Below are positions 1 to 64,000 of a stretch of 64,000 bases of DNA, piece by piece. The translations under genes were made by a program, and so were the position numbers. Origin of the DNA: Macrostomum hystrix (taxonomy: Eukaryota > Animalia > Platyhelminthes); NCBI GenBank assembly GCA_950097015.1, contig CATNEN010000024.1, positions 2,294,001-2,358,000 on the forward strand. Direction: 5' to 3'. Numbering within the stretch: the first letter of the stretch is position 1; each line of letters starts with the position of its first letter. The notes beneath the pieces were generated by a model, which was not told the origin of the DNA, did no database searches, and saw only the letters and a list, made by a program, of their open reading frames with translations.

Positions 1-327
1 GAATCCCATGTCGCCATCTTCCTCTTCAGACTCCTCCTTCTTGACCTCCTTTTTCTCTTCCTTCTTTGCCGCCGGGGCAGCGGCTGCGGCCGGGGCGGCG
101 CCGGCGGCGGCAGCGGGCGCGGCGGCACCAGAGGGCACGCTGGCCAATTTCTTCTGACCGGAGGCGATCACCTCGTCGACTGATTTGCCCTTCATCTCGC
201 TGATAAGCTTAGTGACTCGCTCCTCGTCGCAGTCGATGCCAACGGAGCCCAGGATCTTCTTGATGGCATCCTTAGTGGGCTCGTGGCCGCTCATGGAGGC
301 CAGCAGGTAAGCAGCAACGTAGCGCAT
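1..327 (-). CDS. RPLP2: 60S acidic ribosomal protein P2, intronless in the visible part; last ~4 codons lie beyond the window edge
   Basis: Manual translation from ATG at 327 gives MRYVAAYLLASMSGHEPTKDAIKKILGSVGIDCDEERVTKLISEMKGKSVDEVIASGQKKLASVPSGAAAPAAAAG...KKEESEEEDGDMGF. This has the P2 N-terminus, the Ala-rich hinge and the acidic DMGF(GLFD) tail. Confidence 0.97.
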   Translation of the reverse strand, partial: MRYVAAYLLASMSGHEPTKDAIKKILGSVGIDCDEERVTKLISEMKGKSVDEVIASGQKKLASVPSGAAAPAAAAGAAPAAAAAPAAKKEEKKEVKKEESEEEDGDMGF

Positions 328-587
328 GTTTGTAGCCTGGCTGAGAACTGATGCTAAGGCACCACTACAGCTGTAACAACAGAGTGACATACTAGAAGAG
401 TTCAAGTAATAAATAATGCTTTACTCATCTACGGAGACAAGTTTACGCCTGTGCCTAATTTAGTGACGAAATAAACATTTAAGAGAGGATAGCGCTCAGC
501 CTATGAAATAAGGCACATTCAACATTCAACTGACAAAATCTACGTCACTGAATTCATTGGATGTAGGAACAGAAGTCAATATTAGGG

Positions 588-1001
588 CCAATGAATAAAT
601 AAGAATAAAGGAATCAAGGAAACACCAATAATGAATAGACAACCACCCCCGATGGAGTGCTTAGCAAGAACGACAACGTGCAAGAAATGCGTAGGAATAG
701 TCACATAATAGCAATACAACACAAGAAAACAGATCGGACTCCAGAGCTAGATATGAGGATGAATTTAAAGGGTGATCACTGCATTGACAAGACAGGGCAA
801 TAGGCACGATGTGGACTTAGAAGGGTGTGAAAGTTGCGCAATAAGGCTAGGGTTTAAAGGCTGACTTGCAAGCAAAAAGAGGAGAATTTGGAGGGCAAGG
901 AGCGAGGGTCAGCTAGCCAATGAAATCTAAACCTATAGAAAAGTTCCACTGTGTCGAAATTAAAATGAGCCAATGGTTATGAAGAAATCACAGAGTCCAA
1001 T
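588..1001. promoter_or_regulatory. CCAAT-box cluster, candidate divergent promoter between RPLP2 and ORF 1129
   Basis: CCAAT occurs at about 588, 625, 917, 970 and 997 between two head-to-head start codons. Motif evidence only. Confidence 0.3.
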
Positions 1002-1128
1002 GAGAGTCGCCCGGACACGTCAATGTGGGCCAGTTTGATCCATATAAATAAAAGACCCCGAGGGCTTCTGAGATGGTATAATTCACGAATCGTTCTGAAC
1101 TGAAGAAATAAAATAAGCATTAAGCAAC

Positions 1129-1827
1129 ATGAAGCAGGAGCCAGTGGATATGGACACAGACACGAACACAATTGAGCCCGACAAGGCAAAGGCAGAAGAA
1201 CGGGAATTGAGGCCAACAGAGCGAAAGACCGAGGCCCAATTGCATCAAAGTAGCAAACCAAGACGTGGTCGGCCACCTCGGCAATGCGTGGTCAATAGTT
1301 CAGCTCCGCAGCCGAAGAGAGCCGGCAGGCGTATTAGCAGCAGACTACCGGTCTATGTGGACCCGATGAGGCGAATCAAAATGCTGCAGATGCAAGTCGA
1401 AGCAGCAGTAACTTTGTCTGCCGAGGTACCTAGACAACAGCCTGATGCCCCTAGAACAACAGCACCAGAACATCGGCCTTCTGCCAGGTCAGCGCCACCA
1501 CCTAGCGAGCCAAAAACTCGTCCAGCTCTGACTCCGACTCGCCTGCGACCAATCCAGCCACGGCCTCCAGCTGCTCTTCGACAGAATTCGCCCCAGAGCC
1601 TACCATTGCCGCTGGTTTATCAGCCTCGGATTCAGCCCCGGCTGCTTAAGAACCCCCCACTGGAGCAGGTTCAGCAGCAGCTTCTGTTGCAGCAGCAGCA
1701 GCATCTTATGCAGTACACTGGACACCCTCTGCAGCAGAGCCCGGGCCAGGTGAACCCCAGTATGTTCAACATAGAAGTTCGATTGGTGCCTACAATTCTG
1801 GACTTGTCAGGGCTTAAAGACTCATAA
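1129..1827 (+). CDS. Hypothetical 232-aa Arg/Pro/Gln-rich protein with one AT-hook-like motif
   Basis: Uninterrupted ORF in non-repetitive sequence with AAC-ATG context, KPRRGRPPR at 1255-1281 and a Gln-rich C-terminus. No family recognised. Confidence 0.45.
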   Translation: MKQEPVDMDTDTNTIEPDKAKAEERELRPTERKTEAQLHQSSKPRRGRPPRQCVVNSSAPQPKRAGRRISSRLPVYVDPMRRIKMLQMQVEAAVTLSAEVPRQQPDAPRTTAPEHRPSARSAPPPSEPKTRPALTPTRLRPIQPRPPAALRQNSPQSLPLPLVYQPRIQPRLLKNPPLEQVQQQLLLQQQQHLMQYTGHPLQQSPGQVNPSMFNIEVRLVPTILDLSGLKDS

Positions 1828-2470
1828 GGCAAATTCAGAGTAGGCCTAGCTTCTTTGTGTCAATATACTTTCTGTTTCTTACTCGTAATGAACCATAGCA
1901 AAAATTTTACTTTCCTGTACAATAAGTATATAAATTAGTTCTACTGTATGACATTTTTAACATTGTATACAACTGTTAAAAAACATGCTGCAATGTAACC
2001 TTTTAATTTGTTTAAATCAAGTTAAAGAAAATATATTGAAATGGTGTTTCAAATTAAAGTAGAGTACTTATAAGTCTATTAATATTTTTTTATGTATTAT
2101 AAAAAGTACCATGCAGAAAAAATTGATTTGTATATCTCAGGAAGAAAAATTCATAGCTAATGTGTACTAAATTGTACCAAAAATGTTAGAGCAGGGCCTA
2201 GTTCATGTAAAAATGAAGTTGGTTTACCTAAGTGAGCTAGGTACAAAAGTAATATGGAGCATTGGCATAATGACCAAGTTGATTAAGAGAGCAAAAAATT
2301 AAATTTTTGTGAGATTTTATTTGATTTGATTTATCATAAACAAAAAATATATACAAAGCAATTCTATATTATAAAAAGATGATTATATAACTAGGTGTAT
2401 ATAATTAACTAAAAAAGTAAGCATTAATATCTAGCCATATGGAAATTTTGGCCATGGGTATGGCTGTTTT

Positions 2471-3170
2471 TTGTCCATCATTAGCAATAATGCCAGAACA
2501 TTCACTTCTGCGGCAAAAATCTTAGAAACCAATGTCAGTGAAGAAGTTCAAAAGTATTTTAGTTCTCAAGGAATTTCATGGATGTTTATTCCAGCTAAAG
2601 CCCCTTGGTGGCTTCTGGGATTGATTAGTAAAATCAGTGAAGCTGGCTCTTTGTAAGGTGTTAAATTGCTTGCTACTGACTATTTATCAGTTTGTTACCA
2701 TGGTGATTGAAATATAGGCAAATTTTAATAGTCGGCCTTTGCTGTTCATTCCATCGGACAATTCTTCCAAAATAATTACTCCAGCGCATTTTCTCACATT
2801 GTGAAGACTGACCACATAGCCTGACTCAACAAATGACATTGTGCTACTGCTGTCTCAAAGGTTGAGCTTGCATTGTGCCACTTTGAATCAGTTTTGGAAA
2901 ATCTAGAGAGATATATATGTCATATCATTGAGAGAGTGCTCCATGGCCACTGGCAAGGGTTCTCATAAGCCCAAAATCAGTGAGGTGGTGTTAGTCAAAG
3001 GTGAGTGTCATCAGTCTCAACTCTGATGGAAGATGGGAGTCTTCAAGTTGCTGTCTCATGGCCATGATGGTGTTTGCAGGTCTGCCCTGGTTTGTTTGGC
3101 CCGTTTTGCTGACTTTTGTGGGGCTGAGCTTGTTAGATAGCCTATTCAGAAACTCACTCCATTAGAATTT
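2471..3170 (+). mobile_element. Degenerate BEL/Pao LTR retrotransposon, integrase and C-terminal remnant
   Basis: Broken-frame motifs typical of BEL/Pao integrase: SNNARTF...ISWMFIPAKAPWW, NFNSRPL (~2720), TPAHFL (~2780), QFWKI, PIQKLTPLE (~3140). Stops and frameshifts lie between them. Confidence 0.85.
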
Positions 3171-3488
3171 TCTATTAGTGACCCCTGACTTAATAGCTCA
3201 AGATGCTTATTCCTTTTTGTGTCGTTAAAATGTTAACTTCAAGAGCTCTCAATTCGAAAAAAGACATTCACACAATGCATCATTTTATCATTAATTTTGA
3301 TATCTGGTGTTGGGAACATTCTATCACTCTTGTGTATTATTTGTGTATAATGCTTTTTCTTCTATGTATTTTTTCTATGCAGGACTGGTACTTCAAAATC
3401 AATTTCTTCTATTTTTCTCTTCCCTTGCTCATTTTCCTTTGTTTCTTCATTAAAGTCTTTGTTATAAAAAACTACATTTTTGGGGGAA

Positions 3489-3774
3489 TGTTTTAAATGC
3501 TGTCCAATTCCCATGTATTCTTGTGTTTTCTATATTAACTTTCTCAGTGTACATTCATTTCCTTTCCCTCCTGCCTATTCTCTCTCTCTCAGCTCACATA
3601 ATTATCGATTGCGCCCTTATCTGTGTCTTGCTTGCCGCTTAGCTCTACTCATTCTGTGCCTCCCCTATCTTCTCTTATCTCACCTTTGCTCACCCATTCC
3701 CCCAATTTATTAATAAATGTGTTTTGGGCTTGTGCCAGGCTAAGCCTTTGGACTTGCCTGCTCAGTTTTCCACA
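3489..3774 (+). mobile_element. Probable 3' LTR of the BEL/Pao remnant
   Basis: Follows a polypurine GGGGGAA, starts TGTT, contains AATAAA at 3712 and ends CACA. A ~57-bp piece recurs at ~8502-8558. Confidence 0.55.
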
Positions 3775-4914
3775 TATTAACTGCCTACATTTCCCAGCTT
3801 AATTTCATTACAACTGGCTTATTCACATGGAACACTAGAGAGATAGGTTTCTTATCTGTTTGAATGTATCATGGGAATGATATCAACTGGCTTATCTGCA
3901 GAGAACAATATAGAGATAGCTTTCCTATCAGTTTCTATGTACTGTGGGAATAAGCCAGTTGATATTCAGTGAAAAATATAAATAGATAGGAAAGCTATCT
4001 CCCCAGTGCTCTATCTGGATAAGTCAGTAATTTATTTAAAGAGCTTGCGTGCACGGCTGCCATTCGCCCAAAGCCACACTTGCGTGCACGGCTGCCGTTC
4101 GCCCAAAGCCATACTTGCGTGCATGGCAGCCGTTCACTCAAAGCCATACTTGTGTGCACGGTCAACATGCACACATGTGACCATCTGCACTGCATGCTTG
4201 ACTTACTTATTAGCTCATATCACTGAAATGAGTGCGCGTATATAAATGTGATTCGAAGCACTATGTACATACATGCACATATCTCAAATGATATGTTTGT
4301 TCAATTCACAATTGCATGCAAAGTGAAGTGTACAATGTAGTTCTTTGAGATCAGAGTCACAGTAGGGCATCACTAGCCTGGAATCGGTTCAGAATAACAA
4401 ATCATTATTTCTTTTATGAATGAAAAGTAATTTATAGCAATTAAGATTTTTTAAGTGCTAGTAAATAATATTTTATTAAATGTTTATTGCTTGTTATTCA
4501 ATCTTAAACATACGACACAACTTCTGAGCTCTTGAAAAAATACTATGTAATGCTCCTTCTGCAATAATATATGGATTTTGTTATTCTGAGCCGATGCTCA
4601 GTGATGACCAGGTTTTATGCGTACCCAGTCACAGTCACATACATTACATATATATTACATGTACATGAACTGCATACATTTCAATGCAACGTCCAGGTCT
4701 TGGCGTTGTAAAACAGGACATTCTGAACCGCTCCTCCTCGGTGCAATAAGCAATTAAGCACCGCGAACATTTCTTATAAGTGGCATGGTCGTTATGGAAT
4801 TGTCTTTAATGACGGTTGCATGTGACAATTGTGATGACTTGTACATTGCAATACAAGTTTAGTAATTCCAAAAAATTCCTTTGTAATGGCGATTGGACAA
4901 CTGATTTCAGACAA

Positions 4915-6545
4915 GGCAGTGCTTATCCCCACGGTACCATAGAAATATTTTTTGTCTTATTCCTACGGTACCGTGGGAATAATTTCCTGCTTATCCGCAC
5001 GGCACACTGACGAGATAGCTGTCCTGTAGCCAGCTACACGAATGATCTTTTTATCATGACTGCAATTTTCATTTTTTCTTCCGGTTTTTAAAAACAAGTA
5101 AACAAATTAAACTTTTTTTTTTTCGCAAGTAGTTACCCAATACGGTGGCTTTTTAAGTATATAAAATATATATTTCTATTATTTATATATTTAAAAGAAT
5201 ACAACTGAAGTGTGTATTTTTCTAATCTTATAGCTCAAGCCTTCTAAGTCTATAGCTGAAGATGTGTGCGAATGTGTGCGAAGATGTGTGAAGGACAGCT
5301 ATCTCGTCAGTGTGTGTGCGGATAAGCAGGAAATTATTCCCACGGAATATGTTGAAGATAGGACAGCTATCTCTACAGTGTGCCGTGTGGATAATAGGGG
5401 TCACAATCCTGGGATCCCGGGATTTAGACATTTTTCGGGATTACGGGATCCCGGGATTGGAAGTCAGGATTGCGTCGGGATTCGGGAATTAAATATTAAA
5501 AAGTGAAAAGTAGAAAATGAGTTACTGAAATAGTAAAAAACAAGATATTATGATGGTATGGTATGGTACATGTGCAGTGCATTACAAATTATGCAGTGAA
5601 GGGCTGTCCAGAAAGACAGCAGGGAATCAGGGAGGGATAGAATAAACTCCAACCAACTGCAGTCATTGGTCAGACTTAGAGGCAGCACTAGCAGGCAGAC
5701 CCCTGGGCCTGGCCCCTGGGACAGGGAGAGAAATGAACCTTGCTAAGATAGGCTGGGGTGGGGTCTGGGCTCTGGGCCTATGGTTGGGTTTGGCTGGGTG
5801 GGTGGGCTAGAGGGGAATGAGAGCTTTGTGCATGTACACTGTAGTGTATGTACACTTTAACAATCTGCTCTGCTTCTGCATGAGGTGGTGGGTGGAGGGA
5901 GGTGGCCTGGAGGGACTTTTTATAATGAACATCTGATGGCTAAGTTACTTGTTACTTGATGCTTGATAGATGGATATAGTTGTATGATGTGACTTCTGGT
6001 TCTGACAATGAAGACTCTGAACTCAACTCATACTCTGAGTCAGAACACAAAATGTATGGCATAGCAGCAATACAATACAGTGCTATCTAAAAGCGAAAAG
6101 TGAGAACAGTTTATTGGATTGAATTTTGTTCTTTTTGAGTTCCTTTATTCATTTAGTAATATATTACTATTAGGCAAGAACATGTACAATAGGGAGCAAG
6201 TTAAACAGCGTTAAAAACTTAAAATGCACAAATGGGATGCTTGTTTTGTCACCAAAATCAGAATTTATGACGCAATCGAGGTAAACTGGGAGGAAATCTC
6301 CAATCCCGAAGTCAATCCCCGGATCCCGGGATTTCGAGTTTTTTAATATCGGAATCCCGGGATTGAAAAAAGCCGCGATTTTGCGACCCCTAGCAGATAA
6401 GCAGGAAATTATTCCCATGGAATATGTTGAAGATAGGACAGCTATCTTGTCAGTGTGCCGTGCGGATAAGTAGGAAATTATTCCCACGGTACCATAGGAA
6501 TAAGACAAAAATTATTTCTACAGTACCGTGGGGATAAGCACTGCT
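4915..6545. mobile_element. Non-autonomous TIR element (middle, MULE-like), ~110-bp TIRs, 9-bp TSD
   Basis: GGCAGTGCTTATCCCCACGGTAC... at 4915 is inverted at 6436-6545. TSD TTCAGACAA at 4906-4914 and 6546-6554. Confidence 0.85.
5395..6392. mobile_element. Non-autonomous hAT-like element (inner), 8-bp TSD
   Basis: TIR TAGGGGTC(A/G)CAA at both ends with subterminal ATCCCGGGAT motifs. TSD copies GTGGATAA (5387-5394) and GCAGATAA (6393-6400) each differ by one base from host-repeat GCGGATAA. Confidence 0.8.
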
Positions 6546-7229
6546 TTCAGACAATTGCAAATAAGGAGAACGTGGCAAGGAGGGAGGTTGCCTCCCTCCC
6601 TTGTAGTGTATACTACAAGCAGGGACCACTAGATGGTGAATTTGGAGTTGAATGAATAAATCATAAACGTATGCATATCATGCATCGACTTTCCATACAC
6701 GTATACACGCACTGTTCATACACAAACACTGCCACAAAGTCAGTGACCTGACAAATCCTTCGAAGCAAATTTTCCTGGGTTTTCGGGAATGCATGTGCTC
6801 ATGTACATTACGTGTATGTTACACTACGTACACACATCACATACATTACATGTACATGTATAAGTAGTACGTGACTGCGACTCTGATCTCAAAGAACTAC
6901 ATTGTACACTTCACTTTGCATGCAATTGTGAATTGAACAAGCATATCATTTGAGATATGTGGTGCATGTATGTACATAGTGCTTCGAATCACATTTATAT
7001 GCGTGCACTCATTTCAGTGATACGAGCTAATAAGTAAGTCAAGCATGTAGTGCAGATGGTCACATGTCTGCATGTTGACCGTGCACACAAGTATGGCTTT
7101 GAGTGAACGGCTGCCATGCACGCAAGTATGGCTTTGGGCGAACGGCAGCCGTGCACGCAAGCTTTTCGTAATTTATTCCCACAATTACATGTGATATGAT
7201 GAACATTATTGCTATGGTTACCAAGAAAT

Positions 7230-7509
7230 CATACATGCACAACCTCCCAAATCTTAGCCGGCCGTGCGACTTAGTTTTTGCTCTAATTATGACTTAGTTT
7301 GTTTCATTGCTCTATTTGCAACTTAGTTTGCTCTCTTTTGCTCTCTTTTTCTCTCCCTTCTTTCCTTTTCTTCACGCCTTCCTTTTTTGTCCCTTGGTCC
7401 CCCCTTTGATTTTTTTGCACTTGGTTGATTGGTTTTTGCGACTTACCTTGCTTGGCCCTCGTTTCACCTAGCCGGTTTGGTCGGGTCGGCCGGGTGTTGC
7501 GCATGTATG
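7230..7509. mobile_element. hAT-type MITE with perfect 8-bp TSD
   Basis: TIR CATACATGC(A/G)CAAC at both ends. TSD CAAGAAAT at 7222-7229 and 7510-7517. A second copy lies at ~31488. Confidence 0.85.
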
Positions 7510-8709
7510 CAAGAAATTAGGCCTACCAAACAAATGCACCATTTTTTACCAAGAAATCTATAAAATTATTATTAGGCCTATACATTTAATTTAAAAAGTT
7601 TTTTCTAAATCTGCTTTTGCTTAGGCCTATTTTAGTATTTACATTTAGCTTTTTTTATTCTGAATTTGTGTATTGGTGTAGGCCTACACTTAATTGACTA
7701 TTTTGGGAGTAAGCACACAAGGAGTAGTTCTTGGCATACAATCATAAAAATAGGAAATTCTAGTTTAGCATACACCAAGCCATGGTCCTGACTATTATTG
7801 CATATCTAACAGGGCTATCACAGAACAAAAGAGTGTTTTGTAAAAAAAGATACGAGGCACAAAAAGGGTGAATTTTTGGTGCACAGTGAACAACAGTACA
7901 ATTTTTAAAGCTATTTTTTCTGGAACTCACTGTTACCTTTGGCTACTTTGTTTTTGTAAAGCTACATAATAAAATACAATATGATATGCAGAGAGGCCTA
8001 GTCTTAATTATTTATGATTTTATAATTCAGACTTTTCAGAAGGTAAAATTGACGTTTGAAAATAAATCGTCTTAACAAAGTGTCAAAACATTTCATTTAG
8101 GCCTACCATTCGCGAGTTTTATTATTATTTTTTCCTTTTAATAATCATTTTATTATTCTTGGTAAATATTTTAGCAATTTGTAAAAATTTTTTTGTTACT
8201 ACCTCCGGCATTAACTATTTGCCGCTTTTCCAAAATACTCATTCTAATGTCACCCAAACGAAACAAAAAAGGCAAAAATGAGGCTTTATTCACTTAGGTT
8301 TTCGTCATTAGAAAATCAGATACGGCATCCAAATAAAATACAAACATAGAAGCCTATTTTCTCTGGAACTTGGGGTTTGGACTTATAGTTTCGTCCATAA
8401 TCAAAAACAAATTGTTATGGATAATATATAAAACAATATATAAGTAAATCAAATGAAAAAACATGATATATTCTGAATTTCTGCATTCTGCTGCCCAACG
8501 TGTTTTCTATATTAATTTTCTCAGTGTACATTCATTTCCTTTCCCTCCTACCTATTCTCCAAATAAAATACAAACATATAAGCCTATATTTTCTCTGGCT
8601 TAAGACACACATCATAGCTGTGTGTGATGACTTCCGGTACCTCGGATCGCTAGCTATATGAGCCCGGACTCCATCTTCTCCGTCGTCTCCATCGTCTCCA
8701 TCGTCACCA

Positions 8710-9050
8710 TCAGGAGTGGAATCAGCTGCCTGGCGCGCGGTGCACCCCCCAGGAACGTCTTCATGCAACTCAACGCGGCGAGAGACGGCCTAAATGTGCG
8801 CCTCTTCCGCGCGGCCGTACATGGAGCCGATCCTATTGAATGGCATGGAATCGGTGCCAATGACGGACACTCGAGAGCGAGCCCTGGACGAGAGCGAACC
8901 CTGTACAGGTCCCTGCTGCGCTTCACCCTGGGCGTGCACTACCCCGAGAGGTTGCGGTCTAGAGATCTGATGGCCCGCGCCGGCGTTCCAGATCAGAGCG
9001 TCAACCTGCGCAGGCCCCGCCAAATGCAGCTGGGCCACTGTTTGCGGAGT
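8710..9050 (+). mobile_element. Decayed 3' fragment of an RTE-like LINE reverse transcriptase
   Basis: Frameshifted peptides (LNVRLFRAAV / MEPILLNGMESVPMT / LYRSLLRFTLGVHYPERL...QLGHCLR) parallel the post-RT region of the LINE ORF at 40927. Confidence 0.7.
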
Positions 9051-10168
9051 CATGGCTGCGGCGATCCCAATTCAATTAATAATCTCCCTAACTTGTGTTT
9101 TGCTTTCCAAACACTCGACATAAAGAATTCCCACACAACCGACACAAGCAGAAATCGCGACTGCTTCATGCAAGGCAGTTTGTTTGGTGAGTTAACTATC
9201 GAGTCACGTGCCAAATAGCTCTCCAGATCAGTCATTGATTTATGGAGTATTTGCTTCTCGGCATCAATAAGATCCTTACATTTAAGAGACCAAGAGAGAC
9301 AGGCTTTTCGTGTTCTGATCTATAGGAATTGTTGAGGAGCAGCTGTGGGTAGATAATGACTGCCAAATCAAATGAAATCGCAGCGCTGGTGGATCCAATT
9401 TCAGACATGCAGGCTATTGCGCTACAACAAACAAAACTGTGGCTGCCTGACTTCCTTATGGGTCCAGTCTCGATAATGTGTGCTCTGCTAGAACTCCGAA
9501 TTCAAGAGACTATGCGTCAATCAGTTTACTCTAAGAAATTTCTAAGCATGACTTCCTGACTGTAGCAACCCGCAGTATACGCAGGTCCTGTGATGTCAGG
9601 CCCAATCTAAAACACAGCCGGACGCGAGGTAGAAAAGTTTTGGCTCGTCAGAAGCATTTTTCTAATGGCCATTAAACTCCCCCTTGATTAAGCAAAGTGG
9701 GCTGTGGCCACAAGTCATCATTGGCGATAGTCGACACGCAGCCAGCAAGGAGGCAATATCTTGAGCACTAAACTCTTAAAACATTTGTTTTGAACCTTTG
9801 CTTATGAGTAAGCATTAAATTTATATTCTTACTGAATTCATGCGGCCTAATGTGTGTTCCGCTTTAGAACTCGTCAAGACCCCAAACCAAAACCTTCTAT
9901 AGGTGTGAATGGGATATCTACGACTACGAGTACAGTTTATTAATGCGAGGAATAGAGGCTATATATACAGGTGGTTCTCAATGCGAATTGCGCGCAGCCA
10001 GCTCTCGGAGCTGAATCGCACGCAGATTTGGCGTCAGGTGGCGATTAGCGAAACACTTTCACCCTGGCCCACCTCCCAGCCAGCCAACCTCCCGCCGCCA
10101 CTCGTGAGAGCGATTTGGCAAGCGATTTTGCTATTCTGCAGAATAAAATGGTGAGCTGCATAGGCGCG

Positions 10169-10461
10169 GGATTAGCGGCTCTGGTGGGCAGCGCGGCTAA
10201 TCCAGAGGATTAGAGAGAGGGGCCCAGCAAGGTGTCTCCGTCCGGCTGGTGCTTCTTTTGCGAATGGAGTGAGAAATAAACTTCTCCTAAAACCCGATTT
10301 TTATCCCCGCCGATAGCTTTCCTATTCCCCTGGTCGGGTCTCCCTAATCCCTTCGCAAGCGGTGGAACCTGTTGGCTCCGGGAATTCCAAAAACTTCTCC
10401 ACTTCCACCAGTGCCAAAGTGTCACTCAGTGGCTGAGCTGGGATCTCAGCAATTGGGATTA
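10169..10461. promoter_or_regulatory. Cluster of five TAATCC/GGATTA (K50 homeodomain-type) motifs, candidate enhancer
   Basis: Sites at 10169, 10198, 10207, 10345 and 10456 in unique, relatively GC-rich DNA. Motif evidence only. Confidence 0.35.
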
Positions 10462-10744
10462 AAATCCGCATTTTTATTTACAATGGGGACAGAAATAGCT
10501 CGGCTCACTTCCCTCATTGGATTCTCAAATCTATTTTCTCGTATCTCAGCCAGTTGATCGAGAATCGTTTTCTCTATATCTTTATCTTTCAGCTGCGGCT
10601 GAGCCACTGGCCCAACTGGACTCAAATAGTGTCATTTCTATTTTACTATTGTCTTCTAGCTCGTATGAGAATTTTTACCAATTTTTTTATTTCAGGTGTT
10701 ATAAGATTTCCCCAAATTCCGCCAAATAGTGCCAACCCACTATC

Positions 10745-10897
10745 TCAGCTGATGACTCTGCTCATTTTACAACTGGATGAGCTGAAGCACCATGCAATTT
10801 AGGGTCTCGCTCATGGACACTAATAGCCTTCCTTGGGCTGAGATTCGAACTTCTGATCTTTCAGTAAAAGATCAGAAAATTTAACCACTAGAAGCTT
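10745..10897 (-). mobile_element. tRNA-derived SINE relic
   Basis: Minus strand has an A-box-like TAGTGGTTAA and a B-box GTTCGAATC. It continues GTGTCCATGAGCGAGACCC...CAGCTCATCCAGTTGTAAAATGAG, resembling invertebrate SINE bodies. Confidence 0.55.
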
Positions 10898-10937
10898 CCT
10901 TTTAAAAGCCAGGTAAAAGAGCCGTTTTAATAAACTT

Positions 10938-13900
10938 ATGTATCAATCGATCATCCAACTGATGTATCAATCGATCATCCAACTGATGTAGCAGTCGATC
11001 ATTCAACTGATGGATCAATCGATCATTCAACTGATGTATCAATCGATCATTCAACTGATGTATCAATCGATCATCCAACTGATGTATCAATCGATCATTC
11101 AACTGATGTATCAATCGATCATTCAACTGATGTATCAATCGATCATTCAACTGATGTAGCAATCGATCATTCAACTGATGTAGCAATCGATCATTCAACT
11201 GATGTATCAATCGATCATTCAACTGATGTATCAATCGATCATTCAACTGATGCATCAATCGATCATTCAACTGATGGATCAATCGATCATTCAACTGATG
11301 TATCAATCGATCATTCAACTGATGTATCAATCGATCATCCAACTGATGTATCAATCGATCATTCAACTGATGTATCAATCGATCATTCAACTGATGGATC
11401 AATCGATCATCCAACTGATGTATCAATCGATCATCCAACTGATGTATCAATCGATCATTCAACTGATGAATCAATCGATCATCCAACTGATGTATCAATC
11501 GATCATCCAACTGATGTATCAATCGATCATTCAACTGATGTATCAATCGATCATCCAACTGATGTATCAATCGATCTCCAACTGATGTATCAATCGATCA
11601 TTCAACTGATGTAGCAGTCGATCATTCAACTGATGTATCAATCGATCATTCAACTGATGTATCAATCGATCATCCAACTGATGTATCAATCGATCATTCA
11701 ACTGATGTATCAATCGATCATTCAACTGATGTATCAATCAATCATTCAACTGATGTAGCAATCGATCATTCAACTGATGTATCAATCGATCATTCAACTG
11801 ATGTATCAATCGATCTCCAACTGATGTATCAATCGATCATTCAACTGATGTATCAATCGATCATCCAACTGATGTATCAATCGATCATTCAACTGATGTA
11901 TCAATCGATCATTCAACTGATGTATCAATCGATCATTCAACTGATGTAGCAATCGATCATTCAACTGATGTAGCAGTCGATCATTCAACTGATGTATCAA
12001 TCGATCATTCAACTGATGTAGCAATCGATCATTCAACTGATGTATCAATTGATCATTCAACTGATGTAGCAATCGATCATTCAACTGATGTATCAATCGA
12101 TCATTCAACTGATGTATCAATCGATCATTCAACTGATGTATCAATCGATCATTCAACTGATGTAGCAGTCGATCATCCAACTGATGTATCAATCGATCAT
12201 CCAACTGATGTATCAATCGATCATCCAACTGATGTATCAATCGATCATTCAACTGATGTAGCAATCGATCATTCAACTGATGTAGCAGTCGATCATCCAA
12301 CAGATGTATCAATCGATCATTCAACTGATGTATCAATCGATCATTCAACTGATGAATCAATCGATCATTCAACTGATGTAGCAATCGATCATTCAACTGA
12401 TGTAGCAGTCGATCATTCAACTGATGTATCAATCGATCATTCAACTGATGTATCAATCGATCATTCAACTGATGTAGCAGTCGATCATTCAACTGATGTA
12501 TCAATCGATCATTCAACTGATGTAGCAGTCGATCTTCCAACTGATGTATCAATCGATCATTCAACTGATGTATCAATCGATCATTCAACTGATGTAGCAA
12601 TCGATCATTCAACTGATGTATCAATCGATCATTCAACTGATGTATCAATCGATCTCCAACTGATGAATCAATCGATCATTCAACTGATGTATCAATCGAT
12701 CATCCAACTGATGGATCAATCGATCTCCAACTGATGTATCAATCGATCATCCAACTGATGTATCAATCGATCATTCAACTGATGTATCAATCGATCATCC
12801 AACTGATGGATCAATCGATCTCCAACTGATGTATCAATCGATCATCCAACTGATGTATCAATCGATCATTCAACTGATGGATCAATCGATCATCCAACTG
12901 ATGTATCAATCGATCATTCAACTGATGTATCAATCGATCATTCAACTGATGTAGCAGTCGATCATCCAACTGATGTATCAATCGATCATTCAACTGATGT
13001 AGCAATCGATCATTCAACTGATGTAGCAGTCGATCATTCAACTGATGTAGCAGTCGATCATTCAACTGATGTATCAATCGATCTCCAACTGATGTATCAA
13101 TCAATCATTCAACTGATGTAGCAATCGATCATTCAACTGATGTATCAATCGATCATCCAACTGATGTATCAATCGATCATCCAACTGATGTATCAATCGA
13201 TCATTCAACTGATGGATCAATTGATCATTCAACTGATGTATCAATCGATCATCCAACTGATGTATCAATCGATCATCCAACTGATGTATCAATCGATCAT
13301 TCAACTGATGGATCAATTGATCATTCAACTGATGTATCAATCGATCATCCAACTGATGTATCAATCGATCTCCAACTGATGTATCAATCGATCATTCAAC
13401 TGATGTAGCAGTCGATCATCCAACTGATGTATCAATCGATCATTCAACTGATGTATCAATCGATCATTCAACTGATGTAGCAGTCGATCATCCAACTGAT
13501 GGATCAATCGATCATTCAACTGATGTATCAATCGATCATTCAACTGATGTATCAATCGATCATCCAACTGATGTATCAATCGATCATCCAACTGATGTAT
13601 CAATCGATCATTCAACTGATGTATCAATCGATCATTCAACTGATGGATCAATCGATCATTCAACTGATGTATCAATCGATCATTCAACTGATGGATCAAT
13701 CGATCATTCAACTGATGTATCAATCGATCATTCAACTGATGTATCAATCGATCATTCAACTGATGTAGCAGTCGATCATCCAACTGATGTATCAATCGAT
13801 CATTCAACTGATGTATCAATCGATCATCCAACTGATGTATCAATCGATCATTCAACTGATGTAGCAGTCGATCATTCAACTGATGTATCAATCGATCTCC

Positions 13901-16900
13901 AACTGATGTATCAATCAATCATTCAACTGATGTAGCAATCGATCATTCAACTGATGTATCAATCGATCATTCAACTGATGGATCAATCGATCATTCAACT
14001 GATGTATCAATCGATCATTCAACTGATGTATCAATCGATCATCCAACTGATGTATCAATCGATCATCCAACTGATGTATCAATCGATCATTCAACTGATG
14101 TATCAATCGATCATTCAACTGATGTATCAATCGATCATTCAACTGATGTATCAATCGATCATTCAACTGATGTATCAATCGATCATTCAACTGATGTATC
14201 AATCGATCATTCAACTGATGTAGCAATCGATCATTCAACTGATGTAGCAATCGATCATTCAACTGATGTATCAATCGATCATTCAACTGATGTATCAATC
14301 GATCTCCAACTGATGAATCAATCGATCATTCAACTGATGTATCAATCGATCATTCAACTGATGTATCAATCGATCATTCAACTGATGTATCAATCGATCA
14401 TTCAACTGATGGATCAATCGATCATCCAACTGATGTATCAATCGATCTCCAACTGATGTATCAATCGATCTCCAACTGATGTATCAATCGATCATTCAAC
14501 TGATGGATCAATCGATCATCCAACTGATGTATCAATCGATCATCCAACTGATGTATCAATCGATCATTCAACTGATGTATCAATCGATCATCCAACTGAT
14601 GTATCAATCGATCTCCAACTGATGTATCAATCGATCTCCAACTGATGTATCAATCGATCATTCAACTGATGTATCAATCGATCATCCAACTGATGGATCA
14701 ATCGATCTCCAACTGATGTAGCAATCGATCATTCAACTGATGTATCAATCGATCATTCAACTGATGTATCAATCGATCTCCAACTGATGTAGCAATCGAT
14801 CATTCAACTGATGTAGCAATCGATCATTCAACTGATGTAGCAATCGATCATTCAACTGATGTATCAATCGATCATTCAACTGATGTAGCAATCGATCATT
14901 CAACTGATGTAGCAATCGATCATTCAACTGATGTATCAATCGATCATTCAACTGATGTATCAATCGATCATTCAACTGATGTAGCAATCGATCATTCAAC
15001 TGATGTATCAATCGATCATTCAACTGATGTATCAATCGATCATTCAACTGATGTATCAATCGATCATTCAACTGATGGATCAATCGATCATTCAACTGAT
15101 GTATCAATCAATCATTCAACTGATGGATCAATCAATCATTCAACTGATGTAGCAATCGATCATTCAACTGATGTATCAATCGATCATTCAACTGATGAAT
15201 CAATCGATCATTCAACTGATGGATCAATCGACCATTCAACTGATGTATCAATCAATCATTCAACTGATGGATCAATCGATCATTCAACTGATGGATCAAT
15301 CGATCATTCAACTGATGTATCAATCGATCATTCAACTGATGAATCAATCGATCATCCAACTGATGTATCAATCGATCATTCAACTGATGTATCAATCAAT
15401 CATTCAACTGATGGATCAATCAATCATTCAACTGATGTAGCAATCGATCATTCAACTGATGTATCAATCGATCATTCAACTGATGTATCAATCGATCATT
15501 CAACTGATGTATCAATCGATCATTCAACTGATGGATCAATCGATCATTCAACTGATGTATCAATCAATCATTCAACTGATGGATCAATCAATCATTCAAC
15601 TGATGTAGCAATCGATCATTCAACTGATGTATCAATCGATCATTCAACTGATGAATCAATCGATCATTCAACTGATGTATCAATCGATCATTCAACTGAT
15701 GGATCAATCGATCATTCAACTGATGTATCAATCGATCATTCAACTGATGTATCAATCGATCATCCAACTGATGTATCAATCGATCATTCAACTGATGTAT
15801 CAATCGATCATTCAACTGATGGATCAATCGATCATTCAACTGATGTATCAATCAATCATTCAACTGATGGATCAATCGATCATCCAACTGATGTATCAAT
15901 CGATCATTCAACTGATGTAGCAATCGATCATTCAACTGATGTATCAATCGATCATTCAACTGATGTATCAATCGATCATTCAACTGATGTATCAATCGAT
16001 CATTCAACTGATGTATCAATCGATCATTCAACTGATGTATCAATCAATCATTCAACTGATGTATCAATCAATCATTCAACTGATGTAGCAATCGATCATT
16101 CAACTGATGTATCAATCGATCATTCAACTGATGAATCAATCGATCATTCAACTGATGGATCAATCGATCATTCAACTGATGTATCAATCAATCATTCAAC
16201 TGATGGATCAATCAATCATTCAACTGATGTATCAATCGATCATTCAACTGATGAATCAATCGATCATTCAACTGATGTAGCAATCGATCATTCAACTGAT
16301 GTAGCAGTCGATCATTCAACTGATGTATCAATCGATCATTCAACTGATGTATCAATCGATCATTCAACTGATGTAGCAGTCGATCATTCAACTGATGTAT
16401 CAATCGATCATTCAACTGATGTAGCAGTCGATCTTCCAACTGATGTATCAATCGATCATTCAACTGATGTATCAATCGATCATTCAACTGATGTAGCAAT
16501 CGATCATTCAACTGATGTATCAATCGATCATTCAACTGATGTATCAATCGATCTCCAACTGATGAATCAATCGATCATTCAACTGATGTATCAATCGATC
16601 ATCCAACTGATGGATCAATCGATCTCCAACTGATGTATCAATCGATCATCCAACTGATGTATCAATCGATCATTCAACTGATGTATCAATCGATCATCCA
16701 ACTGATGGATCAATCGATCTCCAACTGATGTATCAATCGATCATCCAACTGATGTATCAATCGATCATTCAACTGATGGATCAATCGATCATCCAACTGA
16801 TGTATCAATCGATCATTCAACTGATGTATCAATCGATCATTCAACTGATGTAGCAGTCGATCATCCAACTGATGTATCAATCGATCATTCAACTGATGTA

Positions 16901-19900
16901 GCAATCGATCATTCAACTGATGTAGCAGTCGATCATTCAACTGATGTAGCAGTCGATCATTCAACTGATGTATCAATCGATCTCCAACTGATGTATCAAT
17001 CAATCATTCAACTGATGTAGCAATCGATCATTCAACTGATGTATCAATCGATCATCCAACTGATGTATCAATCGATCATCCAACTGATGTATCAATCGAT
17101 CATTCAACTGATGGATCAATTGATCATTCAACTGATGTATCAATCGATCATCCAACTGATGTATCAATCGATCATCCAACTGATGTATCAATCGATCATT
17201 CAACTGATGGATCAATTGATCATTCAACTGATGTATCAATCGATCATCCAACTGATGTATCAATCGATCTCCAACTGATGTATCAATCGATCATTCAACT
17301 GATGTAGCAGTCGATCATCCAACTGATGTATCAATCGATCATTCAACTGATGTATCAATCGATCATTCAACTGATGTAGCAGTCGATCATCCAACTGATG
17401 GATCAATCGATCATTCAACTGATGTATCAATCGATCATTCAACTGATGTATCAATCGATCATCCAACTGATGTATCAATCGATCATCCAACTGATGTATC
17501 AATCGATCATTCAACTGATGTATCAATCGATCATTCAACTGATGGATCAATCGATCATTCAACTGATGTATCAATCGATCATTCAACTGATGGATCAATC
17601 GATCATTCAACTGATGTATCAATCGATCATTCAACTGATGTATCAATCGATCATTCAACTGATGTAGCAGTCGATCATCCAACTGATGTATCAATCGATC
17701 ATTCAACTGATGTATCAATCGATCATCCAACTGATGTATCAATCGATCATTCAACTGATGTAGCAGTCGATCATTCAACTGATGTATCAATCGATCTCCA
17801 ACTGATGTATCAATCAATCATTCAACTGATGTAGCAATCGATCATTCAACTGATGTATCAATCGATCATTCAACTGATGGATCAATCGATCATTCAACTG
17901 ATGTATCAATCGATCATTCAACTGATGTATCAATCGATCATCCAACTGATGTATCAATCGATCATCCAACTGATGTATCAATCGATCATTCAACTGATGT
18001 ATCAATCGATCATTCAACTGATGTATCAATCGATCATTCAACTGATGTATCAATCGATCATTCAACTGATGTATCAATCGATCATTCAACTGATGTATCA
18101 ATCGATCATTCAACTGATGTAGCAATCGATCATTCAACTGATGTAGCAATCGATCATTCAACTGATGTATCAATCGATCATTCAACTGATGTATCAATCG
18201 ATCTCCAACTGATGAATCAATCGATCATTCAACTGATGTATCAATCGATCATTCAACTGATGTATCAATCGATCATTCAACTGATGTATCAATCGATCAT
18301 TCAACTGATGGATCAATCGATCATCCAACTGATGTATCAATCGATCTCCAACTGATGTATCAATCGATCTCCAACTGATGTATCAATCGATCATTCAACT
18401 GATGGATCAATCGATCATCCAACTGATGTATCAATCGATCATCCAACTGATGTATCAATCGATCATTCAACTGATGTATCAATCGATCATCCAACTGATG
18501 TATCAATCGATCTCCAACTGATGTATCAATCGATCTCCAACTGATGTATCAATCGATCATTCAACTGATGTATCAATCGATCATCCAACTGATGGATCAA
18601 TCGATCTCCAACTGATGTAGCAATCGATCATTCAACTGATGTATCAATCGATCATTCAACTGATGTATCAATCGATCTCCAACTGATGTAGCAATCGATC
18701 ATTCAACTGATGTAGCAATCGATCATTCAACTGATGTAGCAATCGATCATTCAACTGATGTATCAATCGATCATTCAACTGATGTAGCAATCGATCATTC
18801 AACTGATGTAGCAATCGATCATTCAACTGATGTATCAATCGATCATTCAACTGATGTATCAATCGATCATTCAACTGATGTAGCAATCGATCATTCAACT
18901 GATGTATCAATCGATCATTCAACTGATGTATCAATCGATCATTCAACTGATGTATCAATCGATCATTCAACTGATGGATCAATCGATCATTCAACTGATG
19001 TATCAATCAATCATTCAACTGATGGATCAATCAATCATTCAACTGATGTAGCAATCGATCATTCAACTGATGTATCAATCGATCATTCAACTGATGAATC
19101 AATCGATCATTCAACTGATGGATCAATCGACCATTCAACTGATGTATCAATCAATCATTCAACTGATGGATCAATCGATCATTCAACTGATGGATCAATC
19201 GATCATTCAACTGATGTATCAATCGATCATTCAACTGATGAATCAATCGATCATCCAACTGATGTATCAATCGATCATTCAACTGATGTATCAATCAATC
19301 ATTCAACTGATGGATCAATCAATCATTCAACTGATGTAGCAATCGATCATTCAACTGATGTATCAATCGATCATTCAACTGATGTATCAATCGATCATTC
19401 AACTGATGTATCAATCGATCATTCAACTGATGGATCAATCGATCATTCAACTGATGTATCAATCAATCATTCAACTGATGGATCAATCAATCATTCAACT
19501 GATGTAGCAATCGATCATTCAACTGATGTATCAATCGATCATTCAACTGATGAATCAATCGATCATTCAACTGATGTATCAATCGATCATTCAACTGATG
19601 GATCAATCGATCATTCAACTGATGTATCAATCGATCATTCAACTGATGTATCAATCGATCATCCAACTGATGTATCAATCGATCATTCAACTGATGTATC
19701 AATCGATCATTCAACTGATGGATCAATCGATCATTCAACTGATGTATCAATCAATCATTCAACTGATGGATCAATCGATCATCCAACTGATGTATCAATC
19801 GATCATTCAACTGATGTAGCAATCGATCATTCAACTGATGTATCAATCGATCATTCAACTGATGTATCAATCGATCATTCAACTGATGTATCAATCGATC

Positions 19901-20651
19901 ATTCAACTGATGTATCAATCGATCATTCAACTGATGTATCAATCAATCATTCAACTGATGTATCAATCAATCATTCAACTGATGTAGCAATCGATCATTC
20001 AACTGATGTATCAATCGATCATTCAACTGATGAATCAATCGATCATTCAACTGATGGATCAATCGATCATTCAACTGATGTATCAATCAATCATTCAACT
20101 GATGGATCAATCAATCATTCAACTGATGGATCAATCGATCATTCAACTGATGTAGCAATCGATCATTCAACTGATGTATCAATCGATCATCCAACTGATG
20201 TATCAATCGATCATTCAACTGATGGATCAATCGATCATTCAACAGATGTATCAATCGATCATTCAACTGATGTATCAATCGATCATTCAACTGATGTATC
20301 AATCGATCATTCAACTGATGTATCAATCGATCATTCAACTGATGTATCAATCGATCATTCAACTGATGTAGCAATCGATCATTCAACTGATGTAGCAATC
20401 GATCATTCAACTGATGTATCAATCGATCATTCAACTGATGAATCAATCGATCATTCAACTGATGTAGCAATCGATCATTCAACTGATGTATCAATCGATC
20501 ATTCAACTGATGAATCAATCGATCATTCAACTGATGGATCAATCGATCATTCAACTGATGTATCAATCAATCATTCAACTGATGGATCAATCGATCATTC
20601 AACTGATGGATCAATCGATCATTCAACTGATGGATCAATAGATCATCCAAA
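10938..20651. repeat. 9.7-kb satellite of a 24-bp monomer (GATGTATCAATCGATCATTCAACT), ~405 copies, with a 3899-bp higher-order duplication
   Basis: Direct reading. Variants include GTAGCA, GGATCA, ATCCAA and a 23-bp ATCTCCAA form. ORF-track patterns recur at an exact +3899 offset. Confidence 0.98.
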
Positions 20652-20659
20652 CGTTCACT

Positions 20660-20940
20660 CACTCACTCTCAATAGATCAAGCAATTAATCCATCAATTAA
20701 TCAATTAATCAGACAATCAATTTATTTAAAAAAGCAACCAATCAATCAATCTGTCAATAAATTGATTAAAATAACCTAATAATCAATCAGTCAATCAACC
20801 ATCAGTCACTCACAAGTTATTAATCAAGTTAATCAATCAATCAACCAACCAATCAACGAGCCAGTCAATTTACCAATCAATGAATCACTCAGTCTATTAA
20901 CAAATCTATATTTTAAATTAACAATCAATCACATATCCAA
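20660..20940. repeat. Degenerate (AATC)n-like simple repeat tail of the satellite
   Basis: Runs such as AATCAATCAATCAACCAACCAATCAA continue from the end of the array. Confidence 0.7.
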
Positions 20941-21232
20941 TGGTAAAATGGTTGCATTCCTTCTATAATGAGCATCTCAAAAAATCTAAAGCAGCTCGTT
21001 TGCTCTCAATTTGAGAGCCCCCATTTTTCCTGAATCCCGAAACCCCTGCCCAGCGCAGTCTCGCCCAATTGGCCGGCGCATTTTTCCCCTCCTCCCCCGG
21101 CCTCAACTACCCACCGGCTCTCCGCGCCCATTGGGATTTCAGCTCGCATTTTCTTCGAAGCGAGAAAAGTAATCAGACCGAGAAAGACAACTTCTTCTGG
21201 GTTTGATTGATTGATTGATCGATAAATCGATA

Positions 21233-23469
21233 ATGCCGGACAGCAAACGAACGAGTGATGATTCAGCAATTGGAGTGACGGCAGTCAGGACCATCCCGTG
21301 CGGCGCCGCCTGCCACCAGCCGATGTCGAGGCTGTGGATGCAGCTGGGCTTTCTGGGCCGCCTGAACGACGATCGGCCAGTGCAGCCGCGCTCTGAGCTG
21401 CGGGTGAGTCCAAGGCCGAGACTGATGACATAACAGCACCAAATGCTCATGATGTAACACCACTAACCTCCAGTTACCCTCCAATGTCCTATCTCAATTG
21501 CCTCTCGCTACGTTTCTCTGCCACTGTCTCTACCCTCCACTGTCTCTACCCTCCACTGTCTCTACCCTCCACTGTCTCTACCCTCCACTGTCTCTACCTT
21601 CCACTGTCTCTACCCTCCACTGTCTCTACCCTCCACTGTCTCTACCCTCCACTGTCTCTACCCTCCACTGTCTCTACCCTCCACTGTCTCTACCCTCCAC
21701 TGTCTCTACCCTCCACTATCTCTACCCTCCACTGTCTCTACCCTCCACTGTCTCTACCCTCCACTGTCTCTACCCTCCACTATCTCTACCCTCCACTGTC
21801 TCTACCCTCCACTGTCTCTACCCTCCACTGTCTCTACCCTCCACTGTCTCTACCCTCCACTGTCTCTACCCTCCACTGTCTCTACCCTCCACTGTCTCTA
21901 CCCTCCACTATCTCTACCCTCCACTGTCTCTACCCTCCACTGTCTCTACCCTCCACTGTCTCTACCCTCCACTGTCTCTACCCTCCACTGTCTCTACCCT
22001 CCACTGTCTCTACCTTCCACTGTCTCTACCCTCCACTGTCTCTACCCTCCACTCTCTCTGCCCTCCACTGTCTCTACCCTCCACTGTCTCTACCCTCCAC
22101 TGTCTCTACCCTCAACACAAATCGAATCAACAAATCGAACCCGGCCTCGCCAAGGTCCAGCCGTCAGCCGACGGTCTGTCCCTCGTGGAACAGACTGGAA
22201 CCGATTGGACCTTCTGGCTGCGCGGAGCTCGCGATCGCTCTGAGCAGAACATGGAGCTGAAGCTGGCAGCCAATGAAGCTGCTCAGGCAGCTGGCTATTG
22301 CCTGCGTGCAACGCGCGACATTCAGCCGGGCGAGCAGCTGCTGCTGTGGTTCGCCGACTGCTGCGCCCTTGGCATGGGCGTGCCAGTTCTGACTGTGCTC
22401 AACATCAGGGGTGAGCTGATGCTATGAGCAAATCGGACTCAAGCAAAAACAAATCTTTGCATGAATATGATCATGTGAATACAGAGAAGCAAGAGGGAAT
22501 AGGGAATCAGTGAGATGCAAGATAGTTAAATGCAACACCTGTTAGTCAACAGCAACACCTGTTAGTCAACAGCAACACCTGTTAGTCAACAGCAACACCT
22601 GTTAGTCAACAGCAACACCTGTTAGTCAACAGCAACACCTGTTAGTCAACAGCAACACCTGTTAGTCAACAGCAACACCTTTTAGTCAACAGCAACACCT
22701 GTTAGTCAACAACAACACCTGTTAGTCAACAGCAACACCTTTTAGTCAACAGCAACACCTGTTAGTCAACAACAACACCTGTTAGTCAACAGCAACACCT
22801 GTTAGTCAACAGCAACACCTGTTAGTCAACAACACCAGTTCTTATTATTCGATACAGCTACCTGTTCGTAAAAGCTTATCTAATTGATCCTTACCTGATT
22901 AGGCATGCTAAAATTAAGGCCGATACTTTTCAGGCCACGGCTGCTACCAGTGCCACCAGTGCAATCGCTGCTTTCGCTATCCGAACGTACTAAAAGCACA
23001 CCTGATGCGATTCTGTCTGGCAGCGCCGCCGCCGCCGATGCCTTCTCTACCGCTTCTCATTTTTTCTGTATACACGGGGCTTCTGTCGCAGCATCCACAG
23101 CAGCAGCAGCAGCAACAGCAACCGCCGCCGCCGTTGCCAGCCGAACAGCAAGCCTCGAGCATCTGTAAGCAGTTGAACATGAAGTGCTCCAGACACATGT
23201 GCTCCTATTGCGGCAAAGCCTACTCGAGGCGCTACGGCCTAAAGATTCATCTGCGCACCCACACTGGCTTCAAGCCGCTCCGTTGCCAGGTCTGCCAGAG
23301 ACCGTTTGGCGACCCCAGCAACCTCAACAAGCACACCAGACTGCACGCCCTAGGAGACACGCCCTACAGGTGCGGTCTTTGCGGCAAAGTTCTGGTCCGA
23401 AGACGCGACCTAGATAGACACCATCGGTCCAAGCACCAGGCAGTTGAGAAATCAATGAGCACTTTTTGA
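21233..23469 (+). CDS. PRDM13: PR/SET domain zinc-finger protein 13; exons 21233-21403, 22155-22410, 22934-23469; 320 aa
   Basis: GT-AG junctions are phase-compatible (0, 1). PR domain WLRGARDRSEQN...RATRDIQPGEQLLLWF is followed by the first finger YQCHQCNRCFRYPNVLKAHL. C-terminal fingers CGKAYSRRYGLKIHLRTHTGFKPLRCQVCQRPFGDPSNLNKH...CGKVLVRRRDLDRH are diagnostic of PRDM13. The true 5' start is less certain. Confidence 0.93.
21521..22112. repeat. 16-bp minisatellite (CCACTGTCTCTACCCT) x~37, PRDM13 intron 1
   Basis: Direct reading. Confidence 0.97.
22532..22836. repeat. 20-bp minisatellite (GCAACACCTGTTAGTCAACA) x~15, PRDM13 intron 2
   Basis: Direct reading. Confidence 0.97.
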
Positions 23470-23530
23470 ATGAGTTTCTTGATCTGTCACTGATGGTCTT
23501 ATAACATGATATGGATACACTTGAGACTTG

Positions 23531-24436
23531 CTTGACACATCGACCCCTCTGACATCTGACCCAACCCTCCTTGACCCATCGACCCCTCTGACATCTGACC
23601 CAACCCTCCTTGACCCATCGACTCCTCTGACATCTGACCCAACCCTCCTTGACCCATCGACCCCTCTGACATCTGACCCAACCCTCCTTGACCCATCGAC
23701 TCCTCTGACATCTGACCCAACCCTCCTTGACCCATGGACTCCTCTGACATCTGACCCAACCCTCCTTGACCCATCGACCCCTCTGACATCTGACCCAACC
23801 CTCCTTGACCCATCGACCCCTCTGACATCTGACCCAACCCTCCTTGACCCATCGACTCCTCTGACATCTGACCCAACCCTCCTTGACCCATCGACCCCTC
23901 TGACATCTGACCCAACCCTCCTTGACCCATCGACCCCTCTGACATCTGACCCAACCCTCCTTGACCCATCGACCCCTCTGACATCTGACCCAACCCTCCT
24001 TGACCCGTCGACTCCTCTGACATCTGACCCAACCCTCCTTGACCCATCGACCCCTCTGACATCTGACCCAACCCTCCTTGACCCATCGACCCCTCTGACA
24101 TCTGACCCAACCCTCCTTGACCCATCGACTCCTCTGACATCTGACCCAACCCTCCTTGACCCATCGACTCCTCTGACATCTGACCCAACCCTCCTTGACC
24201 CATCGACTCCTCTGACATCTGACCCAACCCTCCTTGACCCATCGACTCCTCTGACATCTGACCCAACCCTCCTTGACCCATCGACTCCTCTGACATCTGA
24301 CCCAACCCTCCTTGACCCATCGACTCCTCTGACATCTGACCCAACCCTCCTTGACCCATCGACTCCTCTGACATCTGACCCAACCCTCCTTGACCCATCG
24401 ACTCCTCTGACATCTGACCCAACGCTCCTTGACCCA
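23531..24436. repeat. 39-bp minisatellite (GACCCATCGACCCCTCTGACATCTGACCCAACCCTCCTT) x~23, just 3' of the PRDM13 stop
   Basis: Direct reading. It accounts for four spurious repetitive ORFs. Confidence 0.97.
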
Positions 24437-25024
24437 ATGACCCATTGACCGATTGACCTATATACCCATATGACATCTGACCCAATCCAGAGGTGGTAAC
24501 ATAGGCCACCTGAAGTGTCAGGTAACATATCACATTGCTATTTATTGCCACGAAACACTAAATTCCCGTTTATATCTGCTTAAGTAGGTCGTGGTGATTG
24601 TTATTGAATGGCTATGTGGTTTTTTCAACCATTGTTTCATAGTATACTTCTCAAGTTTTTATGTACAAGCTATTTGTTGCAGTATAAATAGAATAAAATT
24701 GAGCAATAAAACCATACTCAAGTCTCTTATAGAGACAACAACTTTTTGTTTTGTTAACATTATCAATTAATTAATTGTTGAATGAAATCACATTGACTAA
24801 TATATAAAAAATTTGGAAAATTATGACAAATTTTAATTAAGCAGGATATCATATTGATTCTTACCATCGTGAAATATTGCTCTAGAAAAATGTGAAAGCA
24901 ATAGGCAAAATTTAGCGGCTACTGCTGTGTTTGTGATGAATGGTGTCAGACATAAATATACATTTACAGTACGTGCTTAATCTGTTCGAATACGCGAGAC
25001 ACTAACCATGTAGCATCTGAGCCA

Positions 25025-25380
25025 GTGCAGTGGGTGATGTGCAGTGGTGGTTGATGTGCAGTGGTGGTTGATGTGCAGTGGTGGTTGATGTGCAGTGGTG
25101 GGTGATGTGCAGTGGTGGGTGATGTGCAGTGGTGGGTGATGTGCAGTGGTGGTTGATGTGCAGTGGTGGGTGATGTGCAGTGGTGGGTGATGTGCAGTGG
25201 TGGGTGATGTGCAGTGGTGGGTGATGTGCAGTGGTGGGTGATGTGCAGTGGTGGGTGATGTGCAGTGGTGGGTGATGTGCAGTGGTGGTTGATGTGCAGT
25301 GGTGGTTGATGTGCAGTGGTGGTTGATGTGCAGTGGTGGGTGATGTGCAGTGGTGGGTGATGTGCAGTGGTGGGTGATGT
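25025..25380. repeat. 17-bp minisatellite (GTGCAGTGGTGGGTGAT) x~21
   Basis: Direct reading. It lies between the convergent PRDM13 and PLEKHD1 genes. Confidence 0.96.
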
Positions 25381-25520
25381 GTTCTCCCGCTAATTGTGGT
25401 GTTATACTGCGGTACCATGATTTAGCTGTCCTCCATTCTCGAGTTTCAATCCAATAAAATATTCTGACTTGTAAATCGAATTCAAACTTTCAAAATCCAT
25501 GGAATTCAGGAGTCCAATCC

Positions 25521-28500
25521 TTATCCTGTCGTTGTGGCGTCAGCTGCCGGCGCCAGTCGCGACCTCCGTTGCTCTCGCAGCTGGCGCGCTCGGTCGCGCA
25601 CCGCCATCGGGCGCTGCTGGCCGCCGCCGGAGCTTGAAGCCGACCGGCTAGACGTCAGGCTCTCAAAGTAGCTCTTCAGCTGGCGCACATCCGAGGTCAT
25701 GTCCTGCTTCTCCTGCGGCGTGTAGCTTGTCTGCTCCCCGGCGATGCGACCGTCCAGACGGGACAGACTGGCCTCCGCCTCGGCCAGTCTGCGATGGCGG
25801 CGGAGGTGGTGGTTTGTTTTGCTCATGAGACTGGGATGGTATCTAAACCTACTGAAGGTCTGGGAACGCTGCATCAACCTACTGAAGGTCTGGGAACGCT
25901 GCATCAACCTACTGAAGGTCTGGGAATGCTGCATCAACCTACTGAAGGTCTGGGAATGCTGCATCAACCTACTGAAGGTCTGGGAATGCTGCATCAACCT
26001 ACTAAAAGTCAAGACATGTCAAGACACGACCATCTGAAGGATTTGAAGGATTTTAAAGGATTAAACCATTTGAAGGTCTGAAGATATGGAAGGAACCGGA
26101 ACACTCATCCGTGTTAAGACTGAAGATATCAACGGGCATCAGGGAGGTCAGCGATTCTCACCTGGCCTCGGCTGCCCGGCGTGCCCGCTGCTCCTCGGCC
26201 AGGCTGGCCAACGAGGCCGCCAGCTCGGAGGCCTGACGGCTGAAGGCGGCCCGCTCGAATTCCAGCTGGCTGGCCAGAGCCCGCCTCGCCGCGTCCGCCT
26301 CCTCGTCCACCGTATCAGCGGCTTTGACAGCTTCGTGAGGATCGTCTGCCGCAGCCGCTTCTTTCGTCTCTTCGATTTTTTCAAATTTTTGATCCTCGAC
26401 GGTTTCAGCTGTGGCTGCGGCTGCGGCGGCCGCGGTGGTTGCCCTCACGCTGGCAAGTTCCGCTTCGATTTCGTGCAGCTCCGACTCAATCGACTCCTTC
26501 TCGTGGCGCAGCTGATCGAATTCGGTCAGCAGGCGCTGTGGGATAATTGCACGGCGGTTACACAGTGGCCTCACCTTTAGATGGATTATTGTTACAAATT
26601 TTTACAGTCCAAATTACCGTGGCCTCTTCTTCTTGAGTCTGCCGCTTGATCGACTCATTCTCAAATAGCTCTGCAATGAGATGTTTTCGAAGTATTGGTC
26701 AAATAGCCCCAGTGGCTTCTGGCAAAAGCATGTCAAAACAGTAAAGACGCACTTTTGTACTTTTCGGACAAGCTGATCTTTTCCAAGCCCTGCGACTCCA
26801 GGGTTGTGATCAGCTGCTCCGAGATTTGGAAGTTGCCACTGGTCCTGTACGTCAGCGGGTTTCGTGTGCTTCAGCTTTCAATAGATAAAGATCCCAATCC
26901 AGATTCCAATAGTTAAAGATCCCGATCCAGATTCCAATAGTTAAAGATCCCGATCCATTTTGCAAAAGATAAAGATCCCAATCCAGATTGCTATAATTAA
27001 AAGTCCCAATCCTGATTGCAATCGAAAAGATCCCATCGTTAAGATCTCATGAATCATCTCTCCTTCAGACAACTCAAAAACTGACTAGACTCAAACAAAG
27101 AGCATGCCATTCGCAGGTCAACGGTCGCATGATCAAATGAATCAACTCGATGGTCTCACAGTCGGGCTGCATCGGATAATGCTCGGATCCAGGCCAGTTG
27201 CTGGCTGCGCGATTCGTATGAAATAATTTGCCGCATCTGAAATGATTAGGAAGGCCTGGATTATTTTCATTCTCGCCTCTTCACCTGCCCGTCAAAAACA
27301 GCTACATTTACCTGATTGTTGTTGGCGGTGATCTCAATGCCATGAGCAGTGGTCTGATCATTGTAGGGACTTATCAGGCAGTCACCGAGTGGAATTATTC
27401 CCTAAATGAGAAATTTGTTTGAAACAAAATGAGCCAGGTGTGCAGCCGACAGCACAGTCGCGTCTGAAGGCTGCGTACTGCTGTTCAGTCCATGGACAGG
27501 GTGGGCGCCAGACCTGCACCCACAATTACCCCAGCTGATGCCGGTACTATTTAACATGTAGCTGAAGCAGTGCAGAGTTAAATGTCTTGCTACAGGAAAC
27601 AAACTTTTTCAGTGGAGTTGGAAATCGAATCCCCGACCTTCAAGTCGTGAGGCTAACAACTAACTACTACGACGCTCTAACAACTTGGCTACAGCCCAAA
27701 GTGCACATTTTCCCATTTTCATCTTCCTTCATACCTGTGATTTCACGTTGAAATATGACGACTTTTTTATTCTCGGCGCGTCGTCCTCTTTAAAAATCAC
27801 CAGAAAGCTGTCTTTAACTATGCAGAATCTGAAAATTAAGTATTAAAATTTATTTGTACTACTTTCAGTTAAGTAGTGTGATGCGTCAATAAAATGCGGT
27901 GTAAAATATTTTTAACTATTGACATAGCGATAAATACGTATATATCATAAAAATATAACAAAAATTAAAAACCGAATTTTGCACTTGGTTTTACAAATCG
28001 GATTACTTTTTTAGTAATTAAAGTTTGCTAATTCTGAGAATGACGAATATTTTATCAGAAATCTTTCAATTTCTGAAAACAACACTTTTTTAGCGTTTGC
28101 ACCTTCCGGTCACTGCAGGAATAAGTGAAATTCCTATGGTAGAATCGTGTCCTGTACATTTTTCATGTAGACTTTTGTTAATAGAAATCAGATTGTGCAG
28201 AAATTTAGCTAAAAAGTCACTCAGTTAAACCAGACTGAACAAACCCGAAACGCAAAGCTAGCAATTTGAAAAGCAATGCTTTATAACATATAAGCTCTTA
28301 GCCTATAAGCAGGCTTGAATTACTACAAGTATAAATAGTAATTGTGGGGTGAAGCGAACACAACGCCATGCTATACAGCGATACTCAACATGCAGCTGGT
28401 GGCTTCTGCTGCTGTGCAATGCAGCCAAGATATACTTGGCTAAATAGCTGCTATCTGCAGCTGCCATCATTTGCCTGCGCAGCCTTGCCGAACGGCCGCG

Positions 28501-28927
28501 CGTACAGCGCACAGAATAAATACCAAAACTCAATGCAAGGCACTATAATCAAATGGCATTAATTTATGTGCTTTTATCAGTTAAAATGTTTTAGTCGCCA
28601 GGCGATTAATCGGGAATCTCATATTTAATGTCAACACTAGTAACACAAACTTCGAATTTATCACGATTTACGAGCTATATAAAGAAATTTAAAAGGAATT
28701 CATTCAAATAAGTTTCACATGATCTCATCACAGTATTTAAATCGGTGAAGTCAAATAATCTTAAAATAGTTCTCAATAGACAAATTTGAAAACATTGCGG
28801 AAGTGAATTAGAGACCAAACCTTCTTTGCCATTTCGTTGGGAGATCTCCTCGGAAATTAATAATTCCATGCTGCTGGACTTCCTGATCCAAATTAAACTC
28901 GTAGTCGATACCCCTGCCGAGACTCAT
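25521..28927 (-). CDS. PLEKHD1: PH-domain plus coiled-coil protein; exons 28927-28821, 27828-27735, 27401-27312, 27236-27160, 26844-26753, 26670-26618, 26535-26162, 25788-25521; 384 aa
   Basis: All junctions are GT-AG and in phase. The PH domain reads VQQHGII...KWQRRFCIVKDSFLVIF...YFNVKSQGIIPLGDC...QQLAWIRALSDAAR. It is followed by NFQISEQLITTLESQGL and RLAEAEASLSRLD...DMTSDVRQLKSYFE, matching PLEKHD1 as recalled from memory. Confidence 0.88.
25846..26003. repeat. 30-bp minisatellite x~5 in the last PLEKHD1 intron
   Basis: Unit AACCTACTGAAGGTCTGGGAA(C/T)GCTGCATC. Confidence 0.93.
26884..27000. repeat. Degenerate 28-bp repeat x~4 in a PLEKHD1 intron
   Basis: Unit approximately AAAGATCCCAATCCAGATTCCAATAGTT. 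Confidence 0.8.
27535..27672 (-). mobile_element. tRNA-derived SINE relic in a PLEKHD1 intron
   Basis: Plus strand reads GCCGGTACTATTT...GTTAAATGTCTTGC...GGAAATCGAATCCCCGACCTTC...CTAACTACTAC, the reverse of a degenerate A-box/B-box head plus SINE body. Confidence 0.5.
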
Positions 28928-31487
28928 AGTACCGAAGATTCAACCTAAATGAAGTTAATGCAAAAAATATAATTTTCAAATTTGGAAATTAATAAACAGT
29001 TTTGGTTGTTCAATGTATCACTTTTACAGCAAGAGCATTCTACGGTTAAGTTTTCTGTTGAATTTTAGAGCTCAAAGTTAAGTTTAGGCCTCTCTTCTTT
29101 TTTACCGTCCGTATAAATACACAAATTTGCGTTTCAATTTTAAATAGTTCGACAAGTGCTGAATGAATCACAAAAATATAAATTTGATGCGACGTCACAT
29201 TGCCTGCGTAGATTGTTGAGGATCGAAGCATAGTTGTGTTATAACTTACGTGGACTTGGTACGTAATTAACCTACAAAATAATAATGGAAAGCAAGTAAC
29301 TTTTGCGTACAAGCAGGGCAATTGACAGCTCACTACACAATCGAAAGTATCGGGTACAGCCAAGTCTTGATAGCGAATGAGGATCGGATAAGGAAAATAT
29401 TCGAAAAATTTTCCACTTTAGTTATCGTAAAATGGAATCGTATCGTAAACTTAAATGCTGTTTGATAAAATATATTTATAGCGTAAATTGTAGCTAACAT
29501 TAGTAACAAAAAATATCAAATAAAATTCTTCACTAGAAATTTTGTTTTTTTGCAAGAACAAAAAAGTTGGCCACATTCCAGGAACCTTTCAAGTGGACGA
29601 ATTTTAATTTCGTTTACTTTTCATTTTTTTGATAAGCATATTTAATCTACAGCTCTAATCATTGGCGATGTAATTGTTTTGATTAGAAATTACAATACTT
29701 AGCTGAACTTCGTATTTTTTAAGCATCATAGTATACCGTACATATTTTGTTCCTCCATTTTAAGCACTTATTTACCTTTGCACAGTGGTTTTAAAATCAT
29801 TTTGGTCACAGCTTTTTTATGGCTTTTCTTCTCATTTTTTTTAACTTTATTGTTTTGGGGCACTTTTAATAGCCATAAATTAATAATCCTTACTTACTGA
29901 AATATCCATTTATTGATAAATTTACATTTGTTTTCATTTAAATCTTATCCTACTATACTAGTATTTGGAAGGTCAAACACAGTATTATATTATATGTGCA
30001 TTCAATTTGAACTAGTGTTATAGCAAAAATGTAGTGCCTAAACCTAAGTGGCAAGACATACTTTTTATAATTTGAACACCATGAATTACTCTTTATTTAT
30101 CACATATTTCTGGCTATCCAGTGACCAGACTTCTAGTTGATCAGAGGTGTACCAACCAAACAGAAAACACCTTGTTTTACTTATCTCTAAGACGCATCGA
30201 ATTACTCTATTTCATTTGTAGGCCTATCTGACTGCCTCTTTCTCTTTCATTTAGTGCCTATTGTGTTTTCCAACAATTTTTTTGTTTTCAATTCTTTTTG
30301 TTTCTCCTTTGGCCTACTTTTTGTTAATTGTGTTCCTGAAATGTTGAAAGGGGGTTGTCTGGCTATGGACAGGGTGACCAGTCTAGCCATTAGCCAGACC
30401 AAAACAGACCTGAGCTATTGTATTCTAAATTGGTGCAAGTTTTCTCCAAGACGACATTGGACCCTATTTTATTTGTATTTATAGATACAATAGATGGGCC
30501 ACAAGGGTTGTCTTATGAGTGCCCACTTACTTGCTTTATGCTTGCTTTCAGTAGCTGGCAGTGGGCTTCAAGGTTATTTATTGCCATTGGCCATAAGTAG
30601 CTGGTACTATTTTAAAAGATATACTAAGGAGATATAAATGTATTTGAGCCTTTTGTAGGGCTCAAACTATGACACTATAACACTGGCCTTTTGTGCCTGG
30701 CATTATACTATCAGCAAGCAGTGCTTGCCTTAAGCTAGAATAAAAAACTGTAAGGCACCGAGTTGCAGCTAGAAGAGGGGTGTATTTTGATTTCAGCTTT
30801 GGTTTTTGGCTTTGGATGTTTCACTTTCTTTGAAGTGATCTCAATAGATTGTAACAACTGGTTTATAAAATTCACTTTGGCACCATTCATCATTGTACTA
30901 TATTCTGATGTTACTTTTTGTGAAAATGTTAACTTTATGGAAAAGAGTAGAGGAGAAGAGTGACTAAAAAGTGAGGGAGGAAAGGCAAGTGGGTTTGAGG
31001 AAAGATGGTTATGCAGGGAAGGAAATTGATGGCCGAGAGAGTCATGGGAGGAGAGAGGGTAGAAGATTGTAAGTAGAGAATGGGACAAAAGAGCTGACTA
31101 GGATAAAAGAGACTGGCTATATATTGATAGCACATGATTTGAGACTATTATAATAGTGTGTAGCTTACAAATATAAGTATGCAAATTCTTGACTGCCCCA
31201 AAAAGAATTATAACTCTGTAAGCTGAAGTTTTACAAGCATCACAGTACAGTTGCACTATGTTTTAGCAGAAGTACAGATTTATTACATGTTTGAGACACA
31301 TCCTATAATTTGGTATAGCCTAATAGACACAATAGGTCATGAAAAATAAGTTTAATTTGGACTTAGCCTATGTGCACTGCTAGTGTAGCACAGCCTCCCC
31401 CAAAAAAGAAGATACCTCTTATAATGTCTACTGATTAGGGTAGCACTAGTTAATCTAATTATAGATTCCTAAGGTTTACTCCATGTT

Positions 31488-31690
31488 CATACATGCGCAA
31501 CACCCGGCCAACCTGGCCGAACCAGCTGGGTGAAACGAGGGCCAAGCAAGGTAAGTCGCAAAAACCAATCAACCAAGCGCAAAAATATCAAAGGGGGGAC
31601 CAAGGGACAAAAAAGGAAGGTGTGAAGAAAAGGAAAAAGGGAGAGAAAAAGAGAGCAAATGAGAGCAAACTAAGTTTTTTGGGGAGGCTG
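31488..31690. mobile_element. Second, internally deleted copy of the 7230-7509 MITE, opposite orientation
   Basis: 31488-31675 is a near reverse complement of 7320-7509. One TIR is intact and the other is degenerate. Confidence 0.85.
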
Positions 31691-32732
31691 TCTAGCACTT
31701 GCAGCACATATAGGCTAAGGCCAAATTGTAGCTGTAGGCCTAGTATACAACCAGGTGTACAGTGCGTACAGTACCAAATATTGTACTGTTTACAGTGCTG
31801 TATGATAATAATGTAATAAAAAAATATATATATCAACAGCTATCTAGGTGGATATCAATTAAGATAGAAATAGATCAAAATATTATTCCTGCAATTTGTG
31901 CTACTTACAATCTGGGAAAGTATGCATGAACAGCATTACAAAGTAATATATGTGCAAGAAAATATATTGAATGACAAAATATTCATTGAACTTTAAAGTA
32001 AAAAATGTGCATAATTTTTTTGTTATTCTATATGAATATTGAATAAAACTTCCCTTAATTTTTTTATGAATATTTACTCTACTATATTTGCTATAAAACA
32101 ATTTTATTTTAGTAACAAAAATATTTTTGCACATGTAGGATTTGAGGTTGCACATATATTTTACTTTGCTAAATTATTCTTCACTTTTACTATCTTTACA
32201 AAAACATTAAATTAAAAAATAAATTAGAAATAGAATAAGAAATTAAAAATGCTCTTAAAATAAATCGTAACCTTGTTGTTTCAATTTTCTTTCTAACGTT
32301 TCACACATTTTCATTTAGAGCTATTTAAAACTAGTAAATGGACTAGTAAATTACACTACAAATTTCTAGAAAAAAATATGCAATAAATATGAAAATTTTG
32401 TCAGTTTTTATAATAGGCTTTTAATTTTACTGTTCATGTAAAGACCATGTATCACAAAGTGTATATATTACTACAATAATTTTTTCTTTTTGAAAATTGT
32501 CTCTATGTTATATAGAATCATTGCTGTTTGAATCATACACAATGGAGAGCTGAATTACTGACAAATCTTTGGTAGATTTGATAGATAATTAGTACTATTA
32601 TTTACACTATTAAATGAGTGCTATAGTCATAATTTAACAGATTCATCCGATAGCACATCTGGCAGTCCAAATAAAGCCGCTGTTAGTTCTAACCGTCAGC
32701 TGGTCAATGTTCTTCAGCTCAGTTTCAGCAGC

Positions 32733-35700
32733 ATGAGCGCCGGGCAGGCAGTTGGTCACGACAGCGCTGCAGCCTCCGTGCTGCCCGACAGTCCATTGGC
32801 CTGTGCGTCTAACTACACTGGCCAGGCCATGTTATTGTCGATTGATGCTAACCAGACCGACACCTCTGCTGCAGCTGCATCGGTGGACACAATGAACAAT
32901 AATCTGCATTCTAGCATTGTGAATGACGCCGTTGAAATGTACGCCAGCCTAGCGGACGGTCCGATACTATCAACGGTGGTGGCCTCCATTGAAGGAGAGG
33001 GTCCGGCTGATCCCGGAGGTCTGGCCGAGGCTCAGCTACTCAGCCCTTCCTCGCTGCCCTGCTCATCCTCTGCTTCTGGCCAATCGGCTGGCAGCGCTGG
33101 TGGAAATGGGGCTAATTGTACTATCAGTAATAATAGCCACCATAGTACTGGATTGAGCAACTGTTTAGGAGCGACAGTAGCAGTTTCCAGTGCCGCCGAT
33201 ACAGCTGCTACTGGCGCTAGTGTTCATTCGCAGTCGGGCTCCGATTTTATCAATCAGCAATTGCCTGTTGGCAGATCTTTAGAGAGGTTTGTTTCCGACA
33301 AGAAGTCTGACTACTCTATTGACAGTAGCATTGTAAACATTTGCTTTTTCTTGTTCAGCTCGTTGCGTGATTCCTAGAAGGAGCGTAGAAGTACATCGAT
33401 TAGAAATGGCAACCCGCCCACTTGGGCTAGATTTACAACCAGTGGCTTACAAAGATTGCGTACAGCTGTTCAGTCCGTGGACTGGGGAGCCCGCAACATT
33501 CTCTCGAATTTCTCCCCCCACCTAATGCTTGTACCAATTTCACAGCTGGATGAACTGAAGCGTTAATGTATTCTTGCTCTATGACTGTATGAATTTCGGT
33601 CAGAATTCGGAAAAGCAAAACCCCTGAGCTACAATGCATTCACGCAACTTCATTATTACAGTTCGCTAACTAAACGGCAGCGCCACGACCTCTCCCTGAT
33701 TGGTAGCTGTCCTAGATGTGACAGATTTAAACAGCAGGTGCTTCTAGATCAGAACGGCGAGGTTGTGCCGGGATCTAGCACTCTGCCCGAGTATTTGGCC
33801 GAAGGACTGGACATGATTGTGGTATGTTGGGGATTTTAGATTGAGAGTAGAGGGCTATGGCGGGGGAATTAGATGGCGAGGTAGACGGTTACGGCGAGGA
33901 AATTAGATGACTAGGTAGAGGGCTACGGCGAGGGAATCAGATGGCAAAGTAGACGGCTACGGCGAGGAAATTCGATGGCGAGATTGCGCGGTAAGGCGAG
34001 GGTATCAGATAGCTAAAGAGAGCATGATGCGAAGTTCCATTTAGGTGAGATAAAAGCGAATTTCCATTCCTCAGATCGGCATTAATCCGAGCATCACGTC
34101 TGCCTTTGTGGGGCATCACTATGCCGGCCCGGGCAATCATTTCTGGTCTTGTGTCGGCGAGAGCGGCCTCATACCGCAGCCACTAACTTGCCACGAGGAT
34201 GACAAAATGCTGCAGTTCGGTGTTGGCCTGACTAACGTTTGCACCCGCCCAACTAAGGGCGCCGCTGAACTGACTCGGTAAGCCTTTATGATTGAGACGG
34301 CGAGAGTAGAGACCGGGCGAGAGTTGTTTCGCGGTGGTAAGACAGGGCGAGAGTAAAGACGGCGAGAGTAAAGACTGGTCGAGAGTAGAGACTAAGCGAG
34401 AGTAAATACTGGGCGAGAGTACCGACGGCGAGAGTAAAGACAGGGCGAGACTTGTTTCACGATGGGTGAATGGACAGGGCGAGAGTAGTTTCACGATGGG
34501 TGAATGGACAGGGCGAGAGTAGTTTCACGATGGGTGAATGGACAGGGCGAGAGTAGTTTCACGATGGGTGAATGGACAGGGCGAGAGTAGTTTCACGATG
34601 GGTGAATGGACAGGGCGAGAGTAGTTTCACGATGGGTGATTGGACAGGGCGAGAGTAGTTTCACGATGGGTGAATGGACAGGGCGAGAGTAGTTTGAGAC
34701 TTTAAACTTTTGAGACTTTCAGACTTTTGAGACTTGAGACTGCGAGACCTGTTTCACAAGTTGTAATGACAGGGCGAGATGTTAAGCGTAACCTAATAAC
34801 TTGCATTACAAAATACATAAGCTGATGCTCAATTCATTGCAGAAAAGAGATGAAGGAGGGCGTTGAAAGCCTGCTGGTGAAGTTAAAGCGGTACAAGCCC
34901 AAGATTGCCGTGTTCAATGGCAAAGGTGAGCTTTACGTTTTCTTCGGGTTTAGCGCCACTAATCAGAGTAACCCGTCCTCCGATCGCTGCAAATTGTAAC
35001 CTAGAATATCTGAAATCCCAAATACCAGAATATCTGAAATCCCAAATACCAGAATATCTGAAATCCCAAATACCAGAATATCTGAAATCCCAAATACCAG
35101 AATATCTGTAATCCCAAATACCAGAATATCTGGAATCCCTAATACCAGAATATCTGGAATCCCAAATCCTAGAATATTTGAAATCCCAAATACCAGAGTA
35201 TCTGAGATCCCAAATCCTAGAATATATGAAATCCCAAATACCAGAACATCTAAAATCCCAAATCCTAGAATATATGAAATCTCAAATCCCAGAACATCTA
35301 AAATCTTAAATCCCAGAATATATGAAATCCCAAATCATAGAAAATCTGAAATCCCAAATCATAGAATATCTAAAATCCCAAATCCTAGAATATCTGAAAT
35401 CCAAATCTCAGAACATCTGAAATCCCAAGTCCCAGAATATCTGAAATCCCAAATTCCAGAATATCTGAAATCCAAAAATCCTAAATTCAAGATTTTTAAG
35501 TATTTAAATCTCCTAATTCCAAAACTTTATTTCCAATTTTTTAAATCCCTAAATGTCTTTGAAATCCTAAATCCAAACAGCCTTCAAAACCCTATATGTT
35601 AAGAATCTTTTACCTTTCGAGAATTCTGAGGATTAATCAAACACCAGATCTCCATACTCTATAAAATCCTAAATCATTGAAATCAAAATAATTAAAAATC

Positions 35701-36230
35701 CCATTTCAGAATCGCATTTGGAATTAGGAATCCTATTTTCATATATTTAACCCCATTCTTCTTCACAACCAAACTTGAATCCGCAGGCATCTACGAGGCG
35801 TTCATTGGCAACAAAAACTTCTACATGGGCAAACAGCCGGAGCGCCTGCCGGGCACTGACATCGTAGTGTTTGTCATGCCCTCCTCCAGCGCCCGCTGCG
35901 CCCAGCTGCCCCGAGCCGCTGACAAGCTGCCATTCTATCTGGCGCTGAGGAAGCTGCGCGATCACGTAGTCGGCCTGACCGGGGGTGTTCTCAACGACGC
36001 CGAGGTGGTGTTCACCGACTACACTGAGATGCGCGTCACTCAGCCCGATCCGAAGAGCGTCAGAAAGGCGGAGCGGCGACGAAAGCGAAAGGCTGAAGCT
36101 GCCGCCGCTGCTGGCGATGGGGCACCAACTGCAGCCGAGGCAGGTACTGACACAGCCGCAGCTGCTGCTGCTCCCGCCGCGGCGCCAACTCAGCGCGCAA
36201 CCAAGACGGGCGGCAAATCTAAGTCTAAGG

Positions 36231-36288
<58 letters not shown>

Positions 36289-36898
36289 GCAAGAACTGCA
36301 GCAGCAACAACTGCAACAGCAACAGTTGCAGCAACAACTGCAACAACAACAGCAGCAGCAACAGTTGCAGCAGCAGCAATTGTTACAGCAGCAGCTTCAG
36401 CAGCAGCAGCAGCAGCAGCAGATAATGGGCACTACACTGTTGCGAACAGTGAAGATGGATTCAACCCAGCCCGCCGGTGTGGCTTCAGCGGCTGCGGGCA
36501 CAACTGCCGGTGGCAGCATCGCCCTGGGCGGTCCAGGTGGGGCCCAGTACGCCCTGCTCACTCAGCAGCCGGGCCAGCAGCACTACGAATGGCAGATCTA
36601 CCAGCCAACAGTGTACTACCAGCTCACCACGGACCAGCAGAGCCAGTACTTTAGGTCTCCGTTTATAATGCCAGAGGCTACCACTGATGGCCAGCAGCAG
36701 GTGCAGGCACAGCCACAGCAGCAGCAGCAGGCGCATATGCAGCAGCAGCTACAGCAGCAGCAACAGCAGCAGCAGCTTGGGTTTGCCAATCTACTGTTCC
36801 TTGACTCCTCACAGCTTGCAGCCAGTATGCCTGGCGTAACTCTGGTTTCCTCCGCTGCTGCTGCAGCTGCCGCGACTTCTACTGGACCCCACGATCGT

Positions 36899-36929
<31 letters not shown>

Positions 36930-36964
36930 TTCATCATCAGCAGCTTACTTATACGTCCTTGTGA
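32733..36964 (+). CDS. TDG: G/T mismatch-specific thymine DNA glycosylase with long low-complexity N- and polyQ C-terminal extensions; exons 32733-33286, 33662-33821, 34075-34277, 34843-34925, 35787-36964; ~725 aa
   Basis: Phases are consistent (2, 0, 2, 1). The core reads DRF...TLPEYLAEGLDMIVIGINPSI...GHHYAGPGNHFW...GLTNV...KPKIAVFNGKGIYE...VMPSSSARCAQLPRAADK. The start codon and the exon 2 acceptor (33662 vs 33707) are less certain. Confidence 0.92.
33847..33982. repeat. 34-bp repeat x4, TDG intron 2
   Basis: Unit approximately GTAGAGGGCTACGGCGAGGAAATTAGATGGCGAG. Confidence 0.85.
34297..34695. repeat. ~15-bp degenerate repeat followed by a 34-bp repeat x~7, TDG intron 3
   Basis: Units GGCGAGAGTAAAGAC and GACAGGGCGAGAGTAGTTTCACGATGGGTGAATG. 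Confidence 0.92.
35000..35480. repeat. 24-bp minisatellite x~20, TDG intron 4
   Basis: Unit CCAGAATATCTGAAATCCCAAATA, degenerating toward its 3' end. Confidence 0.92.
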
Positions 36965-38547
36965 AACATTGCAGGTGATTGTCCTTTATAAGGTCCCATT
37001 AATTGGCTGCAGACGTGAGTCAGTGTTTTTATATTGTCAGTCTGCTTGAACTATCTATTAGCCCCTTATTGGGTGATGGTTTTGTTATTAATTGTAATTG
37101 CTGACTGTATTTATCATTTTTCTCATTTGAATCTCTTCACATTGTTTAGTTGTTTTTTATATTGTTTTAGCAGAGAAAATGAATGATTAGTTTAGTCTTA
37201 ACCCAACAGCGATTGCTTGTTAGCAAAATTGAAAACGAGCTATGCTTTTTGTCAAAAAACTACTCATTTTTTATCATTGGTGTTGATCTATATCTTTTGT
37301 ATAGCCGAGTAACAGAGCTCCTCTAGAATTTGGGCTCATATATCTATTATATTTTATACTGTGGTATCTTCTTGTAATTGAATAGCACTAAAGATCCAAA
37401 GCTTTTTGTTCTCATATCTTTAATGTTTGTCGCTACACTTGTGGGCACAATTTTTCTATACACACTTTTGGCGCACACATGCACACTGAAGATGCAAACT
37501 CAGCAGCAGCAGCAGCAGCAGCAATGCCTAGTCATACCGATTGCGGTTTTGTTAGCTTTGTAAATAATGTCTCGCTTCGTTTTTGTGTTTTTAGTTTCAA
37601 AACGCGCTCGACTTAATAGATGATTACACCTGTCTAATTACAAGCTGTTGTTACCTAGCTGGATCTCCTCATATACTTGAAATCGTCCCGCTACCAGCTC
37701 GGCCCTCCCTGTGCGGATGCTGAGGGCCTGGCTTTAGCGGGATCTGCGGCAGCTGACTCGGTCTTTAAACTTGACAATACTAAATGAATGTGTGCGTTTT
37801 TTTCCTTACCTGTCTATTTAAACTGTTCTCAATTGGCGCACAATTGGTTGGTCTGTTCGCTATACATATTCTCCTCATCTCATTAGGCACTGTTGTTTGT
37901 TGTATTTCTATTGTCTGAACAAATTTGTATTTAACGATCTAAATCATGTAAACAAATTTTTGCACACATTTATAACTGTTTTCTAGCTATTTAAGTGTTA
38001 ACATCATTGAGCTTTTACACTTGTAACTAACTGCACAATTTAAGCAATACTTCTACAATCCAATTCGAAATTCTACATCAGCGGCCCCCCTGACCCGTCC
38101 TAAACAGGCATTCGCTTCAGCTTATTAATTATTGTCATTACATCTTCTCTGCGTCTTCAATCTGTCTTACTGTCAATCTGTCCTTGTCATTTTATCGTGT
38201 GTTTATTTATCAGTTTCCGCGTTTTTTATCGTGTAATTATGTAGATTACAATTTACGAACAAATTAAACGTGTGTGTGTGTGTGTGTGTGTGTGTTCTTC
38301 TGTTACACTGCTCTATCTTGCATTGCTTCTATAGTTACTGACCTGAACTGAAGTTCTTACTTTTTTTCAGGTCTCCTCCCTCAACTGATACTAACAATTG
38401 CTCTTTTCTACATTAAAACAAATACAATGATGCAATTGTTCATTTATCATCGTTTTTTTCTGTCTGATATCACACTTCTACTGGAGAGCGATACAAGTCT
38501 CATCTAATTAAGAGGCCTGTCTTTGTTTGGATTTTTTCTTTAATATT

Positions 38548-39011
38548 CTAATGGGGAGAAAGCAACCCGGTCACTCACCCCACACTGGAGAATGGGGAGA
38601 AAGCAACCCGGTCACTCACCCCACACTGGGGAATGGGGAGAAAGCAACCCGGTCACTCACCCCACACTGGGGAATGGGGAGAAAGCAACCCGGTCACTCA
38701 CCCCACACTGGGGAATGGGGAGAAGGCAGTCACACACCCCACACTGGGGAATGGGAAGAAGGCAGTCACACACCCCACACTGGGGAATGGGGAGAAGGCA
38801 GTCACACCCCACACTGGGGAATGGGGAGAAGGCAGTCACACACCCCACACTGGGGAATGGGGAGAAGGCTGTCACACACCCACACTGGGGAATTGGGAGA
38901 AGGCAGTCACACACCCCACACTGGGGAATGGGGAGAAGGCAGTCACACACCCACACTGGGGAATGGGGAGAAGGCAGTCACACACCCCACACTGGGGAAT
39001 TGGGAGAAGGC
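38548..39011. repeat. 36-41-bp G-run minisatellite x~12 between the convergent TDG and AP3S genes
   Basis: Unit approximately CACACTGGGGAATGGGGAGAAGGCAGTCACACACCC. Confidence 0.95.
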
Positions 39012-39800
39012 AAATCAATATGATACTAGTCACAAAATGTGTCCGAGAAAAGAAACAAAACTGGAATCGGTGAAATTTCATCGAAACAATTCGGCAAAGA
39101 AAAATCAACTGCACTGGAATGCCTGGCAAAATGAAAGAACATTCCAGGCGTGAATAGAAAACCTGTGTCTACTATTAGTATACACTCGAAAGCATATTAC
39201 TTTATTCCATCCATCTAGAGATGCTAAGAGCCCCGTAAAAATGCATCTATTCACATTGTAAGCAAGCAATAGTTATCAGTTTAAGGCCGCAGGCATAACC
39301 AGGTAGGCAATCGGTTAAGGCTAACATGCCACAAGTTAGGACAAAATAAGTCCGATAAGGTTATAGTTAAGGTTAAGAGAAGGAGAAAATATTACTGAAC
39401 ACCAAAAACACGTTTTTAAAACACAGCCAGGGAGATTCGACGAAAAAAATGAAGTTTTATCAAAGACACAATCAGCATAAAAGTTCAATAGGTAACTACG
39501 AGCTACCCATCTGGCACATAAAGACATCAAAGCTTTACCACACAATGAGTATAATAAATATATTATTTGAGCTAAATCTAGATTAAGAATCCCGTTGTGG
39601 TCTCCCCAGTCCACAGACTAAACAGCTGTACGAATATTATAAAAGCGTTTGGGAGCTATCGTGAATTAGACAGTGGGTATTTAAAAAAACCCAGTAGTTT
39701 TTCCCCAGGGGAAAAATAACTTCTTTTTACTGTTAAGGGAATACAAAATAGAATTCATAAGGCTAGAGTCCAGAGAATAACCAAGCCCTCTAAAATGAAA

Positions 39801-40373
39801 CTATTGATACAGAGAAGAAAACGACGGCAAGTCGGGAATCTTGATGTCGCGCAGCTTCTGCGGCAGGTTCATGTCGCGCACAGTTGAGACCGCTCGGCCG
39901 GGCATCGCGCTGTAGCCCGCCTCGGACTTCTCAACCTTCTGCTGCTCCTCGAACCTGGCGACAATCTCGGACATATTAGTCTCCAGCACCATGCCACCCA
40001 TCACCAATTCGTTAAGTATAAAGTGCACACGATCAACGTGAAATATCAGGTCCAATTCGCACACATTCTCAAAGCACTTGTCAAGCGTCTCAACAAACAC
40101 CTGGATTAGGTCTAGAATGCCCAGCTCAGACTCGGACGAGTCAACGCAGAATACAAAGTACAGAGTAGCATAGTGCCGATAGATTAGCCGATAGTCCTGA
40201 CCGCCAATCAGCGAGCCGCCCTCCAGAAAGTTGCAAACATTGTCATCGCGCTTGGAAACCAACTGGAAGGTCTCGCGGATCACCTGTTGTTGAAAATCTT
40301 CAGCATAGTGGACATAGAACTTTGTCAAACGTGGCTTGCCATGGTTGTTAAAGATAAGGATTGCCTTTATCAT
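39801..40373 (-). CDS. AP3S1: AP-3 complex subunit sigma (AP3S1/AP3S2 orthologue), intronless, 190 aa
   Basis: MIKAILIFNNHGKPRLTKFY...LIYRHYATLYFVFCVDSSESELGILDLIQVFVETLDKCFENVCELDLIFH is the sigma3 signature. Confidence 0.96.
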   Translation of the reverse strand: MIKAILIFNNHGKPRLTKFYVHYAEDFQQQVIRETFQLVSKRDDNVCNFLEGGSLIGGQDYRLIYRHYATLYFVFCVDSSESELGILDLIQVFVETLDKCFENVCELDLIFHVDRVHFILNELVMGGMVLETNMSEIVARFEEQQKVEKSEAGYSAMPGRAVSTVRDMNLPQKLRDIKIPDLPSFSSLYQ

Positions 40374-40654
40374 GCTTTATAATTAACACCTCTGGTTTGA
40401 GGAGAGCTGAAAATTAAAGCAATAACAATGCAAAACAGTCAACAGAGACGTTTTAAGTAAGCAGTTTGACTTCATTTCACACTCATAAGTGAAACCTTAA
40501 ATTAGCTAGGTATAGACGTGTTAAAAGTTATTTAATAAGCAACTGATAGCATCCCACTTTGGTCTTACTTGTAGCACATGTTTCATTGTGAATTGGGCAG
40601 TGAACTACAACATCCATCACATCCGGTTCTTCTTGCTACTGATGGCAAAAAAAA

Positions 40655-40892
40655 GTTGCAGTCTATTTAAAGTTGCAGTCTATTTAAAGTTGCAGTCTAT
40701 TTAAAGTTGCAGTCTATTTAAAGTTGCAGTCTATTTAAAGTTGCAGTCTATTTAAAGTTGCAGTCTATTTAAAGTTGCAGTCTATTTAAAGTTGCAGTCT
40801 ATTTAAAGTTGCAGTCTATTTAAAGTTGCAGTCTATTTAAAGTTGCAGTCTATTTAAAGTTGCAGTCTATTTAAAGTTGCAGTCTATTTAAA
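40655..40892. repeat. 17-bp tandem (GTTGCAGTCTATTTAAA) x14 at the LINE 5' end
   Basis: 238 bp equals exactly 14 identical units; the last unit runs into the element. Confidence 0.97.
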
Positions 40893-40926
40893 CGCCACTG
40901 CGTTTGAATAGCGCCGCCGCCTCCTG

Positions 40927-43008
40927 GTGCCAATTCCTGCTCCAACAATGGAATTGCGTACCAAGGCCTCAACGGAGAGCCGCGCACCTGCTGCGGCTGC
41001 CAAGAGCGGCACACCACCCTGCAGACGAGGACAACGCAGTGTGCGTCGGCGTATTGAACGACGCCGCGAGCAAAACTGCCGTGGCCGACACCGTGCCCGC
41101 GAGCGTCGCACTGCTGGCAGAACCTCTATGCGCAGTGGTACGGTTCCTCCGGGTGGCGCCGGGGACCTAGAGGTCCACAACCAACGGATCCAAGCTGAAC
41201 CAAATTGCACGCCGCATAAACAGAAACAACAACTAAGAGTCGCGACTTGGAACTGCCGGACTCTGCGAGCAGGTTGGAGGCAACATCTACTGGCAAAATT
41301 AGCTACCGATCTGCAACTAGACATTGTAATGCTGCAGGAGCTATCTATTAAAACCGATCCTGGGCTCCATCAGGAGCACCTCGGTGGCGGCTGGCTCCTT
41401 CAGTTCACTTCAGCAGACGCAAAAGGCCGAGGAGGAGTTGGTGTCCTCACCAGCCCACGGCTACAGAAATGTTTTCGATGCGAAAGCTTATCGCCAAGAC
41501 TACTACGAGTCGACCTTCGTCTCCGCACCCGTAATATTCACTTATTCTGTGCCTATGCACCCACAGCTGCGCACCCGATGGAGCACCGTCAATTTCTGGA
41601 GTTCCTCTCGGCGCAACTGGAGGCGGTTGCTCAGCGTGACTCAGTGCTGGTGCTTGGAGACCTCAACGCTGTTATGCGAAAATCTGAACGAGCTCTCTTT
41701 GTCACCCCGCGCGAAAACAACAACACCGATGCACTAATGGATTTCGTGGACCGGCACGATCTGGTCTCAGCGAACACTCTCTTTAGGAAACCAGCTGTGA
41801 GACTGGCAACGTTCACTTCCGGCTTCCGGCCAGGTAGGGGCACGGTGAATCAGATTCTCGCTTTGCGCCGCATTTTAGAAGAGACCCGTATCCACCAGTC
41901 GGCGGTCATCTGCATCTTCGTGGATTTTCTAAAGGCCTTCGACTCGGTGTCGAGACGGGTCATCCCGAAGATCCTGCGCGCGTACCATGTGCCTGAGCAG
42001 CTGGTAACGGCTGTGATGGCCCTGTACCAGGAGACCAGGGCGGCAGTTGTGACGCCGGACGGCCTATCCGATTTCTTCGACACGACCTCCGGTGTGCTGC
42101 AGGGCGACACACTCGCCCCCTTTCTGTTCGTCCTGGTCCTGGACTGGGTGCTGCGCACTGGCCTCCCTGACGACGCCAACGGCTTTCTGCTCTGTCGCAG
42201 GACAAGCAGCCGACACCCCGAAAGACGACTCTCTGTCCTGGCGTACGCGGACGACCTGGCGCTGCTGTCCAGCTCAATCGAAGGTGCTCAGCATCTGCTG
42301 GACAAGCTGACTGCGGCGGCGGCAATGGTCGGGCTGTCCGTGAACACCAAGAAAACAATGGTGCTGACCGTCCCAAATGACCTCAACGGCGAGATCTTCT
42401 GCCACAGCGTAAATGGGCAAGCGGCATTGCTGCCGCGCTGCGAGACCTTCATCTATCTCGGCGGTCAAGTGCCCGACATCCTGGACGACATGGCGCGACG
42501 CAGGGCGCTTGCCTGGGCAGCTTTTCGCACCCTGCGGACTGTCCTGCAGTGCCCCACGCTGCCGGATCGGCTGAGAGGGCGGTTGTTTCAAGCCGTCATA
42601 GAGACCGTCTTTCTCTACAACGCTCAAACGTGGACTCTGAACGGCACACAGGAGAAGCAACTCGATGCCGCCCACGCCGGACTCCTGCGAGCCGCCTTCG
42701 GCGTCCACTATTCGCCGACTGCCGTCACCAACACCAGCAACGATGAGCTCTATCGCCGGGCCCAGCTCTGCCGGCCAAGTCAGCTGCTGCGCATCCGGCG
42801 CCTGCAGCTGGCTGGCCACGTCATCCGTGCGGAGCAGCGCTGCCCCGAGCCACTGCAGGACGTGCTGCTGCTTTCCCTGCAGGGGCCCCGGCGGCGTGGT
42901 CAGGCGAGGGCGCTACGCTATCCTGAACTGCTATTGACTGACGCTGAGATCTCTGACCCTCGTGGACTGACAATTCTGCGCCACTCTGCTCTTGCGCGTG
43001 CCTTTTGA
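40927..43008 (+). CDS. Truncated APE endonuclease fused in frame to reverse transcriptase (693 aa)
   Basis: APE motifs VATWNCRTL, IVMLQE, AYAPT and VLGDLNA. RT motifs GFRPGRG, FVDFLKAFDSV, GVLQGDTLAPFLF, LAYADDLAL and YLGG, then an RTE-type C-terminus (LAGHVIR, GPRRRG). Confidence 0.9.
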   Translation: MPIPAPTMELRTKASTESRAPAAAAKSGTPPCRRGQRSVRRRIERRREQNCRGRHRARERRTAGRTSMRSGTVPPGGAGDLEVHNQRIQAEPNCTPHKQKQQLRVATWNCRTLRAGWRQHLLAKLATDLQLDIVMLQELSIKTDPGLHQEHLGGGWLLQFTSADAKGRGGVGVLTSPRLQKCFRCESLSPRLLRVDLRLRTRNIHLFCAYAPTAAHPMEHRQFLEFLSAQLEAVAQRDSVLVLGDLNAVMRKSERALFVTPRENNNTDALMDFVDRHDLVSANTLFRKPAVRLATFTSGFRPGRGTVNQILALRRILEETRIHQSAVICIFVDFLKAFDSVSRRVIPKILRAYHVPEQLVTAVMALYQETRAAVVTPDGLSDFFDTTSGVLQGDTLAPFLFVLVLDWVLRTGLPDDANGFLLCRRTSSRHPERRLSVLAYADDLALLSSSIEGAQHLLDKLTAAAAMVGLSVNTKKTMVLTVPNDLNGEIFCHSVNGQAALLPRCETFIYLGGQVPDILDDMARRRALAWAAFRTLRTVLQCPTLPDRLRGRLFQAVIETVFLYNAQTWTLNGTQEKQLDAAHAGLLRAAFGVHYSPTAVTNTSNDELYRRAQLCRPSQLLRIRRLQLAGHVIRAEQRCPEPLQDVLLLSLQGPRRRGQARALRYPELLLTDAEISDPRGLTILRHSALARAF

Positions 43009-43531
43009 CGGCAGCCCCTCTGGCTTCGGCCTTGGGTTGTCGTCCTTTGTTGTTGTTGTTGTTGCAAAAACAGGTAGCTTGTATATAGAAAACATATATA
43101 TTTATAATATAATATATAGTGTAAGCAAGCAAAAAGTTTTAGCTTTTTACAATTATGGAACATATGAGTTATAAAATAAGTTGCAATAAAAAATAGAGCC
43201 CAAAACTGGAACTGTATTACTGTACCATAACAGAACAGCGCAATAATGTAATGTAGTAAACTATGAGATTGCCACTTAGCAAGACAGATTTATAGATTAG
43301 AAAACAATTTTTTTCTAAAAATAACAAATTAGTATATGTTAGGAATAATTGCTATATTTATTGTTGTATTCTTGAAGTAACGAATACAGAGATTCCAATT
43401 GTAGTGTCGGTAAATGTAAGTATAGCGCCGAAAGGAGCACTCGGCAGTCGACTGGATAAGCGTATATTTGTAACAGCAGTATTATTAAATACTGGAAAGG
43501 TTCTTGAGTGTGTGCACCGCGCGGGGGTTTC

Positions 43532-43658
43532 TATTTATAGCCTGGGGAGCGAGTGGGAGAACTTTCTAGAAAGTTCTCATAGATAGCCCGCGGGGGAGGC
43601 GCAGAGAAGATTCTGGAAACAACAGAGTGTTATAACAAGTGGTAGAAAGTTCTGGAAA
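43532..43658 (-). promoter_or_regulatory. 3' LTR promoter: three heat-shock elements plus TATA
   Basis: nGAAn arrays at 43557-43578 (4 units, perfect palindrome), 43605-43619 and 43644-43658 (3 units each). TATAAATA on the minus strand at 43539-43532. Confidence 0.8.
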
Positions 43659-43732
43659 ACTATTTACGGAATTATCGTAACGAAACCCACAACACCTCCC
43701 CACCAAAACTGTGAGTACAGCTGATAGAAAGT

Positions 43733-46700
43733 CTATAAGTCCATTTGTAGCCGTGGCTTTCGCTGCCTAGCCGACCGTCGTGGATTATCTGGTCCGTAGG
43801 GCGGCGGGTGTTGGACTTGGTCCGGCGCTCGCCATCCTGGAGGCCTGGGTCGAGATCCTGGATGTGCCACCGCTGGTGTGGCCGGCAGCATCAGGTGGCC
43901 GGCCGTTTCGTTTTGTTGAGTCGGCAGTGATCCTGGCTCGCTGTCTTCCGCGGACACGTGTCGCGGTTGAAGCTGGTCGAAGTGCCGTCGCCACACCGGG
44001 CCGCTTGGGACAACCTTGACGTTGACGCTGCGGCTGCCGTGCCGCTTGGTGACCACTGCCGGAACCCAGCGGCCTTCCTTCTCGCGGCGTGGTCCGTAGT
44101 AGCGAGCGTAGACCGGATCTCCGACGTTGTAGCCTTCTCGGACGCGAGACACCTTTTTCCGAGCTCTGGACTCTTCGGCCTGCTTGACTTGGCGATCCTG
44201 GGCGAGATGGGCTGGAGATGGCAGCAGAGTATCAATCTGCGTCCTGATCTGCCGGCCATTTAGGAGTTCGCTCGGAGAGTAGCCGTTGACCGCAGGAGTC
44301 CGTCGGTACTGCATCAGGAACTGCTGTAGCGCCCTGGCAGGTGGCAGGCTGGATTTCTTCAGGGCCTTCTTGAAGGTCTGAACCAGTCGTTCGGCCGCTC
44401 CGTTTGTTGCAGGATGATACGGAGCTCCTGTGAGGTGCGCGATGCCGTGTTCGCGACACCAAGCTTGAAACTCCTCAGCCATGAATGCCGCTGCATTGTC
44501 TGTGACGATGGCGTGAGGGTAGCCGAAGTGGGCGAAGTCTTCTTCCAGAAGCTCGATCGTTGCCCGCGTTGACATGGATTGCGTCGGGTGTATGCATGGG
44601 TACTTCGAGTAGGCGTCCGTGAGCACTAGCCAGTTGGTGCCGAGGAAGTTGACTGCGTGATCCAGATGTAGGCGACTCCAAGGCTTCTCAGGCATCATCC
44701 ACGGATGAACGGCGGCCTTTGGCGGATGATTTTGGTGCTCAGCGCAGCTATGGCAGCCGCGGCACAGGTGCTCGACGTCGTCGTCGATGTTCGGCCAGTA
44801 GACTGCCGATCGAGCCAGCTGCTTCATCCTCTGCATTCCAAAGTGTCCGAGGTGGAGTATTTTCAGCACCTCCTTCCGAAGGTTTTGAGGAATCACAAGA
44901 CGACAGCCCTGCAGAAGACATCCGTTGCAGCAGGACAGCGAATCTTTGACTTTCCGCAGGCGGGCCAGCTCAGCGTCCTCGTCTCGCCCGATTGGTGGCC
45001 AACCTTCTCGACAGTAGCGCATGGCGGTGGAGATGACTGGGTCCCTCGATGATTCCTTGGCTACGGCTGAGGCGTCAGCCGGTCGGATCTGCAGGCTCAG
45101 GACCTTGATCGCACAGACCATGTCGAAGTCGGCTGTGCTCTCCTCCCCGTCGAAGTCTGGGTCGTCTCCGACTGGCAGGCGACTTAAGGCGTCCGCATTT
45201 CCGTGACTCTTCGTCTGGCGGTACTCGATTTCGTAGGTGAAATTGTGGAGCAGGTTCGCCCAACGAGCCAGTCGGTTTGCTGCCATCACCGGTGTCTCCT
45301 TTTCGGGCCCAAATAGCGAAATCAACGGCTTATGGTCCGTGACCAGGATGAACTTGCGGTTGAACAAGTATTGGAAAAACTTCTTTAGGCCGAAGATGAT
45401 TGAAAGGGCTTCCTTCTGAATCTGAGGATAGCGGCGCTGAGCATCCGTCAGAGACTTTGAAGCGTTGGCGATCGGCCGCTCGCTACCATCCGGGTAGCGG
45501 TGGAACAGGACGGCGCCGATCCCGACGTTGGATGCGTCGCAGGAGAGCCCGAGAGGGAGGTCGGCATTGTAGTGGACCAGCACGTTGTCCGACGAGAGCT
45601 CCTCCTTGATCTGTTCAAAGGCCCGCTGCTCCGCGTCGCCCCATGTCCATGGTGCGTCCTTCCTGGTGAGTCGGTACAGCGGCTCAGAGATCGTGGCCAT
45701 GCTTGGCGGCAGAAACTTTGCGTAGAACTGGACCGAGCCGAGGAATGACCGGAGGCTGGACACGTCCTTTGGTGGAGGCATTTCGCGGACAGCGTCCACC
45801 TTGGTTCCCTTGGCGATGCCTTCTTTTGACAGTACATAGCCAAGGAACTCGATGCTGGGCATGGCGAATTTGCACTTCTCCCGTCGGCAGCGAAGTCCCT
45901 TGTCAGAAAGGCGTTGGAAAAGCCGGCGTAGGTTTGCGAGATGCTCATCAGCGGTCGCGCCGCCGACCAGGTAGTCGTCCAAGTAGAAAACGACTCCGGG
46001 CAGATCACCGGCTACCATTTCCATGATGAACTGGAACTCACCCACTGCAGACTTCGGGCCGAAAGCGAGCCGCTTCTGAAGAAGCACACCCCGGTGGGTG
46101 CTCAGTGCCAGGCGCCTCTGACTCATCGGTCCCAACTCGATCTGGTTGTAGGCGTCGGCCAGATCTACCTTTGAGAAGCAGTAGCTGCCTCCCAGCTTCT
46201 GTAGCAGTTCCTCTGGGAGGGGCAGCGGGTGACGGTTGTCTTCCAGCTGCGGGTTGATAGTGCACGAGTAGTCTCCGCAGACTCGCAGTTTCGGCTGCTC
46301 TGAGCCGGTCGAGGGCTTTCGCACGGGGACCACGGGCGTCCCGTAGTCATTGAAGTCAGTAGGCTCCCAGATGCCTCTCCTGATGCCCTCGTCGTAGGCG
46401 CGCTCGAGCTCCTCGCGGATGGCGAAGGGGACAGGCCTAGCCTTCCGGAACACCGGCTTTGCATCCGGGTTAAACTGCAACTCGAGCTTGAAGTCCTTGA
46501 GGCAACCCAGCTCGTCCTTCCACAGGTCCGGGAATTCGTCGCAAAGATTTCGGCAGGCCTTTTGAAGAGCCTCGTCCGGCGACAGGTGGTCAAACACTGC
46601 GTTGACTTCTTGAATGGCGCTGGCAGCGCCGAGCAGTTTGTCGACGGAGATTCCCAACAGCTTCGTGGCGGTCCGGCCGAGTAGATTCAAGCCGGGCACC

Positions 46701-47995
46701 TGTGTGACGATGTACTGGATGTCGTGCTCATGAGCTGAGCCAGGCAATGTCGTTTTCCCGACGAAGGTACCTAGTACCGGTAAGTCGTGTCGGCTGGCGG
46801 ACTCGTAGCGTGACATCGCTACTTCGAGCGGCGGCGTCCCCAGCTTCTTCCAGAATGACTCTGTGATGAAGTTGCCGTTTGTCGCAGTGTCGACCTCGAT
46901 GGCGAGAGCCTTGCCTTGGATGTGGATCGACACTTCCAGCTTAGGCAGGTCGTCCTCGGTTCGGGCTACAGCATGTACAAGCACATGCTCCTCGACCTGT
47001 TTCACTGGCTTCTTGAAGTTCGCCGCAGGGGCGGATCCTTTGGCCTTGGAACGGCAGACAGGTTCTAGGTGACCCACCTTTTTGCAGTGCCGGCAGGTCG
47101 CGTCTTTGAATCGGCAATCGTTTGCCCGATGGTTCTTCGCTCCGCAGCGGTAGCACGAACCAGACGCAGAGTCAGTAGTAGACCTGGAAGCAGTAGAATC
47201 TGTCGTAAATTTCGCCGAAGTGGCTCCGGGTCGCCGAACCTTCTGCTTAACCTTGTTTACGGGGCTGGATTTGTCTCCGTAAACCGTCTCCTTGGCGACT
47301 CGGGCGGCTTCCTCTGTCTCGATGGCGATCTCGACAGCCCGGGCGAACGTGAGCTCTTCCACCTTTAATTTGAACAAAGCTTTGAGTACTGCTTCGTTCC
47401 TCACTGAGCAGATGAAACGCGTGCGCAGCGCCTCGTCCAGTGGATCTTTGATGGAAGAGAAATCGCAGGTGGTTGCATCCTGGCGGATTCTCGCAGCCAT
47501 TTCCTGGATCGTCTCACCCGGTTTCCGCCGCATGTCGCTCCAGAACCGGAAACGCTCCCGCACGATGAAGCGCTTGGTGTCATACTGTTCTTCCATGAAC
47601 TTCTCAATCTCGTCCATAGTGAGCTTGTTGATCTCCTTCCGCGGCGTCTGCTGCGCTGCCAAGTTTGAGAGAAGCTTGTAGACAGACGGAGACTGGTTCG
47701 TCAGGAACACCTGAGCCTTCTTGTCGTCGGGTATGGAGTTCGCGCCCGTGAAGGTGCAGAATCTGGCCAAGTAGTCGGGCCAGAGCTCGGACGTGGCGTC
47801 GAATGGCGAGAAACTCGGAGTCGACGTCGTCACATGCGTCGGCAAAGCTGCAGCCTGGGACTGGTCCGCTGCAGGCTTTAGAGACCGAATGAGGTCGAGC
47901 ATCATCTGCCGGTCAGCGTTCCGCTGTTGGCGCTCTTCTTCCATCTGCTGCCGTAGGAGGCTGATTATATCCTCGTCTTGCATCGTTTCGGGCAT
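43733..47995 (-). CDS. Gag-Pol polyprotein, single 1420-aa ORF
   Basis: Domain order: Gag with CCHC knuckles (CYRCGAKNHRANDC, CRHCKKVGHLEPVC), protease (EVDTA), RT (YLDD), RNase H (CDAS, KEAL, TDHKPL), then integrase HHCC and D-D-E (HLDH, TDNA, AERLV). This is Gypsy order with no stops. Confidence 0.97.
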   Translation of the reverse strand: MPETMQDEDIISLLRQQMEEERQQRNADRQMMLDLIRSLKPAADQSQAAALPTHVTTSTPSFSPFDATSELWPDYLARFCTFTGANSIPDDKKAQVFLTNQSPSVYKLLSNLAAQQTPRKEINKLTMDEIEKFMEEQYDTKRFIVRERFRFWSDMRRKPGETIQEMAARIRQDATTCDFSSIKDPLDEALRTRFICSVRNEAVLKALFKLKVEELTFARAVEIAIETEEAARVAKETVYGDKSSPVNKVKQKVRRPGATSAKFTTDSTASRSTTDSASGSCYRCGAKNHRANDCRFKDATCRHCKKVGHLEPVCRSKAKGSAPAANFKKPVKQVEEHVLVHAVARTEDDLPKLEVSIHIQGKALAIEVDTATNGNFITESFWKKLGTPPLEVAMSRYESASRHDLPVLGTFVGKTTLPGSAHEHDIQYIVTQVPGLNLLGRTATKLLGISVDKLLGAASAIQEVNAVFDHLSPDEALQKACRNLCDEFPDLWKDELGCLKDFKLELQFNPDAKPVFRKARPVPFAIREELERAYDEGIRRGIWEPTDFNDYGTPVVPVRKPSTGSEQPKLRVCGDYSCTINPQLEDNRHPLPLPEELLQKLGGSYCFSKVDLADAYNQIELGPMSQRRLALSTHRGVLLQKRLAFGPKSAVGEFQFIMEMVAGDLPGVVFYLDDYLVGGATADEHLANLRRLFQRLSDKGLRCRREKCKFAMPSIEFLGYVLSKEGIAKGTKVDAVREMPPPKDVSSLRSFLGSVQFYAKFLPPSMATISEPLYRLTRKDAPWTWGDAEQRAFEQIKEELSSDNVLVHYNADLPLGLSCDASNVGIGAVLFHRYPDGSERPIANASKSLTDAQRRYPQIQKEALSIIFGLKKFFQYLFNRKFILVTDHKPLISLFGPEKETPVMAANRLARWANLLHNFTYEIEYRQTKSHGNADALSRLPVGDDPDFDGEESTADFDMVCAIKVLSLQIRPADASAVAKESSRDPVISTAMRYCREGWPPIGRDEDAELARLRKVKDSLSCCNGCLLQGCRLVIPQNLRKEVLKILHLGHFGMQRMKQLARSAVYWPNIDDDVEHLCRGCHSCAEHQNHPPKAAVHPWMMPEKPWSRLHLDHAVNFLGTNWLVLTDAYSKYPCIHPTQSMSTRATIELLEEDFAHFGYPHAIVTDNAAAFMAEEFQAWCREHGIAHLTGAPYHPATNGAAERLVQTFKKALKKSSLPPARALQQFLMQYRRTPAVNGYSPSELLNGRQIRTQIDTLLPSPAHLAQDRQVKQAEESRARKKVSRVREGYNVGDPVYARYYGPRREKEGRWVPAVVTKRHGSRSVNVKVVPSGPVWRRHFDQLQPRHVSAEDSEPGSLPTQQNETAGHLMLPATPAVAHPGSRPRPPGWRAPDQVQHPPPYGPDNPRRSARQRKPRLQMDL

Positions 47996-48264
47996 GATTG
48001 TAGTAGCTTGATCCTTCGGTCAATAGTGACAGTCGTTGTAGATTAGACGTCCTCGAAGTTGATCAAGATCCTGCTTGCGACGCCAGAAAATCCCTGTTGT
48101 ATTCTTGAAGTAACGAATACAGAGATTCCAATTGTAGTGTCGGTAAATGTAAGTATAGTGCCGAAAGGAGCACTCGGCAGTCGACTGGATAAGCGTATAT
48201 TTGTAACAGCAGTATTATTAAATACTGGAAAGGTTCTTGAGTGTGTGCACCGCGCGGGGGTTTC

Positions 48265-48391
48265 TATTTATAGCCTGGGGAGCGAGTGGGAGAACTTTCT
48301 AGAAAGTTCTCATAGATAGCCCGCGGGGGAGGCGCAGAGAAGATTCTGGAAACAACAGAGTGTTATAACAAGTGGTAGAAAGTTCTGGAAA
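48265..48391 (-). promoter_or_regulatory. 5' LTR promoter: three heat-shock elements plus TATA
   Basis: Identical motifs at 48290-48311, 48338-48352 and 48377-48391. TATA at 48272-48265. Confidence 0.8.
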
Positions 48392-49194
48392 ACTATTTAC
48401 GGAATTATCGTAACGAAACCCACAACATTTATGTACTGTAAATTGAGAAAATCTAGCAATTAATGATTGTTGAGCAAAGACTAAAAAACTCTAGTTAAGT
48501 AATAAAGAACAGTACACTAGGAAAGGAAGAATGTTTTTTTAAGATTTGGTTTTAACTAAGGCTGCTATTTATTAAAAACAAATAACAAATACCACTACAC
48601 AGGCAGATAATGCAGAAAGGTAATGACACATATGTTCCAAAACAAAATAAATATGGTGCCAAAAAATAGTATCTGAACAATTAGTCTTAAATAAATTAGA
48701 AAGCAAAAATAATTGCATAAAAATTCATTTAGATATTTCATATCTAGAGCTATAAATAGGTTATACCTACATTATCATTAATTTAATAGCTAAGAACTTA
48801 AAATGCATCAGAACATCTCGTCAAAATGTATTTGCCTCATAAGCTTCCTGGAATGTTAGAATTTTGAATAGATTCAAGACACCGGACATGATTTTAGGAT
48901 ACAAACCGAAAACATTGATAGGAACAAAATTTATATATACAAATTTTTACACAATTAAAGGGAAAATATTGCGCTAAAACATATTTAAGTTTTGTCAACT
49001 GTAAAATATTGTTTGAAACGTGTAGTTCAAGGAAATGTTTTCTCGTAAATTTCGAAACATGAACACGGCATGCAAATATTTTATAATATATTTTAGATCA
49101 CAATTCACGGCCTAACGAATCGTGTTCGTGTTCGAAGTAGAACTGTTAGGTTTTATCGACATTTTTAGTTCACTGTTTTAGATATTGTTAAGTA

Positions 49195-52100
49195 ATGAAC
49201 ATGTTTACTTCAGGCATTACAGACTTACAGAGTAAGTGGCTTTCAGTATGCTCACATTTTTTAAGTTAAACTGTAAATGCTCATACAAACAAACAATCTA
49301 ACAATGCCTTCAGTTACATTATATATTATATGCATTTTGATTGCTTTAGTCTTTAAATCAGCTTTCAAAAGTTTCAATTATAGCAAAGAGGATTATAATT
49401 TATTTGATGCTTGATGCTTAGATGTTTTTTACAGAGAGTATCACATAGCTGGGTCCTGCAGCTAAGCAAAGCTTACTTTAGGCTTTAGCTATGGCTATAC
49501 TAAGTCTAGCCTATAGTAGGGGCTACAGTGAGAAAAAAAATAATTTGATACAATTTTTTGGTTGTTCTATTTAACAGACACCTCACTAATCAAAACAATC
49601 AAACTTTTAATAAAAAGATTTAACTATTTGTTTCAATTTTTAGGTTCAGTAAAAGTTATTTTTTTATATTATGGGTTGTGCTGCAGGATCCTAGAATTTT
49701 TGTCTATTTTTTTCATCAACTAAGAGTTGACAAAAATTCATTGGTAGCTGGAATGTTTGTCAACTACCAATAGGAACAATGGAATCTTTGTCAACTATCA
49801 ATGAGAAATGTTGAATTTTCGTCAACTGGGTGCCATTGGATGCATTGTAACTGTAATTACTTACATGATATGTATTTTATTACTTAAAGGAATTCAACTT
49901 GCCAGTCGTGCTACATTTTCTTTTTTGTTTTTCACTTCCAACTTCGGAAGTAACTATGCAGTAAACATGTCTTTATTGTTTATTGTCCATTGTATTACTT
50001 TTACAATGTTAAAAATGCGAGAATGGTAAAATTGCAAGAGAAATAGAATAGCTAAGCTAATGTCTATTTGCACTGCGGCTCTATGGAGCATGTTGTTGTG
50101 TTTGCGAAAGTACTAATATATTACTTAGTGCTTTCTGAACCACTGTCATTGTTTTTTGCAAATGCACCCAGTTTGCTAGACTTACTAACAAATGTACATT
50201 CTTTTGCAAAAGTATTTGAAACATATGCATATGAGGGGCAAGTGGGTCAGCAGCTAGCGTCACTGCCTTGCACTCCAATGGATGCTAGTTCAATTCTCCC
50301 TCTAAGTCACGATTAATTTTGGGACCTGTTGGAGGGTTTGGACAGTAGTGACTGGCGGAGGTGCACTATATTTCATGCAATCAAAGCTTGAAATAATAGC
50401 TTTGCTTATCTTTCTGTGTGCCTATTCTGAGTTGTGTGAGTTGAATACGTTGGCACTGGGGCGTGAGGCCTTGCAGGGGGTGGCTGGAGGCGGGTGTACA
50501 CCGCTGCATGCTTTCTGGATTTCCGTCAGCACGATTGGATAAGTGTACACTCATCACCCAACCTCCCCTTGAGGACTGATTTCTCATCAGCCTTCTGCCC
50601 TGGCTTGGTCTGCTCTGTGCGTGTGGGGCTAGGGTCGGGGGCACTGCTGCCTATTCTGGGTGCCTCCTGCCCTCCCTGGCTAGTCTGTGCTGCTGTGTGT
50701 GGTGCCTGCTCAGGGGAGGTGGCCCAATGGGAGCTAAGCACCTAGTTTGCCAGTCTGGGGGTGTGCTGCTCTGTCGCTTGTGGGACAAGTGCCCTGGGCC
50801 CCGTGCACATAGATAGATAGAGAACATATGCATATAAACTGATATTACTTTATGAATGAATGGGTGGACAACATCTTCATTAACTAAAAAGTCTACAACA
50901 TACTATATTATTTCTAAGAATAGGTATGTACTCTTGTGAGATTACCATAGGATATAAACAATGGAACTATTTAAAGAATTTCGAGAAAATGTCATTCAAT
51001 GTAACCAAAGTACTTTTGCAAAAATACTGCTTCTACCTTTGTTTGAATACGTATCAGAATTTTTGTGGAAATGCTTACAGAAATAGTAGCCTGGAGTATT
51101 CTACCAGAAGCCTGGGGATAGTAAGCTGGCTGTGGAACTTTTGTCAACAGGCAGTGGAAGATCTGGAATATTTGTTGACTGCAGAAATGTGGGTTCGAAC
51201 ATTTGGCAACCAAGTTGGCAAAAAAAAGTTAACAAAAATTCCATAAACTGTGCTGCAGACTACCTAGTACCAGATAGATTTTAGCTTGATTTCAGAAAAA
51301 TTGGTATAAATTTTCTATTTACAGATTTTATTAGTTCCAAAAGAAAATATATTACTATGTTATGGAATATATTGATTGTATTAATATTCTGGTAGCTTTT
51401 TAGACCAAATAAGTTAATATTCAAACTCAGAATCACATAAAATAAAAAGTAATATATGACTTTGCCAACATTTGAAGAAATGATATCAAATTATATAAAT
51501 TGAACAACATGAACAAGACTGTCATAGCTTTGACTAGCTATACAGATAAACAGGTCATTACATTACCTTCTTTCTAATTGGCCGATATTAAGGTAGGGGT
51601 CCACTTGTGCATTTCAGAAGATAGGATAACAAGGGGTTGCTTAAGACTATTATTTCACTAAATGTTTTCTGTCAAGAATGTGCTAATTTAAACAAAAATG
51701 ATGGTCTTACTAAAGGCTACACTAATTTCGATATAGTCAGTAGCACATTATTATAGAGTTAATTATGTTATAATCATATGAAAGAGTTTGAGTATAACAG
51801 AGCTCTTGTAAGCAAATATCAATATATAAATATATTTATATACTGTATATACTTGCAGGGAAGTATTCTAGTTAGCTACTTTTAGTCGATATATATATAT
51901 ATTAAATAGTTAATTTTATCCTGGACTATATAAAAATATATTCTTAGCTTTTAGCACCTCTCTGCATTATTTTCTTGTACTTCATTTTTTTAGAAATTGG
52001 AATTGGCCTCTCTGGATTCGGCACGGTGTTTGTATTTCTTGGAATTCTATTGTTCTTCGATCGTGGCCTTCTTGCTATTGGAAATGTGAGTTTATTTGCA

Positions 52101-52495
52101 AAGACAGGATTTTGCTTGCTTGATTATTTTGACACAGTGATTATTATTGATGTATTAGTGAATGCAACATTTCAACATTCTCAGATCCTATTCCTGACTG
52201 GAATCTGCTTTGTGATTGGTCTTGAGCGAACCTTTCACTTCTTCTTCAAGCTGGATAAGCTGAAAGGCACCACATTCTTCTTTGGCGGCATTCTAGTGGT
52301 CCTATTTTTCTCGCCAATCCTAGGCATGCTTTTTGAATTTTACGGATTCTTCCTTCTATTCAGGTGAATCTCATTGTTTTTTGTCTCGCTAGCATGCCTC
52401 AAATAGTTTAAAATCGTGATTCTTGTTTTCATCATTTCAGTGGCTTCTTTCCCGTTGTACTTAACTTTGTGTCTCGCGTTCCAATCATTGGACCA
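49195..52495 (+). CDS. GOLT1B: Vesicle transport protein GOT1; exons 49195-49231, 51994-52085, 52185-52363, 52441-52495; last exon(s) not resolved (candidate 53940-53966)
   Basis: MNMFTSGITDLQK|IGIGLSGFGTVFVFLGILLFFDRGLLAIGN|ILFLTGICFVIGLERTFHFFF...EFYGFFLLFS|GFFPVVLNFVSRVPIIGP. Phases are consistent and the introns fall where expected for Got1. Confidence 0.92.
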
Positions 52496-54324
52496 GTGAG
52501 TACTTTGGTGTGATATTTTATAATCTTGTCCTATTAATGCATATTACATCTAGTTGCAGAAAGAATTTCATAGATAGACTTCTTTTCAGACTGATTTGAT
52601 AATTAGGTTCACCATGAAAAGCAGACAACTAAAAAATCTGAATTGTAATAATAAGTAGGTTCCCATGATTTATGACAAAGAGTGCTTCAGCCTGTTCTGG
52701 AGAGTTATTTAATTAGGTTTATAGTCTTCGTCATTAAGTCCGAAGGGTCACAAGCTCCCTAAGCTGCTAAATTCTCTCCTCAAATATCCCAGATAAGCTC
52801 TTTGTTTAATAATATATTCTCTACCTAAAAGAAAAATAATATTAATAATTGATTCTGCAAGTTCCACTGATTTGAAACCCAATACAAACAGGTCGGGAGT
52901 TCTCTTTCAAAAAAGGCAATGAAACTAAATCCCAAGTGCTTCAATTGACACGACTGTAAAATGGGTATTGGAATTAACGGGTGTAGAAATGGTTGAGTGT
53001 GTCGACCTGCACTGTGACTTTACCATTGGCCGTACATCTGGCTTAATATAGGGCTGGGTGGGATTTTTTTTACCCAGCCCTATAGATTACCTACCCAGCC
53101 CTACCCAAAGATTCAGCTAGCCAATTATTAAGTGTCAATCTAACAAAATGTCAACACCAAAACTCTCATAAATTTCAGCTCCTGGACAAGTGGCGAACGG
53201 CAAGAAACCCAGTATGATTGGTGGACTTAGTTTTTTTTCTAGCTCACTTTCTTATCAATCTGCCAGTTAATTACCTTTCTATTGACTCAAACTTGCATTG
53301 ATTGTTTAATTTAGCGTATTTGTGCCCCAATGCAGGTGAAAATAAACTGTTTTGTTTATTTGATTTCGGTACTTTTACTGCGATAACTTTCGTGTGTTTT
53401 AGATTAGCTAAGATGATTATCTTTGTGCATGCTGCATATCACGGGTAGGCTTTGTAACCTGGTAAATTCTTGAGCAATATTTATCCTAGTTGTCAAAACT
53501 CCACACTCATGAGGACTCTCGGATTAGATTATTCAATGGAAGTTGTTGATTTCAACAAAAAATACATCATTTAGCTTAAGATTTATTCTTTTTCCTGCTT
53601 TCTCAATTTGCTTTGAGTTGCTCATCCCGTTTAGGCTCTGGATTACAATTAGGGGACTTCAGTGCCTTCACCAGTCAGGTGTTTTTTAGTTTCGAAAGAA
53701 AAAAAGGAATTTTAGCCAGAGCCCTCTATATATTTCATTTATGCTGTCTTGACAAATAAAAAATTGCTGATTTATCTGTTAATGAAATATAACCATCGCT
53801 TTGACTGCTAGCTGTGCATTATTCTATTTGTTGTCGGTTCTGTGTATTTACAATCGCTTGATCATCACGGCATCAACTGTAAATAGTGTTGAATTGTTTT
53901 ATTCCTAATTTTACGAGAACAACTACTTAATAATTGCAGGACTTGGAAAAGGGCAACTCCTGGTAGCTTCAGACAAAATCTTAGTGTTTAAAAAATATCT
54001 AGGTAAGCAGTTTAGACTTGATGCACAGAAAAACATGATCGTGCTTTGCTGCCTAGCTCTCATAATACATATTATACCGCAATTCTGGTTTCGGGTTTTT
54101 TGGCTGTAACACTGTTTTGAATTATATTGACTTCCAATTTGCTTAATATATCTGCTAACGAATATATATATACTCGTATATACATGTTTTTTATACCAGT
54201 AACCTTGGAATGAGTTTCCTTAAATATTGTTTTATTGTGTTTGTGTAACACCGACTGCTTTTTGTGAGAACATAAACAACCTGACAATACATTATATAAC
54301 AAGTTTATAATAATGGTTAGCGGT

Positions 54325-54480
54325 GAGTGAATTGTGACCGCGGTCTAACGCGTTTACCTGTCCCACTAAGTCCCTGAGCTCGATTCCGCAGCCAGGTCAC
54401 ATTCATTTGCTTGTTGCTTCTGTGATTTACACCCTTATAAGCCAACCTCCAAGACAAAAAAGTCAGGGCAGATGTACACA
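54325..54480 (+). mobile_element. tRNA-derived SINE relic
   Basis: A-box-like TGACCGCGGTCTAA and B-box-like GAGCTCGATTCC with tRNA-like spacing. Confidence 0.45.
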
Positions 54481-56316
54481 CCTGTGTGTGTGCCTGCGTT
54501 CAGTATCTGCGCGCTTGTGTGGTCATTATCAGCAAAATGGGCACAGGGTTAGCTACAACTACAATAGTAGTTTGGAAGGAAAGCAAATATGAAATGATTT
54601 GAAGCGGCGCAGTTGTCAATAAAAGCGTCTACTGCATTTCCATGCTGCTAAAAAACTAATAAACTGATCATCAAAATCTTGCGATCGTAGGAAAGTGCTG
54701 TCGTTCGATATAATTTTTATAAAAATCACATTTTTCCTAGGTAGGCAATATGCAATGTGTCAAGGGTGAACCGTTGGAGCCAGGGGCGACCCAGTAACCC
54801 TGCAGATTGGATCTTTGAGAATAATTCTTGCCCAGGTTTCGAAAGACTGAGATCGATCGCTTCACAACATCTCAATCCTTAATATCCAAAGTTGTGTACC
54901 GTTTTAAGTCCGGTCAATACTGTACACAAAAAAAATTTTTTTCTTTTTAGAGCAAACTGGTAAATGCGATAAAAACCGCTATTACGTATCTTTTGACACT
55001 AATGCTTAAACGAGGTTTCAACGACACCAAGATCGTGATGCTCAGTTCTATTGGACAGTTATTTAATCATTTTGTCTTACAACTCGTAGCAACTTCAACG
55101 TCAGTAAAATTTATAATTCCAATAAATATTCTGCCGCTTCAGCTTGCAATTTGCATCGCACCTGCGCAGGCGGCAGCTGATCGTGCGAGGTACAGATGTG
55201 CAGCTTCCAGCAGTCTAATACCAGTAGCTAGAACCTGAACTATTATTTTTAATTTTTCAATGTTTTGTGGTGATAGCTAACATTCAAATTGCTGTTTAGT
55301 TGTCCGTGCTCTGCACGTTTTTCTAGGCGAACTGATGGATTTTGTGTCCGTGAAATTATATAAATATTCTAATTGTTAAGCATTAACAAATATATAGTGT
55401 GCAGATTGCCATAATTACATTTTTTATTAAGCTTTACTGTCTTAATTAAATATCGATCGACTATAGCATGTACTAAGCGTATTTACTAAGCTATTTGTAG
55501 GAACAACAAAAGTTGTTTCGTTGTTAGTTAGCATATATGTTAATTAGGCTAGCTAAGATGCTGATGCAGACTTACTTGAGCTTAAATGTATTTGAAAGGA
55601 ATTGAGCAGCAAGCAAACTAACAAACTCGAATCGATTGTGCTAATTGCAAAGCAAGGGACCAATCAGCGATGGTCGCACCGTATTTTTTAGGTTCGTATC
55701 GACTTATTCAAATAAGCATAATGTGGCACAAATCATACTGTTGTACAGGATAGATAGGAAATAGCGAATTGTAAACCAATTAAAGCGGAACTGATAATGG
55801 ATGAATTTATAAGAAACGAATTATCAAAATGTAAGCACCAGAGTCCACAAAAAGTTGAATAGAAAGGTAATAGAAAACACAGTTAGTTGAATTAGGAAAG
55901 CAACATAAGGCAGAATGAAATCAGGCTAATCGTGGAATGTTGCTTAATTGCGTGCAAAAATTTGGAATGCTTTAAACAATTGTTGAAATCCTACAAGCTA
56001 ATATATAAGACACAAACAAGTTTACAATAAAGGTTGATATGAGCATAGCATTAGAAGCATAGTTGCGTTACAATGCAAAACGACTGCATAACTTAAAACT
56101 GATATCAAACAGTTCAGGGGTTAAAATGTGTAAGCGTTATGAATGATATTCGGAATCGTAGCCAATGCTAACATTTTCTTGCATATCATCCTGTATTCAT
56201 TTTTGCTAGCTGAGTGTAATTCCAAATTGAATTTTTTATAAATTATAAATTGACACAAAACGCGTATAGCATGCAGCTCATTTGGAGCACAAAAAAGTGT
56301 AACTCCTCAGGTCAAC

Positions 56317-59300
56317 TCAGGCCTGCGCATAGTACTCGGAGCCAGCGTAGGACACCGGGCCATAGTTGGGATCGTTCGCCGGTACGCCCTGATATTGGAA
56401 GCCGATGGGCATACCGACAGCTTCGTTTGGATCTTTGGCCTCCGGATTAGCGAGCTCTTCGGCTATCTCGCACGAGTAAGAATAGATAACAATGCAGAAG
56501 CCCACCTGGAAATGAGGATTTGCAAGGTCCAACTAAATCAGGCATTGTACTTGTAAACAGTAGAGCTAACAATGGGATTCCGCCTGACAATTTTTGTGCT
56601 GCACCCGAGCGGAGCAACGCAAGCACACGACACTTGAGAGCATTTTGTTGCGCATCTTTTGAACCAAGAATCAAATCGCCAGCTTTTCTGGCCATCGAGA
56701 TATTTAATGGTTCTGGCTTCTGGACGAAGGTCAGTGCGGCCTTGCCAGGTCTTCAAAATTTATCAGCATGTCACCCGAATGTGCCTGCATTATCTCCGTC
56801 TTCGGTGGTCATCTAGACGGACTGCTGGACCTTCAAGGGCTACAACAGGTGGAACTAGGCCACTATAGCGCTGACGCGAATTCCTTTATTTTCACTGGTC
56901 AAGTTAAAAACTAGACGCAGCTCAACCACAGGTCACACTCGCCAAGTCTATCAACGCTGATAGCATTCAGGCGCTGCCACAAAAATTATTAGGGAAGGGG
57001 GAAATCTATTGGTACAAAAACGGTCGGCAAAATGGCTTGGTTGTCACACTGATGAGGATAGCAGGATAGGAAAGCTGAAGCGCAGAGGTTAGAGAACTCT
57101 TATCTTCCATCATATAAGGACCTATGTAAAAGCGGGAAGCATTTGGTTAAATGGAACAACTAACACATCACTACAAATATCAATTAAAGGCATGCTTATT
57201 GTAAGGCGATCTTACGTTACACAGGAAGCGAATCAAGTAGAACAGATTTCTCCACACAAGGAAAGGTAGGCGCTGAAAAAAACAAAACAAAACATTCATT
57301 AGTTATCTGTGGAGTTCAAGTTTAGTATTTTCATTTTAGTCAAATTAGTAACTTTAAAGTCACTTACCCAACCAGCAAGGCCATACCAAGAGAACACATA
57401 GCAGCTGATACCCAGTTCAACAAGGATGTACAAAATCAGTGTTATGTACAAAGCCTTTAAAGTAGGCAGTAAATCATAAATTTTCTAAAAAGAAATAATT
57501 AAGGAGGAAATTATAAGTACCTGCTGAGCATTTTATAAGGATTTAATTAAGGGATGCCAGAAAGCTTCATTACTCACAAATCTGCCAGGCCTCAAGATAG
57601 CAACAATGGTGAAAATGCACAGAGCAATGATGATTACATGTGCCAATGTCATGATGCCATCACAGATTGCGAAGCCTTTCCAAAAGAGACGCTTCCAAAA
57701 TGAGCGAAATGCTCCATGAATCTCAAACTTCAGGTTCTCATCGTAAGTTAACCAGTCCAGGAAGACAGTGATGGCTTCTACCAGTGCAGTAATCTAAAGT
57801 GCCAATTAGAATGTAGCTTTGGCTTATGACAATAAAAAAAAACATAAAATATTCCTAAAATTATGCTAAACTTCATGCTAAAATAATATCAGGGTGGCTG
57901 ACTCTAAGTATGAAAAAAGCACTCTAAGTTGTAATTAAAAACTCATGCTAAAATTCTCTGATAGAATTACCAACAAATATTTAATCTTAGGACTAATTTT
58001 ATTTAGAATTGCATCTAGATTTTCTGATACAATAAAAATTCTGAAGTTGAAGTGAAAGAAAGAGCTTGGTTGAGTTTATCTAACTTATAAATAACTTAAC
58101 TTACAGTTACTAAAAATTATTCAGTCTAAAATCTTCAATACTGAAAGTTAGACTTACGATAACTTAAACGGTAAGTTAATAACTGTAAATAACTGTAAGT
58201 TAAGTTATCTTAAGTCTAACTTTCAGTATTGAAGATTTTAGACTGAATAATTTTGAGTAAGCAAGTGTTTTTGGAGAAGTGAATATAAAGTGAAGGGAAT
58301 AGTGTGTTGAGATTACACAAATTTAATCTATCCAAATCCAAGCCTATTAAAAAAGGAAAAATATAGTGTCTTCTATAGTCCAGATCATGGCATGGTGTAC
58401 ATGGAATTAAATTTATCATTTTAAATATATGCTAAGAAACACTCCTTGTATGCCAAATCCTAAAAATTTTGTGGAAAAATTCAAATTAAAAAATACATAA
58501 TAGGAAAAAAACTTTTTATTTCTTAATTAAAAAAAGAAATTGACAAAAGCCTAAATAAAAGAAATGAAACATTTTAAAGTCAAGTGTAAAAATGATGTAG
58601 AGTTTCAAAGTTAGAACAGAACCATCCTTCCCCACATCGTGTTGGCACCTGCCTTGGTGCACAAGTAAGCTGCTAATGAGCCTCAGAAAATGCGGTATTA
58701 GCAGCTTCAGGAGTTAGCAGAGCTTAACTGGGCAAAATATTAAGTTGGCTAGCTCTCTGTGCACAGCTTTCTAGTCAGCTGCAGTTGCCTAGGCCACATT
58801 CCCCATTTTGGTAAGCAATCCAAATAAGCAGAATGAAGTTAAATTTCATGTTAAAAGCAAAGTAACATTTTCTCACTCCCTCTCCCCTCTGCCTCCTTTT
58901 ATTGGCCTATTTTTTCTTTGTGACTTTGTGCCTTTCAAACTTTGTGCCAAGAATATTTACACATTTATATTTTACTTATTTAATACTATGTGAATACACT
59001 ATATTAGATAGGTATTAGATGACAGTCTTTGTGGTTGTAACCCTTAGTCTCGAAGATGTAGTGTACGCTGGAATTCCTCTGGCATACACCATGGCTTAGA
59101 CCAATTTGGTGTACAGTTTCTGGCATACAAAAACTGAAAAAATATAATGGCATACAAGTGTCTACAAGTAACAACTGAACAAGCGCAACTTTAATTGGCA
59201 TACAGTATTATAAAAGCCAAACAAAATGTAACTCGTAAGATAGGCCCTAACGTAAGACATTAAAATTTTTATATTCTCTGCTTGCAAATATATCTTAGTT

Positions 59301-60127
59301 TGTTTTGTAAAAAAACTAATTAATCAGTGCCAGCAAATAAAATGTAATGATTATTACACAGTTTGCAGAAGTGAATTTGTTTATTTTGTTATACCTTTAT
59401 CATGCATTTCTTTTTATTAATAATATAAATTACTTCAATTGAAATGTATTTTTTAAGTAGCATACATATATTTTTTTGTTCATTTCGTCATTTGCAAATT
59501 TGCTTTTGGTGTAAAATTATTTTGCTGAAAAACATTGGCATATAACGGCGTACATTACATTTTATTTTACTTTCTGCCTCTGGGGTACACATAGCATGAT
59601 CAAGACTATGGGTTGTAACTCTGTCATTTTCTGGTCCAAAATCCAGAATGAGAAAGGAGGAGGGGACAGTCTCACTTCAGACTCTTTTTTACATATACTT
59701 GTACATTAACAGAAGCAACTGTTAATTGAGTCTACAGACTACAATGCTAATTATTAGTAGATGACGAACTGACCAAACTTTAAAGCACGCCGATTGGCTG
59801 GATGACGAAGTGTCCTACCTTTAAAGTGGTTGACGAAATTTTAGGCCTAAGATGACGAAGTGTCTAGTATTCGAAAATTCACTACATCCATGCATTGCAT
59901 GAACAAAAGTAGAATAGAAGAACAATTTGCCGTGCATATTAAAAAAGTAAAAAATGCATAAATCCTCTATTCATAAAATATACAGACAAAAAACTTATGG
60001 AATGTAAGAAACTTACTGAAATAATAATACATCCAATAAACGTGCCCATGCGATTGTCAAAGCAGAAACATTTCTTTAAAGGTAGAATTGGTTCTACGTC
60101 ATCGCGTTTGCGCAGTTTCCAGGTCAT
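56317..60127 (-). CDS. Uncharacterised four-transmembrane protein; exons 60127-60017, 57793-57578, 57484-57368, 57272-57216, 56505-56317; 229 aa
   Basis: All junctions are phase-0 GT-AG. There is a Cys-containing N-terminus (KKCFCFDNRMGTFIG), four hydrophobic segments, an LLP motif before TM3 and a Tyr-rich cytosolic tail. Family not identified. Confidence 0.82.
58113..58254. mobile_element. Small foldback/MITE-like inverted repeat in intron 1 of the 4TM gene
   Basis: 54-bp arms (58113-58166 and 58201-58254) with one mismatch and a 34-bp spacer. Confidence 0.75.
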
Positions 60128-60439
60128 TATAATATTTTGAAGACTAAAATGAACTGAGATAAAAATTATCAATAGTTCATATGCTCGCAGATTACCCAGA
60201 GTTATGCATGTAACTAAGACCGGGTCTTCCTGAAAAAACTATGAATTTAAAAAAAATCATAAGAAGTTAAAAAAGTAAATGTAACTTTTATCCAAGTAAA
60301 CGTTATTAAAATTTTACTTTTTTGTGTCAACAACGTAATGCTATGCTATTAGCTTAACAAAACAAATATGTTTTGTTTTACACAACTTAACGCTATTTAA
60401 ACCGCTAACAATTTTTTGATAGTTAAGGCATTGGCTAGA

Positions 60440-60967
60440 CTAGAGATCCGACATCGGACCCAAATGTTTAACGGCTAGAGTTCCTGCAGTTTTTTAACTA
60501 ACGTATTGTAGCTTTAGTTGATAAGGACGGTTAGCTCAGTCGGTAGAGTATGGTACTCCTAATTCCAGGGTCCTGGAATCAAGCCTAGGATATATATTTT
60601 TTTGCGGAAATCAGCAGAGTTTAACTTCTGTAAGTCTGGATAATTTTTTCAACTGAGTTAAAGCGATGCGAAGTTATTTCCCACAGTTTACATGTTTTAA
60701 AGTTAAAACTAGTTTTCGATAGTCGATATTTATGGAAAATATTGTATATGCTGACTACACAACTTTTGGCCTGTTCTCTGGTGCATAATAATGTTAGACA
60801 CTTCAAAAGACTTATTAATGTACAGTACACCAAAACTGCTTGCAGTTTCTGCTTAAAGAACCAGCTAGAAGCTCTCATTTCAATTCGTGTATAGTATTAG
60901 GTGCAGTAAAAACATTCTGCTGGAACTCTAGCCGTTTAACATTTCGGGTCCGGTGCCGGATCTCTAG
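60440..60967. mobile_element. MITE-like element with ~45-bp TIRs
   Basis: CTAGAGATCCG...ACGGCTAGAGTTCC (60440-60484) is inverted at 60922-60967. No clear TSD. Confidence 0.65.
60525..60590 (+). pseudogene. tRNA-Lys(CTT)-derived pseudogene or SINE head
   Basis: GACGGTTAGCTCAGTCGGTAGAGTATGGTACTCCTAATTCCAGGGTCCTGGAATCAAGCC aligns with eukaryotic tRNA-Lys-CTT. The anticodon, T-loop and acceptor stem are mutated. Confidence 0.75.
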
Positions 60968-62020
60968 CGACTGGTAATATAAAAACATTTCAGTCTGGAC
61001 CTCACAGGGCTATTTGAAAAAATCGGAGAATTCGAATTCTATCTTCCACTTAACGATTGCAATTAAATATAACGCAAAAAGTATCTTATCATTTAATAAG
61101 AATGTCTAAAATCTAAATGTGGCTTGTCACAACCTAGAAAATTACAGTTTCTTAGCAATCGGTCCTTTGACGCTTTTTGGTTCTGTAAGGCAATTGTCTC
61201 TGAAAGATTCTTTAGTTAATCTGGCAAATGGGATATGTTTAAGTGCAATGTCAGTTCTGACACAGTAAAAATTGTAAAAAATTAATTTGTGCATATCCTT
61301 CGTGCTTACATTTTCTTTGTCTAGACTCTAGATTAGCCTACGATTAAATTCTATAATCTATTAAAACATTTTATTTCTTACTTTCAGGTATCATTTTTCT
61401 GATTACTCTTGTCTATATTACATTTCTATTAACAGTTCCAAAATCGTGATTTTATTTCTGAGCATGTTCTGTGTTGACATACGTTGTCATTTTTCGCTGC
61501 AGCGGTGAAAAAAATAAGGTAATTTTGACAGTTTAAAAATTCTAGCATCTTATAAGAGAAATAGTGAAGAACTCGTTTTTAACTAAATTGTTTTCGTAAC
61601 GTGTTTTAAAAAATAAACTATCATGGTATTTATCTGCTTTTACGAACTTTTTCTATAAAATCAATATCGTTTTGTTGATTCATAATACCTGAAAAGTTTA
61701 CTGATTTCAAAAATTCTCAGCAAGCCATTGCGACTGTCGAAGTTCATTCTATTTTATTCCATCCTAGCCTTTGATCCTTCGAAACTGTCTCATCCTAGCC
61801 TTAGTAATAAATTAAGTTTGATAGGGGCCTTATTCGAGACTGTGTCTGCTTGATAATATGATCTCTGTTTGTTATCATTTCTTGATTGGAATAATATAAT
61901 AAGTATATGTCACATATGTGCAATTTTTTACTGATAGAATATCAGTGAAAAATATATCTGTGAAGAATTTCTTAAGATACAATAAGCTAATATTGCATAT
62001 AGAACAATAATCACTTTCAG

Positions 62021-62584
62021 ATGCAAAACCCAATGCATATAGGAAGCTATGAGCTTTTGTTTCAGTTTCTACAAGTGCCAACCTATTTAAGAGGCAAGCA
62101 TGTGAGTTTTTTGTTGCACTGTTTTTCTTGTAGATTTCTCCTCACATATAGCAAACAGCTAATGTAAATTTAAATTATTTTCTATTCCAGGAGCATGATT
62201 TTATCATTGGATTCCTACACAGCATTGCAGAGTTGAGGTTTGAAAGTGAGGCTGCACTGAAGTCCATGGCAGCAGGCATGCATCATGCCTCATATAGGAC
62301 TAGCCAGCTGTTGTTTAGGTGAGGGATAATCGAAAAATTTTATGCTAAACTAATCAAGGACTTGAATGAGCAGATAGCTTTTGGAAGAATGTGATGTCAG
62401 GTTTTTTGGTTCTTTTATTAAGGTTCTGTAAACAATTTAATCAGTGATTGGATTTGTAGTATCCCAAACATTTATATACCATGATGACACATTGTTGCAG
62501 CAGCGACAGCCGCCCTGACAAATGGTACATTCTACTCTCTGGCTCTGTTTCCATGGATGGAAAGCTTCACTATCCAATTAAATG
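62021..62584 (+). CDS. RAPGEF2: 5' exons of Rap guanine nucleotide exchange factor 2/6 (PDZ-GEF): 62021-62101, 62191-62318, 62501-62584; continues beyond the window
   Basis: Phase-consistent exons give ...EHDFIIGFLHSIAELRFESEAALKSMA...KWYILLSGSVSMDGKLHYP. This matches the N-terminal cNMP-binding-like domain (WYILLSGSV) of RAPGEF2/6. Confidence 0.75.
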
Positions 62585-62794
62585 GTAAGCGGCTAACCAA
62601 CATTTTTCTACTACCCGGTTCATCATGGCAAAGTAGACCTCCCTTTAAGTCAAGGGTCAACAACATTACGAGAAAAGAATGAATTTAAAAGACGACAGCT
62701 GGCCGCATTGACAGCCTAGTGATGAGATACTAGAAGAGATGAGGCAGTAGAGCGAAAAGGCTAAGAGATAAGATAAGACAGGGGACATATACAT

Positions 62795-63868
62795 GCAAGA
62801 CATTGGAGAGATAAGACATGCGAGAGAAGAGAAACATGAGACACATTACAGATATCACATTGGAGAAGTGAGACAGGGGGTAGATAAAACATTGGAGAGG
62901 TGAGACAGGGGACAGATAAAACATTGGAGGGGTGAGACAGGTGACAGATAACACATTGGAGAGATGAGACAGGGGACAGATAAAACATTGGAGAGATGAG
63001 ACAGGGGATAGATAAAACATTGGAGGGGTGAGACAGGGGACAGATAAAACATTGGAGAGGGATGAAACAGGGGACAGATAAAACATTGGAGAGATGAGAC
63101 AGGGGATCGATAAAACATTGGAGGGGTGAGACAGGGGACAGATAAAACATTGGAGAGGGATGAGACAGGGGACAGATAAAACATTGGAGAGGGATGAGAC
63201 AGGGGACAGATAAAACATTGGAGGGATGAGACAGGGACAGATAAAACATTGGAGAGATGAGACAGGGGACAGATAAAACATTGGAGAGATGAGACATGGG
63301 ATAGATAAAACATTGGAGGGGTGAGACAGGGGACAGATAACACATTGGAGAGATGAGACAGGGGACAGATAAAACATTGGAGAGGGATGAGACAGGGGAT
63401 AGATAAAACATTGGAGGGGTGAGACAGGGGACAGATAAAACATTGTAGAGATGAGACAGGGGACAGATAAAACATTGGAGAGATGAGACAGGGGATAGAT
63501 AAAACATTGGAGAGATGAGACATGGGACAGATAAAACATTGGAGGGGTGAGACAGGGGATAGATAAAACATTAGAGGGGTGAGACAGGGGACAGATAATA
63601 CATTGGAGAGGGATGAGACAGGGGACAGATAAAAAATCGGAGAGGGATGAGACAGGGGACAGATAAAACATTGGAGGGATGAGACAGGGGACAGATAAAA
63701 CATTGGAGGGATGAGACAGGGGACAGATAAAACATTAAAGGGGTAAGACAGGGGACAGATAAAACATTGGAGAGCTGAGACATGGGACAGGTAAAACATT
63801 GGAGAGCTGAGACATGGGACAGATAAAACATTGGAGAGCTGAGACATGGGATAGATAAAACATTGGAG
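62795..63868. repeat. 31-33-bp minisatellite x~33 in a RAPGEF intron
   Basis: Unit approximately AACATTGGAGAGATGAGACAGGGGACAGATAA. Confidence 0.96.
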
Positions 63869-64000
63869 TGCTCTATATTAATAATATTTTATTATTACTA
63901 GATAGTTTTAATTGGATAAGTTTGAGTATAGCTCATACATGGGCAATGTAAATTGTAGTTCATATGTTTAAACTTAGGGAGTAAGCTTTATAGTACGGAC

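What the first reader, a model, noticed from the sequence alone, without database searches (positions are those of the whole stretch)
43362..48427. Intact Gypsy retrotransposon whose LTR is an hsp70-style heat-shock promoter (ONSEN-like element in an animal)
Seen: each LTR has three perfect alternating nGAAn arrays. These are aGAAc-tTTCt-aGAAa-gTTCt (a 22-bp palindrome, 43557-43578), aGAAg-aTTCt-gGAAa (43605-43619) and aGAAa-gTTCt-gGAAa (43644-43658). On the transcribed strand all lie in U3, the nearest 17 bp upstream of TATAAATA, with a GC-box-like GGGGAGGCG between them. The element has near-identical LTRs (1 visible difference in 333 bp), a TSD, PBS, PPT and an uninterrupted Gag-Pol. Known: HSF trimers bind three or more inverted nGAAn units, proximal HSE-TATA spacing like this typifies hsp70, and HSE-driven LTRs are best known from the plant Copia ONSEN. 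Inference: an active, heat or proteotoxic-stress-inducible Mag-like family that spreads HSF-responsive promoters through this genome.
Basis: partly seen in the sequence, partly recalled or inferred. Interest (0 to 1): 0.85.

Follow-up and report, generated by a model that had tools for sequence, protein, structure and literature searches.

The report
Flatworm Gypsy retrotransposon with heat-shock promoter
This is a young, intact Gypsy-type retrotransposon of the flatworm Macrostomum hystrix whose LTR promoter carries three canonical heat-shock-factor sites before a TATA box; this design was shown in 2025 to make such elements heat-inducible in the sister species M. lignano, so it is a new example of a known trick.

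Summary
Window 43362-48427 (minus strand) holds a 5,066-bp Ty3/Gypsy element with 333-bp LTRs (1 mismatch), a 5-bp TSD, a PPT, a PBS-like site and an open 1,420-aa Gag-Pol. Each U3 has three perfect HSE arrays (3, 3 and 4 units) ending 19 nt before TATAAATA. All perfect HSE trimers in the 64-kb window lie in these LTRs (about 0.9 expected per 64 kb).

The assembly size (220,453,370 bases, 42 contigs) identifies the host as Macrostomum hystrix. The family is recently active: at least 23 LTR pairs, 17/17 checked copies with perfect TSDs, 10/17 with identical LTRs. Three LTR subfamilies differ widely in sequence (about 65% identity where measured), yet all keep three HSE arrays plus the TATA box. 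Related elements from a sponge and from marine and other metagenomes also carry HSEs 10-35 nt before a TATA.

In M. lignano, HSE-bearing Mag/CsRN1/Gmr1 LTR elements are induced more than 250-fold and need their HSEs (PMC12801592). This is therefore a new member of a known kind, not the first animal ONSEN. Other first-stage readers flagged what look like further copies of this LTR family elsewhere in this genome.

The parts
43357..43361 (.). Target-site duplication TTTAT (left copy)
   Evidence: Identical 5-mer flanks both LTRs. All 17 full-length copies checked have perfect 5-bp TSDs.
43362..43694 (-). 3' LTR (333 bp, TG...CA)
   Evidence: Direct repeat of 48095-48427 with 1 mismatch.
43532..43539 (-). 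TATAAATA box of the 3' LTR
   Evidence: Read from the sequence. Conserved as TATAAATA or AATAAATA in all three LTR subfamilies.
43557..43578 (-). Proximal HSE: four alternating nGAAn units forming a 22-bp palindrome, 19 nt upstream of the TATA box
   Evidence: The exact HSE+TATA module occurs 54 times in the genome, against 0 for the control pattern.
43605..43619 (-). Middle HSE, three units
43644..43658 (-). Distal HSE, three units
43695..43704 (-). Polypurine tract GGTGGGGAGG abutting the 3' LTR
   Evidence: The same GGGGAGG|TG junction is seen in relatives.
43733..47995 (-). Single Gag-Pol ORF, 1,420 aa. Approximate domains: Gag/CCHC 47111-47158, protease 46649-46933, RT 45833-46210, RNase H 45239-45643, integrase zinc finger plus core 44303-44893.
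   Evidence: YLDD, DAS and D,D35E residues are present and invariant in 8 relatives. The N-terminus resembles retrotransposon Gag.
48068..48085 (-). PBS-like TGGCGTCGCAAGCAGGAT, 9 nt downstream of the 5' LTR
   Evidence: Relatives have a TGGCGCAGTCGGCAGG-type (tRNA-Ser-like) site at the same offset. No exactly complementary tRNA gene was found.
48095..48427 (-). 5' LTR. It holds the same three HSE arrays (48290-48311, 48338-48352, 48377-48391) and the TATA box (48265-48272). This is the promoter that would drive the element.
48428..48432 (.). Target-site duplication TTTAT (right copy)

Best explanation
This is an autonomous, recently transposing Ty3/Gypsy (Ty3/Mdg4) LTR retrotransposon of the flatworm Macrostomum hystrix. 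Its U3 is built as a heat-shock promoter. Three arrays of inverted nGAAn units, each large enough for an HSF trimer, sit 19-117 nt upstream of a TATAAATA box. Inferred mechanism: under heat or proteotoxic stress, activated HSF trimers bind these arrays in the 5' LTR and recruit the transcription machinery to the TATA box. This would produce a burst of genomic RNA encoding Gag-Pol, which is then reverse-transcribed and integrated with 5-bp TSDs. The identical module in 3' LTRs and solo LTRs scatters at least 54 potential HSF-responsive promoters over the genome. Shown here: the anatomy, the non-random and conserved HSEs, family activity, host identity and the presence of HSF genes. Inferred: HSF binding and stress induction, by analogy with the experimentally tested HSE-bearing LTR elements of M. 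lignano.
For: 1) Statistics. All 8 perfect trimer matches in 64 kb lie in the two LTRs, against 0.92 expected.
2) Conservation in this genome. All 30 best LTR copies keep the arrays; one copy lost one unit. The L049-type LTR is only about 65% identical, yet 26 of 30 HSE core bases are identical (Fisher p=0.011) and it has arrays of 4, 3 and 3 units. The L055-type LTR has arrays of 5, 3 and 3 units plus TATAAATA amid diverged spacers. An unrelated Gypsy family (38% identical) has none.
3) Conservation outside this genome. Among relatives with 50-69% protein identity, 7 of 22 independent U3 lineages hold a perfect trimer, against 0.10 expected (P about 2e-11). Density is 0.86 per kb in U3 and 0.019 per kb in 264 kb of their coding sequence. 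In the query's own 12-member clade (SH-aLRT 92), 8 have a perfect trimer. Of the other four, L063 and L070 have 2-unit HSEs 26-33 nt before a TATA, L068 has one 2-unit HSE with no TATA within 60 nt downstream, and L061 has none.
4) Activity. There are 54 exact HSE+TATA modules, about 23 pairs. 17 of 17 copies have perfect TSDs and 10 of 17 have identical LTR pairs. 11 of 17 have open ORFs.
5) Host. The assembly statistics equal those of M. hystrix. At least 4 HSF DNA-binding-domain loci are present.
6) Precedent. In M. lignano, four HSE-bearing Ty3/Mdg4 families rise more than 250-fold at 37 °C, and mutating the HSEs of a three-HSE Mag LTR abolishes reporter induction (PMC12801592). The HSE form given there, nTTCnaGAAnnTTC, fits all three arrays here.
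Against: In M. lignano, two one-HSE Copia families were not induced, so HSEs alone are not always sufficient. The closest relative found (L061, 80% identical in RT-IN) has a TATA-less LTR without HSEs, and the tree needs at least 6 gains or losses of the trait, so the trait is labile. The TSS, the R region and the poly(A) signal are not mapped, and no canonical AATAAA lies in this LTR.
Confidence: 0.75

Rival explanations
1. The HSEs are real HSF sites, but in vivo the family is kept silent by small RNAs or chromatin, or needs further factors. Heat would then give little or no induction, and transposition would be driven by other conditions.
For: Two HSE-bearing Copia families of M. lignano were not heat-induced. 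Seventeen runs guessed to be RNA, of one species label, hold next to none of the element's words. That is compatible with silence, and equally with low basal expression.
Against: Every M. lignano Ty3/Mdg4 family with HSEs was strongly induced. Three arrays have been kept across three diverged LTR subfamilies here, which argues that they matter for propagation.
Confidence: 0.12
2. The arrays recruit HSF mainly in non-stress settings such as embryogenesis, the germline or stem cells during regeneration. This would give the element access to heritable cells, and heat inducibility would be a by-product.
For: The M. lignano LTR reporter was active in embryos after heat, and the authors discuss embryonic and stem-cell windows. 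This genome has at least 4 HSF-domain loci, leaving room for specialised paralogues.
Against: No data here bear on tissue specificity. The M. lignano reporter needed heat and was not seen in gonads.
Confidence: 0.08
3. The nGAAn arrays are chance sequence, or are sites for another factor, with no link to HSF.
Against: About 0.005 trimers are expected per LTR, against three arrays observed. Only the core triplets are conserved while the spacers drift. The arrays recur in non-alignable LTRs of relatives, always upstream of a TATA. The 2-nt spacing fits HSF rather than STAT-type TTCnnnGAA sites (established knowledge).
Confidence: 0.03

Closest known systems
HSE-containing Ty3/Mdg4 LTR retrotransposons of Macrostomum lignano (Mlig-id115|Mag, Mlig-id36/55|CsRN1, Mlig-id38|Gmr1/Osvaldo; Ustyantsev et al., Mob DNA 2025, PMC12801592)
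   Same: Same host genus and same superfamily. Canonical HSEs lie in U3 upstream of a TATA box. Mlig-id115 has three HSEs of the form nTTCnaGAAnnTTC and about 19 copies, against three arrays of that form and about 23 full-length copies here.
   Different: The host species differs (M. hystrix). Identity with Mlig-id115 could not be tested because no sequence was available. Induction and HSE necessity are shown there and only inferred here. This report adds conservation across three LTR subfamilies and across relatives in other hosts, whereas the paper argues for late, independent acquisitions.
ONSEN/ATCOPIA78 of Arabidopsis and other Brassicaceae (Ty1/Copia)
   Same: An LTR promoter that hijacks the heat-shock factor through HSEs. 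Stress-triggered transcription comes from the element's own LTR.
   Different: A different superfamily: integrase lies after RT here and before RT in Copia. A different kingdom and a convergent origin. ONSEN has direct HSFA2 binding and transposition data.
Helitron1_CE of Caenorhabditis elegans (Garrigues et al. 2019, cited in PMC12801592)
   Same: A transposon family that carries HSEs and disperses HSF-1-responsive sites through an animal genome.
   Different: A rolling-circle DNA transposon without an LTR promoter. The copies are mostly non-autonomous.
Steamer and Steamer-like elements / Gypsy 'C-clade' ('K02A2.6-like' annotations) of marine animals
   Same: A single Gag-Pol ORF of about 1,400 aa and elements of about 5 kb. 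The closest named proteins are 'K02A2.6-like' or come from a snail and sponges at 65-69% identity. PMC8905726 links that annotation to Steamer-like C-clade elements. The cross-phylum similarity recalls their reported horizontal transfer.
   Different: No Steamer sequence was available for a tree. None of the Steamer papers read here mentions HSEs.

Membership tests
Ty3/Gypsy (Ty3/Mdg4, Metaviridae) LTR retrotransposon | Direct LTRs ending TG...CA, flanked by a short TSD | tested here: met
   333-bp LTRs with 1 mismatch, TGTTG...ACAACA termini and a 5-bp TSD.
Ty3/Gypsy (Ty3/Mdg4, Metaviridae) LTR retrotransposon | Pol domain order protease - RT - RNase H - integrase | tested here: met
   Pfam hits in that order along the 1,420-aa ORF.
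Ty3/Gypsy (Ty3/Mdg4, Metaviridae) LTR retrotransposon | PBS after the 5' LTR and PPT before the 3' LTR | tested here: inconclusive
   The PPT abuts the LTR. A PBS-like TGGCG... lies 9 nt from the LTR and resembles the tRNA-Ser-type sites of relatives, but no exactly matching tRNA gene was found.
Mag clade / Gypsy C-clade (Steamer-like) | RT groups with Mag/SURL/Steamer references in a phylogeny | not testable with these tools
   No GyDB or Steamer reference sequences were reachable. The only evidence is the 'K02A2.6-like' naming of relatives and the literature link in PMC8905726.
Mag clade / Gypsy C-clade (Steamer-like) | Single Gag-Pol ORF without frameshift, no chromodomain | tested here: met
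   One 1,420-aa ORF and no chromo hit. These features are suggestive only, not diagnostic.
HSE-bearing heat-activated LTR retrotransposons (functional class: ONSEN, Mlig-id115 and others) | Canonical HSE (at least 3 inverted nGAAn units) in U3 upstream of the TATA box or TSS | tested here: met
   Three arrays of 3, 3 and 4 units, the nearest 19 nt from TATAAATA.
HSE-bearing heat-activated LTR retrotransposons (functional class: ONSEN, Mlig-id115 and others) | HSEs conserved among family members | tested here: met
HSE-bearing heat-activated LTR retrotransposons (functional class: ONSEN, Mlig-id115 and others) | Transcription rises on heat stress | not testable with these tools
No RNA holder is on record.
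HSE-bearing heat-activated LTR retrotransposons (functional class: ONSEN, Mlig-id115 and others) | Induction depends on the HSEs and on HSF | not testable with these tools
   This needs a reporter, RNAi or ChIP. HSF genes are present.
ONSEN (Ty1/Copia) | Copia domain order, with integrase before RT | tested here: not met
   Integrase is C-terminal to RT/RNase H. The element works like ONSEN but is not a member.
Mlig-id115|Mag family of M. lignano (80/80 rule) | At least 80% nucleotide identity over at least 80% of the length to the published family | not testable with these tools
   The supplementary sequences are not held. Only the HSE count (3) and motif form agree.

The most novel reading that the evidence does not exclude
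The HSE-then-TATA U3 is not a late, species-specific acquisition. It would be a long-lived hallmark of a Gypsy sub-clade that occurs, probably through horizontal transfer, in flatworms, sponges and unidentified marine animals, and that rebuilds the module as its LTRs turn over. In M. hystrix, transposons rather than host chaperone genes would then carry most of the genome's strongest HSF sites. At least seven repeat families have HSE3-TATA modules, and 21 of the 23 perfect five-unit arrays lie in repeats.
Probability: 0.4. Interest if true: 0.65.

Novelty: new member of a known kind. Interest (0 to 1): 0.45.

Why it matters
It extends the only experimentally validated animal case of HSE-driven LTR retrotransposons from M. 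lignano to a second species, M. hystrix. This species has a clean, near-haploid, highly contiguous 42-contig assembly (N50 about 13.5 Mb), in which new insertions after heat stress could be scored far more easily than in the redundant M. lignano assembly.

The comparative data also sharpen an open question: whether heat-shock promoters in transposons are repeatedly invented or inherited along a lineage. They show that a sizeable share of the genome's canonical HSF sites may be transposon-borne. That bears on how heat-shock regulons evolve and on transposon bursts under warming.

Tried and rejected
1) Expression. The look-up of sequencing runs found no holder on record as RNA, and names were coded.

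2) Host hsp70 promoter comparison. HSP20 genes do not lie next to the candidate host modules on C2. None of the 23 five-unit arrays lies at the hsp70 cluster.

3) PBS. No tRNA gene has exactly complementary acceptor ends.

4) Host phylum guesses. An arthropod was rejected (no R&R cuticle domain) and so was a nematode (no cuticle collagen). Both nulls are weak, because the control genomes did not ring either. Nuclear-receptor domains show a metazoan. The host was settled by the exact assembly statistics of M. hystrix.

5) GC box. It is not conserved in the sister LTR subfamilies.

6) Literature. The Steamer papers do not mention HSEs. The supplements of PMC12801592 are not held, so identity with Mlig-id115 is open.

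7) Other HSE-TATA repeat families. None lies in the window or in the fetched loci, so they could not be classified.

8) Consensus lines. The alignment tools printed consensus lines on their own. I did not use, save or extend them.
Full report
**Observation.** Reading the window and the repeat finder confirm two 333-bp direct repeats at 43362-43694 and 48095-48427. They differ at one position. They end TGTTG...ACAACA on the minus strand and are flanked by the 5-mer TTTAT on both sides.

Between them lies one open frame, 43733-47995 on the minus strand, of 1,420 aa. Pfam hits run in the order zinc knuckle, aspartic protease, RT, RNase H, integrase zinc finger, integrase core. The YLDD, DAS and D,D35E residues are present. 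The N-terminal third looks like a retrotransposon Gag. A purine tract GGTGGGGAGG abuts the 3' LTR. A TGGCG... primer-binding-like site lies 9 nt inside the 5' LTR.

**The HSEs are not chance.** On the transcribed strand each LTR carries TTCcaGAActTTC at 38-50, TTCcaGAAtcTTC at 77-89 and GAAcTTTCtaGAAagTTC at 119-136. TATAAATA follows at 156. The pattern GAAnnTTCnnGAA in either phase occurs 8 times in the 64-kb window, and every match is in these two LTRs. Dinucleotide-preserving shuffles give 0.92 on average and never more than 4.

**Host.** The window's assembly has 220,453,370 bases in 42 contigs. Table 1 of Wiberg et al. 2023 gives exactly these two numbers for Macrostomum hystrix (PMC10468722). 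The lead came from earlier notes of this scan, and I checked it in this way. Consistent with a non-ecdysozoan animal, the genome has nuclear-receptor ligand-binding domains. No arthropod cuticle domain and no nematode cuticle collagen were found, but these two nulls are weak because the control genomes did not ring either. It encodes at least four HSF DNA-binding domains and four intronless hsp70 genes.

**The family in this genome.**
- The LTR gives at least 40 hits of 98-100% identity.
- The exact proximal HSE-plus-TATA module occurs 54 times, against 0 for the reversed control. That is about 23 pairs at full-length spacing plus about 9 unpaired copies.
- Seventeen full-length copies were fetched. 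All have perfect 5-bp TSDs at different sites, 10 have identical LTR pairs, and the rest differ by 1-7 positions.
- Eleven of the 17 have an uninterrupted frame.

The family has therefore been transposing very recently.

**Conservation of the HSEs in this genome.** Near-identical copies say little: 30 of 30 keep the arrays, and one lost a unit. Two older subfamilies are more informative.
- The L049-type element is 94% identical in protein, its own LTR pair is 94.7% identical, and it carries stops. Its LTR is only about 65% identical to this one, yet 26 of the 30 HSE core bases are the same (Fisher p=0.011). It shows arrays of 4, 3 and 3 units.
- The L055-type element is 91% identical in protein. 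It has arrays of 5, 3 and 3 units and the same TATAAATAGAAAC core, with unrelated spacers.
- An unrelated Gypsy family of the same genome (38% identical, 241-bp LTRs) has no HSE.

The 'GC-box' is not kept in either sister subfamily.

**Relatives elsewhere.**
- The RT-integrase part is 65-80% identical to proteins from the snail Batillaria attramentaria, the sponges Ephydatia and Corticium ('K02A2.6-like'), and many 5-kb metagenome contigs. The whole Gag-Pol is 57-64% identical to eight of them.
- I fetched seven contigs by exact protein and 80 by a metagenome scan.
- Perfect HSE trimers are almost absent from 264 kb of their coding sequence (5 hits, 0.019 per kb). In the 450 nt after the ORF, which holds U3, they reach 0.86 per kb.
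- After collapsing similar LTRs, 7 of 22 independent lineages have a perfect trimer, against 0.10 expected from shuffles (Poisson P about 2e-11).
- In a maximum-likelihood tree of RT-RNase H-integrase, the query sits in a 12-member clade with SH-aLRT 92. Eight members have a perfect trimer 10-35 nt before a TATA. These include a contig of NCBI assembly GCA_029979705.1 and one from a Tara Oceans marine metagenome.
- The other four members have no perfect trimer. L063 and L070 have 2-unit HSEs 26-33 nt before a TATA. L068 has one 2-unit HSE with no TATA within 60 nt downstream. L061 has a TATA-less LTR without HSEs.
- The sponge Corticium element has a 4-unit array at the LTR start and a 2-unit array 15 nt before TATATAAA. 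A second clade, from one group of metagenomes, has a trimer at the very 5' end of the LTR.
- The trait needs at least 6 changes on the tree, against 12.3 for shuffled labels. It is clustered but labile. The data do not decide between old inheritance with losses and repeated gain.

**Mechanism.** The arrays have the canonical geometry for HSF trimers, and the 2-nt spacing excludes STAT-type sites (established knowledge). They lie where hsp promoters place them relative to the TATA box. The most likely working is HSF-driven, stress-induced transcription from the 5' LTR, with 3' and solo LTRs acting as dispersed HSF-responsive promoters.

This step is inferred and not shown here. No run holding the element is on record as RNA.

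**What is known.** Ustyantsev et al. (Mob DNA 2025, PMC12801592; preprint 10.1101/2024.12.18.629116) report canonical HSEs in the LTRs of M. lignano Ty3/Mdg4 families of the Mag, CsRN1 and Gmr1/Osvaldo clades.
- Four of these families rise by log2FC of about 8 at 37 °C.
- Mutating the HSEs of the three-HSE Mag family (19 copies; HSE form nTTCnaGAAnnTTC) abolishes heat activation of an LTR reporter.
- They discuss ONSEN, Helitron1_CE of C. elegans, weak Drosophila cases and heat-induced coral elements.
- They do not mention M. hystrix, and I found no paper on HSE-bearing elements in that species.

The present element is thus a new member, in a congener, of a kind already demonstrated. It works like ONSEN but is not a Copia element. 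Whether it belongs to the same family as Mlig-id115, or to the Mag clade at all, could not be tested. A literature lead connects 'K02A2.6-like' relatives to Steamer-like C-clade elements.

**Wider pattern in the genome.**
- The module TTCnnGAAnnTTC-N5-35-TATAAA occurs 211 times, against 69 for the reversed control.
- By my hand count, about 70 of the first 100 listed places belong to repeated sequences. This family gives 28 and the L055-type gives 3. At least five other families share identical modules. Two of them occur as pairs 4.71 kb and 3.75 kb apart, as LTR elements would.
- Of the 23 perfect five-unit arrays (control 2), 15 are one repeat confined to contig C1, and six more (five of one sequence plus one single-base variant) match the five-unit array of the L055-type LTR. 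None of the 23 lies at the hsp70 cluster.

**Verdict.** It is no longer novel as a concept.

Alignment tools printed consensus lines automatically.

Noticed in passing
G000-wide, e.g. C2:3576951/3581659, C3:9651055/9655762, C8:1142639/1147348, C1:11588968/11592721, C15:1215850/1219602: At least five other repeated families carry identical HSE-trimer-then-TATAAA modules. Two occur as pairs 4.71 kb and 3.75 kb apart, as LTR elements would. By hand count, about 70 of the first 100 genome-wide matches are repeat-borne.
   Followed up: partly
G000 contig C1, 15 places from 3537105 to 27096665: A perfect five-unit HSE array (GAACATTCTAGAACATTCTGGAA) is present in 15 identical copies, all on contig C1. 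21 of the genome's 23 perfect five-unit arrays lie in repeats, and none is at the hsp70 genes.
   Followed up: no
window 40927-43008 (+): A 693-aa ORF with an endonuclease/exonuclease/phosphatase domain and an RT domain, i.e. a LINE-type non-LTR retrotransposon. It ends 354 bp from the Gypsy element's 3' LTR.
   Followed up: partly
G000: C24:1302878, C39:7463611, C38:14190380, C39:10698374, C39:10679952: Four to five loci encode an HSF DNA-binding domain, more than the single HSF usual in invertebrates. This leaves room for specialised paralogues.
   Followed up: no
G000 C33:3867893-3873260 and C33:3896578-3901643: Two intronless hsp70 genes form a divergent pair, and two more lie on the same contig. 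One full-length copy of this retrotransposon family sits about 23 kb from the pair.
   Followed up: no
window 43733-47995 versus flanks; L061-L147: The element is 58% G+C in flanks of about 32-37%. Its whole Gag-Pol, Gag included, is 57-64% identical to elements from a sponge and marine metagenomes, and RT-IN is 69% identical to a snail's. This is suggestive of horizontal transfer, as reported for Steamer-like elements.
   Followed up: partly
window 46880-46890 region (protein residues 369-371): The protease active-site motif reads D-T-A rather than D-T/S-G. D369 and T370 are invariant in all eight aligned relatives.
   Followed up: no
L085, L090, L091, L110, L117, L135 (metagenome contigs Ga0210059_*, JGI24158J21664_* and similar): A sister clade of elements has its single perfect HSE trimer 10-15 nt from the very 5' end of the LTR, with no TATA nearby. 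Close relatives show the same site decayed.
   Followed up: partly
window 12001-22000: A long stretch with strongly negative GC skew (-0.21 to -0.40) and two 185-aa ORFs 3.9 kb apart (13361-13918 and 17260-17817, minus strand). This suggests a large tandem or dispersed repeat.
   Followed up: no
They were left out of all later searches.
   Followed up: no
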